DNA of 64,000 bases from an uncultured Gammaproteobacteria bacterium (GTDB taxonomy: Bacteria > Patescibacteriota > Patescibacteriia > 2-12-FULL-60-25). This document shows positions 1 through 64,000 of the stretch, one piece after another. Under the pieces are notes generated by a model. That model made no database searches. It saw only the letters and a list, made by a program, of their open reading frames with translations, and was not told the origin of the DNA. Every line of letters begins with the position of its first letter. The first letter of the stretch is position 1. The stretch lies in NCBI GenBank assembly GCA_964474805.1, contig CAYYTQ010000003.1, forward strand, positions 8,343 to 72,342, given 5' to 3'. The translations under genes and the position numbers were made by a program.

Positions 1-826
1 GAACGGCCGCCGAGAACGCTTCCAAGATGACTGTCGGCTGGTTTTCCTGAAGCCGAGAAGGCATGAGCAAGGCCCGCGCCAAACGAAGAACGGCCTGCAC
101 ATCGACGCGAGGAAGCATCCCTAAACAACGGGCGTTCGGCAAAACCTCAACAGCCGGACGCAATGGCCCCTCTCCAATACACAAAAAAGACTCGTTCGGA
201 TGGCTCCGAATAATCTGCAGCAAAAAATCCGCACCTTTATCTTCTGAAAGCCGACCGATGAAAAGCCACGGGGCGTCGAGACGAGTACGCGAAGGAATGA
301 ACGATTCCGGTGCCGGGTTCGGTAACACGACTGCTCGCGCAAACTTAAAACCTCGACGTTCGTGTGCCTTTAGCAACCATGCCGTCGGTGAAACGACTCG
401 CGTAGGCTCACCGAAGGCCATTTGGCGCCAGGCCGACCATCCCCGTTGCCACCACGTCACCCGATCCGCACGTGCCTGGCCGGATGGCTCGAATAGCTGA
501 ACATCATGCAGCACATGAACCCAAGGCACACCCGCACTTCTGAACCAACGACCCGTCCCCCAGCCCACCCCCGTGAGGTTATGGGTGACGACGAGATCCG
601 GTTGCCAAGCGATGATTTCTGGGCAATCAGGCGAAGGTCGCCGATCCAAAAAGAGATGCCCGAATAAGCGAAAAAGCAGGCCACGCTTGAGCCATTCGGC
701 TCGCCGTACCCAAACCCGCACCTCATGGCCGGATGCCTGCCAAAGGGCCACGAGTTCCGCGGTAATAACGCCTGCCCCACCCTGCGCCTCGGGCGGATAG
801 GCATTCGTGATTACGGCGATCCGCAT
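1..826 (-). CDS. Glycosyltransferase family 4 (partial; 3' end lies beyond window start)
   Basis: Absent from the supplied ORF track because it has no stop in the window. My own minus-strand translation from ATG at 826 reads MRIAVITNAYPPEAQGGAGVITAELVALWQASGHEV...HVLHDVQLFEPSG...FIGRLSEDKGADFLL...PSRLQENQPTVILEAFSAAV and stays open to nt 2 (275 codons). It has a GT4-type N-terminus and a C-terminal E-x7-E region. It overlaps the upstream GT4 stop by 16 nt. Confidence 0.8.
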   Translation of the reverse strand, partial: MRIAVITNAYPPEAQGGAGVITAELVALWQASGHEVRVWVRRAEWLKRGLLFRLFGHLFLDRRPSPDCPEIIAWQPDLVVTHNLTGVGWGTGRWFRSAGVPWVHVLHDVQLFEPSGQARADRVTWWQRGWSAWRQMAFGEPTRVVSPTAWLLKAHERRGFKFARAVVLPNPAPESFIPSRTRLDAPWLFIGRLSEDKGADFLLQIIRSHPNESFLCIGEGPLRPAVEVLPNARCLGMLPRVDVQAVLRLARALLMPSRLQENQPTVILEAFSAAV

Positions 827-1911
827 ACGACATCGCGATAGGCCCGCTCCAGTTGGGTGACGAGCGCTTCCTTCTGAAAACGACTCTCAACCCAGGCACG
901 GGCGTTCTTGCCCAACGATTGGCGCCAAGCCGAGTCCTGCATGCGTCGCAAGGCCTCTGCCAAAGCAGAAACGGAGCGGGGCATAACCAGAAGGCCCGTC
1001 TCGCCGTCCCGCACGACGGTCCGGACCCCAGGCAATGCCGAAGCAATGACCGGTGTTCCGCAGGCCTGCGCCTCCAGCGCGACCAACCCAAACGCTTCCG
1101 CACCGCTTGTCGACGGGGAAACGACGACATCCGCTCGCTGATACGCCTCCTTGAGCACTTGGTCGGAAACGCGTCCGGCGAATGTCACTCGTCCGGTAAG
1201 ATCCATCTCGACGGCCATCCGCTCAAACATGGGCCGTTCCTCCCCTTCTCCAATGATGGTCAGGTGTACGTCGTTCACCTGTTGCAGGGCAGCGAACAAT
1301 ACGGCCAACCCCTTGAATTGATGGGCACGGTCTAAGACGCTCACGAAAAGCGCCTGCAGCTGGGGCCCGGAAGAGTGCGGAGCCGGATGGAACGCCTGCG
1401 TATCAACGAAAAATGGTAGCTCCTCCCATCGTTCAGGGGTACATTGCCAATTCTTCGCAGCGGAAGAGGCGCCGACATAATCCAGTGAGGAGGCAAAAAA
1501 TCGTGAGATGCGGCGGAACAGGGCGGGCTGGAGAATCCGCTGATGCAGCCGCACCGCCAGCCCAAGTGGGCCACGCGGCATGGCGTCCATATGGAACGTC
1601 GCCACGCAAGGCTTCGGGGTCGTTTGCGCCAACAAAAACTCCTGTACGCCATAGAATGGGAGGTGGAGATGGAGCAGGTCGACCCCTTCCCATAATCCCC
1701 TCATATCGCGCAGTACAGCCCCATTCCCCCACGCAAACGCGACTGGCCAGGGACGGATCAGCGGATGCGCCGCCGGGGACCCCTTCACTGCTGGCACGAC
1801 CACATCGACCTCGTGCCCGCGTTCGTGCAAGGCCTCGGCCCAACGGAGCGCGGCCGTCCCCATCCCGCCTAAACGCGGAGGAGCAACGCACACGAGATGG
1901 CGGATGCGCAT
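811..1911 (-). CDS. Glycosyltransferase family 4
   Basis: 366 aa. The C-terminal Glycos_transf_1 signature is VSPSTSGAEAFGLVALEAQACGTPVIASALPG. The N-terminus is MRIRHLVCVAPPRLGGMG. Confidence 0.85.
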   Translation of the reverse strand: MRIRHLVCVAPPRLGGMGTAALRWAEALHERGHEVDVVVPAVKGSPAAHPLIRPWPVAFAWGNGAVLRDMRGLWEGVDLLHLHLPFYGVQEFLLAQTTPKPCVATFHMDAMPRGPLGLAVRLHQRILQPALFRRISRFFASSLDYVGASSAAKNWQCTPERWEELPFFVDTQAFHPAPHSSGPQLQALFVSVLDRAHQFKGLAVLFAALQQVNDVHLTIIGEGEERPMFERMAVEMDLTGRVTFAGRVSDQVLKEAYQRADVVVSPSTSGAEAFGLVALEAQACGTPVIASALPGVRTVVRDGETGLLVMPRSVSALAEALRRMQDSAWRQSLGKNARAWVESRFQKEALVTQLERAYRDVVCGSP

Positions 1912-1912
1912 A

Positions 1913-2254
1913 TCAGGAACGCTTCTGTGCCTGGCGGAAGGCTTCGAGGGCCTGGTGTTGGACGAGCTTCGTCATCTGTCGTTCCAGGCGGTCGTGCGCC
2001 AAGGCCAAGAGAAAGACACAGAAGAAGAGACTGATGACGGCGATATACAAGATGAAGTCTACCCCACGGCCGATGCCGACCGTATTCGCGAGCAGGTTCG
2101 TCGCTTCCGGACGCCAGATGAGGACCAGCCCCGCTCCCCACACCCCCGTCCAAAAGAACCCCTCAACAAACCGAAAGACGCGCTGGCGCACGCGCCGCCA
2201 GGTCAGGATCAAGGCCGCAAGAAAGACGGCCGCAAACACCCATTGGAAAATCAT
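1913..2254 (-). CDS. Small integral membrane protein, DUF2304-like
   Basis: 113 aa with 3-4 hydrophobic helices (MIFQWVFAAVFLAALILTW...). It sits immediately downstream of a GT2, the position typical of the DUF2304 family. The family call is from memory of the family, not from a search. Confidence 0.6.
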   Translation of the reverse strand: MIFQWVFAAVFLAALILTWRRVRQRVFRFVEGFFWTGVWGAGLVLIWRPEATNLLANTVGIGRGVDFILYIAVISLFFCVFLLALAHDRLERQMTKLVQHQALEAFRQAQKRS

Positions 2255-2257
2255 AGG

Positions 2258-2941
2258 CTACGAGCGTTGGAACGCGCCAAGGATCAGCTTCCACGCGACC
2301 TTGAGGGCGTCGGTCCCTTTTTGTCCTTTCTTAAGGGAATACTCGGTGTAAATGACGCGGGCCGGCACTTCACGCCAGCGCCAGGATGAGCGCGTGACTT
2401 TCCCCAGGATTTCGGAGGCATGAGCCATGCGGTCCTGGTGAAACGTGAGGTCGCGGGCAGCGGTGGCGGAGAGGGCCCGGAAGCCCGTCTGTGGATCGGT
2501 GACGGCGGCCGGGATGCCGAGCACCCAGCGGTTGAATTGACGGATTCCCCAGATCAAGAACCGACGGCTCGCCGGCATCCCTTCAGCCCGGATCCCCATG
2601 AAGCGCGATCCGAAGACGATATCGGCCTCTCCGGCCACGATCGGAGCGACCAGGGTCGCGATGCTTGTCGGATCGTGCTGGCCGTCGGCATCAAGATGGA
2701 TGACGACGTCCGCCCCCAATTCGAGAGCTGCAGCGGTCCCCGTGCGCAGGGCCGCGCCTTGGCCGCGGTTGAGGGAATGACGAAGTAAGACGGCTTGGGG
2801 ATGCGTCACGGCCGCCGCCGTCCCATCCGTCGAGCCGTCATCGACCACGACGACCCCTTCGACGTGCGGCGCCACCAATTCAAGCACGCCCGGAAGACGG
2901 GCGGCTTCTTGGTAGGCGGCGATGACGGCAATGCGACGCAT
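2258..2941 (-). CDS. Glycosyltransferase family 2 (polyprenol-phosphate hexosyltransferase-like)
   Basis: 227 aa with motifs VVVVDDGSTDGT and HLDADGQHDP. The short soluble GT2 architecture resembles DPM1/GtrB-type enzymes. Confidence 0.85.
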   Translation of the reverse strand: MRRIAVIAAYQEAARLPGVLELVAPHVEGVVVVDDGSTDGTAAAVTHPQAVLLRHSLNRGQGAALRTGTAAALELGADVVIHLDADGQHDPTSIATLVAPIVAGEADIVFGSRFMGIRAEGMPASRRFLIWGIRQFNRWVLGIPAAVTDPQTGFRALSATAARDLTFHQDRMAHASEILGKVTRSSWRWREVPARVIYTEYSLKKGQKGTDALKVAWKLILGAFQRS

Positions 2942-3016
2942 AGGCCCAGACTACGGCGTTTTTCCGCGTTCGGCAACGGGATCGGCTGCCTTTTCCCAAA
3001 AAAGGCTTATTTTCCG

Positions 3017-4036
3017 CTAAAACGCATGGAAGCTCAACAAATGACGGTTGGCCATCGTGTAGGCGATCGTCTCTTTGAGCCCATTTTCCAAGGTCACGAG
3101 CGGCACCCAGCTCAGTTTCTCTTTCGCCTTGGTGAGATCCGGCAGGCCGAGTTGGGTCAAGAACAGGAGCGCCGGCTTAAAGGTGATAGTCGAGGCACCG
3201 CCGGTCATCTGGAGGATGCGCTTGGCGACGTCCATCACACGGATGTCGACATCGCTGCCAAAATTCACGGGACCAATGTCCTTCGGCGCATGCATGAGCT
3301 TCATCATTCCGTCGACGACGTCGGATACGTAGAGCAGCGCCGTCGCGAAGGTCTCGTCGCCGTAGATCTCGACCGGCTTGCCCTCGAGGGCGCTCGTGAT
3401 GAAGTCGGGGATCAACTGGCCATCGTAGAGCGGCATGCGCGGGCCATAGACGCGGAAGATGCGAGCGATCTTGATCTCGAGGCCATGAACTTGAGAATAG
3501 GTCGCGCAGACGGCTTCCGCGAACCGCTTGCCTTCGTCATAACAGGCGCGCGGTGAGAGCGCGTCGGAGGTCCCGATCTCGTCTTCGCGGAAGGCGTGGT
3601 TATCCGCCTGGCGGTTGCCGTAGACGACACAGCTCGACGCGAACACGGTCTTCGCTTGATAACGCAGGGCGACATCCAGCACGTTCTTCGTGCCGACGCT
3701 GTTGGCGAGGAGCGTCTGCATGCGGTATTGCTCGAATTTCTTGGGGCTCGTGGGACAGGCAAGATGGTAGACCTCCTGTATACCCTGCACTTTCACCTGA
3801 AAACGCGCGAGCTCCGGAAAGGCATCAAGGTCGATCGGCTGGTTGATATCGTGGCGAATGAATTCGAAATCGGGATGCTTCAATAGATGGTCGATGTTGG
3901 ATTCCTGGCTTGTGACGAAGGTATCCAGGCAGATGACCCGACCCTCACGCAGCAACTCCTCGCACAGGTGTGAACCGATAAACCCGGCCCCGCCCGTCAC
4001 GAGAATGTTCTTCTTTTCAATGATCGTCGCAGGCAT
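3017..4036 (-). CDS. NAD-dependent SDR epimerase/dehydratase, divergent UXS-like paralog 1
   Basis: 339 aa with TGGAGFIGSHLCEELL, VICLDTFVTSQESNIDHLLKHPDFEFIRHDI and catalytic CYDEGKR (YxxxK intact). It carries an insertion (DLDAFPELARFQVKVQGIQEVYHLA) relative to the canonical UXS at 31542-32489. Confidence 0.8.
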   Translation of the reverse strand: MPATIIEKKNILVTGGAGFIGSHLCEELLREGRVICLDTFVTSQESNIDHLLKHPDFEFIRHDINQPIDLDAFPELARFQVKVQGIQEVYHLACPTSPKKFEQYRMQTLLANSVGTKNVLDVALRYQAKTVFASSCVVYGNRQADNHAFREDEIGTSDALSPRACYDEGKRFAEAVCATYSQVHGLEIKIARIFRVYGPRMPLYDGQLIPDFITSALEGKPVEIYGDETFATALLYVSDVVDGMMKLMHAPKDIGPVNFGSDVDIRVMDVAKRILQMTGGASTITFKPALLFLTQLGLPDLTKAKEKLSWVPLVTLENGLKETIAYTMANRHLLSFHAF

Positions 4037-4123
4037 AGATGCGGGTAGGGTACCATACCGACCGGAAGCGCGAAAAAAGCGCCCGTTACATGCGAGCGCC
4101 TTTCGTTGAAGAACGGCCCTTTT

Positions 4124-5131
4124 CTACAACCCGAACTCCCCGACCTCATGATGTTTCGACCGCGCGTAGTCGACCATCCGCTTTAACCCTTCATCGAGGC
4201 GGACGAGGGGGAGCCAATGGAGAAGCTGGCGCGCTTTATGGATGTTCGGCAATGAGGCCTGGACGAGCGTCTCCTGGGCGCGGAAGCGGATGCGAGCCGT
4301 CGAACCCGTCAGACGGAGAACGTGCTCAACGACCGTGCCGAGGCGGACCTCCTGGTCGGAACCGAGGTTGAGCACCCGGAAATCCATGGCATGCTCCATC
4401 GCCTTCACGAGGCCATCGACGATGTCCGTTACGTAACACAGACTGAGCCGCGCGTCTTCGGAGTGGGGCAACTCCAGGTCTTCGTGAGCGAGCGCGGCCC
4501 GGATGAGATCTGGCAAGAGAAACCCCTCCCCAACCTTCAGCCGTGGCCCATACGCAGGAAAAAGCCGAACGATCTTGGCTGGAAAGTGATGGACGTCTGC
4601 GTAGGCCTGCACCATCGTCTCCGCGAACCGATGACTTTCGTCGTACGTGGAAGACGGCAGCAGGTGGTCATCCCAACAGCGGGCATCTTCGGCGACATAC
4701 GGTTCGCCGGTCGGCTCATACAGCGTGGATGAGGAGGCAAGCAGAACCTTTGCCTTGAAACTCGCAGCCAATTCGAGGATGTGACGAAAACCCGTGGAAT
4801 GCGTCTGCAGGGTCGCGAGACGATAGCGTTCGGAGGCGTGCTTCGCCACTGGTGAGGCGAGATGGTAGATCTCCTGGATGCCGTGGACGCGCACCTGGAA
4901 CCGGTCGAGTTCACGGTGCGCCAACAGGTCGAGCGGCTCGTTGATATCGTGGCGAATCAGCTCGAAATTCGGCTGCTGCAGGAGACCCTGGATATGGGCC
5001 GGCGTCCCCGTCGAAAAATTATCAACGCAGATGACATGAGCGCGGCGAGCCAAGGCTTCACAGAGGTGCGAGCCTAGGAACCCTGCACCGCCGGTCACGA
5101 GCACCGTCTTCTTGTCAAAGGAAGGAGCCAT
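4124..5131 (-). CDS. SDR, divergent UXS-like paralog 2 with YxxxH in place of YxxxK
   Basis: The track ORF is 4124..5200. I prefer ATG at 5131 ([27 protein letters not shown]). It has VICVDNFSTGTPAHIQGLLQQPNFELIRHDI. The catalytic region reads STYDESHRF, with His where Lys is expected. ASSSTLYE replaces ASTSEVYG. Confidence 0.75.
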   Translation of the reverse strand: MAPSFDKKTVLVTGGAGFLGSHLCEALARRAHVICVDNFSTGTPAHIQGLLQQPNFELIRHDINEPLDLLAHRELDRFQVRVHGIQEIYHLASPVAKHASERYRLATLQTHSTGFRHILELAASFKAKVLLASSSTLYEPTGEPYVAEDARCWDDHLLPSSTYDESHRFAETMVQAYADVHHFPAKIVRLFPAYGPRLKVGEGFLLPDLIRAALAHEDLELPHSEDARLSLCYVTDIVDGLVKAMEHAMDFRVLNLGSDQEVRLGTVVEHVLRLTGSTARIRFRAQETLVQASLPNIHKARQLLHWLPLVRLDEGLKRMVDYARSKHHEVGEFGL

Positions 5132-5228
5132 AGGCCGTATGATACGGCGCGGCGGGCGTTTCGACAACTGCACAGGATTTTCCCTCCATCCTTGAAACAT
5201 CTCCCCATTTCGGGCACGCTGGCGCCAT

Positions 5229-6605
5229 ATGGTGCCCCCGGCCTACCGCCTCAAACAGCTCGCCTTGCTTCTCGGCGACCTGCTGACCTTCGAGCTCGCC
5301 CTGATCCCGACCCTGCTGATCCGTTACGGCACCCTCCGCTGGGATGACCTGGCCCGCCACGTGCCCGCCTTCGGATGCGTGGCCGCTTTATGGTGCGTCA
5401 GCTTCTACATCAACCACCTCTACGACCTCGAGGCGAAACCGCCCCTCCGGCTGCTGCGGACGTACCTGGAAGCGATGCTCGCAAACCTAGGGATCGCGAT
5501 CGCCGTCTTTTACCTCCTCCCCTTTAACATCGCGCCACGGACAAACCTATTCCTCCATTTCCTCTTGAGCCTGTTCCTGGGCTACGGCTGGCGCGTCCTG
5601 TTCCACCGGTTCGCTGTCGAGACGCAGAGACCGGTCTCGTTCCTGTACATGGGCGATCCACATTTTCTGCAGAACGCCAGCCAGCTGCTGAAGCGGAACC
5701 AGTACGGCTTCGTCCTTGGTTCGGCCTTCTTCCCACCCGAGGCGGAGCTCACGGAAGAGGCGCGTCGCCTGCCCGTGATTACCTCAGCACAAGCCGTGAT
5801 CCGGGCCGTTGAAGCGCGCGAAATCCGTGGGATCGTGATGGACCGCAAGGCTTCGCTGGAGCCGGCGGCCTGTGACATCGCCCGCGCAGCCCTTTTCGCC
5901 GGCATCCCGATTTTCGACCTGCTCGACCTGGAAGAGACGATCGACGGGCGCATCCCCCTGGGACAGCTCTCGGAGACCTGGCTCCTCATCCATCTACAAG
6001 AAGCAGAAAAGCGCCTCTACGACCAGCTGAAGCGCGTCCTCGATCTCCTCTTCTCTATCCCGTTTGGGATCGCGGCGCTGCTGTGCATGCCATTCCTATG
6101 GATTTTGAACCTGTTCTTCTCGCCGGGGCCGCTCCTCTATCGCCAGGAACGCGTCGGGCAGCACAACCGGCCGTTCGCACTCTGGAAATTCCGCACGATG
6201 CGACTGGACGCAGAAAAGAACGGTCCACAGTTCAGCGGCGCGACCGATGGCGACCCGCGCGTGACCAAGATCGGGCGTTGGCTGCGCAAACTCCGCATCG
6301 ACGAGCTCCCACAAATCTGGAACGTCCTGCGCGGGGACCTGTCCTTCATCGGCCCACGGCCAGAACGCCCGGAATTCGTCCAACCACTGCTCATACAAGA
6401 ACCGGCCTACACCCTGCGACACATTACACGTCCAGGCTTGACGGGTTGGGCGCAAGTGACTTACCTCAAGCCAAACGAACGGAATGAAGACAACCTTACG
6501 AAGCTCCAATACGACTTGTACTATCTGAAACATCGCTCGCTTATCCTGGACGGACTGATCCTCCTCAAGACGATCGGGATCGTGCTCCGTAGGCAAGGAG
6601 TGTAG
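5229..6605 (+). CDS. Polyprenyl-phosphate sugar-phosphate transferase (WbaP/exopolysaccharide initiating enzyme family)
   Basis: 458 aa with N-terminal TM helices. The C-terminal Bac_transf domain reads KRVLDLLFSIPFGIAALLCMPF...YRQERVGQHNRPFALWKFRTM...DPRVTKIGRWLRKLRIDELPQIWNVLRGDLSFIGPRPERPEF. Confidence 0.9.
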   Translation: MVPPAYRLKQLALLLGDLLTFELALIPTLLIRYGTLRWDDLARHVPAFGCVAALWCVSFYINHLYDLEAKPPLRLLRTYLEAMLANLGIAIAVFYLLPFNIAPRTNLFLHFLLSLFLGYGWRVLFHRFAVETQRPVSFLYMGDPHFLQNASQLLKRNQYGFVLGSAFFPPEAELTEEARRLPVITSAQAVIRAVEAREIRGIVMDRKASLEPAACDIARAALFAGIPIFDLLDLEETIDGRIPLGQLSETWLLIHLQEAEKRLYDQLKRVLDLLFSIPFGIAALLCMPFLWILNLFFSPGPLLYRQERVGQHNRPFALWKFRTMRLDAEKNGPQFSGATDGDPRVTKIGRWLRKLRIDELPQIWNVLRGDLSFIGPRPERPEFVQPLLIQEPAYTLRHITRPGLTGWAQVTYLKPNERNEDNLTKLQYDLYYLKHRSLILDGLILLKTIGIVLRRQGV

Positions 6606-6610
6606 CCCTT

Positions 6611-7258
6611 ATGTTCTTTTTTCTCCTGCGGGAACTCGCAAAACGAAAAAGCCTCACGCGCGCCCTCCTGAACGCGGAACTGCGCGCGCATCGACTAAAG
6701 GGAACCGTCCTCGACGTCGGCGGCGGTAAGCATCGCGATTATTTGGGATTTCTACAGATCGAAAAGGATGCGAAGATTCAGACGGCGGACCTCCTTCCCC
6801 GCGAGCAAGGGGCAAAACAGCTCGATTTTGAGACTGATTCCCTCCCCTATAGGGACGGAAGCCTCGATCAAATCATCGTCTTCAATGTTCTAGAACACAT
6901 CTTTAACCATCAATTCCTGACGAATGAGATGCGCCGCGTCCTCAAGCCGGGCGCACCTCTCTTAGGCTTTGTCCCATTCCTTATCAATTACCATCCGGAT
7001 CCGCACGATTATTTCCGGTATACGAAAGAGGCGCTGCAACGGATCTTCGCACACGCGCAATTCGAGAAGATCACCATCAAGACGCTCGGAGGCGGACCGT
7101 TTTTCGTCGCATTTAATACAATCGCCCTGTCCATCCCGCGCCTGGTACGCCTCGCCACCTTCCCCGTCTGTTACGCATTAGATATGCTTTTCCTTCGTCT
7201 ACGTCCACATGCCCGAGAACGGTTCCCACTCGGATATTTTTTCGTGCTCGAACGATGA
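6611..7258 (+). CDS. Class I SAM-dependent methyltransferase
   Basis: 215 aa with VLDVGGGKHRDY (motif I), DQIIVFNVLEHIFNHQ and VLKPGAPLLGFVP (Methyltransf_11-like). Confidence 0.75.
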   Translation: MFFFLLRELAKRKSLTRALLNAELRAHRLKGTVLDVGGGKHRDYLGFLQIEKDAKIQTADLLPREQGAKQLDFETDSLPYRDGSLDQIIVFNVLEHIFNHQFLTNEMRRVLKPGAPLLGFVPFLINYHPDPHDYFRYTKEALQRIFAHAQFEKITIKTLGGGPFFVAFNTIALSIPRLVRLATFPVCYALDMLFLRLRPHARERFPLGYFFVLER

Positions 7259-7262
7259 CCAT

Positions 7263-8414
7263 ATGAAACGTCTTTTCCTTCTTTTCCATGGGCGTTTTCC
7301 TAGCGAAAAAGCAGCCAGCCTCTTCACCGCCAAGAACGCCGAGGCGTTTGCACGTGAAGGGCTGGAAGTCACGCTCCTCGTGCCCAAAAGACGTGGTCAG
7401 CTGGAAACCGACCCATTCGCCTACTATCAGGTTGAACGGAATATCCGAATCATCTACTTGCCAACGGTCGACTTGTTTTCCGTTCCATTCTTGCGGCACA
7501 TTGCTTTTAAATCCAGCCTAGTCGCCTTTTCATTGAGTGTTTTCCTGTGGCTGCGACGGCATGCCAGCAAAGGCGAGATCGCGTATTCCAATGAAACGCT
7601 CCCTCTTTATGCAGCCTCGCTTCTCTCATTGAAGACGTTCTACGAAGCGCATGAGCTTCCGCGCCAGAAAACCTGGTTCTACCGGCAACTCTTCGGTCGA
7701 GTGCGCGGGATCGTGACGAATAACTCCTGGAAAAAAACGCAGCTACAACAGCTCTTTTCCCTCCCTGATGAACAGGTCCTCTGTGAGTTGAATGCGGTCG
7801 ACTTAGCCCAATTCGAAACCAGACACCCCCAAGAAACGGCGCGCACCCGCCTCTCGCTACCGCCCCAAAAAAAGATTGCTCTGTATACCGGACACCTGTA
7901 CGACTGGAAGGGGGTGGATATCCTTGCGGCCGCTGCAGCCCATCTTCCCGTAGACGTTGAGACGTATTTTGTAGGCGGTACAGAGGAGGACGTGCACCGC
8001 TTCCGCGCGCAATTCGAACAACAACAGCGTCTACATATTATAGGCCATCGGCCACACCAAGAAATGCCGCTCTGGCAAGCTGCCGCAGACGTACTTATCG
8101 TCCCAAACACGGCAAAAAAAGCGATCTCTAAATACGACACCTCCCCAATGAAGATCTTCGAGTACATGGCAAGCGGGAAACCGATCGTCGCAAGCGACCT
8201 ACCATCAATCCGCGAAATCTTGAACGAAACAAATGCCCACCTCGTCCCCCCCGACGATCCAATGGCTCTTGCGGATGGAATTCGCAAGGCTCTTACCGCA
8301 CCAGAAATAGCCGCTACGCGCGCCAAACAAGCGTCCCAAGATGTACGCAGTCACGGCTGGGCAGAGCGAGCTCAACGGATCATCTGCTTTCTCCGCGAAC
8401 GATCTCATCCGTAA
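7263..8414 (+). CDS. Glycosyltransferase family 4
   Basis: The track ORF starts at 7209 and overlaps the previous gene. ATG at 7263 (MKRLFLLFHGRFPSEKAASLF) lies 4 nt after the upstream stop. The C-terminal motif is PNTAKKAISKYDTSPMKIFEYMASGKPIVASDLPSIRE. Confidence 0.8.
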   Translation: MKRLFLLFHGRFPSEKAASLFTAKNAEAFAREGLEVTLLVPKRRGQLETDPFAYYQVERNIRIIYLPTVDLFSVPFLRHIAFKSSLVAFSLSVFLWLRRHASKGEIAYSNETLPLYAASLLSLKTFYEAHELPRQKTWFYRQLFGRVRGIVTNNSWKKTQLQQLFSLPDEQVLCELNAVDLAQFETRHPQETARTRLSLPPQKKIALYTGHLYDWKGVDILAAAAAHLPVDVETYFVGGTEEDVHRFRAQFEQQQRLHIIGHRPHQEMPLWQAAADVLIVPNTAKKAISKYDTSPMKIFEYMASGKPIVASDLPSIREILNETNAHLVPPDDPMALADGIRKALTAPEIAATRAKQASQDVRSHGWAERAQRIICFLRERSHP

Positions 8415-8464
8415 AGAAGCGGGGTAACTTATCCTGCACGCCCATTCTTCGACCATCCACACTC

Positions 8465-9406
8465 CTAATAGAATACCATCGTCGAATCGCGATTCTCAAA
8501 AAAGCGGGTCTTCCCTTGATAATAAGCCCAATCCATGGGTTCACGTCGCATGACGATGAAGGGGATGTTGCCATAATAGGCGGCGAAGGCTCCGAAGGTG
8601 CTGTTCGAGCCGATCACGACATCCGTCGCAGCTAATAGATAAAGGTCTGTCACCGCGTCCTGGCCGCTCAAAACGACATCGAGACCAGCGAAAGATGCCA
8701 GATCGACTGAGCCATCAGATGCAAGGACAAAGCGGGTCGAGCGCGGATCACGGCCCGTCACAGTGAGGAACTCGAGCAAGATTTCTCGCACCCGTGTGAC
8801 CTCGAGCGCATATGCGCCGTCGCGCCAGTACCGATAATCACCTTGTCTGAAATGGACGCCCACCAATTGCCCGCAGCCTTCACGCAGGGCTAGAACACGC
8901 TGCTCGACCCGTTCCCGGATATCCACGCGCGGTTGGAAAAAGGCGCGGATCTGTGAACGATACCGTTCCAGACCGACCGGATTACGGAAGAGCCACCCAT
9001 CAAAATACAGATCCCCTGATGCCTGTTCAGCCTGCAGAAGTTGACCCTGTGATTCCACGCTTGGTGGCAGATAAAACGGTGCCGCCGCGACGGCTGGATG
9101 CCTCACAAGCGTCGCTCGATGGCACCTGGCCCGAACCGCTGCATACCATCCATACACCTTCCGCCACGCGCGACGTCGAAACGTCCCCTTCCGTTTTGTA
9201 TAGCCCTTAAACGGCAGAAAAAATAGCCATTTTAGCAGACGACTCGGCGGTTCAATCGCGAAGGCTGCACCATACTCAAAAAAACTCGGGTTCTCAAGAT
9301 GATAGCCGCGCTCACAGGCATATGCGAAGAGGCTGATATAGTTCCAGAGCTGGTTGGCTAGCTCTCCACCAGAAGCAGCCAGGATGACCACGCGACGCCG
9401 CCTCAT
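8465..9406 (-). CDS. GT11-like glycosyltransferase (alpha-1,2-fucosyltransferase family-like)
   Basis: 313 aa with SGGELANQLWNYISLFAY (compare GGLGNQLFQY), VGVHFRQGDY (compare HVRRGDY) and IGSNSTFGAFAAYYG (compare SNSTFSWWAA). ATGA overlap with the upstream gene. Confidence 0.65.
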   Translation of the reverse strand: MRRRRVVILAASGGELANQLWNYISLFAYACERGYHLENPSFFEYGAAFAIEPPSRLLKWLFFLPFKGYTKRKGTFRRRAWRKVYGWYAAVRARCHRATLVRHPAVAAAPFYLPPSVESQGQLLQAEQASGDLYFDGWLFRNPVGLERYRSQIRAFFQPRVDIRERVEQRVLALREGCGQLVGVHFRQGDYRYWRDGAYALEVTRVREILLEFLTVTGRDPRSTRFVLASDGSVDLASFAGLDVVLSGQDAVTDLYLLAATDVVIGSNSTFGAFAAYYGNIPFIVMRREPMDWAYYQGKTRFFENRDSTMVFY

Positions 9407-10209
9407 ACCCGACGAAAATGGTACAGACCGGTGCCGAATCCTTTCGCGGGGACATAGGCATCTTCTAAGCGATCCCCATAGATGTACTTCTCTTCGACTA
9501 AATCCAACTCGGCAAAAAGCTCCATCACCGTGGCGCGGGTAAAAGCACGATGCGCGTTAAAATAGACCAGATCTACGGCGTCTACAGGCACCGTGATGAA
9601 GAGGTTGCCCTTCGGTGCCAACACACGGATCAATTCCCTCACCGTCTTTTCGGAACCGAACGGGTCGAGAGCGTCGCCATATCGCCCCAAGCCAATGTGT
9701 TCCAATACGCAGATCGAGCTCAACGAAGCGATGCTCCGGTCCGCAAAGGGAAGGTTCAGAATATCACCTTTCTGAAATGACAACCCCGGCAACGACAGCG
9801 TGAGCGGTCGAATATCGATCATGGTCGTCGGCACGAATTGCGAGATGATCCCCACCATCTCCGCTTTCGAACCGATATCGTAGTGCCGCTCAGGCTTGGT
9901 CGCGAAGACCCGGCCGGCGCACCAAGCATCCTGATAGAAATAGACCGCCCCGACCGGAGTCGTGCTCGTCTTATCGTGGATGCGCGGGTAAGCATCCTTC
10001 ATCCGCACCGGAAAACGCGGGTTCGCGGGCAGTCGCCCATATCGGCGCCAATCAGAAAAATAAGAAACCAATCCCCGTGCGCGCGCCATGAGGCTGTACT
10101 TGTTCTGAAAGACACGTGCGCAGATGACCACCAGACGCACCCACGCGACCCGCTTTAGCCGCTCTCGAAATAGCATAGGACGGAATTTAAGGAATAAGAT
10201 ATGGCTCAT
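9403..10209 (-). CDS. DUF268-type SAM-dependent methyltransferase
   Basis: The track ORF 9403..10365 overlaps the upstream GT2. The likely start is ATG 10209 (MSHILFLKF...) or 10176. Hallmark motif VLEHIGLGRYGDALDPFGSEKTVRELIRVLAPKGNLFITVP. Confidence 0.6.
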   Translation of the reverse strand: MSHILFLKFRPMLFRERLKRVAWVRLVVICARVFQNKYSLMARARGLVSYFSDWRRYGRLPANPRFPVRMKDAYPRIHDKTSTTPVGAVYFYQDAWCAGRVFATKPERHYDIGSKAEMVGIISQFVPTTMIDIRPLTLSLPGLSFQKGDILNLPFADRSIASLSSICVLEHIGLGRYGDALDPFGSEKTVRELIRVLAPKGNLFITVPVDAVDLVYFNAHRAFTRATVMELFAELDLVEEKYIYGDRLEDAYVPAKGFGTGLYHFRRV

Positions 10210-11041
10210 AGCCAACGAACGGCTCGTTCTGACGCGCGACACGATAGAGGTACAGAGGGAGATTGAAAGCGACGGAGCGTCCGTACATCTCCGCGACCTG
10301 GAAATTGAAATCTCGGTCCGCCCCCCGACCCGTGAAGGACGGCCAGATCCGGTCTGGCAAGGCACGGAAACGTACCCGCTCCAGAATTTCGCTTCGGAAC
10401 AAGGGACTGTTGCCGGAAGCGGGATAGGAGGCGAGCGAACCGAAGAACAACCGATTCAGGAATCGCGCCGTCTTGACCTCAAAGGGAATGCGCGCATTTA
10501 GCCGACCCAAGAGTGGAATGATCGGCCCCTTCGTCCGCCGAGCCAACTCCGTAATCTGGTCCGCAGGAACAAACACAGCCGACTTCTCCGCAAAAATCCG
10601 GTCGACATCAAGGGCTTTCCCCAGCAAGCTATCCTGATATTGCTGCCATTGTACGCAGACATGGAGCGCATCATACTCGCACGCCAAGCGATACTGGACC
10701 TCCAAACGATTCCGCAACGACGCGTCATCCGCATCCTGGAACGTCACCCATGCGCCGCGGATCTTTGTGAACCCGTAGTTCCGGGCCAGGTAACCGGCGT
10801 TGATGTTCCTCCCCCGCTTGTTAAAGCGGTGCGGATCGTCATACGGCAAGCGATAATAGCTGACTTTAGAATGCGCGCGCGCAATAGCCTGAACGATTTC
10901 CGCCGTCGCATCCGTGCTGCCATCATCAACAACGATGATCTCCGTATTTGCATACGTCTGCCCTAGCATCGACTGGATCGCGGTCCCGATGGTTTCCCCA
11001 GAATTATGGGCGGGAATGATGATGGAAATGAGTGGGTCCAT
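10187..11041 (-). CDS. Glycosyltransferase family 2
   Basis: 284 aa with ISIIIPAHNSGETIGTAIQSMLGQTYANTEIIVVDDGSTDATAEI and FQDADD (DxD). Confidence 0.85.
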   Translation of the reverse strand: MDPLISIIIPAHNSGETIGTAIQSMLGQTYANTEIIVVDDGSTDATAEIVQAIARAHSKVSYYRLPYDDPHRFNKRGRNINAGYLARNYGFTKIRGAWVTFQDADDASLRNRLEVQYRLACEYDALHVCVQWQQYQDSLLGKALDVDRIFAEKSAVFVPADQITELARRTKGPIIPLLGRLNARIPFEVKTARFLNRLFFGSLASYPASGNSPLFRSEILERVRFRALPDRIWPSFTGRGADRDFNFQVAEMYGRSVAFNLPLYLYRVARQNEPFVGYEPYLIP

Positions 11042-11050
11042 ACGACGATG

Positions 11051-12223
11051 TTAGTCCTGAGAAGCGACATCGAGGCTAGCGATAAAAGCCCGTACCTCTT
11101 CGCGGAAACGAGCGCGCGTATGATACGCCTGTGCATATTCCCAGGTCGCGAGGGAACGGCGTCGAAGCTCTGCCTCCGGGAGGGCGGAAACGTCGCGAAC
11201 GGCACGCACAATCGCCTCAACCGTCGCTTCCGGCAAGACGACGCCAAAATCACCAACCTCAACGCCCGACGCCCGGCTCACGATCGGGATCAAGCCTCCA
11301 TGCATTCCCGTTACCACACTCCCCGATGTCCCTTCGGAGCACGAAGGCGAAATGACGGCGACCGACCGTTCAAGCAATGCCTTGAATTCCGGCCCGCGCA
11401 CATTGATTCGACCAACAGCCCTGATGTTGGGCGTTTCAAACAGCTCTTTTTGGTAGGCCGCGACGAAATCCGTCTCCGCCGCCACGGGTCCACAAACCGT
11501 AAGCTCATACTCCGGCAAGGACGCGAACGCTTCCAGCACCAAATCCAGGCCCTTATGAACCGCCCCACCCCCACCAATCCACAAGAACCGCTTGCGGACC
11601 GACGGATCAGCTCTTTGAACGGGGGTTGAAAAAGACACCGACGCCGGCAATGGAAGCGGATGAATCGTGCCCCCTAAAGGACCGTACGTCTGGCGAATAA
11701 AGGCGTTCCCAAGACCAAGCATCCGTTGCGCGATCTCAGGTGCCCGCGACGGCTCAACAGTTCGCCGTGGGCGAAGCACATATCCCCGACGTGCCCGCAA
11801 GGCCACAAGCCGTTCGTACTCCGCATGATTTTGAAACAGCCAATGCGCGCCCGTCACGTAAAATAAGGTTTGGCAGGTCGGCGGTAAAAGCGGCGCCAAG
11901 CGCTCCAGGTTATTCTGGATATCCACGCAAAAGGCATACGACCGCGCTGGAATAAACGTCTTGTTCCAGGCATCAATGACATCAACCGCATACCCTCGGC
12001 ACAGAAACGCTTCCGCCAGCTCCAAGCACTCGACCGGATTCGTATGAGGTACCTGCTGCAACTCCTCTTTGGAGATCGTAAACGGATGGGTCACGTAAGA
12101 AAGTAGTACCGATCCACGAACCGGCCCCGACGGAAGCAGGCGCACGCTCCCAAACAACCGTCGGGCCACCTTCCGTCGGAAGACAGAGAGAGCGTCAAAC
12201 GGCACGAGAGAAGCGGTCGTCAT
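11051..12223 (-). CDS. Glycosyltransferase, GT1/GT4-like
   Basis: 390 aa. The C-terminal half reads FLWIGGGGAVHKGLDLVLEAF...ISPSCSEGTSGSVVTGMHGGLIPIVSRASG, which is Glycos_transf_1-like. Confidence 0.65.
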   Translation of the reverse strand: MTTASLVPFDALSVFRRKVARRLFGSVRLLPSGPVRGSVLLSYVTHPFTISKEELQQVPHTNPVECLELAEAFLCRGYAVDVIDAWNKTFIPARSYAFCVDIQNNLERLAPLLPPTCQTLFYVTGAHWLFQNHAEYERLVALRARRGYVLRPRRTVEPSRAPEIAQRMLGLGNAFIRQTYGPLGGTIHPLPLPASVSFSTPVQRADPSVRKRFLWIGGGGAVHKGLDLVLEAFASLPEYELTVCGPVAAETDFVAAYQKELFETPNIRAVGRINVRGPEFKALLERSVAVISPSCSEGTSGSVVTGMHGGLIPIVSRASGVEVGDFGVVLPEATVEAIVRAVRDVSALPEAELRRRSLATWEYAQAYHTRARFREEVRAFIASLDVASQD

Positions 12224-12380
12224 GCGGAGACGGATGAAGACATACGCTTAGATTTCAGAGGATTTTTGTTGTTTTGTCAAACGCCAATCGTCGGCGCGTC
12301 ACTCGACCATCAGATGATCAAACGAAATAACGAAGACGGGGATTATGCGACCCCATCTGGGAAAAGTCGATCGACAGACC

Positions 12381-13265
12381 TCAAGAAAGATGTCCCTTTG
12401 GAACCAAGAACGTCCCAGCCAACTCCGGATGCGTCTGCAGATGGCGCTCACAATCAGCGAACAGCGCGCCAAAATGCTCCGAATCAAAAGCGACGGCCGG
12501 GACGGACGGCGCCGGCCAACGGGAACGCCAAAACTTAGTCAAGAAATACCGCGCGCGCGCGACCACCGAAGGGCTCCGGCCCAGGTATTGCTGGTCTAAC
12601 TGGATCGTTTCCGCATAGATCCGGTCGTGTTTGGTGAAGGTATTCCCGCCCGGATTCGCTAGATGCACAAACGCGACTCCCGTGTACCAAGCGAGCGCCG
12701 CCTTCCCTGCCGTAACACGCAAGGAAAATTCGGCATCGACCTTGACGTAGGACGGGTTCAACCAACCAGTCAGCGGTAAGGAACGCTTCCGGATCATGAG
12801 CCCCAGGCCGCAGAAAGCGAACGGAGTCCCGGTTGCCCGCCAACACTCATAGGCCTCACTGTCACGAAACCATTGGTACGGCGCATCCACCTCAAACCGC
12901 TTCTTCTGCCCGTTTGCGGATAGAAGGTCGATGTCCGGATGCGTCAGCAGAAATTGCTTGCAAGCCTGGATCGCAGGCGGCCAAAAAAAGTCATCATCGG
13001 TGATGATCTTCAGTAATTCGCCGCGCGCCAATGCCATGGCCTTATTGAAGCCATGTGATTCGCCAAAATCCGGCTCGGAGACGTATTGGTCGATTTGGCC
13101 CGCAGCAAGCAGCTGCTCCAAGTATTCCGTCGTGCCGTCCGTGCTCGCGCCATCCATGACAACAATCTCCTCATCCGCCTGCTTGGCGGCGATCAGGCGA
13201 GGCAAAGACTTGCGCAAGGCCGGGAGCTTGTTCCGGGTCGAGACGACGTACGTCAGCGTTTTCAT
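12381..13265 (-). CDS. Glycosyltransferase family 2
   Basis: The track ORF is 12381..13289. ATG at 13265 gives MKTLTYVVSTRNKLPALRKSLPRLIAAKQADEEIVVMDGASTDGTTEYL, followed by ITDDD. Confidence 0.8.
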   Translation of the reverse strand: MKTLTYVVSTRNKLPALRKSLPRLIAAKQADEEIVVMDGASTDGTTEYLEQLLAAGQIDQYVSEPDFGESHGFNKAMALARGELLKIITDDDFFWPPAIQACKQFLLTHPDIDLLSANGQKKRFEVDAPYQWFRDSEAYECWRATGTPFAFCGLGLMIRKRSLPLTGWLNPSYVKVDAEFSLRVTAGKAALAWYTGVAFVHLANPGGNTFTKHDRIYAETIQLDQQYLGRSPSVVARARYFLTKFWRSRWPAPSVPAVAFDSEHFGALFADCERHLQTHPELAGTFLVPKGHLS

Positions 13266-13326
13266 GCAAAAAACAGTACCATATGTCACTAGCCTGTCAA
13301 TGAAAAAGACAGGGGGCGATCCCCTG

Positions 13327-13965
13327 TCAGAAGCGCGCGCACTGGTCTTCGAGATCGTTCATGTATTCCAACATCTGTTTGGATGGACGATCCTTAATGC
13401 GCCGCGCCGGAACACCGACGTAGACCCCCCAAGGCTCGGTGCTCTCGCGGACGAGCGAGCAGGCACCGACCACGGTCCCTTCGGCGAGGGTGACCCCCGG
13501 CAGAATCACGACGTTCGTCGCGACGTTCGCCGCACGCTCGAAGATGACGGGAGCCACCTGGAGGCGGTCGGCGTATTCCGCCGGGATCGTCGGACCGACC
13601 AGGCCGGCACCGAGATGCTCATCGCTACCACAGATGATGCGGCTACCGGCAGCAGCCGACGCGAAATTCCCCATCACAAGCCTGCCCTGGGCGCCCCCGA
13701 TCACCGTCACGTAGGGGGCGATGTGGACAAAGCTGCCGATGTCGGCGCCCGTCGTGATGTAGACTCCGTGGTCGAGCGCCACCCGGTTGCCGATCCGGAC
13801 CTGCCGCGGGCGACGGATCACGACCTGCCGGCTAATGAACGTGCCGTCGCCGCAGAAGGCGAGCTGCCCCTTGTCGTATTCGACGGTACCCAGGGCCGCG
13901 AGTTCGGCCCACATACGCTTCAGCCGCTCCAGGCGGCCCTGGACCTTCTGACTTGCCGATACCAT
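13327..13965 (-). CDS. Hexapeptide-repeat (LbH) sugar N/O-acetyltransferase
   Basis: The track ORF is 13327..14055. ATG at 13965 (MVSASQKVQGRLERLKRMW) is preceded by a purine-rich AAAGGGG. Left-handed beta-helix repeats: IGNRVALDHGVYITTGADIGSFVHIAPYVTVIGG...NVVILPGVTLAEGTVVGACSLV. Confidence 0.8.
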   Translation of the reverse strand: MVSASQKVQGRLERLKRMWAELAALGTVEYDKGQLAFCGDGTFISRQVVIRRPRQVRIGNRVALDHGVYITTGADIGSFVHIAPYVTVIGGAQGRLVMGNFASAAAGSRIICGSDEHLGAGLVGPTIPAEYADRLQVAPVIFERAANVATNVVILPGVTLAEGTVVGACSLVRESTEPWGVYVGVPARRIKDRPSKQMLEYMNDLEDQCARF

Positions 13966-14147
13966 ATCAACCCCTTTCTGATCTGCATGACTGTGACCGA
14001 TCCTGATCCATTTCCTCTCCCATGTCAAGCCCACGGCTACCCCGCTTTCCGCCAAACCTGTACATTTTTCACTCCTTCCCCTAAAGTCACACCATCTCCG
14101 CTCCGTGCGGTTGTTTTCCCTTCATTTCCCCTCAACACCAGATCCCC

Positions 14148-15113
14148 ATGAAAACAGCTCTTATTTCCGGCGTAACCGGCCAGGACGGCTCCTATTTGGC
14201 GGAATTATTGCTTAGCAAAGGCTACCAGGTGCATGGCATCATGCGCCGCGTCTCCTCCTTCGCATCCGAACGGATTGACCACCTATACAAAAACAACAAC
14301 TTTGCGACCCATTACGGGGACCTGACAGACAGCCCATCCATTTCCGCTCTGATCGCCGAGTACAAGCCTGACGAGTTCTACAACTTAGGGGCGATGTCTC
14401 ATGTAAAGGTCTCGTTTGAAGTGCCGCACTATACGCTCGAAGCGAACACGATCGGCGTACTGAACGTCCTTGAGGCCATCCGCAAACTCTCCCCACACAC
14501 GCGCTTTTACCAAGCCTCGAGCTCAGAAATGTTCGGCGTGCCCGGCGTGCCCACCCCGTACAGCGAAACGACCCCAATGATCCCCCAAAGCCCGTATGGG
14601 GCCGCGAAGCTCGCCGCCTACCACCTCACTCGCCAATACCGTGAAGGATACGGCCTCTACGCCGCTACCGGAATCCTCTTCAACCACGAAAGCCCCCGCC
14701 GCGGCGGACAGTTCGTGACGAAGAAAGTCAGCATGGCCGTCGCCCGGATCAAGAAAGGCCTGCAAGATGCATTAGTACTCGGCAACCTGGAAGCAAAACG
14801 CGATTGGGGCTGGTCACCGGAATTCGTCGAAGCTATCCACCTGATCCTCCAACAGGACAAGCCGGAAACCTATGTCGTCGCGACCGGCGAGACGCACACG
14901 ATCAAGGAGTTCGTCGAGGAAGCCTTTGCGTACGTTGGGCTCAACTGGCAAGACTTCGTGAAACACGACGACAAGTACCTCCGCCCGAACGAGGTTCCCC
15001 TCCTGCTTGGCGACGCCACCAAGATCAAGAATGCGCTCGGCTGGGAACCAAAGATGAAATTCACCGATATCGTCCACGCGATGGTCGACCACGACCTCGC
15101 CCACCTCGTATGA
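14148..15113 (+). CDS. gmd: GDP-mannose 4,6-dehydratase
   Basis: 321 aa with MKTALISGVTGQDGSYLAELLLSKGYQVHGIMRRVSSF, SSSEMFG, SPYGAAKLAAYH and ILFNHESPRRG. All are canonical Gmd motifs. Confidence 0.95.
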   Translation: MKTALISGVTGQDGSYLAELLLSKGYQVHGIMRRVSSFASERIDHLYKNNNFATHYGDLTDSPSISALIAEYKPDEFYNLGAMSHVKVSFEVPHYTLEANTIGVLNVLEAIRKLSPHTRFYQASSSEMFGVPGVPTPYSETTPMIPQSPYGAAKLAAYHLTRQYREGYGLYAATGILFNHESPRRGGQFVTKKVSMAVARIKKGLQDALVLGNLEAKRDWGWSPEFVEAIHLILQQDKPETYVVATGETHTIKEFVEEAFAYVGLNWQDFVKHDDKYLRPNEVPLLLGDATKIKNALGWEPKMKFTDIVHAMVDHDLAHLV

Positions 15114-15499
15114 TCACCCACATCACTTCCGGCACGACACTCGTCGCGCTCCATATCAGCAATGCGGACATTGAAGACGGCACGCATCCAATCACCGAAT
15201 CCCCCTGGCCGCTCCAGATGCTCATGATGAAGCGGAACGCCGGACACGTCTTCGCGAAACACACCCACCAAGTTATCGAACGCCCAACCAGCTGGCTCCA
15301 GGAAGCGGTCGTCGTGACGAAAGGCGCGTTACGCGTCACGGTCTGCACGCGCACAGGCGAAGATATTGGCGAATACCTCATCCAGACCGGCGAATGCCTC
15401 TTCCTCGTCGACGGGGGCTACAAGATCGAGGTCACGGAAGACGCAGCTTTCTACGAGTTCAAGAATGGGCCGCACAGCGACGACAAGGTGATGCTATGA
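15110..15499 (+). CDS. Small cupin protein (FdtA/WxcM-like sugar ketoisomerase candidate)
   Basis: The track ORF 14804..15499 overlaps gmd. An in-frame ATG at 15110 overlaps the gmd stop (ATGA) and gives 129 aa (MITHITSGTTLVALHISNADIEDG...). It has an HxH motif (FAKHTHQ) and a beta-rich cupin pattern. Confidence 0.55.
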   Translation: MITHITSGTTLVALHISNADIEDGTHPITESPWPLQMLMMKRNAGHVFAKHTHQVIERPTSWLQEAVVVTKGALRVTVCTRTGEDIGEYLIQTGECLFLVDGGYKIEVTEDAAFYEFKNGPHSDDKVML

Positions 15500-16467
15500 T
15501 CACGATCCCGCAATACGACCTCGACGGCCTCGGCGGGGAATTCCTGCGAACACAGGAGCTCGAACGGCGCATCGCGGATTTCTTGGGCGTGAAGCACTGT
15601 GTGATGGTGACCTCGGGAACGACAGCCCTGTTTCTGGCATTGCGTGCCACGGGAGCGAAACACGTTGCGATCCCGGCACTGACGATGATTGCCACGGCGA
15701 CAGCCGCCGAGCTCGCGGGCTGCAAAGTGACGTTCGTGGCCAATAATGAGCTCCCCCCGGACGTGGATACCTACATCCACGTCTCCCTAAACGGGCGCGA
15801 CCTGGGTGTCGAGGAGGTACGGCGGAAATATCCGCACGTGACCCTCATCGAGGATGCCTGCCAAGCGTTTGGATCAATGCATAACGGCAAGCACCTGGGG
15901 ACATTCGGGAAAATAGGTTGCTTTTCTTTCTCCCCCCACAAAATCCTCACAGCCGGCAATGGGGGCTGTGTCGTGACGGATGATGACGCATTGGCGCGGA
16001 CCGTCAAGAAACTCAAGAATTTCGGGCGCGAGGCAGGCGGAGCGGATGTCCACGACTCGATCGGCTACAACTTCAAGTTCACGGATTTGCAAGCAGAGTT
16101 CGTCCTTAAGCAATTCGACGGGTTGGCGACCCTGCTCAGCAAGAAAGTCCGTCTCTACAAGCGCTACCATGACCGCTTAGCTCCGCTCATGCGGCCGCAT
16201 AGCAGCGTTCCGTGGTTTGTTGACATCTACGTTGATAATCGCGACGGACTAGCAGCGTATCTTGCCACACAAGGGATCGGAACACGAAAGATGTATCCGC
16301 TTGTTACGACCCAAGCACCGTACGCAAGTCATTCTATCTACGGGGACAGCCTGCAGGACCGCACCTTCTCTGAGCGCGGGCTCTGGCTCCCATCTTCCGT
16401 TCAGTTGACGGATGCGCAAGTGGATACGGTGGTCGAGGCAGTTCTGGCATGGCAAAAAAAAGGTTAA
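15496..16467 (+). CDS. DegT/DnrJ/EryC1/StrS-family PLP-dependent sugar aminotransferase
   Basis: The track ORF starts at 15394. ATG at 15496 overlaps the cupin stop (ATGA) and gives MITIPQYDLDG. Motifs: VMVTSGTTALFLAL, IEDACQAFGS and the PLP-Lys region FSFSPHKILTAGNGG. Confidence 0.85.
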   Translation: MITIPQYDLDGLGGEFLRTQELERRIADFLGVKHCVMVTSGTTALFLALRATGAKHVAIPALTMIATATAAELAGCKVTFVANNELPPDVDTYIHVSLNGRDLGVEEVRRKYPHVTLIEDACQAFGSMHNGKHLGTFGKIGCFSFSPHKILTAGNGGCVVTDDDALARTVKKLKNFGREAGGADVHDSIGYNFKFTDLQAEFVLKQFDGLATLLSKKVRLYKRYHDRLAPLMRPHSSVPWFVDIYVDNRDGLAAYLATQGIGTRKMYPLVTTQAPYASHSIYGDSLQDRTFSERGLWLPSSVQLTDAQVDTVVEAVLAWQKKG

Positions 16468-16481
16468 GAGAGAGCTAAAAA

Positions 16482-16526
16482 ACACCATCCTTCTGACGGA
16501 TTATGTAGAAGGGTGGTGTTTTTTCT
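16482..16526. terminator. Rho-independent terminator (bidirectional-looking)
   Basis: ACACCATCCTTC (16482-16493) pairs with GAAGGGTGGTGT (16508-16519) as a 12 bp stem with one G-U. TTTTTT follows on the + strand and an A-run precedes it. It lies 15 nt after the aminotransferase stop. Confidence 0.7.
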
Positions 16527-16529
16527 GTC

Positions 16530-17285
16530 TTGACAAAGAGACCCCTGCACGCCAGATTCAATGCCATCTCGGCTCGTTCGTTGAGCCTTGACGCAGGAGC
16601 AATAGTCGTGGAAGAGCTAGGTCCAATCAAAAAATATGCCGATCTCCGGGAACGTGGGCGGACAGCGTACGCGTATGGAACGGTGAAGCTATTTGCGGGC
16701 TTCCCATCAAGCCTCAAGCGGCGGCTGAATCTCTCGTTCGGATTCGGCGCGCCGGCTACAGAGCGGGTCGAGAGGGTCCTTGCCTGCCTGAAGCGAAGCG
16801 CTGACGTCCGTCTCATCGGAGCAAAAACAGACTTCCCTCTCCACGCGACCATCCTCGAAGCGGAGGCGGCGGAAGACCTCGATCCGCAAGCGCCAGCTCC
16901 TTCACTGAAGGAGGTATGCGCTGCGACAGGGGCTACGCTGCAAGGGATCGTGGTCCGCTTCGATCAGCTCATCGCCGATCCAGGCGGGTCGGTGATCCTC
17001 GCAGCCCGAGCGATCCCGAAGGAGGTCCTGACCGCGCGGACCATCGTCGGTGAAGGGTACTTTCGGGCCGGCTTCAAGCCGCTCTCCCTCGACCATATCC
17101 TCCATGCGACCCAAGCGCGACTCACGCAGCTCCCTGAAACAGAGGCCGATCGCCGGGAAGCACTCCAAGCCTTTCACGCCTGCGTCGAAGCGGAGAACGC
17201 ACGGCTCGAACAGGACCCGATCGTCGTCGACATTGGTCGCGTCCGTCTATCACAAGTCCATGCATTTCTGACACAGGTCACCTGA
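16530..17285 (+). CDS. Hypothetical protein, 2H-phosphoesterase-like (two H-x-T motifs)
   Basis: 251 aa from a TTG at 16530. The start is uncertain, and a GTG at 16608 is also in frame. Motifs FPLHATIL (H105/T107) and ILHATQ (H192/T194) lie 87 aa apart, as in LigT/2H-family enzymes. The call rests on motifs only. Confidence 0.45.
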   Translation: MTKRPLHARFNAISARSLSLDAGAIVVEELGPIKKYADLRERGRTAYAYGTVKLFAGFPSSLKRRLNLSFGFGAPATERVERVLACLKRSADVRLIGAKTDFPLHATILEAEAAEDLDPQAPAPSLKEVCAATGATLQGIVVRFDQLIADPGGSVILAARAIPKEVLTARTIVGEGYFRAGFKPLSLDHILHATQARLTQLPETEADRREALQAFHACVEAENARLEQDPIVVDIGRVRLSQVHAFLTQVT

Positions 17286-17308
17286 CCGCCAAAATGGCGG
17301 ATTTTTTT
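17286..17308 (+). terminator. Rho-independent terminator
   Basis: CCGCC-AAAAT-GGCGG followed by ATTTTTTTA, directly after the stop at 17285. It overlaps the stop of the convergent asnB-like gene. Confidence 0.7.
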
Positions 17309-19094
17309 ATACCCTGGGGCGAGTAGAAAACACGTGGACGCCGGCATGGGATTGCAGCCAAAGTTCCAGACAATACAAGATCCAAATTCCATAAAATCCA
17401 CGGTCATCGCCCTTTTCGTAGAATCGCTTAAGGAGGCGCTTGACCGGGGCACGGTCAAAACGGCGATATAGCTCAGCCTGGGAAGAACCAAGGACTGTTT
17501 GGACATCCTGCTGAAAAGAAGGCTGCTTCAGCCAGGTCCGCACGGGCGCACCAAACCCCTGCTTACGGCGGTATACGAAAGCTAGAGGCATCGTCTCGGC
17601 AAGGATTTCTTTCAAGATGATCTTGCTCTGTGTCCGTGTGGCCTTGTACTCGGTAGGCAGATTATAGGCAAATTCGACCAGCTCACGATCGAGGAACGGC
17701 GAACGGACCTCGAGAGAATGCATCATGCCCATGCGATCGGCCTTGGTGAGCAACTGACCGGGAAGATAGGTCGTGAAATCGAACAGGTTAATCTTTTCGA
17801 CAGAAGAGAGGGTCGATTGGCGCAGTTGCTCGCTGAGAATATCCGCACTTCCCGCTTCAGAACCGAGGAGACGTTTTCGTTCAGCCCGCGAGAAGACTTC
17901 GATATTTTTCAGAAAGCCGGAAAATGGGTCACCGAAAACCTTCTCGAAGAAGTGGTGGCGATAGGAAAGATTCAGGTGGCGAGTATGCCAGCCGTAGCCC
18001 AAGAAAAGCTCGTCTGCCCCATCGCCGGCAAGAGCAACCTTCACCTGGGAAGCGGCGAAACGCGACAAGAGATGCTGGGGAAAATCCGAGGAGTCCGCGT
18101 GCGGCTCATCATAATAGGCCATGACGGCGCGGAGCTCACCGACCATATCATCCGTAGCCTGCAAGGTGCGATGGTCGGAGCCGATCTTGTCGGCGGCCTC
18201 GCGTGCAAACGGGAGCTCGTTGATGTAGTCCTGGTAGCCTAGTGAGAAGGTCTTGATCGGTTGGGGAAGGAAGGACTGGGCGAGGAGCGTCACGAGCGTC
18301 GAATCAACCCCGCCGGAAAGGAACGAGCCAATCTCGACATCCGCGACGAGTCGCTTTTGGACGGCGCGGCTGAGCAGGCGCTTGACCTCGGCCTTCGCCT
18401 CATCATAACCGATCACGAGGGGACGTTTTTCCAATCGCCAATAGCGCTTAATCTCCAATCGGCCGTCACGCTGGATGGCGTAAGAGGCGGGCGGAAGCGT
18501 GTGGACGTTCTCATAGATCGTCTGCCAGGGCGGCAGATACATGAGGGTCAAGTATGCGTCGAGCGCCTGGTCGGAGATGCGCCCCTTAATGACGCCGGAA
18601 CGCAGCAAGGCCTTGATCTCCGAGGCGACGTACAGGTTGCCGTCAAGATCGTGCGCGTAGTAAAGAGGTTTCTTCCCAAAGCGGTCGCGGGCGAGGAAGA
18701 GAACCTTTTGGTCCTCATCCCAGAGGGCAAAAGCGAACATCCCATCAAGATGTTCAACGCAGGCGGTGCCGTAGACCTGGTAGACCTTCAAGATAACTTC
18801 AGTATCGGAATCGGTCGCAAAAACGGAGCCTTGGGCTTCAAGAGTGCGGCGAAGCTCGCGATAATTATAGATCTCGCCATTGAAGGTGATCGCCTGGTTG
18901 CGAAGTTGATCCTTCATGGGCTGGTGACCGCCGGCGATGTCGATAATGGAGAGACGAGTCTGACCTAAGAGACACGCAGCAAAACGAAGGACTCCCCGGT
19001 CCTCGGGTCCGCGCCTATCAAGGGTTGCCAAGAGAGGATCGGGATCGATGGAAGAAAGAACGTTCTTTCCATGAATGGCAAGGATGCCGCACAT
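17307..19094 (-). CDS. asnB: Asparagine synthase (glutamine-hydrolysing) family amidotransferase
   Basis: The track ORF runs to 19196. The catalytic N-terminal Met-Cys requires the ATG at 19094 (MCGILAIHGKN...). Motifs: SFLSGGVDSTLV (PP-loop), GDGADELFLGY and FGAPV. A role in glycan amidation (WbpS-like) is inferred from context only. Confidence 0.88.
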   Translation of the reverse strand: MCGILAIHGKNVLSSIDPDPLLATLDRRGPEDRGVLRFAACLLGQTRLSIIDIAGGHQPMKDQLRNQAITFNGEIYNYRELRRTLEAQGSVFATDSDTEVILKVYQVYGTACVEHLDGMFAFALWDEDQKVLFLARDRFGKKPLYYAHDLDGNLYVASEIKALLRSGVIKGRISDQALDAYLTLMYLPPWQTIYENVHTLPPASYAIQRDGRLEIKRYWRLEKRPLVIGYDEAKAEVKRLLSRAVQKRLVADVEIGSFLSGGVDSTLVTLLAQSFLPQPIKTFSLGYQDYINELPFAREAADKIGSDHRTLQATDDMVGELRAVMAYYDEPHADSSDFPQHLLSRFAASQVKVALAGDGADELFLGYGWHTRHLNLSYRHHFFEKVFGDPFSGFLKNIEVFSRAERKRLLGSEAGSADILSEQLRQSTLSSVEKINLFDFTTYLPGQLLTKADRMGMMHSLEVRSPFLDRELVEFAYNLPTEYKATRTQSKIILKEILAETMPLAFVYRRKQGFGAPVRTWLKQPSFQQDVQTVLGSSQAELYRRFDRAPVKRLLKRFYEKGDDRGFYGIWILYCLELWLQSHAGVHVFSTRPRV

Positions 19095-19269
19095 AGGAAA
19101 AAGGGCTAATGAATTACTTTTAATGATCTTCTCCAGCGCGAGCTCCGACGAGCCGCCGCTAGATGGACAATCGAACCAATATACACCGCGATCCATAGGC
19201 GCTCGTGAAGCGCAGCAAATGGTCGGAAGACCGATTCTACGATGTCAAAAATGCCTCGTTCCGCTTGCT

Positions 19270-20211
19270 TCATAATATTGAACCGTGACCCTTCACGGGA
19301 AACAGAGCCTTGGCCAAAAGCGGTTCGCTCTCCCCACCCTGACAATACTCACGAAAGGTATCAGGGTAGTCGGTGCAGACAGCATCAGGAGCGAGACGGG
19401 CAATCTCAGCAAAGCGAGCGTCCCGGCGAACAGGATCCATTCCGTCGGGGTGCGCTTCGCCACCCAACAGACCAGGCGACGTCCCATGAAGCTCCGGCGT
19501 GACCAGAGCAATCTTGAATCCGTGAGCGCGCAAGAGGGCGAAGGTTTCGGGAGTATAGAAGGTCTTTTCGGCCCCATCACGGTCCACGCGATCCCATTCG
19601 TCCAGCCACGCCCATTGATAGAGTGCCTTCTGTTCGATCAATTCCGTGGCCGAAAGGAGCGTTCCGTGCGTACAGGCTTGATACCGCTCGATATCATACG
19701 GATGAGCGACCGAAGCGGCGAGCTGGAGCTCCGGATACGCCGCTCTCAGGTACGCCGCCGACGCAGGCACCAGGTCAAACAGAAAGAACCGTTCGAGCGG
19801 GATATGATGGGCGCGAATCTTGCGAAGAAGTATGTCGAGATAGCGTGTATCATCCTGCCAACAACCCTTGACATGGACAGCGATCAGAGCTCTAGACATC
19901 CGGCTGCTCGCGGGGACATGCAAAAACAAAGTAAACAGTTCGTTGAACGTGGCGAGATGACAGCCGCCAAAGGAGAGGGCGCGCAGTTCCGCCGAGGTCA
20001 GGCTAGCGATCGCACGAGTGTCCGATCCTCCAGACAAGCGCTTCAACGTCGTATCATGCAGAAAAATAATCTCGTTGTCTTTGGTAAATTGCACGTCCAC
20101 TTCCAAGCCAAACCCACGCAACAGCTGATTTTCGAAGGCTTCGTAGGTACTTTCTGGAAAAAAGGGTGCCTTCGCCGGGTCAAGCCCGCGATGGGTGAGG
20201 ACTTGGATCAT
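19270..20211 (-). CDS. Glycerophosphodiester phosphodiesterase (GDPD) family protein
   Basis: 313 aa with MIQVLTHRGLDPAKAPFFPESTYEAFENQLLRGFGLEVDVQFTKDNEIIFLHDTTL, the HRG...E.T..AF...E.D...T.D...HD pattern. Confidence 0.75.
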   Translation of the reverse strand: MIQVLTHRGLDPAKAPFFPESTYEAFENQLLRGFGLEVDVQFTKDNEIIFLHDTTLKRLSGGSDTRAIASLTSAELRALSFGGCHLATFNELFTLFLHVPASSRMSRALIAVHVKGCWQDDTRYLDILLRKIRAHHIPLERFFLFDLVPASAAYLRAAYPELQLAASVAHPYDIERYQACTHGTLLSATELIEQKALYQWAWLDEWDRVDRDGAEKTFYTPETFALLRAHGFKIALVTPELHGTSPGLLGGEAHPDGMDPVRRDARFAEIARLAPDAVCTDYPDTFREYCQGGESEPLLAKALFPVKGHGSIL

Positions 20212-20972
20212 AAAACCAGCTTCCCCTCCTCAACCTGACGAAGGAGCTGTTGAACGTCTTCGGGCGTTCCCAGGCTATGCATCGCCTCGGGAGGAATGTC
20301 GAAGGTCTTAACGCGCTTCCCCTGCAGGATGAGCTCATTATAGACGGGACAGACGTAAAACTCGTTATTATAGCGGACGTTCTTCAGGATCATGGCCTGG
20401 GCCGCACGCACGAAATCGTTCCCTTGGCGGAAGTAGTAGAGGCCGGCCGTGGCACAGTCGGAAATAACCTTCTTTTCGGCAGTCTCGAGGACATCGCCAC
20501 TTGCGCCAACGCGGGCATAGCTCCATTTCGGATGACTGGCACGGAACGTGAGAATGGTTCCGTCCGCTCCCCCATCCGAAGCTGCGCGCAAGAATGCCTC
20601 GACATCAAACCGGATAAATTGGTCAGCGTTTGCTACCAAGAGCGGCTGATCGGAATTGATCTGCTCGATTGCGGCCAGGACTGTACAGGCAGCGCCCTCC
20701 GTGAGTCCATGCAGCTTGACTACCTCGAACGCGTCGCCGGTCGCGCGCTTGAAGACGTTATGTAGATCGTATTTTTCATATTGTTCGCGCTGGCAGACAA
20801 AAATAAAACGATGCTCGACCTGGGGACGGATATTCTTCACAACCAGCTCGATCATGGTCTGGCCCTGGATATCGACCAAGGCCTTGGGAAAGGCGTAGCC
20901 CGCTTCTTTGAATTTCGTCCCCAAGCCAGCCAACGGAACGACGATGTTCAAGCGCTTTGCTTCTATACTCAT
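20208..20972 (-). CDS. Sugar-phosphate nucleotidyltransferase-like protein
   Basis: 254 aa with LNIVVPLAGLGTKFKEAGYAFPKALVDIQGQTMIE, a G-x-G-T-[RK] NTP_transferase N-terminus. 4-nt overlaps with both neighbouring genes. Confidence 0.75.
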   Translation of the reverse strand: MSIEAKRLNIVVPLAGLGTKFKEAGYAFPKALVDIQGQTMIELVVKNIRPQVEHRFIFVCQREQYEKYDLHNVFKRATGDAFEVVKLHGLTEGAACTVLAAIEQINSDQPLLVANADQFIRFDVEAFLRAASDGGADGTILTFRASHPKWSYARVGASGDVLETAEKKVISDCATAGLYYFRQGNDFVRAAQAMILKNVRYNNEFYVCPVYNELILQGKRVKTFDIPPEAMHSLGTPEDVQQLLRQVEEGKLVL

Positions 20973-21802
20973 ACATCAGAAGGATTCAGCTTTGGACAAT
21001 GGGTCAAAAAATATTCCAAGTCAGCGGGTGTACCGAGGCCCCAAACCTCAGGGAGCATGGCAGCATGCACGACGTGGCCGGCCTCGATCAATTCCTGGTA
21101 CAAGGGAGCGACATAGAATTCCCGCTTCCCTTCTTCGCCAAAGAGCTTGTTCTCACGCTCAACTCGCTCGAACGTGCGAAAGCAGTCACCCGCCCGACGG
21201 AAATAGTAAGCCCCAATATTTGCGCGCGCACCAGCTTCCATGAGTTCGCGGTCCTTTTCGCCAACCTTGGTAATGCGGTCGGTCCCCTCTTCGATCAGGG
21301 AGTAGCTCCAACGCGGGATGCCGTCGTTCGGGGGAACGAAGGTTGGAATGACACCAGAACTCCCAGCCTCACGATGCGCCAAGATTGCCTCTGCAAAAGG
21401 ACGGCCATCAAAGAAATGGTCAGAATCGGTGACGATGATCTCTTCTTCCGGATCGACCAAAAGCTTTGCTTGGTAGACTGTCTCGGAAGCACCGCGGGTA
21501 AGGGCCGGTAAGACGATGACACGGATCGCGTTAGAATAGATCTGCTTCAGGCCTTCCGTCAGACCGTGGACTCGGTCATGTTCGGCCAAGACCAGGAAGA
21601 TCAGATCTTCCATCCCGACCCGCAACGGCGAATCAGTACGCTGGCCCGGATGTTCGACGAATGGGAGCGAACCGGTTGCCCAACGAACCATTGGCAGGCC
21701 ACGGACGGAAATGAAAGGCTTGGGTTTGCGGAATTCGGGATTCATGTCGGCGACTTTCTGGAAGCGACTCCCCAAACCGGCCATCGGGATGATAAGTTTC
21801 AT
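20969..21802 (-). CDS. Sugar-phosphate nucleotidyltransferase-like protein (second paralog)
   Basis: 277 aa with MKLIIPMAGLGSRFQKVADMNPEFRKPKPFISVRGLPMVRWA. Paralogous to the gene at 20208-20972. Confidence 0.7.
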   Translation of the reverse strand: MKLIIPMAGLGSRFQKVADMNPEFRKPKPFISVRGLPMVRWATGSLPFVEHPGQRTDSPLRVGMEDLIFLVLAEHDRVHGLTEGLKQIYSNAIRVIVLPALTRGASETVYQAKLLVDPEEEIIVTDSDHFFDGRPFAEAILAHREAGSSGVIPTFVPPNDGIPRWSYSLIEEGTDRITKVGEKDRELMEAGARANIGAYYFRRAGDCFRTFERVERENKLFGEEGKREFYVAPLYQELIEAGHVVHAAMLPEVWGLGTPADLEYFLTHCPKLNPSDV

Positions 21803-21814
21803 ATAGAGCCATGG

Positions 21815-22777
21815 CTAGATCGTTTCTTCAGGAAAGGGATACTTATCCCCCTTCACCGAAGGTGTCTTGAAAGCGACATTGGAACCATCTTCGAGACACT
21901 CAAAATCAGCGGGCGTACCCGGTTCGAGATGAACAATGTCTCCCGGCCCAAGGCGTACGCCGTTCATTTTGAAGATACCTGTGACGATGACGGTTATTTC
22001 GTGAGTCATTCGATGCACATGGCGCGCTTCACGATCACCAGCACGGTAGGAACGGACCATCAGCTCGGCTTCCTTAAGCGGGAGAATAGTCGGCGCAAAA
22101 TCGCCCACAATCCAACCGCGCGTGAACTGGTCGAGATGGTGGCGACTCATTCCTCGCGGCAATGAGAGCCGCTCAAACAATGACAGGTTCACGTCATTCA
22201 CGCCCTTCACCTCGTACACGGTCGCGCCACTCGCCTTCGCCGCGGCGATCCCATACGGAGAGTCCTCGACGATGATGCATTCCCCCGGCTGGACACCGAG
22301 ACGCTGGAAGGCTGTCAGGTAAATTTCGGGATGGGGCTTTGGTTGGGAGATCTCATCGTTCCCCAAGACGAGGTCGAACAGGTCAAAGAGGCCTGCAGAG
22401 CGCAGCATTAGGTGGAGCGTCTCGCGGACGGAATTGGAGCAGCAGGCCAAGCGATAGCCTTGTGACTTCAGGTGCCGCAACAGAATGATCTTCGAATAAT
22501 CCGGTGGACAGTACTTCGGGATCAGCTCTTTTGTATAATTCTGCTTAACCTCATTGAGGAAATCCTTGAGCCCAGCCGGGAGACGACCTTGACGTTCAAG
22601 TTCGTCAATCTTTTTCTTCGTTGGCAGGCCGTTAAAAAGCTTGTAGTGCTCATCCTCATCGATGCGCACGCCGAAGAGAGCTAAGGCCTTATTCAGGGCC
22701 TCATAGTGGCCTGCGGGCATGTCAACCAAGACCCCATCGAGGTCAAAGAGGATGGCCTTGTACGGAGAGCAGTTCAT
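21815..22777 (-). CDS. HAD-superfamily phosphatase/phosphomutase fused to a C-terminal cupin domain
   Basis: 320 aa. HAD motif I is ILFDLDGVLVDM, motif II is CCSNS and motif IV is IIVEDSPYGIAAAKASGA. The C-terminal ~110 aa look like a cupin with ARHVHRMTHEITVIVTG...GPGDIVHLEPG. Confidence 0.75.
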   Translation of the reverse strand: MNCSPYKAILFDLDGVLVDMPAGHYEALNKALALFGVRIDEDEHYKLFNGLPTKKKIDELERQGRLPAGLKDFLNEVKQNYTKELIPKYCPPDYSKIILLRHLKSQGYRLACCSNSVRETLHLMLRSAGLFDLFDLVLGNDEISQPKPHPEIYLTAFQRLGVQPGECIIVEDSPYGIAAAKASGATVYEVKGVNDVNLSLFERLSLPRGMSRHHLDQFTRGWIVGDFAPTILPLKEAELMVRSYRAGDREARHVHRMTHEITVIVTGIFKMNGVRLGPGDIVHLEPGTPADFECLEDGSNVAFKTPSVKGDKYPFPEETI

Positions 22778-25107
22778 AGAATACGGGTCGTACCGAGGAG
22801 ATATCGGTTACGCTCAGCCGGAATGTACAGCATGGCGTAGTCATGCCAGGAAATCCGGGGATGGTCAATGACGACACGGTCAAAATAGGGACGATTTGGG
22901 ACGCCGCCAAACGCATGCTGATACGTAAGCAGGTACCCATCTGGATCGACGGTAGAAAGAATTTCATCGCGCAGCGAAACCGGGGCTTCGCTCAATGACC
23001 AAGTCGCGATTAGAAGCCTCTTCGCTGAAGACGGAAGTGCCGCGAGCAGGCGCTTCAGGACCGTCAAATCGCTCACTTGAACAATCGCAGGAGCCCGCAA
23101 GATCTCGGGCTGGACCTCGATGGGCGCAGGGACATCAGCAAGCGTGAGATAGAAGCGCTGTAAGGCGAGGAATTCGGGCCAATCGAAGATGATATACGTC
23201 CCACGGAATCCCAAGCCTTGAATGAGGCGAGCCATCGAACCGTAACCGCCGCCAAAATCCACAATGACATTGAAATCCGTCGGAACGGCTCCGGTCTTCT
23301 GATAAAACTGTGCCACATGAACGGCCTGGCGGACTGCATTTTCGCTGGTTTCGGGCCACGCAAAGAACGGTTGGCGGTTCGTCGACAATGGTTCGCGCAA
23401 GGCGGCCTGGAATTTCTCCCACAACGGCGAACGCTTCAGAAAGCGCAGGTCACGCGTATTGGCGCGGTACCCCATGTTGCTGCGGATGACTTCCCACGAC
23501 AGAAAGTGGCGTGGGTCGTCATTCAGGCTGCGTTCGCGTAACATTTGTGTAAACAGCCGCCATTTCTTGGCAGGCGGATCGAGCGGAAGCATCGGATCGG
23601 TGGGAGTAAGAACCTCCAGGTCGCTCCGGAGACGAGCGATCGCAGCGCGTTCACGATCAGTCGGTTCAGCGAGGGCGAACGGAGACGATTGAGCATCCTG
23701 AAAACGGCGCTTCCGCCAGGCATCGACGGGATGTGTGTCCAGTAGCAAGGTAACAGCCCTCTTCCAGGCATGCTTCCAGACATACGAAGCGATCCGAGAA
23801 AGGAGACGAGAAACTCGCTGGCCGACACGTCGAATTTCCGCCTTAACCAAACACCAACCACCGCGCAGAACATACCAGACCCATTGCCGGCGGCGAGTCA
23901 CCGAATCAAGCAAAGGGCGCGTCAAGGCAAGAACAGGGAGCGGATCCTCTTGCCGATATAAGCGATAGCAAGCCTCGGCAAGGTCGGGGGCGGCGGGCGT
24001 ACGAACCCCATGTCGGGCCTCATGCAAGCGGGAAACAATGACCGCCAGGGCACGAGCGATCACGGGATAGCTGTAATGACGAATAACAAACTCACACCCT
24101 GTCGCCGCTAAGGTCGCCAGACGCTTCTGATCCTGTAGTGCATTCTCGACCTGCTTGCGAAAATCCGGAATCGACCCCTCCGCGTGCATGAGACAATTTA
24201 CGCCATTCTGAAACCCAAAATCTCGGAAGCACGCATGATCCGAACAGACCATCACCGCGCCGGACGCAGGCCCCTCAAATGCTTTCGCACTCGGAAAGAA
24301 AAAAATGGATTCATCCGAAGTGAACAGTTGGTATGCGTTTAGTTTGGCGACCATGTCATAGTCGTAGTCACGATACCGCGGAAATTCAGGCAGCATCGAA
24401 TCCATGACAGGAGCAAGCTCATGCTTGTTCTCGACCAACTGGCGGCGGAAAGCGTGGAACCAGGCTTGCGGATGATGGAAATCGGCGACCTCTTGCCAAT
24501 TTTTCGGATCGATGCCCGCGAAGCGCAAGGGACGAACACTCCCAACGGCGACGCATTTCTGTATACGATCATGGAACGGTCTGATTTCGCGGAATCGCGG
24601 AGCAAAGCCGAACGGTAACGGAATTACGCGTCCTATGAACTCCGGAGCAAAACGCTTGAAATAAGCACAATACCGGTCCGGGCTTCCATAGCCAAAGACA
24701 TAGTCGATGCCATACTCCTTGAGGCGGGTGGCTTTCACACTGAGCGGCTCGCCCCAAAAATAATCCATCAAATGAAAAATCTTGAGACCCTTAAATCGCT
24801 TGACGGCCGGCGTGAAATCTTCCGGAAGAGAGCTGAAACTCAACAGGACGTCGCATTCCGCGTGCAAATCCTCTTCACGAAAGAGAATTTTGATACGGTC
24901 GAGACCGAGGGCCTTCCACCCATACCGCTTGCGGAGGGCGACAAAGGCCTCCGTCGGGAATGGGTCTTCGTCAAAATAGAGATAGGAAACGGCTCCACTA
25001 CGCAGCAATTCCGCGATATACCCGTGGAACGCGAAGCCCGTGATACCTGTCCGGTGGAGGTTACGGATAGCGATATTCATAGCGTGTGTTTGGAGAGATA
25101 GACACAA
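22774..25107 (-). CDS. Large bifunctional-looking protein: N-terminal CgeB/GT1-like glycosyltransferase domain plus C-terminal sugar O-methyltransferase-like domain
   Basis: 777 aa, with an alternative start at ATG 25080 (MNIAIRNL). The N-terminal half has FPSAKAFEGPASGAVMVCSD (Glyco_trans_1_2-like). The C-terminal third has a SAM motif I-like IVDFGGGYGSMARLIQGLGFRGTYIIFDWPEF. Domain calls rest on motifs only. Confidence 0.6.
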   Translation of the reverse strand: MCLSLQTHAMNIAIRNLHRTGITGFAFHGYIAELLRSGAVSYLYFDEDPFPTEAFVALRKRYGWKALGLDRIKILFREEDLHAECDVLLSFSSLPEDFTPAVKRFKGLKIFHLMDYFWGEPLSVKATRLKEYGIDYVFGYGSPDRYCAYFKRFAPEFIGRVIPLPFGFAPRFREIRPFHDRIQKCVAVGSVRPLRFAGIDPKNWQEVADFHHPQAWFHAFRRQLVENKHELAPVMDSMLPEFPRYRDYDYDMVAKLNAYQLFTSDESIFFFPSAKAFEGPASGAVMVCSDHACFRDFGFQNGVNCLMHAEGSIPDFRKQVENALQDQKRLATLAATGCEFVIRHYSYPVIARALAVIVSRLHEARHGVRTPAAPDLAEACYRLYRQEDPLPVLALTRPLLDSVTRRRQWVWYVLRGGWCLVKAEIRRVGQRVSRLLSRIASYVWKHAWKRAVTLLLDTHPVDAWRKRRFQDAQSSPFALAEPTDRERAAIARLRSDLEVLTPTDPMLPLDPPAKKWRLFTQMLRERSLNDDPRHFLSWEVIRSNMGYRANTRDLRFLKRSPLWEKFQAALREPLSTNRQPFFAWPETSENAVRQAVHVAQFYQKTGAVPTDFNVIVDFGGGYGSMARLIQGLGFRGTYIIFDWPEFLALQRFYLTLADVPAPIEVQPEILRAPAIVQVSDLTVLKRLLAALPSSAKRLLIATWSLSEAPVSLRDEILSTVDPDGYLLTYQHAFGGVPNRPYFDRVVIDHPRISWHDYAMLYIPAERNRYLLGTTRIL

Positions 25108-25113
25108 GCAAAA

Positions 25114-26385
25114 TCAAGCCCCGTCAGGGACAGACCAATCTGGACGCAGGAATCCTGGGCTATTACTGTCAGAAATACGGAAGCGGCGGCCCAAGCCGGC
25201 AATATTCTCAACACGGAAGATGAGCGATCCCTCATCCTTCACGATGCGCTTGCTGTTGTGGATGCCAATATCCATCTCAATCTTGTAGATACCCTGGTAT
25301 AGCGTATTCGCAGGAATAATGAAGCGTTTTTTGAATGGGCCGGGCTGCAGCCGCGGCGCGATCGTCTCTTCACGGTCATCGTAGAGGGTGTAAGCCAAGC
25401 GCTGGCTCAGGCCAGAATAGAGGGAAAAACCGAAGATCAGGTCATCAACCGGCTTCAAAATTTCGGCTTCGATGCAGACCTCGATCGGTGCCGCGGTGTG
25501 CAGAATGCCCATATTTTCAGCATCCAGACTCTTAATGGAAGTTCGTGTCAAGCGAACTTGGTCGTCACCGGCGACCCCCTCCCACTGCTGCTGATCCCCA
25601 CTCTTGTACTCATCTGCATAGGCCTCCAGAACCTCGGCCGTCGTCCCGACCATTCGCAACCGACCCTTTTCGAGGAAGATGCACTTCTTGCAAAGGCGCT
25701 GGATGGCGGCAAGGTTATGACTCACAAACAAGATCGTCCGCCCTTCGGCTTTCGTAACCTCTTCCATCTTGCCGAGACATTTTTTTTGGAATTCAACGTC
25801 ACCCACAGCCAAGACCTCGTCGACAAGCAGAATGTCCGGCTCCATATGCGCCGCAACAGAAAAGGCTAAACGTACATACATCCCGCTAGAATAGTATTTA
25901 ACGGGCGTATCCAAAAACTTCTCAATGCCGGCAAAAGCGACAATCTCGTCGAATTTCCGAGTGATCTCACTTTTTGTCATGCCCAAGATGGCGCCGTTCA
26001 GAAAGACGTTCTCGCGACCTGTAAGCTCCGGGTGGAATCCCGTACCAACCTCGAGCAAGGATGCAACGCGGCCACGCATGACGATTTCGCCTTCCGTCGG
26101 CGGCGTAATGCCCGTCAAGATCTTGAGAAGCGTAGATTTACCAGCTCCGTTCGCACCAACGATGCCAACGACCTCCCCCTGAAAAATGTCGCAGCTGATC
26201 TCGCGAAGGGCCCAAAAATCCTCTTTTTTAGCTAAACCGAAGGCCTCTTTCGCCTTCCGAGCAAAGAACGCGAGCGGACGGCGGGCGACACTCGTCAGTA
26301 CATCGCGCAAGGCAATGTAGCCGCCTTTCGGGCGATTAATGTTATAGCGCTTCCCCAACCCGCGCATCTGGATGATCGGTTCCAT
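25114..26385 (-). CDS. wzt: Polysaccharide ABC exporter ATP-binding protein (Wzt/TagH type) with ~170-aa C-terminal extra domain
   Basis: 423 aa. Walker A is GIVGANGAGKSTLLKIL, the signature is YSSGMYVRLAFS and Walker B is ILLVDEVLAVGD. A beta-rich C-terminal extension (aa ~255-423) sits where Wzt glycan-cap-binding domains occur. Confidence 0.9.
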   Translation of the reverse strand: MEPIIQMRGLGKRYNINRPKGGYIALRDVLTSVARRPLAFFARKAKEAFGLAKKEDFWALREISCDIFQGEVVGIVGANGAGKSTLLKILTGITPPTEGEIVMRGRVASLLEVGTGFHPELTGRENVFLNGAILGMTKSEITRKFDEIVAFAGIEKFLDTPVKYYSSGMYVRLAFSVAAHMEPDILLVDEVLAVGDVEFQKKCLGKMEEVTKAEGRTILFVSHNLAAIQRLCKKCIFLEKGRLRMVGTTAEVLEAYADEYKSGDQQQWEGVAGDDQVRLTRTSIKSLDAENMGILHTAAPIEVCIEAEILKPVDDLIFGFSLYSGLSQRLAYTLYDDREETIAPRLQPGPFKKRFIIPANTLYQGIYKIEMDIGIHNSKRIVKDEGSLIFRVENIAGLGRRFRISDSNSPGFLRPDWSVPDGA

Positions 26386-26391
26386 AGAAGA

Positions 26392-27228
26392 TCAGATGAT
26401 GTCCGCGAAATAGCGTTCAACTTTCTTAAAATAGATGGCCCCGACGGCGAGCAAGAGCAAGCAGGCCACGAAGGAGAGAGCGATCAGGAGCCAATTGATG
26501 GGCGCCGTTCCCAATAGCGCCGCACGCGCGTTTTGAATGACGCCGGTCATCGGATTAATGGCCAGGATCCACGAGCGAGAACCAGCCACGCTCGCCGGAT
26601 AGATGACCGGCGTGATGAAGAGCAGAATTTGGATGAAAAACGGGAGAACGAAACGAACATCGCGGTACTTTACGTTCACAGCCGCCAAGAAGAGCCCCCC
26701 ACCGACTGCAGCCATGAACGCGATGAAGAGAAGAAGCGGAACAACCAGTAAGCCGGCTAAGTGCGGCGTATAGCCATAATAAACCATCATCCCCACCAAA
26801 ATCAGGGCCGCGATCCCAAAATCAACCAGTTTGGTTATGACTGCCGACAGCGGCAGCACCAACCGCGGGAAATAGACCTTCGTGATGATCGCTTGGTTCG
26901 AGATGAGAACGCCGCTCGTCTCGGAAAGAGCTCCGGAAAAGAACTGCCAGAAGAGCAAACCTGTATAGACGAAGATGGGATAAGGCACGCCATCAGACGG
27001 GGCGCGCAACAACCCCCCAAAGAAGACACTAAAAACCACCATGGTCACGAGCGGCTGAAAGACAGACCACAGAATCCCGATCGCGGTTTGCTTGTAGCGA
27101 ACTTTGAGGTCACGCCACGTAAAAAAATAAAGGAGCTCCTTGTAACGCCAAATTTCGCGGGCGTCTTCCCAGCTGAGGGTCTTCTTGGGACGGATGACGG
27201 TCGTAGCGGTAGGCATAAGCGTTACCAA
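26392..27228 (-). CDS. wzm: Polysaccharide ABC exporter permease (ABC-2 type, Wzm/TagG)
   Basis: 278 aa with 6 TM helices. N-terminal YKELLYFFTWRDLKVRYKQTAIGILWSVFQPL is typical of ABC2_membrane. Confidence 0.9.
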   Translation of the reverse strand: MVTLMPTATTVIRPKKTLSWEDAREIWRYKELLYFFTWRDLKVRYKQTAIGILWSVFQPLVTMVVFSVFFGGLLRAPSDGVPYPIFVYTGLLFWQFFSGALSETSGVLISNQAIITKVYFPRLVLPLSAVITKLVDFGIAALILVGMMVYYGYTPHLAGLLVVPLLLFIAFMAAVGGGLFLAAVNVKYRDVRFVLPFFIQILLFITPVIYPASVAGSRSWILAINPMTGVIQNARAALLGTAPINWLLIALSFVACLLLLAVGAIYFKKVERYFADII

Positions 27229-27470
27229 GTGTTAATTTCATCGACAACCTTTTTTTTCAGGCTCAGATAGGAGCGGACGGCATCTTTTTCCAGATCAGGA
27301 GAAACGAGACGCAAGAGCTCCTTCCCAAGGAAACGGTACTGCCCGCCAACCTTGTTAGCCTGGATGAGCCCGCGTTTAAGCAGGCGCTTCATGGTGCTGG
27401 CGCTGATCTTGAGGAGCCGCTGCGACTCTTCGGTGGTATACACCTCGTGTGGACGGATCTCATTCGGCAC
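27222..27470 (-). CDS. Small helix-turn-helix DNA-binding protein (excisionase/MerR-like HTH_17 type)
   Basis: 82 aa from a GTG start. VYTTEESQRLLKISASTMKRLLKRGLIQANKVGGQYRFLGKELLRLV matches the excisionase-family HTH pattern. Its 3' end overlaps the wzm start by 7 nt. Confidence 0.65.
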   Translation of the reverse strand: MPNEIRPHEVYTTEESQRLLKISASTMKRLLKRGLIQANKVGGQYRFLGKELLRLVSPDLEKDAVRSYLSLKKKVVDEINTW

Positions 27471-27476
27471 AAAACA

Positions 27477-27505
27477 AGCCTATCGCCCCCCACAAGAAGT
27501 GTCAA
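27477..27505 (-). promoter_or_regulatory. Candidate sigma70-type promoter (TTGACA-N17-TAGGCT)
   Basis: On the minus strand TTGACA lies at 27505-27500 and TAGGCT at 27482-27477, with 17-nt spacing, inside an AT-rich gap. The -10 ends only 6 nt before the GTG at 27470, so the mRNA would be nearly leaderless. This is pattern matching only. Confidence 0.25.
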
Positions 27506-27641
27506 TATGGGTCAAGGTAGACCAATTATTATCTATCTCTGCCACGTTTTCGAAGGGGGCTGGAGACAGCCGCACAGAGCGATTCTGCGAATTTATACCT
27601 AAATTTAGCCAAAATTTAATACAGCGCATTTTAAACCTTTC

Positions 27642-27998
27642 TTATCCATTTACGAGTGAAAACTCATGATGGTAGATCCAACCCACCCGCGCGAGGGAGA
27701 ATCCAGTCTTTTCCAAAAGGACGCTAACGATCTTCGGGTTCGGGTGGAATACATGGTCCGGATTTACGGCCGGCTCGCTTTTCGTCGGCTTCTTGGCCAG
27801 AGCAAAGAGGTTGAAGGCGATGAGCGTCGTGAGTAAGAGGCGACCGCCAGGCTTCAAGTGACACTTGGACACTTCCAGGAACTTCGCCGGATTAGCCAGA
27901 TACTCGATCAGGCAACCGGCATCGCTCATCTCAAACCGTTCCAAAAAACGAAGTCTCCAGTGCTCTCCTGCGTACATAACCCGGAAATACGGGTCCAT
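27642..27998 (-). pseudogene. N-terminally truncated class I methyltransferase remnant
   Basis: The 118-aa ORF holds only the post-motif-I part of a Methyltransf_11/23 fold (FEMSDAGCLIEYLANPAKFLEVSKCHLKPGGRLLLTT). There is no GxGxG SAM motif, and only ~50 nt separate it from the upstream gene. Confidence 0.5.
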
Positions 27999-28050
27999 CA
28001 GACAGATGTACGCTTGAAAGAAATCCTATTTGATCGAAAAACCCCTGCGG

Positions 28051-29097
28051 TTATTGGGATAGGGAGAGGACTTTGGTCATCTCATCGTACAAACGAGTAA
28101 GCGTGCGCTCGCGTTGGTGGTTCTGGACCACCCAGGCGCGAAGCGGGGTCACGTCGTACGGAACCGACAAGATACGCTCGAAGGCGGCAGCATATGCTTC
28201 CGGCACCGGTTTGGCAACGAACGCGGTCGCAGGCAGAAAATGGCGATAAGCCTCATTCCCCGTCACAACAGGACAGCCACAGGCAAGCGCCTCGAGGACA
28301 GCCTTGTCCAGACTCCCTGTCGTACTGGCATTCACGCAGATGGTCGCACGACGGTAGATATCTGGGAGCTGATCAGGGGCTAAGGCACCCAAAAACCGGA
28401 TGGAGGACTCCAAGCCTGCAGCAATAACCTGTTGGCGTAAGTGGATTTCGTGCTGACGATCCCCTTCAAGGATAGCTTCGCCAATGATTTGCAATTCGAC
28501 GGAGCGCCCATGCTTCCTCAACAGACCGACCGCCTCGATCAAGGTATCAAGATGCTTCACCGGAGAAATGCGACCGACCGTCACCAAGCTGGCAACAAAA
28601 CGGGGAGTGTTCGGATCAGGAGAAAACAGCTCGGTATCGATCGCTTGTCCCAAGATACAGCGCTTCGGCGTATCAAGTCGCATCCCATTCGCAGACGATG
28701 TGAAGACTTTAGCGCAGGCATGAACAGCTAACCGCAATCGCCACGAAACACTCCCGTGCGCATACCATAGGAAAAGCGGACGACGCGCGAGCCAGGCAAA
28801 CGGATGGGCCGCCAGGACATACAACGGGATCATAAGGACGAGGACCGCATCATGCGCTCGCACAAAACGGGTGAGCAATCGAAGCAAGGTCCAGCCTTGG
28901 GTCACCTTGGATGCGTGCTTCTCCTTTCCTAAAGAATAAACCGAAACATTTGCCGGCAAGGAGCCACAATCTCCAACGGCTTGGGCGATAACCGTGATAC
29001 GTTCCGCGTGTCTTGCAAGCTCAGCGATCCAGCGCACATGAAACGCGAGGTTCGCATCCCGCTCGTCGACACGTTGAGTGAGGAGAAGAAGATTCAT
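28051..29097 (-). CDS. Glycosyltransferase family 4
   Basis: 348 aa with VNASTTGSLDKAVLEALACGCPVVTGNEAY and N-terminal MNLLLLTQRVDERD. Confidence 0.8.
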   Translation of the reverse strand: MNLLLLTQRVDERDANLAFHVRWIAELARHAERITVIAQAVGDCGSLPANVSVYSLGKEKHASKVTQGWTLLRLLTRFVRAHDAVLVLMIPLYVLAAHPFAWLARRPLFLWYAHGSVSWRLRLAVHACAKVFTSSANGMRLDTPKRCILGQAIDTELFSPDPNTPRFVASLVTVGRISPVKHLDTLIEAVGLLRKHGRSVELQIIGEAILEGDRQHEIHLRQQVIAAGLESSIRFLGALAPDQLPDIYRRATICVNASTTGSLDKAVLEALACGCPVVTGNEAYRHFLPATAFVAKPVPEAYAAAFERILSVPYDVTPLRAWVVQNHQRERTLTRLYDEMTKVLSLSQ

Positions 29098-29259
29098 ATG
29101 GATGCGAAAGACTGTTGGGAGCGTAATGAAACCGCTTGGAGAAGTAAAGAAATATACCCTCCTGCAAAGAAAAAACTACTCGAAGAGCACGAGTCGGGCT
29201 ATACAAGCAATTCATCTATCGTCAGGGGCTCGCCCGCTTTACACGCAGACCGCGCGTCA

Positions 29260-30384
29260 TCATCCTCTAGAGACGCTCGAAATCCACGTACGATACGCCC
29301 GCATCTGTAGGGACTGCGTCCAAGGAGGCGGGGTGACGGAGGCGTCCGGCGCCCGCAAACCATCTAATGCCCTCGACCAGACCAACGGATCATCAGAAGG
29401 AACGACCTGGACCAACGCTGGATGAATTTCCGCCGCTTCTGGATTGCCTCCGCAACGGCTCACGAATGAGGGGCACCCGTATTGGGCTGCTTCAAGCGGC
29501 ATATGGGGTAGGCCCTCGTACAGGGACGGGAGGAGAAAAGCGGTCGCAACACGATACCAAGACGCCAGACGCGCCGCCGAACAGCGGCCCAGCCAAACAA
29601 CACGTCCAGCAACACCAAGCTTCATCGCAAGTCGTTGCCAAACAGGCATGCAGGGACCTTCGCCCGCGACCAGCAAAACATCTGCGTCTGGCCGATGTAC
29701 AAGCATCTTCAAGAGAAGGTCGATCCGTTTCCACGGCACCAGCCGGCCACCGGCAAGCCAGAGGCGCTTTCCTTCCAGGCCAAAAGCGGCACGCAAGGAT
29801 GGTTCGGACTCATCCGGCCGTACCCGATGGACCGCGTTATAGATCACGGCGATTCGAGTCTGCGGAACACCCCAAGCGCAAACGACGCCTTGCAAGTAAC
29901 GACTGGGAACCAAGATCCGGCAGGCATAGCGTGCGACCATCCCTTGGAGCCAACGGATGAGAGCTGCGTTCAAAGAAGGCGGTTTTTCTTGCAAAAATTC
30001 GTCGAGGGAGCGGGCGTATCCGCCACGTTGCGCAGCTTCCCAAGCCACGTCTCCGACGACCTTCAGAACAAAAGGTTTTCGCGCCAACCAAGCCGCGAGA
30101 GCGGCGGGCACACCCTCCGAAACGGGACCTTGGGCAAATACCACGTCCGCTGTCCGCGCCAATACAAACGTTTGCCAGGCATAGCGGGCATACCGCCACA
30201 GAACACTCTTTCCACGGGAAACAATGGTCACGGGCACAGGTCCGGAAAGCGTGCTCGCGTCTCCATAGGTCACGATCTGAACCACATCGCCTTCCGCCCG
30301 CAACGCATCTGCAAGGTCACGGGTAAACGTGGCCGGGCCACCGATTTCTGGAGGATAGATGCCGGTCGCCAAGACCACGTTCAT
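29260..30384 (-). CDS. Glycosyltransferase family 4
   Basis: The track ORF runs to 30435. ATG at 30384 overlaps the upstream stop (ATGA) and gives MNVVLATGIYPPEIGGPATFTRDLADAL. C-terminal motif LLPSLYEGLPHMPLEAAQYGCPSFVSRCGGNPE. Confidence 0.8.
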   Translation of the reverse strand: MNVVLATGIYPPEIGGPATFTRDLADALRAEGDVVQIVTYGDASTLSGPVPVTIVSRGKSVLWRYARYAWQTFVLARTADVVFAQGPVSEGVPAALAAWLARKPFVLKVVGDVAWEAAQRGGYARSLDEFLQEKPPSLNAALIRWLQGMVARYACRILVPSRYLQGVVCAWGVPQTRIAVIYNAVHRVRPDESEPSLRAAFGLEGKRLWLAGGRLVPWKRIDLLLKMLVHRPDADVLLVAGEGPCMPVWQRLAMKLGVAGRVVWLGRCSAARLASWYRVATAFLLPSLYEGLPHMPLEAAQYGCPSFVSRCGGNPEAAEIHPALVQVVPSDDPLVWSRALDGLRAPDASVTPPPWTQSLQMRAYRTWISSVSRG

Positions 30385-31526
30385 ACCCGCAAGGCCTGGA
30401 TCATCGCATGGATGCGGTCGGCGATGCCTTGCCAAGCGTAACCCTCACGGATGAGGCGCGGACCGGCGTGGGTCAATTTTTCGCGTAAGGCGGCATCATC
30501 CAAAAGCCGTCGGACGGTTTGGGCGACCGAAGCCGGATCATGCGGCTGGCAGAACACGCCGGTCTCACCATCGACCAAGAAATCCGGAATCCCCCCGACT
30601 GGTGTGCCAATGGTCGGTAGCCCAACAGCCATAGCCTCCAGAAACGAGATCCCCAAACCTTCCGACAAGGAGGCGCGAATAAATAAGTCCGAGGCGCGCA
30701 ACAAGCCCGGCAGCTCGGCGTGGTCGCGCTTCCCCAAAAACTGGACGCGCTCGCCGACGCCTTTTTCGATGACCAACGCCTTTAACTTGTCTTCATCAGC
30801 CCCTTCGCCGACGATCAGGAACTTCACGCGTTCCGGAAGGGACGGTAGAGCGCGGATAACATCGTCGATACCATTCTTGAGCGTTAGGCGTGACGTGGTC
30901 GTGAGTACAACGTCCGTGGGCGTGTAACCAAGAGATTTCCGCAACGCCAGACGGTCTTCTTCCGAAAACGGTTGGTTGAAGCGTTCGATATCTACCCCGT
31001 TCGGGATCACCTGAGGAGCAACGCGAGCGCCCATGCGGACGGCCCACTTCGCCAAGAAATGGCTAATCGCCTGCACGGCATCGGCCCGTTGGAAGATCTT
31101 CCGGAAGAGGCCGCGAAACCAACCAACGCGCTGGTCGATGTATTCGAGCGGGTCCCCCTCCTGCAGCGTGAGCAGGAAGCGAGTCTTAGGCCGCATCCAG
31201 GCATAAAACAAGGCAGCAAAGCCGTTATAGCTCGCCATCAGCGACCAAATGACCGGACGCTCAACGTGACGCTGAATCCACCACGCCCGCCACGGCGCAA
31301 GCACTGCTAAGAGGTACTTGTCGATGTGATGTCCGATCCCCAACCGATGGACCAGGACATTACCGATCCGCTCGCAGGCCGGCAAGCCTGGACGGATTTG
31401 TGCCGTAATCAGGTGAAATTCCTCCTGCGGCAAGCGGTCGGTGATCTCTTTCATGGCCACTTCGGCCCCACCCACCAGCGGGAAATACGCGGTGGAGAAA
31501 ATGACGATCGGATCGGGTTTGGACAT
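30381..31526 (-). CDS. Glycosyltransferase family 4
   Basis: 381 aa with IVIFSTAYFPLVGGAEVAMKEI and IRASLSEGLGISFLEAMAVGLPTIGTPVGGIPDFL. Confidence 0.85.
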   Translation of the reverse strand: MSKPDPIVIFSTAYFPLVGGAEVAMKEITDRLPQEEFHLITAQIRPGLPACERIGNVLVHRLGIGHHIDKYLLAVLAPWRAWWIQRHVERPVIWSLMASYNGFAALFYAWMRPKTRFLLTLQEGDPLEYIDQRVGWFRGLFRKIFQRADAVQAISHFLAKWAVRMGARVAPQVIPNGVDIERFNQPFSEEDRLALRKSLGYTPTDVVLTTTSRLTLKNGIDDVIRALPSLPERVKFLIVGEGADEDKLKALVIEKGVGERVQFLGKRDHAELPGLLRASDLFIRASLSEGLGISFLEAMAVGLPTIGTPVGGIPDFLVDGETGVFCQPHDPASVAQTVRRLLDDAALREKLTHAGPRLIREGYAWQGIADRIHAMIQALRV

Positions 31527-31541
31527 ACGAACAGAAATGGG

Positions 31542-32489
31542 TTATTCCGCCTGTAAACGGGTACGGAAATCGTCGATCGTGCGCTGCAAGCCCTCCCGCA
31601 GCTGGACCCGCGGCTCCCAGCCGAGGCGCGCCTTCGCCAGCGTGATGTCGGCCTGGCGCTGCTTCGGATCGTGGTCCACGGTGGACAGGAAGGTGACGCC
31701 CGAAGAGGTGGCCGTCAGCTCGCGCACCAGGTCAGCCAACTGCCTGATCGTGAACTCGTAGGGATTGCCGAGGTTCACCGGCCCCGTGAAGCCGTCGGCC
31801 TGGATCATGCGCATCATCCCCTCGATCAGGTCGTCGACGTACTGGAACGAGCGGGTATACGAGCCGTCGCCGTACATCGTCAGGTCTTCGCCCCGCAAGG
31901 CCTGCAACACGAAGTTGGAGACGACGCGCCCGTCATCAAAGGCCATGCGCGGGCCGTACGTATTGAAGATACGGATGACGCGGATGTCGACACCATGCTC
32001 ACGATGGTAATCAAAGCAGAGGGTTTCGGCACAGCGTTTGCCTTCGTCGTAACAGCCGCGTCGCGAGATCGGGTCGACATTGCCCCAATAGGCCTCGGTT
32101 TGGGGATGGACCAGCGGATCGCCGTAGACTTCCGACGTGGACGCCTGCAGGATGCGTGCCCCCACCTCTTTCGCGAGCTCCAGCAGGTTCGCCATGCCGA
32201 TGACGTTCGTGCGCACGGTCGCGACCGGGTCAAATTGGTAATGCTTCGGACTCGCCGGACATGCCAAATTGAAGATCCATTCGACCTTCGCGAAAAACGG
32301 CTGCTGGACGTCGTGCTTCACGAACTGGAAGCGCGGATGCGTAAGCAAGTGCTCGATGTTGCGCTTTGAACCAGTGAAGAGGTTGTCCAAGCAGATGACC
32401 TCATGACCGTCCGCGATGAGCCGATCGCAAAGATGGGAACCGAGAAACCCGGCCCCACCCGTCACCAGCACGCGGTGGGCGGCAGGCAT
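31542..32489 (-). CDS. UDP-glucuronate decarboxylase (UDP-xylose synthase, UXS-type SDR)
   Basis: 315 aa with [75 protein letters not shown] and [11 protein letters not shown]. All are canonical UXS motifs. Confidence 0.9.
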
Positions 32490-32571
32490 AGATGGCCCCT
32501 ATTATAGCCAATAATCCGGCTTTCGACAAGGGAATCTTGGCGGCCACGGCCGGGACCGGTACCCTGGAGAC

Positions 32572-33690
32572 ATGCCGACCGACCAAGCCCCCATCGCCCT
32601 TGCCATCACCCTCGCCAAGCCGGGCGGGACGACGTCGTTCGTGTTCCGGTTCGCCCAGTGGCTCCAGACCCAGGGGGAACGCGTCATTATCCTGGTCGGA
32701 GAGGAAGGGACTTGGCTAGAAGAGCGCTGCGCGGAGGCCAAGATCCCTCTCCAACGACTTCCTCACCTCCGACGAGCGATCCACCCCTGGCACGATTTCT
32801 GGGCTATTTCTGCCTTCCGGAGGGCCTTACGAGAAATCCAGCCGAAGGCTCTCCACCTGAACAGCTCGAAAGCAGGAGTCATCGGCTCTTTGGCGGGGCG
32901 CTTGGAGCACGTGGGACCAATCGTCTATTGCATCGGCGGGTGGGCCGCCTTAGACGCCCGCTCATCCCTCCAGCGCGCCGCCTACCTTTGGCCGGAACGT
33001 GTATCCGCCGGCTGGAAAGACACGATCGTCTGCCTCCACCCCGGGGACCTGGCTTTTGCCAAAGAGAACGGAATCCAACCACGGTCCAGGCTCGCGCTGA
33101 TTCCGAACGGGATCGACGCGCCGGCCATGCGCCAGGAGCTCTTGGAACGTACCCAGGCCCGGCATCGCCTCAACCTGCCAAAAGAAGGCTTCATTGTGGG
33201 AACGATCGCCAACTTCTATCCCGCGAAAGACCTCCCCGCCGCCTGCGCCGCCTACGCGCAAGTCCATCGAGCGCATCCGGAGGTCCGCTTTTGCCTCATC
33301 GGGGAAGGCCCTGAGCGGCCGCATATCGAAGCTGCGATCCAGAAACATGGGCTCGGAAAAGCGGTGTTCGTCGTAGGGGCCCGCGAACAGGCGTCCCAAT
33401 TCCTCAAGGCGTTCGACCTGTTCGTCCTGCCTTCCAACAAAGAAGGGATGCCGTTCGTCCTGCTGGAAGCGGCCGCGGCCGGGCTCCCGATCGTCACGAC
33501 GGATGTCGGTGCGCATGCCTGGATGCTGCCGGAAGCGACCATCGTACCACCGCAACAACCGACGGCGCTCGCCCAGGCCATCCTGAGGGCCATCGACGAC
33601 CCACAGACCCCGTCATACGAGAAGAGCTTAGCCCGCTTCGACGAAGAGACGTGCTTCCGAGCCCATCTCAACCTCCTCGCAAACAAATAG
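32572..33690 (+). CDS. Glycosyltransferase family 4
   Basis: 372 aa with FVLPSNKEGMPFVLLEAAAAGLPIVTTDVGAH. Confidence 0.85.
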   Translation: MPTDQAPIALAITLAKPGGTTSFVFRFAQWLQTQGERVIILVGEEGTWLEERCAEAKIPLQRLPHLRRAIHPWHDFWAISAFRRALREIQPKALHLNSSKAGVIGSLAGRLEHVGPIVYCIGGWAALDARSSLQRAAYLWPERVSAGWKDTIVCLHPGDLAFAKENGIQPRSRLALIPNGIDAPAMRQELLERTQARHRLNLPKEGFIVGTIANFYPAKDLPAACAAYAQVHRAHPEVRFCLIGEGPERPHIEAAIQKHGLGKAVFVVGAREQASQFLKAFDLFVLPSNKEGMPFVLLEAAAAGLPIVTTDVGAHAWMLPEATIVPPQQPTALAQAILRAIDDPQTPSYEKSLARFDEETCFRAHLNLLANK

Positions 33691-33693
33691 CCG

Positions 33694-33742
33694 AAAGAAA
33701 GACGGAGCGAACGGGATTTAGATCCTTCGTCGCTCCGTTTTA
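33694..33742. terminator. Bidirectional rho-independent terminator between convergent genes
   Basis: The long imperfect hairpin ACGGAGCGAACGGGAT-TTAG-ATCCTTCGTCGCTCCGT is followed by TTTT on the + strand and preceded by GAAAGAAA (a T-run on the minus strand). Confidence 0.65.
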
Positions 33743-33750
33743 AGCTGTCG

Positions 33751-35997
33751 TTAGCGGGTGGGAGCCGAAGCCGCTTCGAGCTCGGCGACGCTCTGCTCGT
33801 ACTTTTGCTTCCCACCAGGGAAAAGGCGCTCGACCTGGTCCACGAAACGCGTCTCCAGGTCCTTGCGGCCAGCAAGACGGGATTGGTAGGCGAATTGGTA
33901 GTAAGGACCCTCACCCCCAGCGCTGTCATCGGATCCGACCTGGTTAGCCCAGGCGTCCAACTCTGCCCCGCGGCCAAGGATACGGTACGCGTGGAACACG
34001 GGCACCAGCTCGCGGATATTGCTCGGACCGTACGGGAACGGCTTCTCCAAGGCGGAAACGATTAATCGCGCCCCGTCTTGCTCGCGCTGGAGGTCGAAGA
34101 GATACGTCAGCCCCGCCATCCAATCGCCATAGCCGTTCTCCGGATCAGCATCCTGGATGGCCTTGATCTGGGCCAGGGCGTCATCGATCCGGTTTTGCGA
34201 GATATAGAGACGAGCCAACCCTTCGTGGAGCTGCTGGCGCTTGGGGCTATAGGTCAGAGCCACTTTGAATTGCTCTTCTGCTTCCGTGGCCTGGTTAGGC
34301 ATGAATTCGGCCGTATCCGCGAGCAAACGAGCGTACACATACCGGATGTAGCTGTTCTTCGGGTGCCGATCCGTCTCCTGCTTGCCGGCGGCCTTCGCGA
34401 CATTGATCCATTCTTGCCATTGTGGGACCTTCGTGAGATTACTGCCGACGCCCACAAGGGTACGCGTCAGCAGGAAGACCTGCTCATCACGGTAAGGCGT
34501 CCAGATGCGCATGGAATCTTGGATGTTCTGGAGCGCGGAGGCCTGCGGAAAGAGCTGGCTCGCCTTGATCGTCAGGAAAGACGCCCGGAACGGCAAGATC
34601 GACGTGCGCCAGACCAACAGTCCCGCCAACAGGAAGACCGGAGCGGCCACCCAGACCCGCAGGTTCCGCGGCGTCGCATCTTCCGGATGTGCCGGCGAAG
34701 AGGCCAGGAACCCGGGACTGGTCGCCGCGATCACGAGCCCGAACATAAGGTAGCTCAGTACGAACCCAGCCGGATGGTCGAAGACAAACAAGTTCTGCAC
34801 GAAATAGGCGACCGGCAAGGCAACCAGGAACGACGCGAACACATGGTCGATCCACCCGCGCTTATAGGCCCGATACACCGACCAAAACAAGCAGAGAAAG
34901 ATCCCGATATATGTGAGGAATCCCAGGACCCCCGTCATCGATAGGACGTCGAGGACCGTGTTGTGGGCCCGGTCAAACCAGGTCTCGTACAGCGAATACC
35001 GCAACGAGATCGGGTTGTAATGCATGTTGAAGATGATGTGGAAGGTGTCCAACCCCCATCCGAAGACGGTGCGTAAAGGAGCCTCCAGGAAGCTTTCCCA
35101 AGCAATGCGCCACGCAATGAAGCGCGTCGAGGCGGTGGAAGAGAAATCCAGAAACCGATTTAGCCGCAAGGCTTGAACCACCTCGGTGCCGCGCGCAAGG
35201 TATAAAATCCCATACCCAACCATAGCGGCCACAACTGAACCGACTGCCGCGATCCGATTGCGGCGACGCTCCGATGTAATACCAAAGAACACCGCAAAGG
35301 CAACCAATCCCACGAATAATCCCACCAAAGGCCCGCGTGACTGGGATGCCGCAAAACCAGCGACGCCCAACAAGCTCAAGACTCCATAAGCGACCCACCA
35401 GCCCCGTATACGCGTTTTAAAGGCGAGCAGGGCCAGGATAAAGAACGCGAACATCTGGTACATCCCCATGTAGATCGGGTTATCGAGAATACCGCCTACA
35501 CGATCCCCCGCCCGGTAGAAGAACACTTCGGGATTCACCCACCGTTGCCAGATCGCGGTAAGCGCAACAGCCCCACCCACGAAGGCCTGCACCCGCAAGA
35601 ATGTCTCCCACTCTTTCCAGGTACGCAACATCCCGATAAGCATCACGAGCCACGCCAGGAAATGCAAGAGCGTGAAATACCCGTTCATGCGCTCCTGGTT
35701 GCCCCACCACGAGCGGAGCGGATCGATCGAGAAGACCACGGACAGGCCCATCGCCACGAAATAGGCGAGTACCGCGAAGAGCAGCGGGTGCTTACGCGGC
35801 CGGAATTCCGGCTCCATCCAAGCCAAGAGCGCATAGGCCGGAAATGTAAGGCCAACCAGGACCTGGAAGACGATCAGCTTTGAGAAAACGAAGGGAAAAA
35901 TGACCTCCTTGATGAAGACAAGCGGAATCAGCAGGCCGCCGAAGACCCCGGCCCAGGCGACCGCCTTCAGGGCGCGTACCAGCAATGGACGTGACAT
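33751..35997 (-). CDS. Wzy_C (O-antigen ligase/O-oligosaccharyltransferase family) polytopic membrane protein with C-terminal TPR-like domain
   Basis: 748 aa with ~12 hydrophobic helices over aa 1-460. Wzy_C-like region LLGVAGFAASQSRGPLVGLFVGLVAF. The C-terminal ~270 aa are soluble and TPR-like (AEEQFKVALTYSPKRQQLHEGLARLYISQNRIDDALAQIKAIQDADPENGY). Confidence 0.75.
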   Translation of the reverse strand: MSRPLLVRALKAVAWAGVFGGLLIPLVFIKEVIFPFVFSKLIVFQVLVGLTFPAYALLAWMEPEFRPRKHPLLFAVLAYFVAMGLSVVFSIDPLRSWWGNQERMNGYFTLLHFLAWLVMLIGMLRTWKEWETFLRVQAFVGGAVALTAIWQRWVNPEVFFYRAGDRVGGILDNPIYMGMYQMFAFFILALLAFKTRIRGWWVAYGVLSLLGVAGFAASQSRGPLVGLFVGLVAFAVFFGITSERRRNRIAAVGSVVAAMVGYGILYLARGTEVVQALRLNRFLDFSSTASTRFIAWRIAWESFLEAPLRTVFGWGLDTFHIIFNMHYNPISLRYSLYETWFDRAHNTVLDVLSMTGVLGFLTYIGIFLCLFWSVYRAYKRGWIDHVFASFLVALPVAYFVQNLFVFDHPAGFVLSYLMFGLVIAATSPGFLASSPAHPEDATPRNLRVWVAAPVFLLAGLLVWRTSILPFRASFLTIKASQLFPQASALQNIQDSMRIWTPYRDEQVFLLTRTLVGVGSNLTKVPQWQEWINVAKAAGKQETDRHPKNSYIRYVYARLLADTAEFMPNQATEAEEQFKVALTYSPKRQQLHEGLARLYISQNRIDDALAQIKAIQDADPENGYGDWMAGLTYLFDLQREQDGARLIVSALEKPFPYGPSNIRELVPVFHAYRILGRGAELDAWANQVGSDDSAGGEGPYYQFAYQSRLAGRKDLETRFVDQVERLFPGGKQKYEQSVAELEAASAPTR

Positions 35998-36069
35998 ATG
36001 CCCCTCAGGCTAACGGATCCGCACAAAAAAACCAACCCCCGAAGGGGTTGGTCTTTTGTACGAGATCGA

Positions 36070-39000
36070 TTACTTGCTCAAGACAACGGATCCGGAGATC
36101 GTGTCGACCAAGTATTCGTTCGTCCAGTCGCGCGAGACACTCTCGGAACCCGTGAAGATGTTCGAGTAGTGCGGCTGTTCAGCCTTGTCAGACCAGAGCA
36201 ACGCGTAAGCCGTATCGCCACCACCCGTGAGGAGGGTCGGCGCGGCAGAGGTTGCGCTGATACCAACGAGACCCGCATTCTCACCTTCAACCGTGATCTG
36301 GGCAGAGCTCTGGGCCAAGTAGCCAGTGATGGCATTGGTAGAGACCGAGCCAGAGAAGGTGCGGAGCGCCAAGCTCGTGCTGATGGAGTCACCCGTCGTC
36401 GAGCTCAAGCCACCGACCGTCGCCACGAGGGAGAAGGTCGAGCCCGTGCCGGAAACGGTTTCCTCGTTCGAGAAGCGAACGAGCACCATCATCGTCGCGG
36501 TCGCCGTGGAAGCGTAGACGTTGACCGTCGAGCTTTCCAGGTTCGTGCCGTACGCATCGCGGATATCGATGTCGGCCAAGTTCATGTCGACACCGTTCTT
36601 CTGCAAGCGGAAGTTACCGAGCGTCATGTTCGAGGTCGTCGTGACGGCAACCTTGAAGGTCATCTGCTTGATGCCGACTTCCCCGCCTTCAGAGCCAACC
36701 TGCGCGCGGTAAAGCGTGCGTTGACCAGCGGCGAGCGTCGTCGCGACGCCAGAGACTTGCGAAATGACCGGCTTCGACTTGCGAACGACGAAGGAGTTGC
36801 CAACGATGTTCGAAGCGGAGGCCTGGTAAACGCGCTCACCAGAGGCGTCACCCGTCGCACGGAGAGCCAAGTTGCCGTCGAAGAGAGCGGACGTGAAGAT
36901 CGTGCTCGCCGTCCCACCGACCGTCAGGGCGCCCGTCGGGAGACCCAGCGCAACCACGTTACCGGTCAACGGAGCCGTTGCAGACGTACGCTCCGAGGAG
37001 GAGGTCATGCGTTCTGCCATGCGGCCCAAGAGACAGACGTAGGTCGCGGAGCCTTTCGGAACCACGATCGGGTTGCTGGAGAGGTCAATCTCGCCCGGCT
37101 GGTCGACACCGCTCGGGAGAGAGGTGGTCCCGCGGATCGAGAAGGTCCGACAGTCCGCATCAGCGGATTGCACCACCGCGACACCGCCCGGGACATCGCT
37201 GCCCGCCGGGGTGGCCGAGGTGAAGTTCGCGGCAGCACCCGTGGAGGTGACACCGACGTAGTCAATACGAATCGCTTCGTACTGAGCATCCGCGCGGTAG
37301 CGGGACATCACATGCCAGGTCGTCCCATCGGCGACGAGGATCGTCGATTGGCGCTGGTTGTTAGCCGCAACCGTGAGCGTACCACCGGCACGGACGGACT
37401 GAGCGATCGTCGGAGAGGTCGAAGCGTTGTTGTCGACGGCCGTCGCACGGGAAGCGGTGACGGTGTTGCCGTCCTCGTCCTGCGCAGCGACGTCTGCATC
37501 CACATCGATACCAATCGCGAAGCGGTCCGTCGTCTTGGAGACGGAGGAGTCAGCGTTACAGCGGACTTCCAACGTCTTCGTCATGCCGCGGTTCACCTGG
37601 AGGTTGAGACCAGAGAAGGTCATCGTACCATCGCTGCTCGGGGACAAACGGGTACCGACCGCCGTGGCACCGTCGAACAAGCCACAGGAGTTGACCACGT
37701 CATCCAATTCAGCGGCAGAGTAGACCGAGTTCCCCGCTTCTGCATCACCGAAACCGGTGAACTTCAGAGAGGTAATACGTACCGCGCTCTGGGAGCCGGC
37801 CGTAAAGGTGAAACCGGCGGCCGGGATGTCCATCTGGTTCTTCACGAAGATGTCCGCGGACGGGGTCCCAGCGAGGGCCACGTTCAGGGTCGGGGTGCGC
37901 ACCGTCATGGTGTTGCCCGTCACCGTCGTGTTCGGAGCAATGCCCGTGGTCAAGAACTCACCGGAGCTCAAGATACGGAGGTCGGTGCTGCCGAAGATCT
38001 GGTCACTGGTGTTCCCACCCAAGGCAAAGCGGTAGGTAGAACCATCCGTGATGCTGTTGGAGGTGTCCGCCGTGATGACGAAGTTGCGCGTCTGGCCGGC
38101 ACGGATCGTGACGGAGACAGACGGGGAGAAGGCCTTGTAGCCCGGAGCGGCACAAGCCGTGGAACAGCTGACCGGACCAGCGACGATTTCGCCAGTGTCA
38201 GCGTCCTTGATCTTGATGTCGCGGAGGAATTCCGTCGTCCCATCGAACACGCCGGAAACGGTGCCGGTCACCGCGAAGTTCATGCGGCGGATCTCGACGT
38301 CGTTGGAGCCGGACGTGATGGCGAAGCGATAGAAGACCGCGTCGTTCTGGCCACGACCGACGTTGGCCGTTGCCGGACCATTGTAGGTGATGGTGAACTG
38401 ACCGCCTTCCGTGGTGGAGTAGCTGGCGTTGCTCGTCGTGGCGCTGGAACCATCGTAGGAACCAGAGCACGGCGAGGTCGAATCCGTACAGACCTGAGCA
38501 CCCGTGCCGTAGACGCGGTCAACGACGTAGACGTCGGACGTGTATTCGGCGTAGATGCGGATCGTGCGACCGGAGCGACCGGCGACCATACCGCGGAGGT
38601 TGAAGGTGCGAGACTGGCCGTTCGGGATGACGAACGGGGTCGCGAAGTTCAACACGATCTTCCCGTCAGCCGCAACCGTGCTGGCCGCAGCGACTTCCGT
38701 CGCGCCCTGGTAGAGCTTGAGGTTGGTGAGATCGGAGTTGGAGATCGTGCCAGCCTGGTAGAGCGTGACGCGGCGGACTTCGACGTCGTTGGAACCGTTC
38801 GCCTGGAGGCGGAAGTTCGCAAGTTCGGCGTCAGCCGTACCAACGCGCGGGTTGGCCGGTTCGGAACCGTCGATCACGTCAACGCGAGCCACGGAAGCGG
38901 TACCGACCGTCATCGCGTTGCCGCGAACCGGGAAGGAACCGGAGACCGTGCTGGAACCCTCGACGACGACCGAGGCCGCGTCAGCGAGTTCGAAGGCGTG

Positions 39001-40059
39001 CTGACCACCCGTCGAGCTCGGGCTGGAGAGGTCCGCCGAGACGTACACGGATTGGGTCATGCCGGCCGCGATGTCAAGCATCAGGCCGTTGAATTCGACC
39101 GTGTTGGACGCCGAGCTGATCGTGCGGCCAGAGGTCAAACGCGTGCCGTCCGCCTTGTAGAGGTAGACGTTGCTGAAGTCCGTGGTGGAACCAACGCCCA
39201 CGCGGCGGAACTTCATGCCCGTGACGCGGATCGAGCCGCTACCGGCCATCAAGTTCACCTTGGTGAACATGACGCTCTGGGCGTTCTTCGGGAGGACCAT
39301 GGCGGCCGGAGAATCCGAGGCCAAGGACACCGTCAAAGCGCCGCCGACCGGGGTCGTAGAACCACCGGAGGACATGATCGCATCAGAGAGTTCGGCTTCG
39401 CGGGAGTTGACGTCCGTACCCATCGGGTAGGAGATCGTCGTCTGGATCACGTTGCCGGATTGGAACATGTTCGCGCTGAAGCCAGCGTCCGTGATGCGGC
39501 GGCGCATGCCACCCCACACGACGTAGCGGTCAGAGGAACCCGAGTAGGACACCAACGAACCATCCGGGTGGACGGCCGTGGCGAGCGAGGAGCCGATCGT
39601 GTAGTTGACGAAGAAGGCATCCGGGACGTCAACGACGCGGCGGGCCCAGTTCGAGCCGAACAAGGCGGTCGCGACCGATTCGGTCTCGACCCAGCGGAGC
39701 ATACCGCCACGAGTGACGGCGTAGACTTTCGGATCCGTCGTGATCTTCACGAGGTTCGTGCCCGGGCGGATGGTGACGTTGCCACCAATCATGATCGCCG
39801 AGAGCTCGGAGTCGCTGATCGTGCGGACGCCGGAGAAGTCAGAGAACCACGAGCGATACGTCGTCTCATTCGGGAAGACGTAGCGGCGGTTGTTTTGGAA
39901 GTAGTAGACAGCCGGACCAGAAGCCTTGATGAGGTCACCGTTCATGAGGGTGGCCGCAGATGCCACAGAAGGCACCGCGAACGCACCGACACCGACGGAG
40001 GACAACACCGTGGAAAGGGTCGCGACCGTAGACACTACCTTTTTGGAAAATTGACCCAT
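36070..40059 (-). CDS. Giant secreted modular surface protein (1329 aa), function unknown
   Basis: It has a Sec signal peptide (MGQFSKKVVSTVATLSTVLSSVGVGAFAVPSVASA|ATL) and three ~55-aa N-terminal repeats. At least 6 diverged beta-rich modules follow. The protein is rich in Ser/Thr/Gly/Ala/Val/Asn. I recognised no LPXTG, SLH, lipobox or C-terminal TM. Confidence 0.85.
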   Translation of the reverse strand: MGQFSKKVVSTVATLSTVLSSVGVGAFAVPSVASAATLMNGDLIKASGPAVYYFQNNRRYVFPNETTYRSWFSDFSGVRTISDSELSAIMIGGNVTIRPGTNLVKITTDPKVYAVTRGGMLRWVETESVATALFGSNWARRVVDVPDAFFVNYTIGSSLATAVHPDGSLVSYSGSSDRYVVWGGMRRRITDAGFSANMFQSGNVIQTTISYPMGTDVNSREAELSDAIMSSGGSTTPVGGALTVSLASDSPAAMVLPKNAQSVMFTKVNLMAGSGSIRVTGMKFRRVGVGSTTDFSNVYLYKADGTRLTSGRTISSASNTVEFNGLMLDIAAGMTQSVYVSADLSSPSSTGGQHAFELADAASVVVEGSSTVSGSFPVRGNAMTVGTASVARVDVIDGSEPANPRVGTADAELANFRLQANGSNDVEVRRVTLYQAGTISNSDLTNLKLYQGATEVAAASTVAADGKIVLNFATPFVIPNGQSRTFNLRGMVAGRSGRTIRIYAEYTSDVYVVDRVYGTGAQVCTDSTSPCSGSYDGSSATTSNASYSTTEGGQFTITYNGPATANVGRGQNDAVFYRFAITSGSNDVEIRRMNFAVTGTVSGVFDGTTEFLRDIKIKDADTGEIVAGPVSCSTACAAPGYKAFSPSVSVTIRAGQTRNFVITADTSNSITDGSTYRFALGGNTSDQIFGSTDLRILSSGEFLTTGIAPNTTVTGNTMTVRTPTLNVALAGTPSADIFVKNQMDIPAAGFTFTAGSQSAVRITSLKFTGFGDAEAGNSVYSAAELDDVVNSCGLFDGATAVGTRLSPSSDGTMTFSGLNLQVNRGMTKTLEVRCNADSSVSKTTDRFAIGIDVDADVAAQDEDGNTVTASRATAVDNNASTSPTIAQSVRAGGTLTVAANNQRQSTILVADGTTWHVMSRYRADAQYEAIRIDYVGVTSTGAAANFTSATPAGSDVPGGVAVVQSADADCRTFSIRGTTSLPSGVDQPGEIDLSSNPIVVPKGSATYVCLLGRMAERMTSSSERTSATAPLTGNVVALGLPTGALTVGGTASTIFTSALFDGNLALRATGDASGERVYQASASNIVGNSFVVRKSKPVISQVSGVATTLAAGQRTLYRAQVGSEGGEVGIKQMTFKVAVTTTSNMTLGNFRLQKNGVDMNLADIDIRDAYGTNLESSTVNVYASTATATMMVLVRFSNEETVSGTGSTFSLVATVGGLSSTTGDSISTSLALRTFSGSVSTNAITGYLAQSSAQITVEGENAGLVGISATSAAPTLLTGGGDTAYALLWSDKAEQPHYSNIFTGSESVSRDWTNEYLVDTISGSVVLSK

Positions 40060-40306
40060 AGGGAACCAATAAGGTTGGTCCCGAGCGCATCGTTTGCCAT
40101 GTTAAAGCGGCAAGGACACGTTCGGAACAAGAAGTGAGAATGAGTAACGACTCGGATCCTCCTTTTACAAGGAGCACGACCTTTATTGACCCAAGCCAAG
40201 AGGTTCGAACACGAGGCAGGAAGGTGTTCCTCATCCTGCAGGGAATCCATGCCACGAGCACAGATGCCCTGTCGGATGCGGGAGAAGCGGATCTTCTCCC
40301 CTGGAA

Positions 40307-41590
40307 CTACTTGCCTGCGGGAGTGGTTGAAGCGGTGGGCGTCAGAGCGGCGGGACTGGAGGTCGAAACCGCAGAGCCGCCGCTCCCGCCTTGCGGCGTA
40401 GCGACGCTTGAGGTTGGCGATGTAATGACCGCCGTATTGGTGGAGCCGCTTCCGCTCGGAACCTCCGAGACCGAGGAAGAGGCATTTGCGGCAGCCGAGA
40501 GGCTGGGCAGCACCGAATTCACGGTCCGTTCCGCCACCGTGACGGCGCGCGCGGCCTCCCCCAGCTTTTCTTTTAGCGTTCCGAATTGGTCTTTTTCGAG
40601 GAGTTGGCGCATTTCCTCGAGGGAGGCCTGCGCCTGCTTGAGCTGGTCAAGCGGTTCCTTGAGAAGTTCCGCCGGGGCGGCCGCTGAGGAGCTGGCTGAA
40701 GCGTTGAGGAGCGGGTCCAAGGCAAGAATTTTGGAGCTGCTGGCGGCATTGGTGATTTCCTCAACTTTTTTGGTGCTGTCGGCGATCCCTTGTGCAAGCC
40801 CTTCCATGTGGCCGGTCACTACCCGTTTGAGATCGTCGTTACTGACGACCGCCGTCACCCCTGGATCGTCGCGCTTGTCGATAAGGATCTGGACGGCCTT
40901 GAGGCCGGCGTTGACGGCGGCGACCTGGACTTCGGCGACGTTCTGCTTGATGTCGGCGGGAACGACCTCCTTGACTTCCTTGAGCGTCTGAACCAGGCGT
41001 CCGCTCTTTTCGTCTAGGTCTTTCGCGGCTTCGGCGGCCTCGGGAGCCGATGATTCCATGCCCACGTTATGGAGTTGGAGCTTGACGGCATCGAGGTCCT
41101 GCTTGAGCGAATCTGTGGCTTCGCGCAGACGATTGGCGTTCTTTGGGGCATCAGCCTTGGCGAGCTGCTTGATCTCTTCCCCACGACGTTCGACGAATTC
41201 GGCTTTGAGTTTCAGCTGATTGGGCGGCTCTTTTTCCATGAAGAGGCGCGCCTGCTCGGTCGCGAGCTTTACGGGGTAGAGCAGGTCGCCGGGTATGGAG
41301 CGTTCGGCGGCTGAAACGCTCGCGAGCGACCCTCCCAACACCACCCCGAACACCGACAGGACCGCCATGACCGGCCCTCTGATGGTTTCAACGAGCGGCC
41401 GCGGAACGAATGACAAGATGAGCGCTTTTATGCGAGCACCAAAAGACACCGGGGCACGATGTAGCGCGTCACGGCGGACTTCTTTTAAGAGAATGTTTCG
41501 GGTACGCGCCACCCATGCCGCATCGGGGCGGATGCGGCGTTCGGCATCTCTTAGTTGCCGAACGGCAATTTTGAGGTGGCGTTTGTTCAT
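40307..41590 (-). CDS. Single-pass membrane protein, putative anti-sigma factor (DUF5667-like ectodomain)
   Basis: The track ORF runs to 41749 and overlaps the sigma gene. ATG at 41590 (MNKRHLKIAVRQLRDAERR) lies 34 nt after the sigma stop. The layout is a ~75-aa cytoplasmic N-terminus, a TM helix (VMAVLSVFGVVLGGSLASVSAA), then IPGDLLYPVKLATEQARLF, a helical region and a Ser/Thr/Ala-rich tail. The anti-sigma role is inferred from position and topology. Confidence 0.5.
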   Translation of the reverse strand: MNKRHLKIAVRQLRDAERRIRPDAAWVARTRNILLKEVRRDALHRAPVSFGARIKALILSFVPRPLVETIRGPVMAVLSVFGVVLGGSLASVSAAERSIPGDLLYPVKLATEQARLFMEKEPPNQLKLKAEFVERRGEEIKQLAKADAPKNANRLREATDSLKQDLDAVKLQLHNVGMESSAPEAAEAAKDLDEKSGRLVQTLKEVKEVVPADIKQNVAEVQVAAVNAGLKAVQILIDKRDDPGVTAVVSNDDLKRVVTGHMEGLAQGIADSTKKVEEITNAASSSKILALDPLLNASASSSAAAPAELLKEPLDQLKQAQASLEEMRQLLEKDQFGTLKEKLGEAARAVTVAERTVNSVLPSLSAAANASSSVSEVPSGSGSTNTAVITSPTSSVATPQGGSGGSAVSTSSPAALTPTASTTPAGK

Positions 41591-41624
41591 AAAGGAGGAC
41601 CTTGCGATGGACCGGCGGCACTCG

Positions 41625-42209
41625 TTACGGCTTTTTCGTATCACCGGCCTGCAGGCGTTGGAGGGCCTTGAAGGCGCGATGGTAGAGGACGCGAACTGTC
41701 CCCGCCTCCTTCCCCAGGGCTTCAGCGATGTCCTGGAAAGAGAGGTCATCGAGGAGACGGAGGGTGAGGACGTCCTGGTAATCTTCTTTCAATTGGCCGA
41801 TTTGTGCGAGAACGAGGGCGAGGTCAGCCTGGGCCTCAATGGCCCGCGACCCTTTGCCCGCATCCGAAATAATCCCTTCGTGATCAGAAGCCGGTTCGGG
41901 CACCGGAAACGTTACACTCCCCCCTTCCGCGGCGGCATGGCGACGGCGGTATTCGTCGATGACGAGGTGACGGGCGATCCGATAGAGCATCCCACGGACA
42001 TGCCGGATCTCTTCCCCGCGCTGGAGGGCCTGCCAGAAGCGGAGGAAGGTCTCGGAGGTCACTTCTTCGGCCTGCTCACGCGACGAAAGCTTCACGTAGA
42101 CAAACCGATAAATAGCCTCGACGTAGGCATCGTAAATCTGGGCGAACGCCTGCTCATCCCGAGCGGCCCGCACCCGATAGGCATAATAGGATTCGAGTAA
42201 GGAAAACAT
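41625..42209 (-). CDS. ECF-type RNA polymerase sigma-70 family factor
   Basis: ATG at 42209 (MFSLLESYYAYRVRAARDEQAFAQIYDAYVEAIYRFVYVKLSSREQAEEVTSETFLRFW) gives region 2. Region 4 is LSFQDIAEALGKEAGTVRVLYHRAFKALQ. About 194 aa with no region 1 or 3. Confidence 0.85.
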   Translation of the reverse strand: MFSLLESYYAYRVRAARDEQAFAQIYDAYVEAIYRFVYVKLSSREQAEEVTSETFLRFWQALQRGEEIRHVRGMLYRIARHLVIDEYRRRHAAAEGGSVTFPVPEPASDHEGIISDAGKGSRAIEAQADLALVLAQIGQLKEDYQDVLTLRLLDDLSFQDIAEALGKEAGTVRVLYHRAFKALQRLQAGDTKKP

Positions 42210-42357
42210 GGCGGAGACTCTCCGAAGAGAGCCGGTCACCCATTTGTCGTCAATTATTCGCTTGTTTAAGCCATTTTTTAACTAGCAGGCAAAAGCAGGC
42301 GGAAGGAATGGCGACAGAAGGAACGAGGGGGCGGGAACACGAGTCCCGAACGGGAAA

Positions 42358-42386
42358 AGCTTAGCATAATCCCCCAAAATACGCAA
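42358..42386 (-). promoter_or_regulatory. Candidate sigma70-type promoter upstream of the ECF sigma gene (TTGCGT-N17-TAAGCT)
   Basis: On the minus strand the -35 TTGCGT lies at 42386-42381 and the -10 TAAGCT at 42363-42358, just downstream of the preceding terminator and ~150 nt upstream of ATG 42209. This is pattern matching only. Confidence 0.25.
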
Positions 42387-42394
42387 TAAATACC

Positions 42395-42416
42395 AAAAAA
42401 CCGGCATGTGCCGGCC
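42395..42416 (-). terminator. Rho-independent terminator after GT4 gene
   Basis: The minus strand reads GGCCGGCACATGCCGGTTTTTTGG directly after the TAA at 42418-42420. It is a short GC stem followed by a T6 run. Confidence 0.6.
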
Positions 42417-42417
42417 T

Positions 42418-43599
42418 TTATGGGAGGGTTGGCGTCGAAACACTGACCAACCCCTCATTGTCGAGGACCAGGTCTCGATAGAGACGGTCCATCGCATCGA
42501 TGTTCTTGGTGGCGTCGAAGGCCTGGGCGACATAGGCGCTCAGAGCCCGCCCCTGGGCCTGACGGGCTTCCTCGGAAGCGGTCGCCAGCCGGAACAGGCC
42601 GTCGATGAGGGCGCCCGGCTGGGCGACGTCCACGGTGTGGGCGTAGCCGCCGGTCGCCTCACGGTTGGCCTGGATGTCGTGCATCACGACCGGACGGCCG
42701 GTGCTAGAGGCTTCGAGAACGGCGAGCGAGAGCCCCTCTTCGAGACTCGGGAAGACGTGGCCCAAAGCGCACGACTGCAACGCGCGGAGCTCCCCGTCGA
42801 AGCGTTCACCCAAGGCGAAGGCGTCGGGAGTCATCGCAAATAGGGGCTGCAAGCGCTCCAAATAGGCGTCGGTAAACGAGCTGCCGCCCACGATCGCCGC
42901 CTGGAGACCGGAAAAGGCATCCGGATACTGCCGCTTGGCGGCGGCAAAAGCCTCTAAAAGGCGGTGGGGGCCCTTATGCGGAATCAAGCGACCGACGAAC
43001 AGGAAGTACCGGTACGGTTCAAGGCCCAAGGCGCGGACGCGGGCCTCAGCCTGGGCACGGTCACCGGGGCCCTGGAAGCGGAACGCATGCGAGACGTACT
43101 GGGCGCGGCGGCCATAGGCGTCATTGCAATAACGTTGCAGCTCCTGCGACACAGTGACGATCTCATGAGCGAAGGCGCAGGTGAACCATTCACCGAGCCA
43201 GAAGGCGGCACGGGCGATCTTGCCCCACTTACTGAACCGTCGATCCATGCAGTGGAAGGTGATCACCAGCTTTGCTTTTGGATAAAGCAAGCGAGCCAAC
43301 GGGGCCAGCAGGGCGATGCCGACGCCATGCAAGTGCAGGACATCGGGGCGGAACCGGCGGGCGGCCAAAAGGGCCGTGAAGCTATGCGTGATGGCATCTA
43401 GATGCTTCGTGCACAAGCCCGGAGTACAGACTTGTTCAATGCCGTGCGGGGCGACGGCCTGGCCGACATACCAACGCCGCCCGAATACGACTACCCGATG
43501 GCCACGCGCAACCAAGCCCTTCGACAAGGACTCGACGTGCTGCTCGATCCCACCGGAACGGGCCGGCAAGCCTTTTTGGCCGATCATGAGGATAGTCAT
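42418..43599 (-). CDS. Glycosyltransferase family 4
   Basis: The track ORF runs to 43746. ATG at 43599 gives MTILMIGQKGLPARSGGIEQHVESLSKGLVARGHRVVVFG. C-terminal motif VFPSLEEGLSLAVLEASSTGRPVVMHDI. Confidence 0.85.
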   Translation of the reverse strand: MTILMIGQKGLPARSGGIEQHVESLSKGLVARGHRVVVFGRRWYVGQAVAPHGIEQVCTPGLCTKHLDAITHSFTALLAARRFRPDVLHLHGVGIALLAPLARLLYPKAKLVITFHCMDRRFSKWGKIARAAFWLGEWFTCAFAHEIVTVSQELQRYCNDAYGRRAQYVSHAFRFQGPGDRAQAEARVRALGLEPYRYFLFVGRLIPHKGPHRLLEAFAAAKRQYPDAFSGLQAAIVGGSSFTDAYLERLQPLFAMTPDAFALGERFDGELRALQSCALGHVFPSLEEGLSLAVLEASSTGRPVVMHDIQANREATGGYAHTVDVAQPGALIDGLFRLATASEEARQAQGRALSAYVAQAFDATKNIDAMDRLYRDLVLDNEGLVSVSTPTLP

Positions 43600-43694
43600 A
43601 AAGCAATGTCTTATTATAGCAGGAAAACGGGGTTTTGTCAAGCAATCTGCTGCGCCTTTTTTGGCGAAAAGAAGGGAAATTTTAGCAAAATACC

Positions 43695-44057
43695 CTAAAT
43701 TCCCTCCAAATGGACCCGTTGCCAGTGACCTGCCTGGTCTCGCCAAAGGCAGTAGGCGTCGACTTGGTATGGGAGAGAGGCCACCTCTGGATGCGCTTGG
43801 AGCCAGGCGCTAATGGCCAGGGCGAGGCGGTGGCGCTTGCGAAAAGGGATCGCTTCGAAGGGATGCTGCTGGCAACTGGCGCGCGCCTTGACCTCAATGA
43901 AATGCAGGCGGCTTCCCCGCTCTAACACGAGATCCAACTCTCCCGCCCGGCACGTCCAGTGGCGATCGACAAACGAGAAGCCGCGGCTGACGAAAAACGC
44001 GAGCGCCTCGTCCTCGGCTCGCCGTCCAAGCGCTTGGCGAAACGTACGCGGATACAT
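43695..44057 (-). CDS. yraN: YraN-family (UPF0102) endonuclease-like protein
   Basis: GRRAEDEALAFFVSRGFSFVDRHWTCRAGELDLVLERGSRLHFIEVKARAS is the typical YraN core. The start is either 44057 (MYPRTF...) or 44078. Confidence 0.8.
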   Translation of the reverse strand: MYPRTFRQALGRRAEDEALAFFVSRGFSFVDRHWTCRAGELDLVLERGSRLHFIEVKARASCQQHPFEAIPFRKRHRLALAISAWLQAHPEVASLPYQVDAYCLWRDQAGHWQRVHLEGI

Positions 44058-44149
44058 ACCTCTCACCCCGTTCCACAAAACGAACGTTTTCGCAAGTGTG
44101 CCGTCCTCAAAAAAGGTCGTCCACGGGAGACGATCAACCGGCGCCCGGA

Positions 44150-44407
44150 CTAGATTCGTTTCGGAAAAAGCGAACCCAGCGTTGCGCCTAAAAAGGCATC
44201 CCAGAGGTTTGTCATGTAGAGGAAGCCAGCGATGACAATGACCGTTCCCACGATTTTATAGAAAAGACGCGTCCCTCCCCCGCCGAGCTTTGCGTCGATC
44301 ATGTCGATCGGCCCCAAGAAATCGAGGAGCGTCTCCGACCGGAAGATGAAAAAGAGCCCGACGAGATCGATCAGGACCCCTACAATGATACGAAAGAGGA
44401 TGGCCAT
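44150..44407 (-). CDS. Small membrane protein, unknown function
   Basis: ATG at 44407 gives an 85-aa protein with two hydrophobic helices (MAILFRIIVGVLIDLVGLFFIF...YKIVGTVIVIAGFLYM). The longer track ORF (to 44524) overlaps the divergent gene. Confidence 0.5.
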   Translation of the reverse strand: MAILFRIIVGVLIDLVGLFFIFRSETLLDFLGPIDMIDAKLGGGGTRLFYKIVGTVIVIAGFLYMTNLWDAFLGATLGSLFPKRI

Positions 44408-44459
44408 GGCGCGAGTATAGCACGGTTGCCAGGGGCCGCCGAAGCGGTAGAATGGGTCC

Positions 44460-45239
44460 ATGCCCCGTCCTGCCGCCCACACCAGCTGGGAACGCGTCTC
44501 ACGCTGGTACGGAACACACCTCAAGCAAGAGGATTTTTTGCAACGGGACGTCGTGATCCCGGGAACGCTGGCGTTGCTTGCGGACGTGCGGCGTGGGGCG
44601 CATTTGGATCTCGCCTGCGGCGAGGGGACGTTCTTGCAGGCGTTTCAGCGGACGTTCGGAGCACGAGCAGCCGTGGGCGTGGATGCGGCGCCGTCGCTGA
44701 TCCGCACGGCCCAGCAGAAACGGTTACCGCGGACGGAATTCCTAGTTGGGGATGCGCAGCGACTCCCCCGCTTGCCGATGGAAACCTTCACGTCGGCGAG
44801 CTGCATCTTGGCGATTCAAAACATCGCCGATCCGGAAGCGACGTTTCAGCAAGCGCGACAGGTTTTGGAGCAAAATGCACCGTTCGTGATCGTGATGAAC
44901 CATCCCTGCTTCCGACAACCGCGGCAAAGCGGCTGGGGCTGGGATGAGGAACGAAAGATCCAGTACCGTCGTATCGATCGGTACTTGCAGGCGTACGAGA
45001 TGCAGATTGTTGCGCATCCGGGGAAACAGCCGTCACTGAGCACGACCTCGTATCACCGGCCATTGTCTTTTTATGTGAACGCCTTGGCGCAAGCCGGGTT
45101 TTCGGTAGACGCGCTGGACGAGTGGACGTCGCCCTCCCATAGCGATTCGGGACCGCGGGCGAAGGCGGAAAATTTGTCGCGGGCAGAAATCCCGTTGTTT
45201 TTGGCGATTCGGGCGCGGAAGATGGGTTCCGGACGCTAG
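44460..45239 (+). CDS. Class I SAM-dependent methyltransferase
   Basis: 259 aa with HLDLACGEGTFLQAF (motif I), FTSASCILAIQNIADP and APFVIVMNHP. Confidence 0.75.
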   Translation: MPRPAAHTSWERVSRWYGTHLKQEDFLQRDVVIPGTLALLADVRRGAHLDLACGEGTFLQAFQRTFGARAAVGVDAAPSLIRTAQQKRLPRTEFLVGDAQRLPRLPMETFTSASCILAIQNIADPEATFQQARQVLEQNAPFVIVMNHPCFRQPRQSGWGWDEERKIQYRRIDRYLQAYEMQIVAHPGKQPSLSTTSYHRPLSFYVNALAQAGFSVDALDEWTSPSHSDSGPRAKAENLSRAEIPLFLAIRARKMGSGR

Positions 45240-46099
45240 CCCAAGAAGCGGGCTTTCAGGCGCGACAGGAAGGACTGGCGTGGCACGGGCACGGACGGCG
45301 TGACCATTGTCACTTCGTCAGGTCTGGCGATGCTATCAGGAGTCTTAATGCGTGCGGACATCATCTCTTCGTACCCCACCTGCCCAGGAAGGGGCGGGAG
45401 AGCATTTTTTTCGCCGACCCAAGGCTGAATCGGACGATCAGACTGAAGAGGTGCGGGGGTTTCTGCCGTAAAACTCGTCAAAGGGGTATTACGCCTGGCT
45501 TCAAGGGCGGCATACGAGGCAGCCCCCGGAAGCGGCCTGTCGAGGGACGCGCGGATGGAGGCCAAATGGTCCGACGTCGCCTTACTGTATTGTCGCCATG
45601 CCGCTTGCACGGACGCTTCCCAACCTGGCGTTACCACGGCCGGAGCCGGCCCCTGGCGATCCGGTCCCGCATACCGTTGCCGCTCAAGCCGTTGCCCCTC
45701 GTCAAGAGCCCCATTCCATGCCGCCTCAAAACGCGGCGTAACGGCATTCGCCTTATCGAACGCATCCTTGTAACGCTGCAGGGCGATCCCCACGTCCTTT
45801 AAGGCGCGCTCGGCGGACGGATGGCCGGCGAAATAATCGCGAAAACGATACGCCTGCCCATTGGGATCGGTATAGACAACCTCATCCAACCGTTGAAGCC
45901 GCGGATCTTCGCGGACGCTGGCAAGCAGCGCTTTCTGGTCGTCGCTCAGGTCAACGCTTTGCTGCGCCTCCGCCAAAAACGCATCCAACGATTGACGGGC
46001 AAAGGCATACGGATCTGCGGGCGCTTCTGGCGTTGGTTCGATCTTGGGAGCTTGAACCGCACGCATTCGTTCGGGGGAAAGGGCACCATCAAATGGCAT
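45236..46099 (-). CDS. Hypothetical protein
   Basis: ATG at 46099 (MPFDGALSPERMRAVQAPK...) gives 287 aa. It is Ala/Pro/Arg-rich and I recognised no motif. It is called as coding only on ORF length and its fit between neighbouring genes. Confidence 0.45.
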   Translation of the reverse strand: MPFDGALSPERMRAVQAPKIEPTPEAPADPYAFARQSLDAFLAEAQQSVDLSDDQKALLASVREDPRLQRLDEVVYTDPNGQAYRFRDYFAGHPSAERALKDVGIALQRYKDAFDKANAVTPRFEAAWNGALDEGQRLERQRYAGPDRQGPAPAVVTPGWEASVQAAWRQYSKATSDHLASIRASLDRPLPGAASYAALEARRNTPLTSFTAETPAPLQSDRPIQPWVGEKNALPPLPGQVGYEEMMSARIKTPDSIARPDEVTMVTPSVPVPRQSFLSRLKARFLG

Positions 46100-46220
46100 A
46101 AAATCTTTCCCCAGTATCCCGCAAAGCGACGGTCCGCGCAACCGGGGTATTTCAAAGAGAAAATCGTCTTAACGTCAAACCCCGCCGACTACGTGCGCGG
46201 CGGGGCGAGAATGAGAGGCC

Positions 46221-46595
46221 TCAGGTTCGGAGGGACAACGGCCTTCGGCGCTTGGGCGGCGGCTCGAGCGCGAGCACGAGGTAGACGCCGGCGCAAAGGG
46301 CGGCGCAGGCGAAGAGGCCGCCGAGGACGATCGGCGCCTCCTCGCACGCCTCGATGCCGAGGACGATCCCGGTGAGGGCGTGCGGGATGGCGGCCCCGAT
46401 GAGGGCGCCCGCAGAGACCACGTTCACCCGGAAGAGGGCCTCGCTCGCGCCGTTGGACTGGAGCAGGTACAGCGTGCCGCACCAGAGGGACAGCGCTGTG
46501 AACGACTCCATCCGGCGATCGTCGCCGTCGATGCCGACGGCGAGAAAGAGGCCAGCGAAGACAGCGAGCGTGACAAGCGTGAGCCTGTTGTTCAT
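46221..46595 (-). CDS. Hypothetical 4-TM membrane protein (in GC-rich islet)
   Basis: ATG at 46595 (MNNRLTLVTLAVFAGLFLAVGIDG...) gives 124 aa with four hydrophobic segments. The competing 181-aa ORF in another frame is Arg/Pro-rich and was rejected. Confidence 0.45.
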   Translation of the reverse strand: MNNRLTLVTLAVFAGLFLAVGIDGDDRRMESFTALSLWCGTLYLLQSNGASEALFRVNVVSAGALIGAAIPHALTGIVLGIEACEEAPIVLGGLFACAALCAGVYLVLALEPPPKRRRPLSLRT

Positions 46596-46719
46596 GCGGC
46601 AGCCTTTCTGGAGCGGGAGGCGTTGAGGGGAGGGTGAGAGCCGGAACAAGGCAGTGCTTCATTATAACAGAAAAACACCATTTTGTAAACACATCCCCTA
46701 GTTTATGTCTAAACAAACG

Positions 46720-46764
46720 AAAAAATCGCCCCATCCACAGAATAGACGTTCTGGAATGGGGGCG
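46720..46764 (-). terminator. Rho-independent terminator (imperfect stem)
   Basis: The minus strand reads CGCCCCCATTCCAGAA-CGTCTA-TTCTGTGGATGGGGCG followed by ATTTTTTCG. It lies 9 nt after the stop at 46773. Confidence 0.5.
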
Positions 46765-46772
46765 GTGAGGGC

Positions 46773-47195
46773 CTAGACGTCCACGGCGGGAGTCCCCGGC
46801 TTCGCGGGGGCTTCGGGGACCGGGGAGTGGCTGACCTGGGCGAAGGCCCGCTCCACGAAAGCCGGGTAGGTCTCGGGCGTGAGGCCCAGGCGCTTGAGCG
46901 AGAACAGGGAGCCCTCGTCCCAGACGGGCGAGCCCCTCATCGAACGGGTGGGACCGCCCCGCAGCTCGCTCAGGTAGCGCATCGGACCGGAGCGGTTGAC
47001 GTCGAAGAGGAGGACGACGATCGGGTCCGGGGCGTCGCAGGCCGCGAACCCGATCACGACCGCCTTCTCACGGCGCACGTCGCCGAACGGCGGGAGCTCG
47101 TCGGTGATGTCGAAGGCGTGATCGACGTGGTGGGGTTGGCGGGTCACCCCATCCATGCAGACGAAGCGACCCTGGTACGAAGGAGCTCTTTCCAT
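46773..47195 (-). CDS. Hypothetical protein (in GC-rich islet)
   Basis: 140 aa (MERAPSYQGRFVCMDGVTRQPHHVDHAFDITDELPPFGDVRREKAVVIGFAACD...). I recognised no family. A terminator follows it. Confidence 0.45.
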   Translation of the reverse strand: MERAPSYQGRFVCMDGVTRQPHHVDHAFDITDELPPFGDVRREKAVVIGFAACDAPDPIVVLLFDVNRSGPMRYLSELRGGPTRSMRGSPVWDEGSLFSLKRLGLTPETYPAFVERAFAQVSHSPVPEAPAKPGTPAVDV

Positions 47196-47355
47196 GGTGA
47201 TTCTCCTTGGGGCGCCAGTGGACCTGACGCAAACGAACGTTGCCGGTTATCAGACGATTTGAAACGAGGCACGGGAGCCCCCATCCCCTTGTTGGGATAC
47301 GGGAATCTAACAGCAATAAAGGGATTCGTCAAGAGCGTAAGGCTTTTTAGGGACA

Positions 47356-47384
47356 GAAAAACTCGCCCAGAGAGCGAGTTTTTC
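47356..47384 (-). terminator. Rho-independent terminator immediately 3' of tRNA-Pro
   Basis: ACTCGC (47361-66) pairs with GCGAGT (47374-79) around a 7-nt loop, flanked by an A5 run and a T5 run. On the minus strand the hairpin is followed by TTTTTCTG, 2-3 nt after the CCA end. Confidence 0.6.
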
Positions 47385-47386
47385 CA

Positions 47387-47462
47387 TGGTCGGGCTAGTG
47401 GGGTTCGAACCCACGGCCTCATGCACCCCATGCATGCGCGCTACCAACTGCGCCATAGCCCG
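47387..47462 (-). tRNA. tRNA-Pro (anticodon GGG)
   Basis: I folded the reverse complement by hand: CGGGCTA-TG-GCGC-AGTTGGTA-GCGC-G-CATGC-ATGGGGT-GCATG-AGGCC-GTGGG-TTCGAAC-CCCAC-TAGCCCG-A-CCA. It is 76 nt with all four stems Watson-Crick. U33, G37 and an encoded CCA are present. A73 is consistent with Pro. Confidence 0.9.
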
Positions 47463-47680
47463 AGAGAGCGAGCGGTATCAAGCGCATTCGATGCATTTGA
47501 TACCCGAGCGAACGAGGGCTATATGGCTCATCTGATGAGACATATAGCCGACTGAGGAAATCGAGGATCTTTCAAAATCTTTCTATACCCTTCCGTTTTC
47601 TATTCCCGCTCAGCGAGGCGTATCCTACGTCACCCACCCCAGAAACGCAATCCCCCGTTTTTTCCCTTATTCCAGCCCTT

Positions 47681-49480
47681 TTATTGATACATCTTTGCCT
47701 GCAGGGCAAACAACTCCGCGTATCTCCCCTGTTTCGCGACAAGCTCGTCATGCGAGCCGTCCTCGATGATCTTGCCGTCGTCCATCACGAGGATCCGCTC
47801 GGCTCGACGAAGAACGGAAAAACGGTGTGAGACGACGACCGCCAAGCGACCCTCGATCGCTTCTGGCAGCCTAGAAAAGAACGCCTCTTCTTTTTCCGCA
47901 TCGACCGCGGAGGTCGGCTCATCAAGGATCAGGATACGCGCCTTGCGATAGAGGGTCTGCGCGATCATGAGGAGCTGGCGCTGGCCGCCGGAGAGTTCGA
48001 CGGGATTGTCTTCCGGCATGCCGAAGGAGCGGCCGATGTGGGTCTTCGTACCCTTCTCCAATCCTTTTACGACCTGATCAAAACCGCTAACCTGTAGCAC
48101 CTGTTTCGCACGGGCACCCCAAGGGATTGTTGGATTGCCATAGCGGACGATGTTTTCGACGGTATCGTCGAAGTGGGGAGTGTCTTGGTTCAGATAGGCA
48201 AGCGCCTTGACCCACTCCTCAGAACGAATCCGCTCGATCGGCACGTCGTTGACCAGAATTGATCCTGAGGTCGGACGATAAATTCCGGCGAGGAGCTTAA
48301 GGAAGGTGCTCTTGCCAGCCCCGTTCAAACCGACAAGGGCGACATATTCGCCTTCACGAAGAGACAGGGAAACATTCTTGAGAACCGGCTTCGCCTGGTC
48401 GGGATAGGCGAAGGTAACCTGATCGAACCGGATTCGCAACGGCTGGCGCGTGAGATGGCGAGCACCTTCGTCACGATGCGACAAGGACATGAGAATACGA
48501 AAGAGCTGCGGTCCGACAAGCTGCTTTTGGAGCCAACCGACATTCGCCACAAGCCCTGAAAATCCATGCGCGAGACGTTGGAACGCCGGAATAAAAATGA
48601 CAAATGACCCAGCTTCACCGGTACTGATCGCCTCACGAAAAAGAAACCATCCGCCGCCCAGGAGACCTGCCAGCATTACAAGATCGGTAAAGGCGCTCGA
48701 GCGGATGCGGAGCCAGCTCTCGTGGGTGCGTAACGACAATCCTTTCTGCGCGATCTGCTGCCAACGGCGAAAAAAGAGCCCGTGCAGACCCAGGACCCAA
48801 CGATGGACGAGCCAACCCGGGGTCAAGAGCACGACCTTGTAATAATTTCCCCGCCTCCCCTCACGCGATTCCATGTTCAAAATCCCCCAAGACCATTCAC
48901 GCTCATGCCGGAGCGAGAAAAACAAGAATCCGAGGGGAAGGAACATCAGGAGCGCAAGCCACCATGGCAACAGGAACAGGACCGTCCCATAACTCAGCAA
49001 CTCGACGGCCGTGAAGAGGAACCAATACCCTTCTTGAGCGACCCCAAGAAGGTTCCCACGTGTTTCTTCAAACGCATGGTAGAGCGTTTGGAAGCGCGGA
49101 TGCTCGATGAGGGCCGGATCGAGCTTTTGGAGCTGGAGCATCAGGTCCTCTTTCGTTCGATAGTCGAGCGTAAGGCGACTGGTATCACGCACGTAATCGC
49201 GCAAACGATCCATGAGACCATTGACCAACAACAAGGCCGCCATCAGGAGGAAGAGCCTTTGAGCTGATACGAATTGGCCGCCACCCAATGCGTCAATGAC
49301 GGCCTTTACGACCCAAATGCTGCCAGCGGAGGTCAAGGGGACCAGGAGCAGGGCGGCAAGCAAGATGACCATCTGCTTCTTCGACGCAGCATACGTGTAC
49401 CGCAAGAACCAAAAATAGGCCTTCCACGCGGGTAACCCCTCCCCTTTCGGAATCTCTGGAATGTGCGCGACGCTCGACAT
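47681..49480 (-). CDS. ABC exporter, fused permease/ATPase (MsbA/lipid or peptide exporter type)
   Basis: ATG at 49480 (MSSVAHIPEIPKGEG...) with 6 TM helices in the N-terminal half. Walker A is GLNGAGKSTFLKLLAG, the signature is LSGGQRQLLMIAQTL and Walker B is ILILDEPTSAVD. Confidence 0.85.
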   Translation of the reverse strand: MSSVAHIPEIPKGEGLPAWKAYFWFLRYTYAASKKQMVILLAALLLVPLTSAGSIWVVKAVIDALGGGQFVSAQRLFLLMAALLLVNGLMDRLRDYVRDTSRLTLDYRTKEDLMLQLQKLDPALIEHPRFQTLYHAFEETRGNLLGVAQEGYWFLFTAVELLSYGTVLFLLPWWLALLMFLPLGFLFFSLRHEREWSWGILNMESREGRRGNYYKVVLLTPGWLVHRWVLGLHGLFFRRWQQIAQKGLSLRTHESWLRIRSSAFTDLVMLAGLLGGGWFLFREAISTGEAGSFVIFIPAFQRLAHGFSGLVANVGWLQKQLVGPQLFRILMSLSHRDEGARHLTRQPLRIRFDQVTFAYPDQAKPVLKNVSLSLREGEYVALVGLNGAGKSTFLKLLAGIYRPTSGSILVNDVPIERIRSEEWVKALAYLNQDTPHFDDTVENIVRYGNPTIPWGARAKQVLQVSGFDQVVKGLEKGTKTHIGRSFGMPEDNPVELSGGQRQLLMIAQTLYRKARILILDEPTSAVDAEKEEAFFSRLPEAIEGRLAVVVSHRFSVLRRAERILVMDDGKIIEDGSHDELVAKQGRYAELFALQAKMYQ

Positions 49481-49503
49481 GCGCGCATTGTAGCACACGG
49501 GCG

Positions 49504-50613
49504 CTACTCGGCGTTTTGCTTGGCGGACCAACGGAGTTCACCTTCAACGAACGCATCAAGCGCCCCATCCAGCACGCCTTCCGCATCGGCCGTTTCCACG
49601 TCGGTGCGATGGTCCTTCACCATCTTGTAGGGATGCAGCACGTACGAACGGATCTGGTTGCCCCATTCGGCGCTTTGGAAGGCGCCGCGAAGCTTTTGCT
49701 TTTCCTTCTGATGCTCCTCTTCCTGCAATTTCAAGAGTTTCGCGCGCAAGATGTTCATCGCGACAGCCTTGTTTTGCGTTTGTGAGCGCTCGTTCTGACA
49801 AGAGACCGTGATCCCCGTCGGTAGGTGAACGATGCGGACCGCGGAATAGGTGGTGTTGACGGACTGGCCGCCCTTGCCGCCACTCATGAAGGTGTCGACG
49901 CGTAGGTCGTCGGGCTTAATGTCGACGGAAACAGACTCGTCGAGTTCCGGCAAGACCTCAAGCAAGGCAAAGGAGGTTTGGCGCAGACCATCGGCATTGA
50001 AAGGCGATTGGCGGACGAGGCGGTGGACCCCGGCCTCGCCGCGGAGATGGCCGTAGGCATGCAACCCTTCGATGATCATCGTGACGGACTTGATCCCGGC
50101 CTCCCCACCGCGGGATTCATCGACAAGACGAACCGTCCACCCCTTGGTTTCGGCATAACGCACGTACATGCGGAGGAGCATCTCGGCCCAATCCTGGGCG
50201 TCGGTCCCGCCAGCGCCCGCGTGAATGGCCACGATCGCGTTCCGCACATCGTGCGGGCCCGAAAAAAGGAGCTCGAATTCCTTCTTGAGGTATATGCCTT
50301 CCAGGTCGGTCACGCGAGCGGCGATATCGGCTAAAACGGTCTCATCGTGCTCTTCCATCGACAGACGGAGCATCTCTTCGGCTTCCAACAGGTCCTGGCG
50401 CAGCTGATGCCAACCCGTGAACACGGCTTTCGTTTCGGCTAATTTTTGCAGGGTCTTGCGCGCCCCCTCCGCGTCCGTCCACAGGTCTGGCGCGGCGGCA
50501 CGGGCCTCCAATCCCTCCAGATCCGCCCTGACGCGGTCGAGTGACAATAATTCCCACGCCTCGTTTACCTTGGCGCGTAACGCGTCGATCCGGAGCAGGA
50601 CCTCTTGGAACAT
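49504..50613 (-). CDS. prfB: Peptide chain release factor 2
   Basis: 369 aa in a single uninterrupted frame. It carries the SPF tripeptide (RQSPFNADG) and GGQ (SGGKGGQSVNTTYSAVRIVHLPTGI). Confidence 0.93.
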   Translation of the reverse strand: MFQEVLLRIDALRAKVNEAWELLSLDRVRADLEGLEARAAAPDLWTDAEGARKTLQKLAETKAVFTGWHQLRQDLLEAEEMLRLSMEEHDETVLADIAARVTDLEGIYLKKEFELLFSGPHDVRNAIVAIHAGAGGTDAQDWAEMLLRMYVRYAETKGWTVRLVDESRGGEAGIKSVTMIIEGLHAYGHLRGEAGVHRLVRQSPFNADGLRQTSFALLEVLPELDESVSVDIKPDDLRVDTFMSGGKGGQSVNTTYSAVRIVHLPTGITVSCQNERSQTQNKAVAMNILRAKLLKLQEEEHQKEKQKLRGAFQSAEWGNQIRSYVLHPYKMVKDHRTDVETADAEGVLDGALDAFVEGELRWSAKQNAE

Positions 50614-50678
50614 GGGCGCAGCATAGGGGATCCGCGACGTTTTGACGAGGGCGCATGCCTCCCCTACGATGGCTGAGT

Positions 50679-51800
50679 ATGCCCTCCTTTTCCCGCCTTC
50701 TCGCCGGCACCGGCCTGGCGCTGACCCTGATCACGCCCCCATTGCAGGCTTTCGCCGCCACTCCGCAGCAACACCTGCAGCAAGCCCTCCGTTCCCTGAT
50801 CACGCATCCGGCGCAAAATGCTGCCCAAGGAACCTTGGACGTCCGCGTCCAAAAGACCCCGCTCCGACGGGGGCGGATCGCCTCGACGCAAAGCGGGACA
50901 CTCGAATTTTCCGTCGAGCGGGAAACGGAAGGCGCCAGGAACCTCCAAGGATGGGTTCGGCTGAACAAGGCGACAAACAAGACGGCGGCGGCAGACCAAT
51001 CCTTCACTTTCTCGCCGGCCCCGCAGGTGGACTTCCGTTCAGTGGGCGATGCGCTCTTCCTGCGGCCCGCGAACCTGGCCCCCATGCTTTCGGCGCTGCA
51101 GGTTCCCATTTCCGGAGAGGCGATCGCCCCGTTCGAGCGCTGGATCCGCCTCGACGCGAGCTCCGACACTGAAAGCTCGCCGATCACCTATACCCCCAAC
51201 AAAGACCTGTTCACAAACCTGGAAACGATCAGGCGCGGCATCTTGCTCGCCGAAACGAAAAACGTTCCCGTCTTGCAGATCCTATCGAATCGCCCGTTGC
51301 GGACCGGCTCCCCGCTGCGCCACCTGAAGGTCCGCGTCAACCCCGCCTTCGTGAACCTCTTGGAACAAGAGGCGCTCAAGCTTGATGGGCGCGACGCAAC
51401 GAAGCGCCGCGCGACACAAACGCTGTACAGGGAGATGCGCATGGAGCTCGCGAAAACGCAGCTGGCCGTTGTCATGGACACCCAAGAGGTTACCCATCCC
51501 ACGATCACGCGGATCGAATTCTTCACCCGTGACACGACGACGAAAAACGGCTGTGACTACACCCGTTTCCAACGCACCGGAGAACCGGTGCCGAGCTCCT
51601 ACCGCTGCGCCCTTCCGCTCGAACGCGTCATCACGGAAACCCGCGGCGGGATCAACCTGCTACAAAAAACCGGCGTCCGCGTGGAACCGGTCACCGAAGC
51701 GACGCCGCTCAACGACCTCGTAAGCGAACTGTTTGACCTTTATCTTGGGGCCATGTCCCAAGGGATCGGCCTCGAGGAAGACGACGCCTCCACCCGTTAG
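50679..51800 (+). CDS. Hypothetical secreted protein
   Basis: The track ORF starts at 50655. ATG at 50679 gives a signal peptide MPSFSRLLAGTGLALTLITPPLQAFA|ATP. The product is ~373 aa and I recognised no family. Confidence 0.55.
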   Translation: MPSFSRLLAGTGLALTLITPPLQAFAATPQQHLQQALRSLITHPAQNAAQGTLDVRVQKTPLRRGRIASTQSGTLEFSVERETEGARNLQGWVRLNKATNKTAAADQSFTFSPAPQVDFRSVGDALFLRPANLAPMLSALQVPISGEAIAPFERWIRLDASSDTESSPITYTPNKDLFTNLETIRRGILLAETKNVPVLQILSNRPLRTGSPLRHLKVRVNPAFVNLLEQEALKLDGRDATKRRATQTLYREMRMELAKTQLAVVMDTQEVTHPTITRIEFFTRDTTTKNGCDYTRFQRTGEPVPSSYRCALPLERVITETRGGINLLQKTGVRVEPVTEATPLNDLVSELFDLYLGAMSQGIGLEEDDASTR

Positions 51801-52639
51801 CGCTTCCCCTTCCGCGGCTGACATGACAGGCAAAAATGCGTCCCGCGTCCGGCGAGGACGCATTTTCTGATTGGCGCTTCACAGCGGAGACAGGCTTGGC
51901 CATGGCGGCCATAGACCTGGAGCAGCCGAAGGAACCCGCCCTTTTTTCCCTCGGTATCGACATAGGTATGGGCGCTAGTCCCCCGCTGCCGCACGGCACG
52001 CGCAAGGATGTCCTGTATTGCGGAGGCTAGCGCCGCGAGCTCTGCCTGCGCAAGGCTTTTTTGGCGTCGCGCTGGGTGGATCCCACTCAAGAAGCACGCC
52101 TCATCGGCATAAATATTGCCGATCCCGGCGATGACGGACTGGTCCAAGAGGATCGCCTTGATCGTGCGCCCAGAAGGTGCAGCGAGACGCTCGATAAGCG
52201 CTTCACGTGTCGCCGTAAGCGGTTCAGGACCGTATTCTGAGAGGACTGCTTCAGTCGCCGCCGCATCCAACAAGCGAAGATAGCCAAACCGCCGAACATC
52301 GGACCACGCGAGGAAAATAGTTTCAGAACCCTTCTCGAACGAAAAAAGTAGCCGTTCGTGGCGATTGGCGGGGGCCATCGGCCTTCGTTCGTAAAAAATG
52401 AGCTTGCCCGTCATTTTCAGATGGATGGCGAGCGCGGACCCATTCGAAAAACGCCACAAGAGCAGCTTTCCGCGACGTTCGAGGGAGATGATGCGTTTTC
52501 CCCTCAAGGCTTCGGCAAACGCCTCCCCCTGCGGACGCTCTTTATCGGGCTGCCAGACGGTCACGCGGCAAATGGTCGCCCCCAGCAGGCGGGCTTCAAG
52601 TTGACGCCGGACGGTCTCGACTTCAGGCAGCTCGGGCAT
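51797..52639 (-). CDS. mutM: Formamidopyrimidine-DNA glycosylase
   Basis: ATG at 52639 gives the obligatory MPELPEVETVRRQLE N-terminus. H2TH region IAGIGNIYADEACF. C-terminal zinc finger CLRCEAPIRKCVLAGRGTHFCLSCQ. Confidence 0.9.
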   Translation of the reverse strand: MPELPEVETVRRQLEARLLGATICRVTVWQPDKERPQGEAFAEALRGKRIISLERRGKLLLWRFSNGSALAIHLKMTGKLIFYERRPMAPANRHERLLFSFEKGSETIFLAWSDVRRFGYLRLLDAAATEAVLSEYGPEPLTATREALIERLAAPSGRTIKAILLDQSVIAGIGNIYADEACFLSGIHPARRQKSLAQAELAALASAIQDILARAVRQRGTSAHTYVDTEGKKGGFLRLLQVYGRHGQACLRCEAPIRKCVLAGRGTHFCLSCQPRKGKR

Positions 52640-52646
52640 GCGAAGA

Positions 52647-52964
52647 CTAGGCCGCCTTCTTGTGGCGAGAGGCCTCAAGGTCAGCCTGAATATCCCTCAA
52701 TACGGCTTCATTGCTCACATCATCCGGACGCCATTGGCTCGCCGCCAGTCGCTGGGCATACAGATCTGCGAATAATGCCGCATACCCCTCATCGATCAGC
52801 CAAGGGATCGCGTACGGCTCCGCCTCTTCGTGCGTAAGCTCAGGATTCCGGGTTTGTGCCCGAGCCCAACGCAGGATCAGCTCGCGCTGCAAAACGGTTT
52901 TGAAATTTCCGGGCAGCTCATTCGAACGTGCAGTGGCACGGTCGACAGGATAGTCCATGCTCAT
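52647..52964 (-). CDS. Hypothetical protein (105 aa)
   Basis: The ORF fits snugly between map and mutM, and I recognised no motif. Confidence 0.4.
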   Translation of the reverse strand: MSMDYPVDRATARSNELPGNFKTVLQRELILRWARAQTRNPELTHEEAEPYAIPWLIDEGYAALFADLYAQRLAASQWRPDDVSNEAVLRDIQADLEASRHKKAA

Positions 52965-52988
52965 AGGAAAGAGGGGCCTTAGGATAAA

Positions 52989-53771
52989 TTAGGCATCCGG
53001 CCATGGCGTGATCAATTCGTAGCCGTCCTTGGTGACGACGACGCTGACCTCAAAATGCGCGCACGGGCTGCCATCAGCCGTCACGACGGTCCAACCGTCA
53101 CGCTTGGTGCGCACCTTCCAGGTCCCGAGGGTGATCATGGGCTCGATCGCGAGGACCATTCCTTCAAGAAGACGCTGGCGCGGCAAGAAGGTGTCCCGGA
53201 AGTTCGGGACGTTGGGCTCCTCGTGGACCGCATGGCCGACGCCGTGCCCAACGAGATCACGTACGATTCCATACCCTTTTAGCTTCACAAAGTCTTCGAC
53301 CGCCGCCCCGATATCATGAATCCAGCCCCCCGCCTTGATGGCGCCGATGCCTCGGACGAGCGCCTCGCGCGTGTCGGCGACCAGCTGGGCTTTTTTCTTA
53401 TCGAACGTCCCACCGGGGATCACGGTCGTCGCCATATCCGTCGCGAGCCCCTCAAACCACATGCCGATATCCAGACCGACCACATCCCCCGCCTGGATGA
53501 TGCGGTTCGGGTGCGGCAGGCCATGGACCACCTCCTCATTCAAGGACGTGCACAAGGCACCGTTGAACGGGGGATCGTCATCGGAAATGCGATACCCTAA
53601 AAACGAAGGCTTCGCCCCGATTTCGGCCATCCGCGCGCGCGCAAGGGCATCCAATTCGGCCGTGCCGACGCCAGGGACGCAGGCCTCGCGGACCTCCCGC
53701 AGGATGGCGGAAAGACGTTCGCCACCGCGCTTCAGCTTCTCGATTTCTGGTGGGGTTTTGGTGAGGGACAT
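52989..53771 (-). CDS. map: Methionine aminopeptidase, type I
   Basis: 260 aa with EVVHGLP, DVVGLDIGMWFEGLATD, GHGVGHAVHEEP and LAIEPM (metal ligands). Confidence 0.93.
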   Translation of the reverse strand: MSLTKTPPEIEKLKRGGERLSAILREVREACVPGVGTAELDALARARMAEIGAKPSFLGYRISDDDPPFNGALCTSLNEEVVHGLPHPNRIIQAGDVVGLDIGMWFEGLATDMATTVIPGGTFDKKKAQLVADTREALVRGIGAIKAGGWIHDIGAAVEDFVKLKGYGIVRDLVGHGVGHAVHEEPNVPNFRDTFLPRQRLLEGMVLAIEPMITLGTWKVRTKRDGWTVVTADGSPCAHFEVSVVVTKDGYELITPWPDA

Positions 53772-53823
53772 ACGAAGAGGCTACAGAATTTCACCTTCGT
53801 TTACAAGGCATTTCCTTCTCTTG

Positions 53824-54483
53824 CTAGGCAAACCCCAGCCGGCGCAGCTTTCCTTGGATCTCCCTCGCCAACGAATCGATTGCCTGGTCCGCCTTCACGG
53901 AAAGCAGCACCCCTTTTTGGCGATAGAACGATACGAGCGGTTCGGTCATGAAATGGTAGATGGCCTGGCGACTGTAAAACGCATTCGGCTGGTCGGTCGG
54001 ACGCCCTTGCAGGCCATATCCGCAATGCAGGCACGTCTCCAGGGGTCCTGGTGGGTTTGCGCGCAAATGGTACACGCTTTTGCACGACACGCATTCTCGC
54101 CGATCCTCGACGCGCTTCGCGGCTTCCGCGTCCCCCATCTTCAGGTGAAGGGCGACTTGGACCTTGGCGATCTTCTCGAGAGCGGCGGCCTGCTCGACAT
54201 TCCGCGGGTACCCTTCCAAGACGAACCCCTTCTCTTGCGTCGCAAAACGCTTTATTTTACGCAAAATAACCGCATTGACGAGGTCGTCAGGAACCAGCAT
54301 GCCTTGGTCAACGTATTCACGCACGAGTTTGCCGATCGCCGTCCCCTCGCGGATCTCCTCCTGGAGGAGATAGCCAGACGAAATCAGTGCCACGTCAAAC
54401 GCCGTCGCCAAACGCTCGGCCTGGGTTCGCTTCCCCGCCCCATGGGGGCCGAAAAAGACGGCGCGGAGGCGCTTGCGGGGCAT
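53824..54483 (-). CDS. adk: Adenylate kinase (zinc-lid type)
   Basis: The track ORF runs to 54564. ATG at 54483 gives MPRKRLRAVFFGPHGAGKRTQAERLA (P-loop). Also GFVLEGYPRNVEQA and the lid cysteines CVSCKSVYH...CLHCG. Confidence 0.88.
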   Translation of the reverse strand: MPRKRLRAVFFGPHGAGKRTQAERLATAFDVALISSGYLLQEEIREGTAIGKLVREYVDQGMLVPDDLVNAVILRKIKRFATQEKGFVLEGYPRNVEQAAALEKIAKVQVALHLKMGDAEAAKRVEDRRECVSCKSVYHLRANPPGPLETCLHCGYGLQGRPTDQPNAFYSRQAIYHFMTEPLVSFYRQKGVLLSVKADQAIDSLAREIQGKLRRLGFA

Positions 54484-54564
54484 AATGAGAGGGAGGGTAA
54501 CACCCAAAAAACGAAATAGCAAAGGACCACGCCACCTATTTCCTATCCTAGGTCGATTTGTCAA

Positions 54565-54594
54565 CCATAAAACCGCCCTCAGGCGGTTTTATGG
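54565..54594 (-). other. Perfect 13-bp hairpin abutting the secY stop codon (terminator/attenuator or processing site)
   Basis: CCATAAAACCGCC (54565-77) pairs with GGCGGTTTTATGG (54582-94) around the loop CTCA. On the minus strand it is followed by TTGACA rather than a long U-tract. Confidence 0.4.
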
Positions 54595-55902
54595 TTAGTA
54601 CGCGTCGTACTGCCGCATCGTGACCTGCCCTTCGATCTGCTTCACCGACTCGATCACCACGGAAACCACGATGAGGAGCGACGTCCCACCGAGGGCCAAG
54701 ACCGTCGTGCCCGTGAACGCTTGCGCGATCAGCGGCATGACGGCGACGACACCCAGGAAGAGCGCGCCGCCCAAGGTGATCCGTTCGATCACGTGGTTGA
54801 GGTATTCGGCCGTCGGCTTGCCCGGACGCACGCCAGGCACGAAGGCCCCCTGCTTTTGCAGGTTTTCGGCGATCTTTTCCGGCTGGAAGACGATCGAGGT
54901 GTAGAAATACGTGAACCCGACCGTGAGGAGCAGGTACAGGATCCCATACACCCATTGGTTCTGCAGGGTCGCAATCACCCACCGCGCACCGTTCGCGATC
55001 CAGGCGGTGCGCACACCGACCAGGAATTGCGCGACGAGCGTGGGGAACAGGAGCAGCGAGATCGCGAAGATGATCGGGATCACGCCCACCATGTTGATGC
55101 GCAGCGGCAAGGTCGACGCGGCGCTGGCGCCACGGACCTGACGGGCATACTGCACGGGGACGTTACGTTGGCCTTCGGTGATGAAGACCACGCCCACGAT
55201 CATGGCGACCGCGGCCGCCCCGTAGAGGGCGATCACGAGCCAGTCGCGCGAACCGCCCGAGAACGTCGCCGTAAACTGCGACAGGCTGGTGGGCAGGTCC
55301 GCAAGAATGCCAGCAGCGATGAGGAGCGACATGCCATTCCCGACCTTCTTTTCCTGGATGAGCTCACCGAGCCACACCAGGAACATCGTTCCCGCCGTGA
55401 CCGTCGCAATGATCATGATCAGGTGCAACGGGCCACGTTCGGTCAGGATCGGCACGGTCGACTGGCGCATGAGCGCGATAATCCCAAAAGATTGGATGAT
55501 CGCGAACGGCACCGTCAGATACCGCGTCCATTGGTTGATCCGGCGTCGGCCGGCCTCACCGTCTTTTTGGATCTCTTCGATCTTCGGAAAGATCATCCCG
55601 AGCAGCTGGACGATGATCGACGCCGTAATGTACGGCGCGACCCCCATCGCGACGATGCTGAACGTGCGCATCGTGCCGCCCGCAAAGAGGTTGAGGAGAC
55701 CGAGGGCGCGGTTGCCTTCGATGAAGGCTTGCAGCGCCACCAGGTCGATGCCCGGCAGCGGAATGTTGGCGGCGAGACGGAAGACGATCATCATCGCGAA
55801 CGCGAAGAGGAGGCCGTTCCGCACCTCGCGCACGCGCCAGGCTTGGAGGAGTTTATCCCACATAGGAAGCAATATGGCGCGCCCGAAAGCGCGCCATAAC
55901 AA
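54595..55902 (-). CDS. secY: Preprotein translocase subunit SecY
   Basis: 435 aa with 10 TM helices and IPLPGID, LFAGGTMRTFSIVAMGVAPYITASII and GFVPGVRPGKPTAEYL. Confidence 0.95.
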   Translation of the reverse strand: MLWRAFGRAILLPMWDKLLQAWRVREVRNGLLFAFAMMIVFRLAANIPLPGIDLVALQAFIEGNRALGLLNLFAGGTMRTFSIVAMGVAPYITASIIVQLLGMIFPKIEEIQKDGEAGRRRINQWTRYLTVPFAIIQSFGIIALMRQSTVPILTERGPLHLIMIIATVTAGTMFLVWLGELIQEKKVGNGMSLLIAAGILADLPTSLSQFTATFSGGSRDWLVIALYGAAAVAMIVGVVFITEGQRNVPVQYARQVRGASAASTLPLRINMVGVIPIIFAISLLLFPTLVAQFLVGVRTAWIANGARWVIATLQNQWVYGILYLLLTVGFTYFYTSIVFQPEKIAENLQKQGAFVPGVRPGKPTAEYLNHVIERITLGGALFLGVVAVMPLIAQAFTGTTVLALGGTSLLIVVSVVIESVKQIEGQVTMRQYDAY

Positions 55903-55907
55903 CGGGG

Positions 55908-56390
55908 TTAAGACGTTTTCTTAGACGCCTTTTGGGACGCCTTCTTCTTCGACATCACCACCGAGCCGCCGATCTTCTCGATCGCGGCCTTGGCACCGGC
56001 GCTCACGGGAAGGTCACGGATGGTGAGCTTCTTGGTGAGGCCTTCGCCGCCGACGATCTTGACCGAGCGGTGCGTGCGCAACACGAGTCCGGCGCGGCGC
56101 AACGAGTCTATCGTTACGACCGAACCGTCCGTCAGGCGCTCCAATTGGGCCAACGTCAAGGTACAGGCCTTGTCGTAGCGGCTCTGGAACCCGCGGACCT
56201 TCGGGAAGGCGAGCAGCATCTGCTTCAACCCCTTGAGGCGAAGCTTGTTGCGGCCACCCGAACGGGCGCGCTGGCCCTTGGTGCCGCGGCCCGCGGTCGT
56301 TCCGCGGCCCGAACCGTTCCCACGGCCCACGCGGAAGGCTTTTTCACGCGCGCCGTCTTGCGGGGCGAGCGTGTGCATCATGAGAGACAT
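55908..56390 (-). CDS. rplO: 50S ribosomal protein L15
   Basis: 160 aa with RVGRGNGSGRGTTAGRGTKGQRARSGG. It sits between rpsE and secY. Confidence 0.93.
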   Translation of the reverse strand: MSLMMHTLAPQDGAREKAFRVGRGNGSGRGTTAGRGTKGQRARSGGRNKLRLKGLKQMLLAFPKVRGFQSRYDKACTLTLAQLERLTDGSVVTIDSLRRAGLVLRTHRSVKIVGGEGLTKKLTIRDLPVSAGAKAAIEKIGGSVVMSKKKASQKASKKTS

Positions 56391-56399
56391 AGGGAAGGA

Positions 56400-57152
56400 T
56401 TAGGCAGCGGTGCGCGTGCCTTGCGCCCCCTCTTCGGACGTCTTCTTGCCCGCAGGGGCGCGAAGCATCTTGAGGGCGAGCATGGTCGCTTTCACGTTGT
56501 TAGACTTATTGCTGGAACCGAGCATCTTCGAGACGATGTTCTGCACGCCGGCGAGCTCGAGCACCGGGCGGATGGCACCGCCGGACTTGACGCCCGTCCC
56601 TTTCGGGGCCGGCTTCAAGATGACGCGCGCCGCGCGGAACTTGGCTTCGACCACGTGCGGGATCGTGCCGTTGATGAGGGGGACCGTGACGAGGGCCTTG
56701 CGGGCCTGGGCCGTGGACTTGGCCGTCGCACCCGCGACGTCCACGCCCTTGGCGAGCCCGAACCCGACACGGCCCTTCTGGTTGCCGATCACGGACAGGA
56801 CACGGAAGCGCATGCGCTTGCCGCCCTTGGTGACACGCGTGACGCGGGCGACCTCGAGGTTCTTCTCGATGTAGTCGGCCTCAGCGGGCACGTCGCCGTC
56901 ACGGCGGGGACCGCGGCCATCACGGCCACGACCACCCATGCCGCCACGACCCATGCCGCCGCGGCCACCCTGGCCACCGCGACCACCCATGCCGCCGCGG
57001 CCACCCATGGGGCCACGACCTCCCGCTCCCGTGCCTGGATGATTCGCCATAATGAACCCCGGCCGGGCGACCGGCGTCGCAGGCTTGGCTGGCGTCGCTT
57101 CAGGCGTCGCGGCCGCGGTTTCTGGCGTTCCTGGTTGGATCACATCAGACAT
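56400..57152 (-). CDS. rpsE: 30S ribosomal protein S5 with long N-terminal low-complexity (RGG-rich) extension
   Basis: The core reads VARVTRVTKGGKRMRFRVLSVIGNQKGRVGFGLAKG...GTGVKSGGAIRPVLELAGV. ATG at 57152 lies 1 nt after the L18 stop. An alternative ATG at 57050 (MANHPG) would shorten the extension. Confidence 0.9.
   Translation of the reverse strand: MSDVIQPGTPETAAATPEATPAKPATPVARPGFIMANHPGTGAGGRGPMGGRGGMGGRGGQGGRGGMGRGGMGGRGRDGRGPRRDGDVPAEADYIEKNLEVARVTRVTKGGKRMRFRVLSVIGNQKGRVGFGLAKGVDVAGATAKSTAQARKALVTVPLINGTIPHVVEAKFRAARVILKPAPKGTGVKSGGAIRPVLELAGVQNIVSKMLGSSNKSNNVKATMLALKMLRAPAGKKTSEEGAQGTRTAA
56925..57010 (-). repeat. Imperfect in-frame tandem DNA repeat encoding (G-G-R-G-G-M)n in the S5 extension
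   Basis: The + strand shows reiterated ACCACCCATGCCGCC[A/G]CG[A/G]CC-like units across ~56925-57010. They translate as GGRGGMGGRGGQGGRGGMGRGGMGGRG. Confidence 0.5.
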
Positions 57153-57153
57153 A

Positions 57154-57513
57154 TTAGAAGGAGAGACCGCCTTCACGGGCGCCTTCGGCGACCGCGCGAA
57201 CGCGACCATGATATTTCTTATCGCGACGGTCGAAGACGACCGCCGTCACGCCTTTGGCCTTCGCCTGTTCGGCGATGAGCTTCCCGAGGGCCTGCGCCTT
57301 TTCCATTTTCTTGGCCTTGGCGAGGCTTTCCGGAAGGTTGGCGTCGGTCGCGGCGACGATGGTCTTGCCGGCCACGTCGTCGATCACCTGGACCGAGATA
57401 TGCTTCAAGCTGCGCACCACGCAGAGGCGCGGGCGCTCAGCCGTTCCGCTCACCTTGGCACGCACGCGCGCGAGGCGGCGGGCGGCTTGGGTGGCACGAG
57501 AAAACGTAGACAT
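57154..57513 (-). CDS. rplR: 50S ribosomal protein L18
   Basis: 119 aa with [20 protein letters not shown] and [17 protein letters not shown]. Confidence 0.93.
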
Positions 57514-57521
57514 ATCAGAGG

Positions 57522-58067
57522 TTAGGCTTTCGCCGTCTTACCTGCTTTGCGGCGGATGGTCTCATCCGTGTACTTAATCCCCTTCCCCTTGTAGGGCTCC
57601 GGCGGGCGGACGCGGCGGATGCGCGCGGCCGTCTCTCCCACCAGGTACTTGTCGATGCCCGTGAGGGTCAGGATCTGCTTCTCGGCCTTGGCGTCGATCC
57701 CTTCCGGGAGCTCGAACGGGACGCGGTGCGAGAACCCGACATCCATCATCACCTTGCGTCCTTCGACGGCGACCTTGTAGCCGACGCCGACGAACTCGAG
57801 GGATTTTTCGAACGGCTTCTGCACGCCGTCGACGGCGTTCTGCAGGAGCTGGCGGAAGAGGCCCCAGAGGGCGCGGTCATCCACCTTGTTCTCGTCGCGC
57901 ACGGCGACGGTGAGGGCCTTCGGGTCGGCCTGGGTGGCGACCGTGACCCCGTCCGCGAGGCGGACGGCGAGCGTCCCCTTCGGCCCCTTGATCGTGACGG
58001 CCCCGTCGGCCACCGTGCCTTCCACCCCAGAAGGGAGAAGGACGGGTTTCTTTCCGATACGAGACAT
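57522..58067 (-). CDS. rplF: 50S ribosomal protein L6
   Basis: ATG at 58067 gives [19 protein letters not shown]. Also VGVGYKV and PEPYKGKGI. Confidence 0.93.
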
Positions 58068-58072
58068 AGGGC

Positions 58073-58465
58073 TTAGAAGACTTCGCAAATGATCTCCCCG
58101 CCGAGCTTGCGGCGGCGAGCCTCTTTATTGGTCATCAGCCCGACCGAGGTCGAGACGATGGAAATGCCTTGTCCGGAGAGGACCGAGACGAGGTCGGAAT
58201 ACTTGCTGTAGATGCGGCGGCCCGGATGGGACACGCGGCGGATCGAGCGGATCGCCGGCACCTTGCCCGTGTACTTGAGCGTCACCGTCAGGGTCTTTTT
58301 CCCCTCTTCGGTCTGCTCGCTGGCGCTTTCGAGGAACCCCTCGCGAACGAGGATATCCGCGATGGCGCGCTTGATCTTCGAACCCGGCGCGGAGGTCGTC
58401 TCATGGTGAGCGGCCTGGGCATTGCGGATGCGGGTCAGGAAGTCGCTGATTGGATCGGTAAACAT
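58073..58465 (-). CDS. rpsH: 30S ribosomal protein S8
   Basis: 130 aa with DPISDFLTRIRNA and GGEIICEV. Confidence 0.93.
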   Translation of the reverse strand: MFTDPISDFLTRIRNAQAAHHETTSAPGSKIKRAIADILVREGFLESASEQTEEGKKTLTVTLKYTGKVPAIRSIRRVSHPGRRIYSKYSDLVSVLSGQGISIVSTSVGLMTNKEARRRKLGGEIICEVF

Positions 58466-58477
58466 ACGTGGAGATTC

Positions 58478-58663
58478 TTACCAGCTGGACTTCGTGACAC
58501 CCGGGATCTCGCCCCGGTTTGCCAGTTCGCGGAAGCAGATACGGCAAAGCTTGAAGAAGCGGATATAGCCGTGTTTGCGCCCGCAGCGCCAGCAGCGGTT
58601 CACCGTACGCGTCGAGAACTTCGGCGTGCGGTTGGATTTGGCGATTTGATTCTGAGTAGCCAT
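58478..58663 (-). CDS. rpsZ: 30S ribosomal protein S14, type Z (zinc-binding)
   Basis: 61 aa with [24 protein letters not shown] (CxxC...CxxC). Confidence 0.93.
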
Positions 58664-58673
58664 AAGGGGGGAT

Positions 58674-59213
58674 TTAGGCGTTCAGGAAGGGAAAGCCCAG
58701 GCCTTCGAGCAGGAGCTTGCCTTGCTTACGGTCGCCGGCGGTGGTTGCCACCGTGACCTGGAGGCCGTGGATACGTTCGACTTCATCGGAACGGATTTCC
58801 GGGAACGCGATGTGCTCGCGGAACCCGAAGGAGGCGTTCCCCATCGCGTCGATGACCTTGGGCGAGACGCCACGGAAGTCACGGATGCGCGGGAAGGTCA
58901 CCTGCGTGAGGCGCGTGAGGAAATCCCACATGCGCTGGCCACGCAAGGTCACCATCATGCCAACGACCATGCCCTGGCGGACCTTGAAGTTGGAGATGGC
59001 TTTCTTGGCTTTCGTCTTGACCGGCTTCTGGCCCGTGATGCGGATGAGCGTCTGCTCCACCGTCTCGAGCACCTTGGGATCCTTGAGGCCCTGGGACAAG
59101 CCGACCGACACCACAACCTTCGTCACTTTCGGGACGGCGTTGGGGTTGGCGATGCCGAGCTCTTTCTTGAGCGCGGGCACCACCTCATTTTGGTAGCGTT
59201 CTTTGAGCGTCAT
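58674..59213 (-). CDS. rplE: 50S ribosomal protein L5
   Basis: 179 aa with [18 protein letters not shown] and [16 protein letters not shown]. Confidence 0.93.
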
Positions 59214-59216
59214 AGG

Positions 59217-59489
59217 TTACTTGGTGCGCTTGGAGTGGCGCATGGGCTTGCCGTCGGAACCGACGAGCTGGACGTTGGAGGCGTCGATAGGCATCGCGAA
59301 CGAGACCTTCTGCCCGGCCTGGCCTTGCTGGCCGCCGCGGGCCTTGAGGTGACGCGTCCGGACATTGACCCCTTCGACGACGACCTTGCCGAGCCGCGGG
59401 AAGACCTGGGTGACCTTGGCCTTCGTCCCTTTCGCGGAACCGGCGATGACGATCACCTCGTCACCGCTCTTGATCTGGATGGTAGCCAT
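59217..59489 (-). CDS. rplX: 50S ribosomal protein L24
   Basis: 90 aa with a KOW motif (IKSGDEVIVIAGSAKGTKAKV). Confidence 0.9.
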   Translation of the reverse strand: MATIQIKSGDEVIVIAGSAKGTKAKVTQVFPRLGKVVVEGVNVRTRHLKARGGQQGQAGQKVSFAMPIDASNVQLVGSDGKPMRHSKRTK

Positions 59490-59493
59490 AGGA

Positions 59494-59865
59494 TTACAGG
59501 ACCTCGGGCGCGAGGGAGATGATCTTGCCGTAGCCGCGCGTGCGGAGCTCGCGAGCGACCGGGCCGAAGATGCGGGTCCCCTTCGGTTCCTTGGACTTCT
59601 TATCGATGATCACAGCGGCGTTCTCATCGAAACGGATGTAGGAACCGTCAGGACGGCGCGTTTCCTTGCGGGAACGGACCAGGACCGCGTAAACGATGTC
59701 GGACTTCTTGACGGCGCCACGGGGCGCAGCTTCCTTCACCACACAGGTGACGAGGTCGCCGAGCACGCCGTAACGCTTCTTGTAGCCGCCGTTGACGTGG
59801 ATACACTGCAGGAGCTTGGCTCCGCTGTTATCTGCCACGGCGAGCATGGAACGGTGTTGAACCAT
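59494..59865 (-). CDS. rplN: 50S ribosomal protein L14
   Basis: ATG at 59865 gives [24 protein letters not shown]. The track ORF extension to 59934 overlaps rpsQ. Confidence 0.93.
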
Positions 59866-59873
59866 ACGGATGC

Positions 59874-60131
59874 TTAGGCCGCCTTGATCATCGCGATCAC
59901 GCGCCAGCACTTGTGGCGGCTGATCGGACGGCACTCCTCGAATTCGACCAGGTCGCCCACGTGGGCGAGGTGTTCGGGATCATGTGCCATGAATTTCTTA
60001 GAGACGGTGAAGTACTTGCCGTACTTCTCATCGGCCACGCGGCGATCCACGCGCACGACGGCCGTATCTTTCATCGCGGTGGACGTGACGACGCCCTGCA
60101 AGCGACGACGAGCTGGTTGTTGGGTCGACAT
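59874..60131 (-). CDS. rpsQ: 30S ribosomal protein S17
   Basis: 85 aa with [30 protein letters not shown] and [16 protein letters not shown]. Confidence 0.92.
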
Positions 60132-60140
60132 ACGAGAGGA

Positions 60141-60335
60141 TTAAGCCTGTGGCTTCGACGCGCGAAGGACGGTCTTCACCCGGGCGAGGTCGCGCTTCAT
60201 GGCGCCGACTTCGGAGACCTTGGTCAGTTGGCGGGTCACCAGGCTAAACCGGGCGGCGCGCAACTTGGCTTCGAGCTCCTGGGCGAGGGTGGTCAATTCT
60301 TCGTTCGTCTTTTGTTTGAGGTCTTTCGCAAGCAT
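60141..60335 (-). CDS. rpmC: 50S ribosomal protein L29
   Basis: 64 aa with LKQKTNEELTTLAQELEAKLRAARF. It sits between rplP and rpsQ. Confidence 0.9.
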   Translation of the reverse strand: MLAKDLKQKTNEELTTLAQELEAKLRAARFSLVTRQLTKVSEVGAMKRDLARVKTVLRASKPQA

Positions 60336-60339
60336 AGGA

Positions 60340-60750
60340 TTAGCGGCTTACGAACTTACATTTCGTGCAGATCTTGTAGGCGGCGGCTTCGAGGGCAGTC
60401 TTGGCGGAGGCGGCTGGGATGCCGTCCATCTCGAAGAGGATCGTGCCCGGGCGGACGACGGCGACGAAGTGGTCGACCGCACCCTTCCCGGCACCCATGC
60501 CCACCTCGTTGCCCTTCTGCGTGATCGGCCGGTCCGGGAAGACGCGGATCCAGATCTTGCCTCCGCGCTTGATGTAGCGCGTGAGCACGCGGCGGGCGGA
60601 CTCGATCTGCTGGCTGGAGATCCAGCCGGAACCGAGCGACTTGAGGCCGAAGCTGCCGAAGGCGAGCTCGATCTTGTCGGTGGCGTTGTGCCCCGAGGGG
60701 AAGACGCCCTTGTGGGCCTTCCGGTACTTGACTTTCTTAGGGATCAACAT
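60340..60750 (-). CDS. rplP: 50S ribosomal protein L16
   Basis: 136 aa with MLIPKKVKYRKAHKG and GGKIWIRVFPD. Confidence 0.93.
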   Translation of the reverse strand: MLIPKKVKYRKAHKGVFPSGHNATDKIELAFGSFGLKSLGSGWISSQQIESARRVLTRYIKRGGKIWIRVFPDRPITQKGNEVGMGAGKGAVDHFVAVVRPGTILFEMDGIPAASAKTALEAAAYKICTKCKFVSR

Positions 60751-60756
60751 ACGAGG

Positions 60757-61572
60757 TTAGGCGGCGGCGGATTGAGGAGCCGGGCCGCGCGGGGCGCCCA
60801 TCGGGCGGCCACCGAACGACGGACGGCCATCACGGCGCGGACCGCGGCCGGCATCGCGGCCACCTTCACGGCGGTCGCTGCGGGCGCGTTCAGGCGTGGT
60901 CGGCTGGTACTGCGTGAGACGATCCTTGTCGAACACGTCGCCACGGTAGATCCAGACTTTGACACCGATGCTGCCGGCCATCGTCTGGGCGAAGGTCTGG
61001 CTGTAGTCGATGTCGGCGCGGAGGTTGGTGAGCGGGATCTTGCCCCAGCCCAGCCACTCGCGGCGCGCGATTTCGGCGCCGTTGAGGCGGCCGGACACGG
61101 CGATTTTCACGCCGAGGGCCCCGGCCTTCTTGACGCGCTCGATGGTCATCTTGAGGACGCGGCGGAACTGCATGCGGCGCTCGAGGTCGGCCACCACCCC
61201 TTGGGCGACGAGGGCCGCTTCGAGGGACGGTTTCATGATCTCCTGCACCGAGAGGTGGAGCTGGACGGACTTCGCCTTCATGGGGAAGAACGTCTTCATC
61301 AGCTTCTTCTTGAGGTCCTCGATGCCGGTGCCCGAGCGACCGATCACGAGACCCGGCTTGGCCGAGTGGACCGTGATGCGGATGACGCCGCGGGAGCGCT
61401 CGATATCGATGCGCTTGACGGCCGAATCCTTGAGGGCTTTGGCGAGGAACTCGCGCATTTCGAGGTCCTGGCGGAGCTGCGTGGCGAACGCGTCCTTACG
61501 CGCGAACCAGCGGGACGGCCAGGTGGTCGTCGTTCCGAGACGGAAGACGACGGGATGAACTTTGTGACCCAT
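60757..61572 (-). CDS. rpsC: 30S ribosomal protein S3 (with Arg/Gly/Pro-rich C-terminal tail)
   Basis: 271 aa with MGHKVHPVVFRLG, a KH domain and GRLNGAEIAR. The C-terminal ~50 aa read RSDRREGGRDAGRGPRRDGRPSFGGRPMGAPRGPAPQSAAA. Confidence 0.93.
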   Translation of the reverse strand: MGHKVHPVVFRLGTTTTWPSRWFARKDAFATQLRQDLEMREFLAKALKDSAVKRIDIERSRGVIRITVHSAKPGLVIGRSGTGIEDLKKKLMKTFFPMKAKSVQLHLSVQEIMKPSLEAALVAQGVVADLERRMQFRRVLKMTIERVKKAGALGVKIAVSGRLNGAEIARREWLGWGKIPLTNLRADIDYSQTFAQTMAGSIGVKVWIYRGDVFDKDRLTQYQPTTPERARSDRREGGRDAGRGPRRDGRPSFGGRPMGAPRGPAPQSAAA

Positions 61573-61577
61573 AGGGA

Positions 61578-62039
61578 TTAGGCGTCAGGAGAAGTGGCGG
61601 CCTTCGCCTTAGCGGCGGGGGCCTTCTTGGCCGGGGCGCGCTTTTTCGGCGCGGCCGGGGCCGGTTCGACGGGCTTGGCGGTGGCCGGAGCCTTGGTCGC
61701 GGCCTCGCCCTTGGGGGCGAGGACGATCGTCACGTGGGTCGTCCGCTTGCGGATCGGCGCCGCGCGGCCTTGGGCCCGCGGGCGGAAGCGCTTCTGCGTC
61801 GGACCGCCGTCGGCGACGATGGTCTTGATGTACAGGGATTCTTTGGCGATCTTGAAGTTATGCTCGGCATTGGCCATGGCGGAACGCAGGAGCTTGAGCA
61901 CCGGTTCGGCCGCGCCCTTGTCGAGGAAGGAGAGGCGCGTTTCGGCGGCGCGGGCATTCATGCCGCGGACCGCGTCGACGACGAGCCGCACCTTCCGCGG
62001 CGACATGCGGAGGTAACGGAGAGAGGCGTGGACATCCAT
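61578..62039 (-). CDS. rplV: 50S ribosomal protein L22 (with Ala/Lys/Pro-rich C-terminal tail)
   Basis: 153 aa with LRYLRMSPRKVRLVVDAVRG and RFRPRAQGRAAPIRKRTTHVTIVL. The tail reads APKGEAATKAPATAKPVEPAPAAPKKRAPAKKAPAAKAKAATSPDA. Confidence 0.92.
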   Translation of the reverse strand: MDVHASLRYLRMSPRKVRLVVDAVRGMNARAAETRLSFLDKGAAEPVLKLLRSAMANAEHNFKIAKESLYIKTIVADGGPTQKRFRPRAQGRAAPIRKRTTHVTIVLAPKGEAATKAPATAKPVEPAPAAPKKRAPAKKAPAAKAKAATSPDA

Positions 62040-62042
62040 ACG

Positions 62043-62360
62043 TTATTTCTTGGGCGCCGAGGCAGCCGTGGCCGTGGCCTTGGCGGCGTCGATCGCCTTC
62101 GTGAGCTTGCCACCATGGCGCGAGAACGTGCGGGTCGGCGCGAATTCGCCAAGCTTGTGCCCCACCATGTTCTCGACCACGAGGACGTTCTTGAACTTGT
62201 TGCCGGTGTGGACCGCGAAGGTCATCCCCACCATTTCTGGGGTGATGGTCGAGGCACGCGACCAGGTCTTGATCACGGCCTTGCTGTTCGGGCCGGCCTT
62301 CTGCACCTTGGCCAAGAGCTTGGCGTCGGTGAAGGGGCCTTTCTTGAGGCTGCGGGACAT
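62043..62360 (-). CDS. rpsS: 30S ribosomal protein S19
   Basis: 105 aa with [12 protein letters not shown] and [13 protein letters not shown]. Confidence 0.93.
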
Positions 62361-62363
62361 AAG

Positions 62364-63209
62364 TTAGCGGGTGAGGAGATTACCATTGCGACGCGAGACG
62401 ATGTGGCGGTTCGAGGACAGGTGGCGACGGCGCGTCTTGACGCCCAACGCATGCTTGCCCCACTTGGTCTTCGCGAATTTCATACCGATCGGGTGCTTGC
62501 CTTCACCACCGCCGTGCGGGTGGTCGACCGGGTTCATGACCTTACCGCGCACCGTCGGCTTGATGCCGCGGTGGCGCATGCGGCCGGCCTTGCCCCAACG
62601 GACGAGGTGCCAGTCGGGGTTGGAGACCGTCCCGATCGTCGCCAAGCAGTTCTTAGGGACGCGACGGACTTCGCCGGACGGCATCTTGATGGTCGCCCAG
62701 TTGCCTTCGATGGCCATGAGCTGGAGCGAGGTGCCCGCGCCGCGACCAAGCTTCGCGCCCTGCATGGGAGCGAGCTCGACCGCGTGGATGAAGACGCCGA
62801 TCGGCATCTTCTCGAGCGGGAGGCGGTTGCCCGGCTTGATTTCGGCTTCCGTGAGCGAGGAGACCAGCTGTTCGCCGACCTTCACGCCGTCCGGAAGCAG
62901 GATGTAGGCCTTGACGCCATCCTTATACGTGATGAGACCGATGCGGCCGCCACGGTTCGGGTCATATTCGACCGAGGTGACGGTGGCCGGAATGTCGAAG
63001 CGCAAGCGCTTGGTGTCGACGACACGGATGTAGCGGCGCGTGCCACCCCCGCGATGGCGGACGGTGATCTTGCCGTTGGTACGGCCGGCCTGCTCCTTCC
63101 GCATCATGATGAGCGACTTCTCCGGCTCGTTGCGGGTGATGTCCGAGAAGTCCTGGACCGAGGAGAACCGACGGCCCTTGGTGACCGGACGATAGACTTT
63201 GATAGGCAT
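62364..63209 (-). CDS. rplB: 50S ribosomal protein L2
   Basis: 281 aa with MPIKVYRPVTKGRR, GRTNGKITVRHRGGG and VRGKVMNPVDHPHGGGEG. Confidence 0.95.
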   Translation of the reverse strand: MPIKVYRPVTKGRRFSSVQDFSDITRNEPEKSLIMMRKEQAGRTNGKITVRHRGGGTRRYIRVVDTKRLRFDIPATVTSVEYDPNRGGRIGLITYKDGVKAYILLPDGVKVGEQLVSSLTEAEIKPGNRLPLEKMPIGVFIHAVELAPMQGAKLGRGAGTSLQLMAIEGNWATIKMPSGEVRRVPKNCLATIGTVSNPDWHLVRWGKAGRMRHRGIKPTVRGKVMNPVDHPHGGGEGKHPIGMKFAKTKWGKHALGVKTRRRHLSSNRHIVSRRNGNLLTR

Positions 63210-63215
63210 AACAGG

Positions 63216-63671
63216 TTAGACCCCTTGGTAGAGATCAAGCTTCTGGCCCTTCGCCAAGGTGACGAGGGCTTTCTTCCACGTGTTGCGGGCGGTGACGCGC
63301 TTGCCGCGGTAGACCGGCTTGCCGGCGTGGCGGACCATGCGGACATCGGTGACCTTCACGCCGTAGAGGGCTTCGACCGCCTTGCGCACCGAGATCTTCT
63401 CGGCGGACACCGGCACATCGAAGGTGTAGACGCCGCGCTCGGTGAGGAGCGCCGCCTTCTCGCTCACGTGCGGACGCACGAGCGAGCCCGAGGCGTAGGC
63501 GTTCACGACGACCTTGGCTTGGGCGGCCGGAGCGGTCGTCTCTTCCGTCTTTTCGGCTTTCTTGGCCTTCGGAGCGGCCTTCTTCTTCGGCGCGGCCTTC
63601 TTCTCGGGCGCCTCCGCGGCCGGGGCCGCGTCTTCGGTCTTCGTCTTACGGAGACGTTCAATGAGTGCCAT
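63216..63671 (-). CDS. rplW: 50S ribosomal protein L23 (with ~55-aa Ala/Lys/Pro-rich N-terminal extension)
   Basis: 151 aa. The core reads LVRPHVSEKAALLTERGVYTFDVPVSAEKISVRKAVEALYGVKVTDVRM. The N-terminus reads TEDAAPAAEAPEKKAAPKKKAAPKAKKAEKTEE. Confidence 0.9.
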   Translation of the reverse strand: MALIERLRKTKTEDAAPAAEAPEKKAAPKKKAAPKAKKAEKTEETTAPAAQAKVVVNAYASGSLVRPHVSEKAALLTERGVYTFDVPVSAEKISVRKAVEALYGVKVTDVRMVRHAGKPVYRGKRVTARNTWKKALVTLAKGQKLDLYQGV

Positions 63672-63673
63672 AG

Positions 63674-64000
63674 TTAGGAGAGGCGATACACCTGTTCAAA
63701 GGCGGGAACGGCATCCTTGAGGAAGATCACCGTCCGGTAGGTAAGGACGTCGAGCAGGTTCACGGATTGTGCCGTGACGAGCTTGACGTTGGGCAGGTTG
63801 CGGACCATGCGCATGAGCGCCGGCTGCGAGCCCGGAGAGATGATGAGCGCGTTGCGGTCGAGCGGGAGCTTGGCGAAGAGCTGGGCCGCGACCTTCGTCT
63901 TCGGCGTGGTGACGTTGACCGCCTCGAGCACGAAGAGCTTGTTGTTGGCGACCTTGTCGCTCAGCCCCATGAAGAGGGCCTTCTTTTTCGCCTTCTTGTT
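63674..64000 (-). CDS. rplD: 50S ribosomal protein L4 (partial; 5' end beyond window end)
   Basis: The frame is open to the window edge (...NKKAKKKALFMGLSDKVANNKLFVLEAVNVTTPKTKVAAQLF...). It lies upstream of rplW as in the S10 operon. Confidence 0.88.
   Translation of the reverse strand, partial: NKKAKKKALFMGLSDKVANNKLFVLEAVNVTTPKTKVAAQLFAKLPLDRNALIISPGSQPALMRMVRNLPNVKLVTAQSVNLLDVLTYRTVIFLKDAVPAFEQVYRLS

Follow-up and report, generated by a model that had tools for sequence, protein, structure and literature searches.

A predicted WaaL-fold, TPR-bearing transferase encoded beside a giant secreted protein: a candidate surface-protein O-oligosaccharyltransferase in the CPR

The window (the whole 64-kb stretch of DNA analysed here) carries a minus-strand cassette in which the gene of a giant secreted protein is followed by that of a membrane protein with a Wzy_C domain and a TPR domain. 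The named homologs are from Uhrbacteria and Patescibacteria MAGs, in line with the CPR-like lineage proposed in a preliminary description of the sequence. The cassette and its signals are as follows:

41625-42239, minus strand: ECF-type sigma factor, head of the cassette (Pfam Sigma70_r2, r4_2 and ECF)
40307-41590, minus strand: single-pass membrane protein with DUF5667; the gene call of 427 aa starts at an internal ATG (Pfam, TM segment)
40159-40215, minus strand: promoter-like signal with a 5' stem-loop, ahead of the giant gene (sequence, conservation in 58 loci)
36070-40059, minus strand: giant secreted protein of 1329 aa, candidate acceptor (ORF, composition, homologs, AF2 model, Ig-like matches)
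36024-36052, minus strand: intrinsic terminator of the giant gene, with a 9-bp GC-rich stem, a TTCG loop and a 7-T tail (sequence, folding, conservation)
33751-35997, minus strand: Wzy_C/TPR gene, 748 aa (ORF; Pfam Wzy_C and TPR_19; AF2 model; Foldseek)
33694-33742, no strand assigned: hairpin in the gap where the Wzy_C/TPR and GT4 genes converge (folding)

The 1329-aa reading frame lies directly upstream of the Wzy_C/TPR gene, on the same strand and at a distance of 72 nt. As first described, it encodes a Ser/Thr-rich (23.4% Ser+Thr) secreted protein with a signal-peptide-like N-terminus, where its single hydrophobic segment is located. The signal peptide is followed by an N-terminal triple-repeat domain (~36-215), by ~9-10 beta-sandwich (Ig-like) domains, and by a C-terminus with the conserved motif WSD-SE-PH...SRDWTN. 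Full-length homologs measure 1260-1385 aa, and the N-terminal repeat domain is the best-conserved part of the protein. The AF2 model has a pLDDT of 81, and Foldseek searches with the giant protein returned generic tandem-Ig arrays only and no S-layer structure. No Pfam or NCBIfam family was matched and no recognised wall-anchoring domain was detected. For the N-terminal repeat domain, the PDB gave no sequence match, and neither the window nor its flanks has a paralog. Ser and Thr are spread evenly along the protein, with no recognisable sequon or low-complexity acceptor linker. A plus-strand ORF of 1379 aa (35998-40137) was rejected as a gene; it is an antisense shadow of the giant ORF, with a low-complexity translation rich in Arg, Gly and Asp.

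The 748-aa ORF of the downstream gene is real, and the peptide AASQSRGPLVGLFVGLVAF quoted from it earlier was found inside. Three regions were delimited in it:

34600-35997, minus strand: membrane domain (residues 1-466), a WaaL-like core of 12 TM helices and then a 13th at ~445-466 (alignment, profile alignment, topology)
34906-35379, minus strand: Pfam Wzy_C region (residues 207-364), including the large loop 268-347, predicted external (Pfam; positive-inside rule)
33754-34599, minus strand: all-helical TPR domain (residues 467-748), predicted extracytoplasmic (DSSP, TPR matches, topology)

Both domain assignments made at first reading were borne out. Wzy_C (PF04932) matched residues 207-364 of the window protein with 59.7 bits, above the gathering score of 31.7, and the same model was matched by 31/31 family members. 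The TPR-like C-terminus has a TPR_19 match (36.5 bits, residues 568-621) and is all-helical over residues ~486-742 (DSSP on the AF2 model). PglL_A (PF15864) and Wzy_C_2 are absent both from the families matching the window protein at E <= 10 and from the 25 families that recur most among the matches of the 31 members; the family matches PF04932, not the WpaA/B family PF13425. In NCBIfam, no curated ligase, OTase or polymerase family was matched by the 748-aa protein, and the TPR matches were sub-threshold only.

The structural comparison with WaaL, also suggested earlier, yielded a WaaL-like fold by Foldseek and by profile search. With the AlphaFold (AF2) model as query (pLDDT 86), the best Foldseek match was WaaL 7TPG_B (E = 7.9e-5, target-normalised TM-score 0.64, 455 columns), and the family profile matched 7TPG with E = 4.7e-10. 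A PDB search with the enzyme as a single sequence gave weak TPR matches only, WaaL being reached via the profile search and Foldseek. In the profile alignment, R221, R292 and H345 correspond to R191, R265 and H313 of 7TPG, and all three, along with N346, are invariant in 31 sequences (alignment A1). Their counterparts, R215/R288/H338 in E. coli WaaL and R224/R298/H349 in N. meningitidis PglL, are essential (PMC3643930). Since such Arg/Arg/His catalytic residues are common to lipid ligases and protein OTases (PMC3643930, PMC12800693), they do not tell a protein OTase from a lipid or polymer ligase. The membrane domain of the family is also marked by the motifs IFPFVFSK, WWGNQERMNG and QNLFVFD-P. 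By its sequence and its modelled structure, the 748-aa protein is a predicted Wzy_C-family transferase with a WaaL fold.

Loops and the TPR domain were assigned to the inside or the outside by topology rules. Across the Wzy_C/TPR family, loop K+R is 12.3 inside versus 3.7 outside, and the catalytic loop 268-347 is predicted outside (positive-inside rule, 31 members). The TPR domain (~280 aa) follows the 13th TM helix and is therefore predicted outside the cell, on the same side as the catalytic loop. A motif, S584-P-x-R-Q-Q589, is conserved in this domain, and SPxRQQ is found in 20/27 distant relatives. For residues ~480-748, the TPR domains of OGT and SPY are among the best structural matches (Foldseek).

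No terminator hairpin had been seen between the two genes in the preliminary description, which must be corrected: a strong intrinsic terminator occupies the gap. It reads ACCAACCCC-TTCG-GGGGTTGGT and then TTTTTTTG on the transcribed strand (window 36052-36024), folds at -29.2 kcal/mol (z = -6.7), and ends ~27 nt ahead of the ATG of the Wzy_C/TPR gene. A hairpin with a T-run is present at the equivalent site of 59/66 related loci, against a shuffle mean of 9.7. Given a terminator so strong and conserved, the giant and Wzy_C/TPR genes are neighbours and not a simple co-transcribed pair. The hairpin at 33694-33742, reported as a strong bidirectional terminator, indeed folds on both strands (-20.6 kcal/mol minus, -23.4 kcal/mol plus, z ~ -3) but is weaker than that of the 72-nt gap.

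Upstream of the giant gene, the promoter-like signal is laid out as …CCTCGTGTTC…, ~20 nt, and AAAGGTCG at 40184-40177, followed by the stem-loop at 40174-40159. We found AAAGGTCG in 53/58 loci versus ~1 in shuffles, and the stems of the 5' stem-loop vary in sequence yet stay paired in the aligned contexts of the loci. The ECF consensus promoter GGAAC-N15-19-CGT precedes the giant gene in 1/58 loci, versus 1.9 in shuffles. The conserved promoter-like signal and the terminator bracket the giant gene, and these signals show it as a predicted transcription unit of its own. Further upstream, the ECF sigma gene holds the same position in loci L081, L082, L083 and L075, and the DUF5667 gene is conserved in 39/44 loci, its gene call being supported by L083. 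A literature search found nothing on DUF5667. The protein is possibly an anti-sigma factor, and the sigma/DUF5667 pair likely forms a sigma/anti-sigma control module.

The conserved order is ECF sigma factor, DUF5667, ~1300-aa secreted tandem-Ig protein, Wzy_C/TPR protein, convergent GT4, and AsnB/UXS/GT4 genes; a literature search found nothing on an ECF sigma/DUF5667/giant/Wzy_C-TPR cassette in CPR. Synteny with giant secreted proteins, which the preliminary description had put forward for related genomes, is strong in close relatives: a giant homolog is directly upstream on the same strand in 68/71 assessable reference loci, at identities as low as 39%, and most of the gaps measure 70-500 nt. 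Two loci (L005 and L041) have upstream a different Ser/Thr-rich protein that carries the N-terminal repeat domain of the giant protein, and one close relative (L016) has the enzyme without a giant protein. Among distant relatives (28-37% identity) the synteny is found in part: at least 13/39 loci have a large secreted protein upstream, versus a background of 2.9%, whereas about half have no large upstream protein. Some of these upstream proteins are unrelated Lamin-tail-domain proteins. The distant-relative alignment comprised 27 sequences, and the metagenome scan was run with five.

The glycan genes of the window fall into a set that is conserved in relatives and a set that is specific to the window:

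32572-33690, plus strand: convergent GT4 glycosyltransferase, best conserved of the glycan-gene partners (Pfam; 43/44 loci)
31542-32489, minus strand: UXS-like NAD-dependent epimerase/dehydratase (Pfam; 37/44 loci; 72% median identity in relatives)
29260-31526, minus strand: two GT4 glycosyltransferases, at 30381-31526 and 29260-30435 (Pfam; 40/44 and 41/44 loci)
17307-19196, minus strand: asparagine-synthase homologue (Pfam; 35/44 loci)
25114-27228, minus strand: Wzt/Wzm ABC-2 exporter (Pfam; only 1-2/44 related loci)
5229-6605, plus strand: Bac_transf initiating phosphoglycosyl transferase (Pfam; 0/44 related loci)

A 33-kb glycan locus had been tied to the enzyme. Its parts are present (Bac_transf, many GTs and Wzm/Wzt), but the tie is window-specific, as Wzm/Wzt, a 777-aa GT and Bac_transf are near the cassette in 0-2/44 relatives. 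What is found in 35-43/44 relatives is the convergent GT4, the asparagine-synthase homologue, the UXS-like enzyme and the two GT4s. The convergent GT4 is on the opposite strand in every locus where it was found, and the asparagine-synthase homologue comes directly after it in relatives (~+3.6 kb) and is displaced in the window. No Wzx and no polytopic protein other than Wzm/Wzt is present in the window glycan locus, none was seen in L081 and L082, and neither a flippase nor an initiating transferase is conserved near the cassette (44 related loci; L081, L082). The 64-kb window contains no LPS-core genes. Wzm/Wzt is a possible export route for a lipid-linked donor glycan, in this window only.

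Taken as a whole, these data make the Wzy_C/TPR protein a plausible candidate for an S-layer-type surface-protein O-oligosaccharyltransferase, a reading to which we give a probability of about 0.5. The WaaL-fold enzyme would take a polyprenyl-pyrophosphate-linked glycan at the outer face of the membrane and transfer it to Ser/Thr/Tyr of the adjacent ~1300-aa tandem-Ig surface protein, the putative acceptor, with the extracytoplasmic TPR domain as a docking module for this substrate. The donor glycan would be built by the neighbouring GTs, with export by Wzm/Wzt a possibility in this window. The enzyme gene may be expressed at a low level via terminator read-through, which would set the ratio of structural protein to enzyme far above 1.

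Several observations favour the O-oligosaccharyltransferase. Besides the WaaL fold with its invariant Arg/Arg/His, the size and outward position of the TPR domain and its invariant polar residues point to a protein partner. The giant gene is upstream in 68/71 loci and distant relatives are enriched over the 2.9% background; pglL/tfpO is adjacent to its target gene in 21/31 cases (PMC3643930). Glycan genes are conserved immediately downstream, including an asparagine-synthase homologue as in the Paenibacillus alvei slg locus. According to PMC2943079, S-layer genes are monocistronic and lie near slg clusters; the promoter-like signal and terminator around the giant gene fit this. Because CPR cells are described as monoderm (PMC8871954), lipid A-core, the canonical WaaL acceptor, is not expected. 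Against these stand the lack of a PF15864, Wzy_C_2 or curated NCBIfam ligase/OTase match, the strong terminator between the two genes, the giant protein without recognisable sequon or acceptor linker, and the missing large upstream protein in L016 and in roughly half the distant relatives. Moreover, conservation near the cassette extends to neither a flippase nor an initiating transferase, a wall polymer would be an equally possible product of the conserved GT cluster, and the S-layer nature of the giant protein is putative, its structural matches being generic tandem-Ig arrays only.

The preliminary description had taken WsaB of Geobacillus stearothermophilus NRS 2004/3a as comparator. WsaB is a predicted O-OTase with a Wzy_C domain, the S-layer gene sgsE is close to the slg cluster, and the pathway uses Wzm/Wzt and an initiating transferase of the Gal-1-P type (PMC2943079), as in this window. 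WsaB itself is, however, without TPR, a separate 168-aa TPR protein, WsaA, preceding it (PMC2943079), and Wzm/Wzt is outside the conserved neighbourhood in relatives of the window. A Wzy_C domain followed by a C-terminal TPR motif is instead the architecture of WsfB from P. alvei (PMC2943079), which by published domain architecture appears to be the closest precedent. The P. alvei slg locus, in a monoderm host, likewise has an asparagine-synthase homologue (wsfA) and GTs, and its S-layer gene is transcribed alone (PMC2943079), as the promoter-like signal and terminator suggest for the giant gene here. In P. alvei the S-layer gene, spaA, is distant from the slg locus, whereas here the giant gene is directly upstream of the enzyme. 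The CPR family also has its own invariant motifs (IFPFVFSK, WWGNQERMNG and SPxRQQ) and the sigma/DUF5667 cassette.

Similarly, PglL, PglS and TfpO (PilO) have a WaaL-like fold, Arg/Arg/His and an extra C-terminal periplasmic domain (PMC3643930, PMC12800693), and pglL/tfpO genes commonly neighbour, in the same orientation, the pilin gene whose product is their target (PMC3643930). PglL carries a C-terminal TPR motif (PMC2943079), and the periplasmic C-terminal domain of PglS forms a cleft (PMC12800693). Unlike the case of PglL, PglL_A (PF15864) is unmatched here, the candidate acceptor is a 1300-aa tandem-Ig protein and not a pilin, and the organism is monoderm. WaaL of C. metallidurans (PDB 7TPG) is the best structural and profile match, with R191/R265/H313 kept, but WaaL has ~400 aa and neither a TPR domain nor a 13th TM helix, both of which the 748-aa protein has. 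The enzyme gene is also outside any LPS-core locus, and lipid A-core is not expected in CPR (PMC8871954). OGT and SPINDLY share the TPR superhelix, which they use to select protein substrates; in contrast to the protein studied here, they are soluble, nucleotide-sugar-dependent GT-B enzymes, so that the likeness is one of generic TPR fold, an analogy and not catalytic homology.

A less probable but still serious alternative is a ligase of an envelope glycopolymer (secondary cell-wall polymer or lipid-anchored glycan) acting on a non-protein acceptor, with a donor from the GT4/AsnB/UXS genes and a polymer that would anchor the giant protein via its N-terminal repeats. The synteny would then reflect a module of S-layer and anchor polymer. 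The GT4/AsnB/UXS genes are conserved as tightly as the giant gene, the terminator uncouples the giant gene from the enzyme gene, and the N-terminal repeats, also present in the alternative upstream proteins of L005 and L041, are better conserved than the rest of the giant protein, as expected of a wall-binding anchor. There is a precedent in WpaA/WpaB of B. anthracis, and the catalytic residues fit equally (PMC3643930). WpaA/WpaB are Wzy/WaaL-clan membrane proteins tied to S-layer assembly via the wall polymer: they are proposed to polymerise or ligate the SCWP and their depletion affects S-layer assembly, although their activity is not shown (PMC6030368). They differ from the window enzyme by their Pfam family (PF13425, not PF04932), and no TPR is reported in them, their activity being putative. 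Known ligation of glycopolymers to peptidoglycan is by LCP enzymes, not Wzy_C proteins (PMC6030368), the invariant polar residues of the outward TPR domain suggest a protein partner, and the pairing of distant relatives with unrelated giants fits enzyme-substrate pairs better than one polymer.

It is improbable that the locus is only a cell-envelope gene island, whose enzyme would be a general O-OTase or ligase serving many acceptors, or different ones, and not specifically related to the giant protein. Neisseria PglL is an OTase of this general kind, with no linkage to pilE (PMC3643930), a terminator separates the genes here, and a large upstream gene is missing from L016 and from roughly half the distant loci. 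Yet the immediate same-strand order is kept in 68/71 loci down to 39% identity, and the enrichment over the 2.9% background is seen even with non-homologous giant proteins. Slightly less probable again is a Wzy-type polymerase joining lipid-linked repeat units outside, with the TPR as a chain-length or co-polymerase module: the Wzy_C clan of Pfam includes polymerases besides ligases (PMC6030368) and the tandem paralogs found in some loci (L118, L094) might pair a polymerase with a ligase, but the best structural and profile match is the ligase WaaL with its Arg/Arg/His set, no conserved flippase is near the cassette, and the adjacency to surface-protein genes would be left unexplained. A Wzy polymerase works together with a Wzx flippase, and usually with a chain-length regulator, from the same locus. 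With an ABC exporter and no Wzx-like protein in the window glycan locus, a polymerase role is unnecessary there.

The ultra-small CPR/Patescibacteria make up a large, mostly uncultivated share of bacterial diversity, and their surfaces mediate attachment to host cells. To our knowledge, next to no CPR surface protein or protein-glycosylation machinery has been characterised. The present analysis nominates a highly conserved ~1300-aa candidate major surface protein in a Uhrbacteria-like clade; a dedicated WaaL-fold/TPR family annotated only as 'O-antigen ligase' in organisms where LPS is not expected; the few glycan genes whose link with enzyme and surface protein is conserved; and a likely sigma/anti-sigma module and a promoter signal. 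If the O-oligosaccharyltransferase reading is confirmed, S-layer-type O-glycosylation would be extended from Firmicutes to CPR, with new O-OTases having a distinct acceptor-recognition domain. An E. coli test that combines the enzyme with a substrate fragment and a lipid-linked glycan would need no culture of the organism itself.

Finally, at a 50% identity cut-off, Wzy_C/TPR proteins fall into at least 1,700 clusters. On a long-shot extension, they would make up, across the CPR, a class of transferases dedicated to surface proteins, each with a lineage-specific giant protein that they covalently anchor, in a sortase-like manner, to a lipid- or wall-linked glycan. Such anchoring would account for the attachment of CPR surface layers, no recognised wall-anchoring domain having been detected in this giant protein.

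The Wzy_C/TPR protein named in the preliminary description was recovered as an open reading frame of 748 aa containing the peptide quoted there, and both of its domains were found by Pfam: Wzy_C at residues 207–364 (59.7 bits, cutoff 31.7) and TPR_19 at residues 568–621 (36.5 bits). The enzyme gene and the features upstream of it have these positions in the window:

33751–35997, minus strand: Wzy_C/TPR enzyme, 748 aa
36070–40059, minus strand: giant secreted protein, 1329 aa, 72 nt upstream of the enzyme gene
40159–40215, minus strand: conserved non-coding signal, located after the DUF5667 stop codon and ahead of the ATG of the giant gene
40307–41590, minus strand: DUF5667 single-pass membrane protein
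41625–42239, minus strand: ECF-type sigma factor

The proposed structural comparison with WaaL also held. An AlphaFold2 model based on 31 homologs was confident (pLDDT 86, pTM 0.84), and the best Foldseek match of its membrane part was WaaL, the O-antigen ligase of entry 7TPG (E = 7.9e-5, target-normalised TM-score 0.64, 455 columns), which the enzyme-family profile also reached by sequence (E = 4.7e-10). All remaining structural matches were TPR proteins, including the TPR domains of OGT and SPINDLY. In the profile alignment, the invariant R221, R292 and H345-N346 of the family align to R191, R265 and H313-N314 of 7TPG. Their counterparts are the three residues without which neither E. coli WaaL (R215, R288, H338) nor the PglL of N. 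meningitidis (R224, R298, H349) is functional (PMC3643930), and the same constellation was used in the study of PglS (PMC12800693). By this alignment and the model, the enzyme has the catalytic equipment of a polyprenyl-PP-glycan transferase; these residues say nothing on the type of acceptor, be it lipid, polymer or protein.

Hydropathy, model helices and the positive-inside rule, applied across all 31 members, predict an N-in topology, the summed K+R being 12.3 in short cytoplasmic loops vs 3.7 in external loops. The predicted layout is a WaaL-like 12-TM core with a large external loop (268–347), followed by a 13th TM helix (~445–466) that would carry the all-helical TPR domain (~470–748) to the outside. 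This domain has invariant polar positions, including an S-P-x-R-Q-Q motif kept in 20/27 relatives at 20–30% identity.

Every feature tested places the enzyme in the Wzy_C/WaaL-fold superfamily. Its architecture departs from WaaL in the strict sense, and HMM searches do not assign it to the PglL subfamily: neither the PglL-specific model PF15864 nor Wzy_C_2 was among the Pfam families matched by the enzyme (E <= 10) or among the 25 most often matched by the 31 members, and no curated ligase or polymerase model in NCBIfam matched the enzyme. Architecture and context agree with the WsfB/WsaB type. WsaB had been chosen as the comparator, but it lacks TPR, unlike the window enzyme; WsfB (Wzy_C + TPR) is the closest known architecture.

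The giant protein is Ser/Thr-rich, as had been reported (23.4% Ser+Thr, even along its length, with Cys, His and Trp scarce), and has a single hydrophobic segment, at the N-terminus, whose last residues are ...VASA|AT. It could be assigned to no family of Pfam or NCBIfam. The structure model (residues 31–1230, pLDDT 81) has three short N-terminal repeats of moderate confidence, a linker and then ~9–10 confident beta-sandwich domains, and its Foldseek matches are generic tandem Ig-like arrays only (PrgB, integrin legs, mastigonemes). Among homologs the length is tightly kept (1260–1385 aa), and conservation is highest in the N-terminal domain and in a C-terminal motif. This pattern is consistent with a structural protein of a surface layer or fibre that carries a module for anchoring. 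The antisense ORF at 35998–40137 (plus strand, 1379 aa) was rejected as a shadow ORF of this GC-rich gene, its translation being low-complexity and Arg/Gly/Asp-rich.

Both proteins have hundreds of full-length homologs, and the named sources are all Patescibacteria/Uhrbacteria MAGs. Many contigs with a clearly patescibacterial cassette (among L001–L080, e.g. L001, L002 and L022) are titled "uncultured Gammaproteobacteria bacterium"; on binchicken/SRP co-assembly MAG records this is evidently a taxonomic mislabel. The window proteins were mapped onto 80 species-representative loci. In the synteny test that the preliminary description had proposed, a giant homolog lies directly upstream of the enzyme on the same strand in 68 of the 71 loci with assessable upstream sequence. 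One locus (L016) has neither this homolog nor a repeat-domain protein upstream, and two carry a different Ser/Thr-rich protein (25–30% S+T, no Pfam family) whose C-terminus bears the N-terminal repeat domain of the giant:

L005:91–2166
L041:14–1387

This domain (~120 aa), for which neither Pfam nor PDB gave a match, may serve as an anchoring or recognition module.

For the 44 loci whose 10-kb flanks are complete, the order of the conserved genes is:

DUF5667 membrane protein, 39/44
giant protein, 43/44
Wzy_C/TPR, 44/44
convergent GT4, 43/44, opposite strand every time
Asn-synthase homologue, 35/44
UXS-like enzyme, 37/44, 72% identity
two GT4s, 40/44 and 41/44

In the window, as in all annotated relatives that were inspected, the gene before DUF5667 encodes an ECF sigma factor, and both genes are ahead of the giant gene in the window, L075, L081, L082 and L083. 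The two may act as sigma and anti-sigma factor in the control of the surface-protein gene. No paper mentioning DUF5667 was found.

The absence of a terminator hairpin between the two genes, previously claimed, was not borne out. On the transcribed strand, the 72-nt gap contains ACCAACCCC-TTCG-GGGGTTGGT-TTTTTTTG (36052–36024; -29.2 kcal/mol, z = -6.7), a stronger hairpin than the one at 33694–33742 described as closing the unit (-20.6 and -23.4 kcal/mol, z ~-3). A GC-rich hairpin with a T-run is found 3' of the giant gene in 59/66 loci (shuffled controls: mean 9.7, maximum 14), its stems varying in sequence with pairing preserved. Upstream, AAAGGTCG(A) occurs in 53/58 loci vs ~1 expected, ~110 nt before the giant gene ATG (40184–40177 in the window), with a second conserved block (ATCCTCGCCA or GCTCGTGT) ~20 nt further upstream. 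Directly after it come a stem-loop of variable sequence and kept pairing and a ~100-nt leader. The 40159–40215 signal looks like a dedicated promoter followed by a hairpin that would stabilise the 5' end; the GGAAC/CGT ECF consensus is not matched. With both the upstream signal and the terminator conserved, the giant gene forms its own transcription unit. The same is reported for S-layer genes: they are monocistronic, and some lie near the clusters for their glycosylation (PMC2943079). Only ~27 nt separate the terminator from the enzyme ATG in the window, and the enzyme gene would be expressed mainly through read-through, far below the level of the structural protein.

An exhaustive search gave 7,322 cluster representatives related to the enzyme at E <= 1e-3; with the threshold at E <= 1e-30 there were 1,726. 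The majority are 670–800 aa long, with 28–33% identity over the membrane and TPR regions; they retain the family motifs and reach other CPR lineages, e.g. Magasanikbacteria. Among 78 metagenome loci examined, the giant homolog sits upstream in nearly all close-clade members whose upstream sequence could be assessed, though not in L145. Among distant loci (<= 37% identity to the window enzyme), the synteny stood in part: in at least 13 of 39 assessable loci the gene directly upstream is on the same strand and encodes a protein >= 850 aa, up to 18/39 when truncated Ser/Thr-rich ORFs are included, vs a background of 2.9% of flanking genes (19/659). Several of the large upstream proteins show no relation to the giant, being secreted Lamin Tail Domain proteins of 863–1511 aa:

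L086:3399–7934, weak Zn-dependent phospholipase C-like N-terminus
L093:3653–7954, same N-terminus
L092:1052–3643

Tandem Wzy_C/TPR paralogs at some loci (L118:3567–5813, L094:830–3148) may reflect a division of labour, e.g. two acceptors or polymerase plus ligase.

The 33-kb ABC-exported glycan locus to which the enzyme had been tied is real, with a Bac_transf initiating transferase, GT1, GT2, GT4, nucleotide-sugar enzymes, an Asn-synthase homologue and a Wzm/Wzt pair. Its distal part did not withstand comparison: Wzm/Wzt, the 777-aa GT, Bac_transf and everything else in window 1–27 kb are near the cassette in only 0–2/44 loci, so the link to the whole locus is specific to the window. The conserved glycan partners are the proximal GT4, AsnB and UXS genes. 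In relatives such as L081 and L082, the convergent GT4 is immediately followed by the Asn-synthase homologue, which is displaced in the window:

window 17307–19196, ~14 kb from the convergent GT4, beyond Wzm/Wzt
L081:13515–15290
L082:13689–15563

This displacement suggests that the window locus was rearranged, or expanded by an inserted variable ABC-exporter-dependent glycan module.

The cassette is closest to Gram-positive S-layer glycosylation (slg) systems. No description of it was found in the searchable literature, and to our knowledge nothing of this sort has been characterised in a CPR lineage. We give a probability of about one half to the enzyme being a protein O-oligosaccharyltransferase, which would move a lipid-linked glycan onto the neighbouring surface protein, the external TPR domain docking this substrate. 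The WaaL/PglL catalytic core argues for this, as does an acceptor-side domain that is absent from WaaL and present in O-OTases: a TPR motif is part of WsfB and PglL, the TPR protein WsaA comes before WsaB, and the C-terminus of PglS forms a periplasmic domain (PMC2943079, PMC12800693). So do the glycan genes that accompany the enzyme, among them an AsnB homologue such as the P. alvei slg locus also has, and the CPR envelope, described as monoderm (PMC8871954). WaaL and PglL cannot be separated from sequence alone (PMC3643930), nor can the O-OTase, polymer ligase, polymerase and general roles here. The main rival, clearly less probable, is that the enzyme ligates a glycopolymer, wall-bound or lipid-anchored, by which the surface protein is anchored; B. 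anthracis WpaA/WpaB, of the same clan, set the precedent for this, as they affect S-layer assembly, with their activity unproven (PMC6030368). Conserved adjacency to large secreted proteins, non-homologous ones included, favours the O-OTase (pglL is adjacent to pilin genes in 21/31 cases; PMC3643930), and a general, non-dedicated role seems unlikely. The window's ABC-exporter locus has no Wzx/Wzy-type partner, which again favours the O-OTase; a polymerase is the least likely role. It is likewise doubtful that the enzyme anchors CPR surface proteins by joining them covalently to a glycan. In one complete Uhrbacteria genome (L081), the glycan cluster downstream of the cassette encodes a PMT_2 membrane protein (19320–20741; GT-C, protein-mannosyltransferase/ArnT-like), which would make it the second protein here that might transfer glycosyl groups outside the cytoplasm.

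Follow-up and report, generated by a model that had tools for sequence, protein, structure and literature searches.

A probable wall-anchored surface-coat (S-layer) protein of Uhrbacteria-type Patescibacteria with a putative triple-repeat anchor

Analysis of a 64,000-nucleotide stretch of DNA (the window) from an Uhrbacteria-type Patescibacteria (CPR) bacterium, an ultra-small organism with a 1.2-Mb genome, revealed a gene for a secreted modular surface protein, P0001, which is composed of a signal peptide, three repeats, a linker, and six all-beta modules. P0001 probably serves this bacterium as its main surface-coat (S-layer) protein, anchored to the wall. Judged from its sequence, it very probably belongs to the six-Ig S-layer protein (SLP) family predicted for Patescibacteria in a preprint (10.1101/2024.05.28.596244). 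Compared with that preprint, the new element is an anchor module missing from domain databases, which would tie the coat family to the cell wall.

Results

The P0001 coding sequence is located at positions 36070..40059 of the minus strand, stop codon included. It encodes 1329 aa, and its GC3 of 0.80 and the homologs described below identify it as a real gene. A longer open reading frame (ORF) on the plus strand (35998..40137, 1379 aa) encodes an R/G/D-rich product with a GC1 of 0.79; its GC3 is 0.54, compared to 0.80 in the P0001 gene, and it was therefore rejected as a GC3 shadow. The CAI of the P0001 gene (0.657; genome median, 0.479) lies at about the 90th percentile; it is lower than the ribosomal reference (0.711) and not extreme, and in the ORF set used, which had been selected partly by GC3, CAI correlates with GC3 (r 0.85). 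Re-examination confirmed the first-pass annotation in its description of the protein as a whole, including the coordinates and the example peptides.

The N terminus (aa 1 to 35; 39955..40059, minus strand) has the n, h, and c regions of a Sec-type signal peptide, with the n-region MGQFSKK, a hydrophobic peak at aa 8 to 30 in the hydropathy plot, and predicted cleavage at ASA↓A. Around this site P30, A33, and A35 are invariant in 49 homologs. By these features, P0001 is exported via a Sec-type signal peptide, as had been proposed. Searches with P0001 in Pfam (SLH included), NCBIfam, and the PDB sequences gave no match, and P0001 has no LPXTG motif. Hydropathy revealed no hydrophobic stretch besides the signal peptide, so there is no C-terminal transmembrane segment, and no lipobox was found by eye. 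The reported lack of these four motifs was thus borne out. The further statement that P0001 has no recognisable anchoring motif holds for the domain databases; it does not hold for the protein, since the triple repeat is an anchor candidate.

This repeat consists of three units on the minus strand: unit 1 (aa 39 to 97; 39769..39945), delimited by hhalign, with a beta-beta-beta-alpha-beta-alpha order in the DSSP assignment of the AF2 model; unit 2 (aa 98 to 165; 39565..39768), delimited by hhalign and by module occurrence; and the more diverged unit 3 (aa 166 to 230; 39370..39564), delimited by hhalign. The self-alignment that had been suggested was significant by hhalign (units 1 and 2, 96.9%; units 1 and 3, 94.1%; units 2 and 3, 96.4%; E 1e-10 to 1e-7) with these boundaries and a broader alignment, and was not significant with other boundaries. 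Unit 3 matched the C10 repeats at 97.9%. The flexible linker SGGSTTPVG (aa 231 to 239; 39343..39369, minus strand), placed by pLDDT and by the start of the hhalign match, joins the anchor to the body and is the sole internal segment with a pLDDT of <50 in the AF2 model of the N-terminal half.

Units 1 and 2 together form a mobile module of ~125 aa that is also present on other secreted proteins. Besides P0001, 11 further ORFs of the same genome carry it; passengers recognised by Pfam are cupredoxin, trypsin-like protease, He_PIG, and Big_7, and one ORF has an HExxH motif (by eye). In the wider database, 4771 cluster representatives have the module in an N- or C-terminal position, with Ig-repeat types such as Big_1/invasin and Big_5 among the passengers. 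The module occurs in 4 to 14 ORFs per genome in all nine genomes (9/9) whose coat protein carries it; none of the 10 genomes with a coat protein of the SLH, PGBD, or NBR1 type had a match. The converse is true of SLH, with 18 to 41 matches only in the 3 SLH-type genomes. Because the module is multicopy in the secretome only where the coat protein has it, it behaves as a lineage-wide cell wall anchor. We infer from these sequence comparisons that the triple repeat is a cell wall anchor without an entry in domain databases.

The sole relatives known for the triple repeat, which it weakly resembles, are the repeats of EccB, a core component of type VII secretion (PF05108; PDB 4KK7). With the single-unit profile, EccB1 was matched (E 0.003) over each of its four repeats, and PF05108 gave sub-threshold matches in 4 module-bearing sequences; it had no match in this genome, and the resemblance lies below the Pfam threshold. 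EccB repeats are similar in size (~55 to 65 aa) and consist of four strands and two helices (PMC4769845), and both proteins are located in the cell envelope. EccB differs in that it belongs to a secretion machine, as one of its membrane components, and is not a portable anchor. Its repeats weakly resemble the wall-binding PlyCB, and wall binding by them is itself a hypothesis.

The body consists of six modules on the minus strand, supported by profile matches and AF2 unless stated otherwise: the Ig-like modules M1 (aa 240 to 392; 38884..39342; also Foldseek), M2 (aa 393 to 530; 38470..38883), which ends at the conserved Cys524, M3 (aa 548 to 722; 37894..38418), and M4 (aa 723 to 892; 37384..37893), with the conserved Cys792/Cys834 pair; the beta module M5 (aa 893 to 1092; 36784..37383), the most diverged; and the C-terminal beta module M6 (aa 1093 to 1329; 36073..36783; also conservation). 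A Ser/Thr-rich linker (aa 531 to 547; 38419..38469, minus strand; 47% S+T by composition) with Cys531 separates M2 from M3, and Ser and Thr make up 23% of P0001. Near its end, M6 carries W-S-D-x-S...D-W-T-N, a phylum-wide motif that the consensus of alignment A6, made from other classes, also shows.

That the body contains six diverged beta-rich modules was corroborated by the all-beta, confident AF2 models (pLDDT 86 and 90) and by profile-profile matches (M1-M3, 97.4%; M1-M4, 97.7%; M2-M3, 94%; M2-M4, 91%; M2-M6, 93%), with M5 only weakly related to the others (≤19%). The pTM of 0.82 for M4 to M6 indicates a fixed interdomain geometry in the model. The paired cysteines noted earlier were located at 524/531, 632/636, 792/834, and 970/1009; the pairs 524/531 and 792/834 are kept in 33 to 42 of 49 homologs. 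Foldseek with the predicted structures, a check suggested beforehand, gave only tandem Ig-like matches, mainly of adhesin type (antigen I/II C-domains, PrgB, MSCRAMMs, and RbmA). A solved S-layer protein was not found in the top-50 lists, where adhesins and pilins appear. No known enzyme family was matched in Pfam, NCBIfam, PDB, or Foldseek.

Despite the absent database matches, P0001 is, by sequence comparison, not an orphan. There are at least 309 full-length homologs (43 to 92% identity, 100% coverage) and at least 574 confirmed relatives in species-level genomes, and P0001 has a match in 144 of 201 genomes of its class. Of 401 genomes of the phylum, 77 had a match to the body alone, and 56 of these 77 belong to other classes. 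Identity among homologs is 33 to 43% in the C-terminal modules versus 61 to 66% in the anchor and M1. Related Patescibacteria proteins of ~1100 to 1300 aa are homologous over the whole six-module body; with PG_binding_1-type proteins of Paceibacteria and Minisyncoccia the hhalign probability was 100% (E 1e-83, 951 columns). This match to other-class homologs begins at ~aa 237, directly after the anchor. In the homologs the N-terminal position is occupied by three SLH domains (E 9e-29), PG_binding_1 (E 4e-11 and 6e-12), or an NBR1/CARDB-like Ig domain. Across the phylum, the protein length and the order of the six modules are strictly maintained, and genomes have roughly one main copy of full length each. 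The swapped SLH and PG_binding_1 domains, together with the genome-wide distribution of the module, support on comparative grounds the earlier proposal that the N-terminal repeat binds the wall. Because SLH and PG_binding_1 serve as anchors of non-S-layer proteins as well, anchor swapping argues for wall anchoring and not for lattice formation.

On the minus strand, the P0001 gene is followed, ~17 nt past the stop codon, by its own intrinsic terminator (36025..36052; 9-bp stem, TTCG loop, T-run), which lies between it and the gene directly downstream (33751..35997, minus strand). The latter encodes a membrane protein with Wzy_C (O-antigen-ligase fold) and TPRs (Pfam), a candidate glycan transferase for the surface protein or a wall polymer. 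This gene directly follows in 54 of 65 related loci, and of 10 loci examined in other classes, 5 have a Wzy_C neighbour. GT4s and Wzm/Wzt are encoded nearby. The untranslated upstream region of 247 nt (40060..40306, minus strand) presumably comprises promoter and leader; a sigma-70 consensus was not found on this strand. It is preceded by genes for a DUF5667 protein (40307..41590, minus strand; PF18915, E 9e-10) and an ECF-type sigma factor (41625..42239, minus strand; Pfam Sigma70_r2, r4_2, ECF), which are upstream in 67 (directly) and 70 of 71 related loci, respectively.

Discussion

In the model that we favor, the triple repeat would bind the cell wall, either its peptidoglycan or a polymer attached to it, and so hold P0001 on a cell without an outer membrane, and the six-module body would assemble into the outer lattice. 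The conserved ECF sigma/DUF5667 pair may control P0001 transcription. CPR cells with an S-layer and without an outer membrane have been seen by cryo-TEM (10.1101/2020.05.14.094862). The six-Ig SLP family (1131 to 1274 aa) was modelled as a p6 lattice and described as "numerous across many Patescibacterial classes", with homologs in the top five expressed signal-peptide genes (10.1101/2024.05.28.596244 supplement; PMC10936435). Examples are Nealsonbacteria A0A1G2EN61, Kaiserbacteria A0A0G1WWP5, Doudnabacteria A0A1F5NRV7, and Parcubacteria GMX59286.1 (10.1101/2024.05.28.596244). P0001 shares with this family the signal peptide, six tandem Ig-like modules, a length of ~1130 to 1330 aa, phylum-wide spread, and the N-terminal anchoring side, and its body is homologous (hhalign, 100%) to PG_binding_1-type proteins of ~1100 to 1260 aa from Minisyncoccia and Paceibacteria, an architecture described both in the preprint and by Kuroda et al. 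It differs in having the EccB-like triple repeat in place of a PG-binding domain or SLH. The family is itself a computational prediction; the accessions listed in the preprint had no match in our cluster look-ups, and the lattice constant measured for unidentified Patescibacteria, 13 nm, is nearer that of a 3-domain protein (13.5 nm) than of a six-domain protein (18.5 nm) (10.1101/2024.05.28.596244). Because the family had already been predicted by AlphaFold-multimer lattice modelling, the "novel architecture" of the first-pass annotation was overstated. What stands of its interpretation, on comparative grounds, is a secreted S-layer or surface protein with a wall-binding repeat and exposed Ig-like modules; the novelty and the complete absence of an anchoring motif do not.

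The Foldseek lists and the other Ig-repeat passengers of the anchor (Big_1/invasin, Big_5) would also fit a wall-anchored protein that forms no lattice, namely, a host-attachment adhesin or a spacer of an episymbiotic cell, with the Ig-like modules as stalk or binding surface. Kuroda et al. ascribe to related proteins with high expression a role in host attachment (PMC10936435), and the higher variability of the C-terminal modules fits a host-facing surface. Adhesins, however, vary in repeat number, so that the strict length and module order at about one copy per genome would be unusual; the rigid geometry and the phylum-wide WSD...DWTN fit an assembly interface, and confident hexamer and lattice models exist for the probable family (10.1101/2024.05.28.596244). 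We consider this reading unlikely, and it is compatible with a coat function, as an S-layer may also mediate attachment. A secreted alpha-2-macroglobulin-like protease trap, or another beta-sandwich enzyme or inhibitor, is highly improbable: bacterial and animal alpha-2-macroglobulins appear low in both Foldseek lists, but with TM-scores of ≤0.15, and P0001 has neither a thioester motif (CGEQ/CLEQ) nor a helical TED-like region nor a match to an enzyme family in Pfam, NCBIfam, or PDB.

Within the S-layer reading, the Wzy_C/TPR enzyme and the adjoining Wzm/Wzt glycan locus may O-glycosylate the Ser/Thr-rich P0001 or build the polymer that is bound. That these genes build a secondary cell wall polymer bound by the triple repeat, P0001 itself staying unmodified, is the less probable course, though one to be taken seriously; it competes with the glycosylation step only. 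The genes would then be linked because anchor and ligand form a pair, as with pyruvylated SCWP for SLH domains. Wzy_C-fold enzymes comprise polymer ligases (WaaL) besides protein O-oligosaccharyltransferases, a Wzm/Wzt exporter is typical of polymer export, and the terminator means that the two genes are not strictly cotranscribed. Against this, the Wzy_C neighbour persists beside bodies with different anchors, which argues for linkage to the conserved body and not to one anchor type, and the Ser+Thr content and S/T-rich linker of P0001 favor glycosylation. Firmicute S-layer glycosylation (Geobacillus and Paenibacillus slg clusters) likewise uses a Wzm/Wzt route and a Wzy_C-type transferase; the slg clusters carry the Wzy_C-type O-oligosaccharyltransferases WsaB and WsfB. 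The slg loci of Geobacillus stearothermophilus and Paenibacillus alvei resemble the P0001 locus in combining a surface-protein gene with a Wzy_C-fold enzyme, GT4s, sugar-nucleotide enzymes, and Wzm/Wzt, and in the Wzy_C adjacency kept in P0001-type loci. The P0001 neighbour differs in its fusion to TPRs, and the homology considered is that of the Wzy_C domain.

In Bacillota and other phyla, S-layer proteins with SLH anchors (for example, Sap/EA1 and SbsB) also have an N-terminal three-unit wall anchor followed by assembly domains, and their anchor is common to many secreted proteins of one genome; homologs of the P0001 body bear three SLH domains. P0001, in contrast, lacks SLH, and its beta3-alpha-beta-alpha repeat differs from the helical SLH fold. 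The Haloferax volcanii S-layer glycoprotein csg, absent from the P0001 Foldseek top 50, is comparable to the Patescibacteria family, according to the preprint, in its six Ig-like domains, left-handed spiral, and hexagonal pyramids (10.1101/2024.05.28.596244); no sequence homology is claimed, and P0001-type anchoring would be to the wall and not to lipid. The DUF5667 neighbour is shared with a highly expressed 692-aa protein, PMX_810_sub_00350.

Gene, frame and protein anatomy

Analysis of the coding strand revealed that the 1329-aa secreted surface protein P0001 is encoded on the minus strand (36070..40059), antisense to a longer plus-strand ORF of 1379 aa (35998..40137). GC content by codon position is 0.54/0.53/0.80 in the P0001 gene, the same pattern as in its neighbours, and 0.79/0.53/0.54 in the plus-strand ORF, whose product is rich in arginine, glycine and aspartate. 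Because the minus-strand pattern matches that of the neighbouring genes and the plus-strand pattern does not, the 1379-aa ORF was rejected as a real gene and interpreted as the shadow of a high-GC3 gene. Gene callers that use length only would choose the wrong strand at 35998-40137, since the shadow ORF is the longer one.

The mature protein has a predicted mass of ~134 kDa and a pI of 5.0; P0001 is composed of 12% Ser, 11% Thr, 11% Ala, 10% Gly and 10% Val, with eight cysteines arranged as four pairs. Its N-terminus runs from a basic n-region through a hydrophobic core to an ASA|A cleavage site, and all 49 homologs compared share P30, A33 and A35 of this site. P0001 is thus presumably exported by the Sec pathway, in agreement with the signal peptide proposed in the first-pass annotation. 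A hydropathy scan of P0001 identified the signal peptide as the sole hydrophobic segment. Pfam, regular expression and hydropathy analyses also bore out the reported absence of LPXTG, SLH and a C-terminal transmembrane segment from P0001, and SLH (PF00395) is absent from its genome as well.

The protein was modeled with AlphaFold2 (AF2) in two halves, aa 36-722 (pLDDT 86.1) and aa 715-1329 (pLDDT 90.2, pTM 0.82). The three N-terminal repeats described from the sequence were recovered as units 39-97, 98-165 and 166-230, each with a beta-beta-beta-alpha-beta-alpha fold according to DSSP analysis of the AF2 model. Residues W71, R98, Y113, W123 and W138 of these repeats are invariant. The units are interrelated at 94-97% hhalign probability (E 1e-7 to 1e-10); this significance depends on these boundaries and a broader alignment, since the initial boundaries gave ~1% probability. 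A single disordered linker (aa 231-239) follows, and then six modules, M1 to M6, all of them all-beta in the AF2 model, as had been anticipated. Self-comparison with hhalign linked M1, M2, M3, M4 and M6 at 91-98% probability and M5 weakly. The C-terminal motif W-S-D-x-S-E...S-R-D-W-T-N (36073-36200, minus strand; aa ~1287-1329) is invariant or nearly so across the P0001 family. Relatives from other classes show it in their consensus as F-x-W-S-D-N-S...D-W-T-N-G-Y, and the rest of M6 is the least conserved part of P0001. The motif and the rigid M4-M6 geometry of the model are compatible with an assembly interface.

Homologs, distribution and relation to a predicted S-layer family

Searching Pfam, NCBIfam and the PDB sequences with whole P0001 gave zero matches, so that the databases assign no function to it and reveal no homology to a known enzyme. 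A role as an enzyme was therefore rejected given the lack of a Pfam match. Foldseek searches with both halves of the model returned generic tandem Ig-like proteins at ~9% identity and TM scores below 0.3. More than 300 full-length homologs (1256-1385 aa, 43-92% identity) were found; those with names are all "hypothetical" and come from Patescibacteria or Candidatus Uhrbacteria. A species-level genome scan confirmed 574 relatives, the best 80 of which are all Uhrbacteria-type loci. Within the class of the P0001 genome (1.2 Mb, 97% complete), 144 of 201 sampled genomes contain a match, many of them as ORFs of ~1200-1400 aa. About half of the species-level records with a P0001-type gene bear the title "uncultured Gammaproteobacteria bacterium" (TPA_asm MAG series CAY*/CAZ*; loci L010-L089), which looks like a systematic mislabel of Patescibacteria genomes.

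The six-module body alone (aa 236-1329) matched 77 of 401 genomes phylum-wide, 56 of them outside the class, in ORFs of ~1150-1560 aa. Alignment of the Uhrbacteria-type family with a family bearing an N-terminal PG_binding_1 domain gave an hhalign probability of 100% (E 1e-83, 951 aligned columns) and spanned P0001 aa ~237-1329; it thus begins at the linker and leaves the anchors out. In Minisyncoccia, Vogelbacteria, Sungbacteria and Taylorbacteria, the PG_binding_1-type relatives (1100-1260 aa) go by the name "peptidoglycan-binding protein"; they also occur in Paceibacteria. Two short body paralogs without the triple repeat are encoded elsewhere in the P0001 genome, one M1-M2-like (contig C12:4419-5606, plus strand; E 1e-36) and one M3-M5-like (contig C30:105-1982, plus strand; E 9e-74). 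Both open with lipoprotein-type signals (...VLAC and ...LLAC, respectively), which suggests partial coat-module copies that are tethered to the membrane.

The supplement of a recent preprint (bioRxiv 10.1101/2024.05.28.596244) describes a putative S-layer protein of Patescibacteria that came out of a scan of a Nealsonbacteria genome. The preprint models the six-domain family as a p6 lattice, with hexamer plus trimer or dimer contacts and a lattice constant of ~18.5 nm. Like that family, P0001 has a signal peptide, no functional assignment in databases and six tandem Ig-like domains in ~1100-1300 aa, as judged from AF2, Foldseek and the hhalign links among five of the six modules. The preprint, citing Kuroda et al. 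2024, ranks homologs in the top five signal-peptide genes by expression in two Paceibacteria (10.1101/2024.05.28.596244), and Kuroda et al. describe highly expressed proteins with peptidoglycan-binding and Ig-like domains (PMC10936435). The PG_binding_1-type relatives, which are homologous to the P0001 body, fit these descriptions. The preprint accessions A0A1G2EN61, A0A0G1WWP5, A0A1F5NRV7, A0A1F4NSF7 and GMX59286.1 were absent from the cluster look-ups of P0001 relatives. The P0001 family is very probably the preprint family. The "novel architecture" claimed in the first-pass annotation is overstated: the Patescibacteria Ig-domain S-layer protein as a kind is already predicted in the preprint (10.1101/2024.05.28.596244), and it is the anchor variant that appears to be new.

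P0001 as a candidate coat protein

Patescibacteria (CPR) comprise a large share of bacterial diversity, are attached to other cells and have no outer membrane. A regular coat has been seen on their cells by cryo-EM; to our knowledge, the coat protein has never been experimentally identified. Cryo-TEM of groundwater CPR cells revealed an S-layer and no outer membrane (10.1101/2020.05.14.094862). The architecture of P0001, the phylum-wide homology of its body and the exchange of its anchors (see below) argue that P0001 is probably a major wall-anchored S-layer or coat protein, whose six modules would form the outer lattice. This makes it a strong candidate for the coat protein of the Uhrbacteria/ABY1 branch and ties that branch to the family modeled as an S-layer in the preprint.

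A non-lattice adhesin, likewise anchored to the wall, was weighed against this reading and is considered unlikely. Among more specific surface protein types, a sortase substrate of the MSCRAMM or pilin type was rejected because regular expression and hydropathy analyses revealed no LPXTG motif or hydrophobic tail at the P0001 C-terminus. An alpha-2-macroglobulin/thioester protein was rejected because P0001 contains neither a CxEQ motif in its sequence nor a helical thioester domain in the AF2 model.

With respect to expression of the candidate coat protein, the codon adaptation index (CAI) was calculated with tuf, the ribosomal-protein cluster, groEL and dnaK as the reference. P0001 reached a CAI of 0.657 (genome median 0.479; reference mean 0.711) and ranked 112 of 1132 (~90th percentile, below the ribosomal genes). 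This favours high expression of P0001, with weak support, because CAI and GC3 are correlated in this genome (r 0.85) and GC3 was one of the criteria by which the ORFs had been selected.

The triple repeat as a candidate wall anchor

A profile of aa 36-230 detected the anchor module, mainly units 1-2 (~125 aa), on 11 other ORFs of the P0001 genome, where it is placed N-terminally, internally or C-terminally. Pfam domains accompanying it include cupredoxin, trypsin-like protease, He_PIG and Big_7; two more module-bearing ORFs carry an HExxH motif (judged by eye) and four tandem repeats, respectively. On contig C10 (25001-26488, plus strand), four clean repeat copies of ~58 aa each are present in a secreted protein of 495 aa; every P0001 anchor unit matches them at 97-98% hhalign probability. 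The copies follow an N-terminal region without a Pfam match, in which a lysozyme-like "LMQKEQS" stretch was noted by eye; the 495-aa protein may be a wall hydrolase with the same anchor as P0001. A 262-aa protein on contig C15 (18587-19375, plus strand) combines the anchor module with a plastocyanin/azurin-type cupredoxin (PF00127, E 2e-9); in this minimal-metabolism genome, it would be a blue copper protein tethered to the wall.

Of the 4771 cluster representatives that an exhaustive database search for the module retrieved at E<=1e-3, 1325 also passed E<=1e-30. Database-wide, it is found at either terminus, and its passengers include Big_1/invasin-like, Big_5, subtilase, Cu-binding and ice-binding-like domains. 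The body homologs from other classes carry different N-termini: three SLH domains (E 9e-29; another 1.4e-14), PG_binding_1 (E 4e-11 and 6e-12) or, in still others, an NBR1/CARDB-like Ig domain or a diverged form of the triple repeat. Modular exchange of anchors is a known theme among bacterial S-layer proteins.

To quantify covariation, each anchor type was counted in 21 genomes. Each of the nine genomes with the triple repeat on its coat protein contained the module in 4-14 ORFs; the ten genomes in which the homolog starts with SLH, PG_binding_1 or an NBR1-like domain gave no match to it. SLH gave 18-41 matches in the three genomes with an SLH-bearing homolog and none in the other 18. PG_binding_1 was less exclusive, with 0-5 matches in many of the 21 genomes. 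In this comparative evidence the triple repeat behaves as expected for a lineage-specific general wall-targeting module, and we infer that P0001 binds the cell wall through it. The suggestion that the repeats are the wall-binding part thus gains support from anchor swapping and genome-level covariation.

What appears to be new here is an uncatalogued, very widespread repeat module that excludes SLH at the genome level and is possibly related to EccB. This anchor is the more useful new point: a ~125-190-aa module, missing from Pfam and NCBIfam, with thousands of cluster representatives, which flags the wall-attached secretome of these Patescibacteria and was never found together with SLH across genomes. 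A domain model would better annotate thousands of "hypothetical" CPR surface proteins and provide a handle to pull down or label uncultured CPR cells.

Resemblance of the triple repeat to EccB

The EccB family (PF05108) scored below threshold in four module-bearing sequences (best E 9e-5; 21.7 bits compared to a cut-off of 27), and a genome-wide PF05108 scan of the P0001 genome gave no match. Membership of the triple repeat in PF05108 was rejected, as all scores lie below the curated cut-off. A single-unit profile matched EccB1 of Mycobacterium tuberculosis (4KK7) with a combined E of 0.003 from four weak stretches, which coincide with the four EccB1 repeat domains; this match is weak because a designed Kelch-like repeat protein scores about equally. 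A phmmer search of the PDB with the C10 repeats gave no match, and the full-domain anchor profile retrieved from the PDB only chance antibody "TAVYYC" matches.

The EccB1 repeats of ~50-57 aa form a four-stranded sheet with two helices and are weakly similar to wall-binding PlyCB (PDB 4F87); peptidoglycan binding by them is proposed only (PMC4769845). Comparison of AF2 DSSP assignments with this published description, which concerns composition and involves no superposition, revealed the same elements in the P0001 units. A relationship between the triple repeat and the EccB repeats is plausible but unproven, and the anchor gives a testable hint on EccB repeat function.

The conserved P0001 locus

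In minus-strand order, the locus begins with genes for an ECF sigma factor (41625-42239) and a DUF5667 protein (40307-41590), the latter separated from the P0001 gene by a 247-nt gap. An intrinsic terminator follows the P0001 gene (36025-36052, minus strand; 9-bp stem at 36031-36052, TTCG loop, T-run). Because an A-run lies 5' of the stem and a T-run 3' of it, this terminator is able to work on both strands. Downstream, a gene for a membrane protein with Wzy_C and TPR domains (33751-35997, minus strand) starts ~28 nt past the terminator with its own GAGGGG Shine-Dalgarno-like site. Other genes nearby encode GT4 glycosyltransferases, an epimerase and Wzm/Wzt. A sigma-70 promoter scan found none on the strand of the P0001 gene.

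Among 80 species-level loci (38-92% identity), a sigma factor lies upstream in 70 of 71, DUF5667 directly upstream in 67 of 71, and Wzy_C/TPR directly downstream in 54 of 65. In ten other-class loci with 3-kb flanks, Wzy_C is a neighbour in five and ECF sigma in three. As in the Firmicute-type slg locus, the structural gene has a Wzy_C-fold transferase, glycosyltransferases and Wzm/Wzt as neighbours. The Wzy_C/TPR locus would O-glycosylate P0001 or make its wall ligand, and the ECF sigma/DUF5667 pair would control the P0001 gene.

A joint reading can be put forward tentatively, although as a whole it is rather doubtful. The triple repeat would be an uncatalogued phylum-scale wall-targeting domain, the ABY1/Uhrbacteria-type counterpart of SLH and a true homolog of the EccB repeat; the coat protein would receive O-glycans from a dedicated Wzy_C-TPR transferase and would itself be controlled by a conserved ECF sigma/DUF5667 envelope sensor, in a "coat cassette" fixed phylum-wide. 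If true, the homology would give the EccB repeats of type VII secretion a wall-binding function, and strict exclusivity of SLH and the triple repeat would reflect wall chemistry that differs from one Patescibacteria lineage to another.

In Ca. Yanofskyibacterium, too, the gene for a highly expressed 692-aa signal-peptide protein (PMX_810_sub_00350) adjoins a DUF5667 gene (PMC10936435). The annotation given to that neighbour, "ATP synthase subunit b'" (PMC10936435 supplement, file 4), is probably wrong, and the gene probably corresponds to the conserved DUF5667 neighbour in the window.
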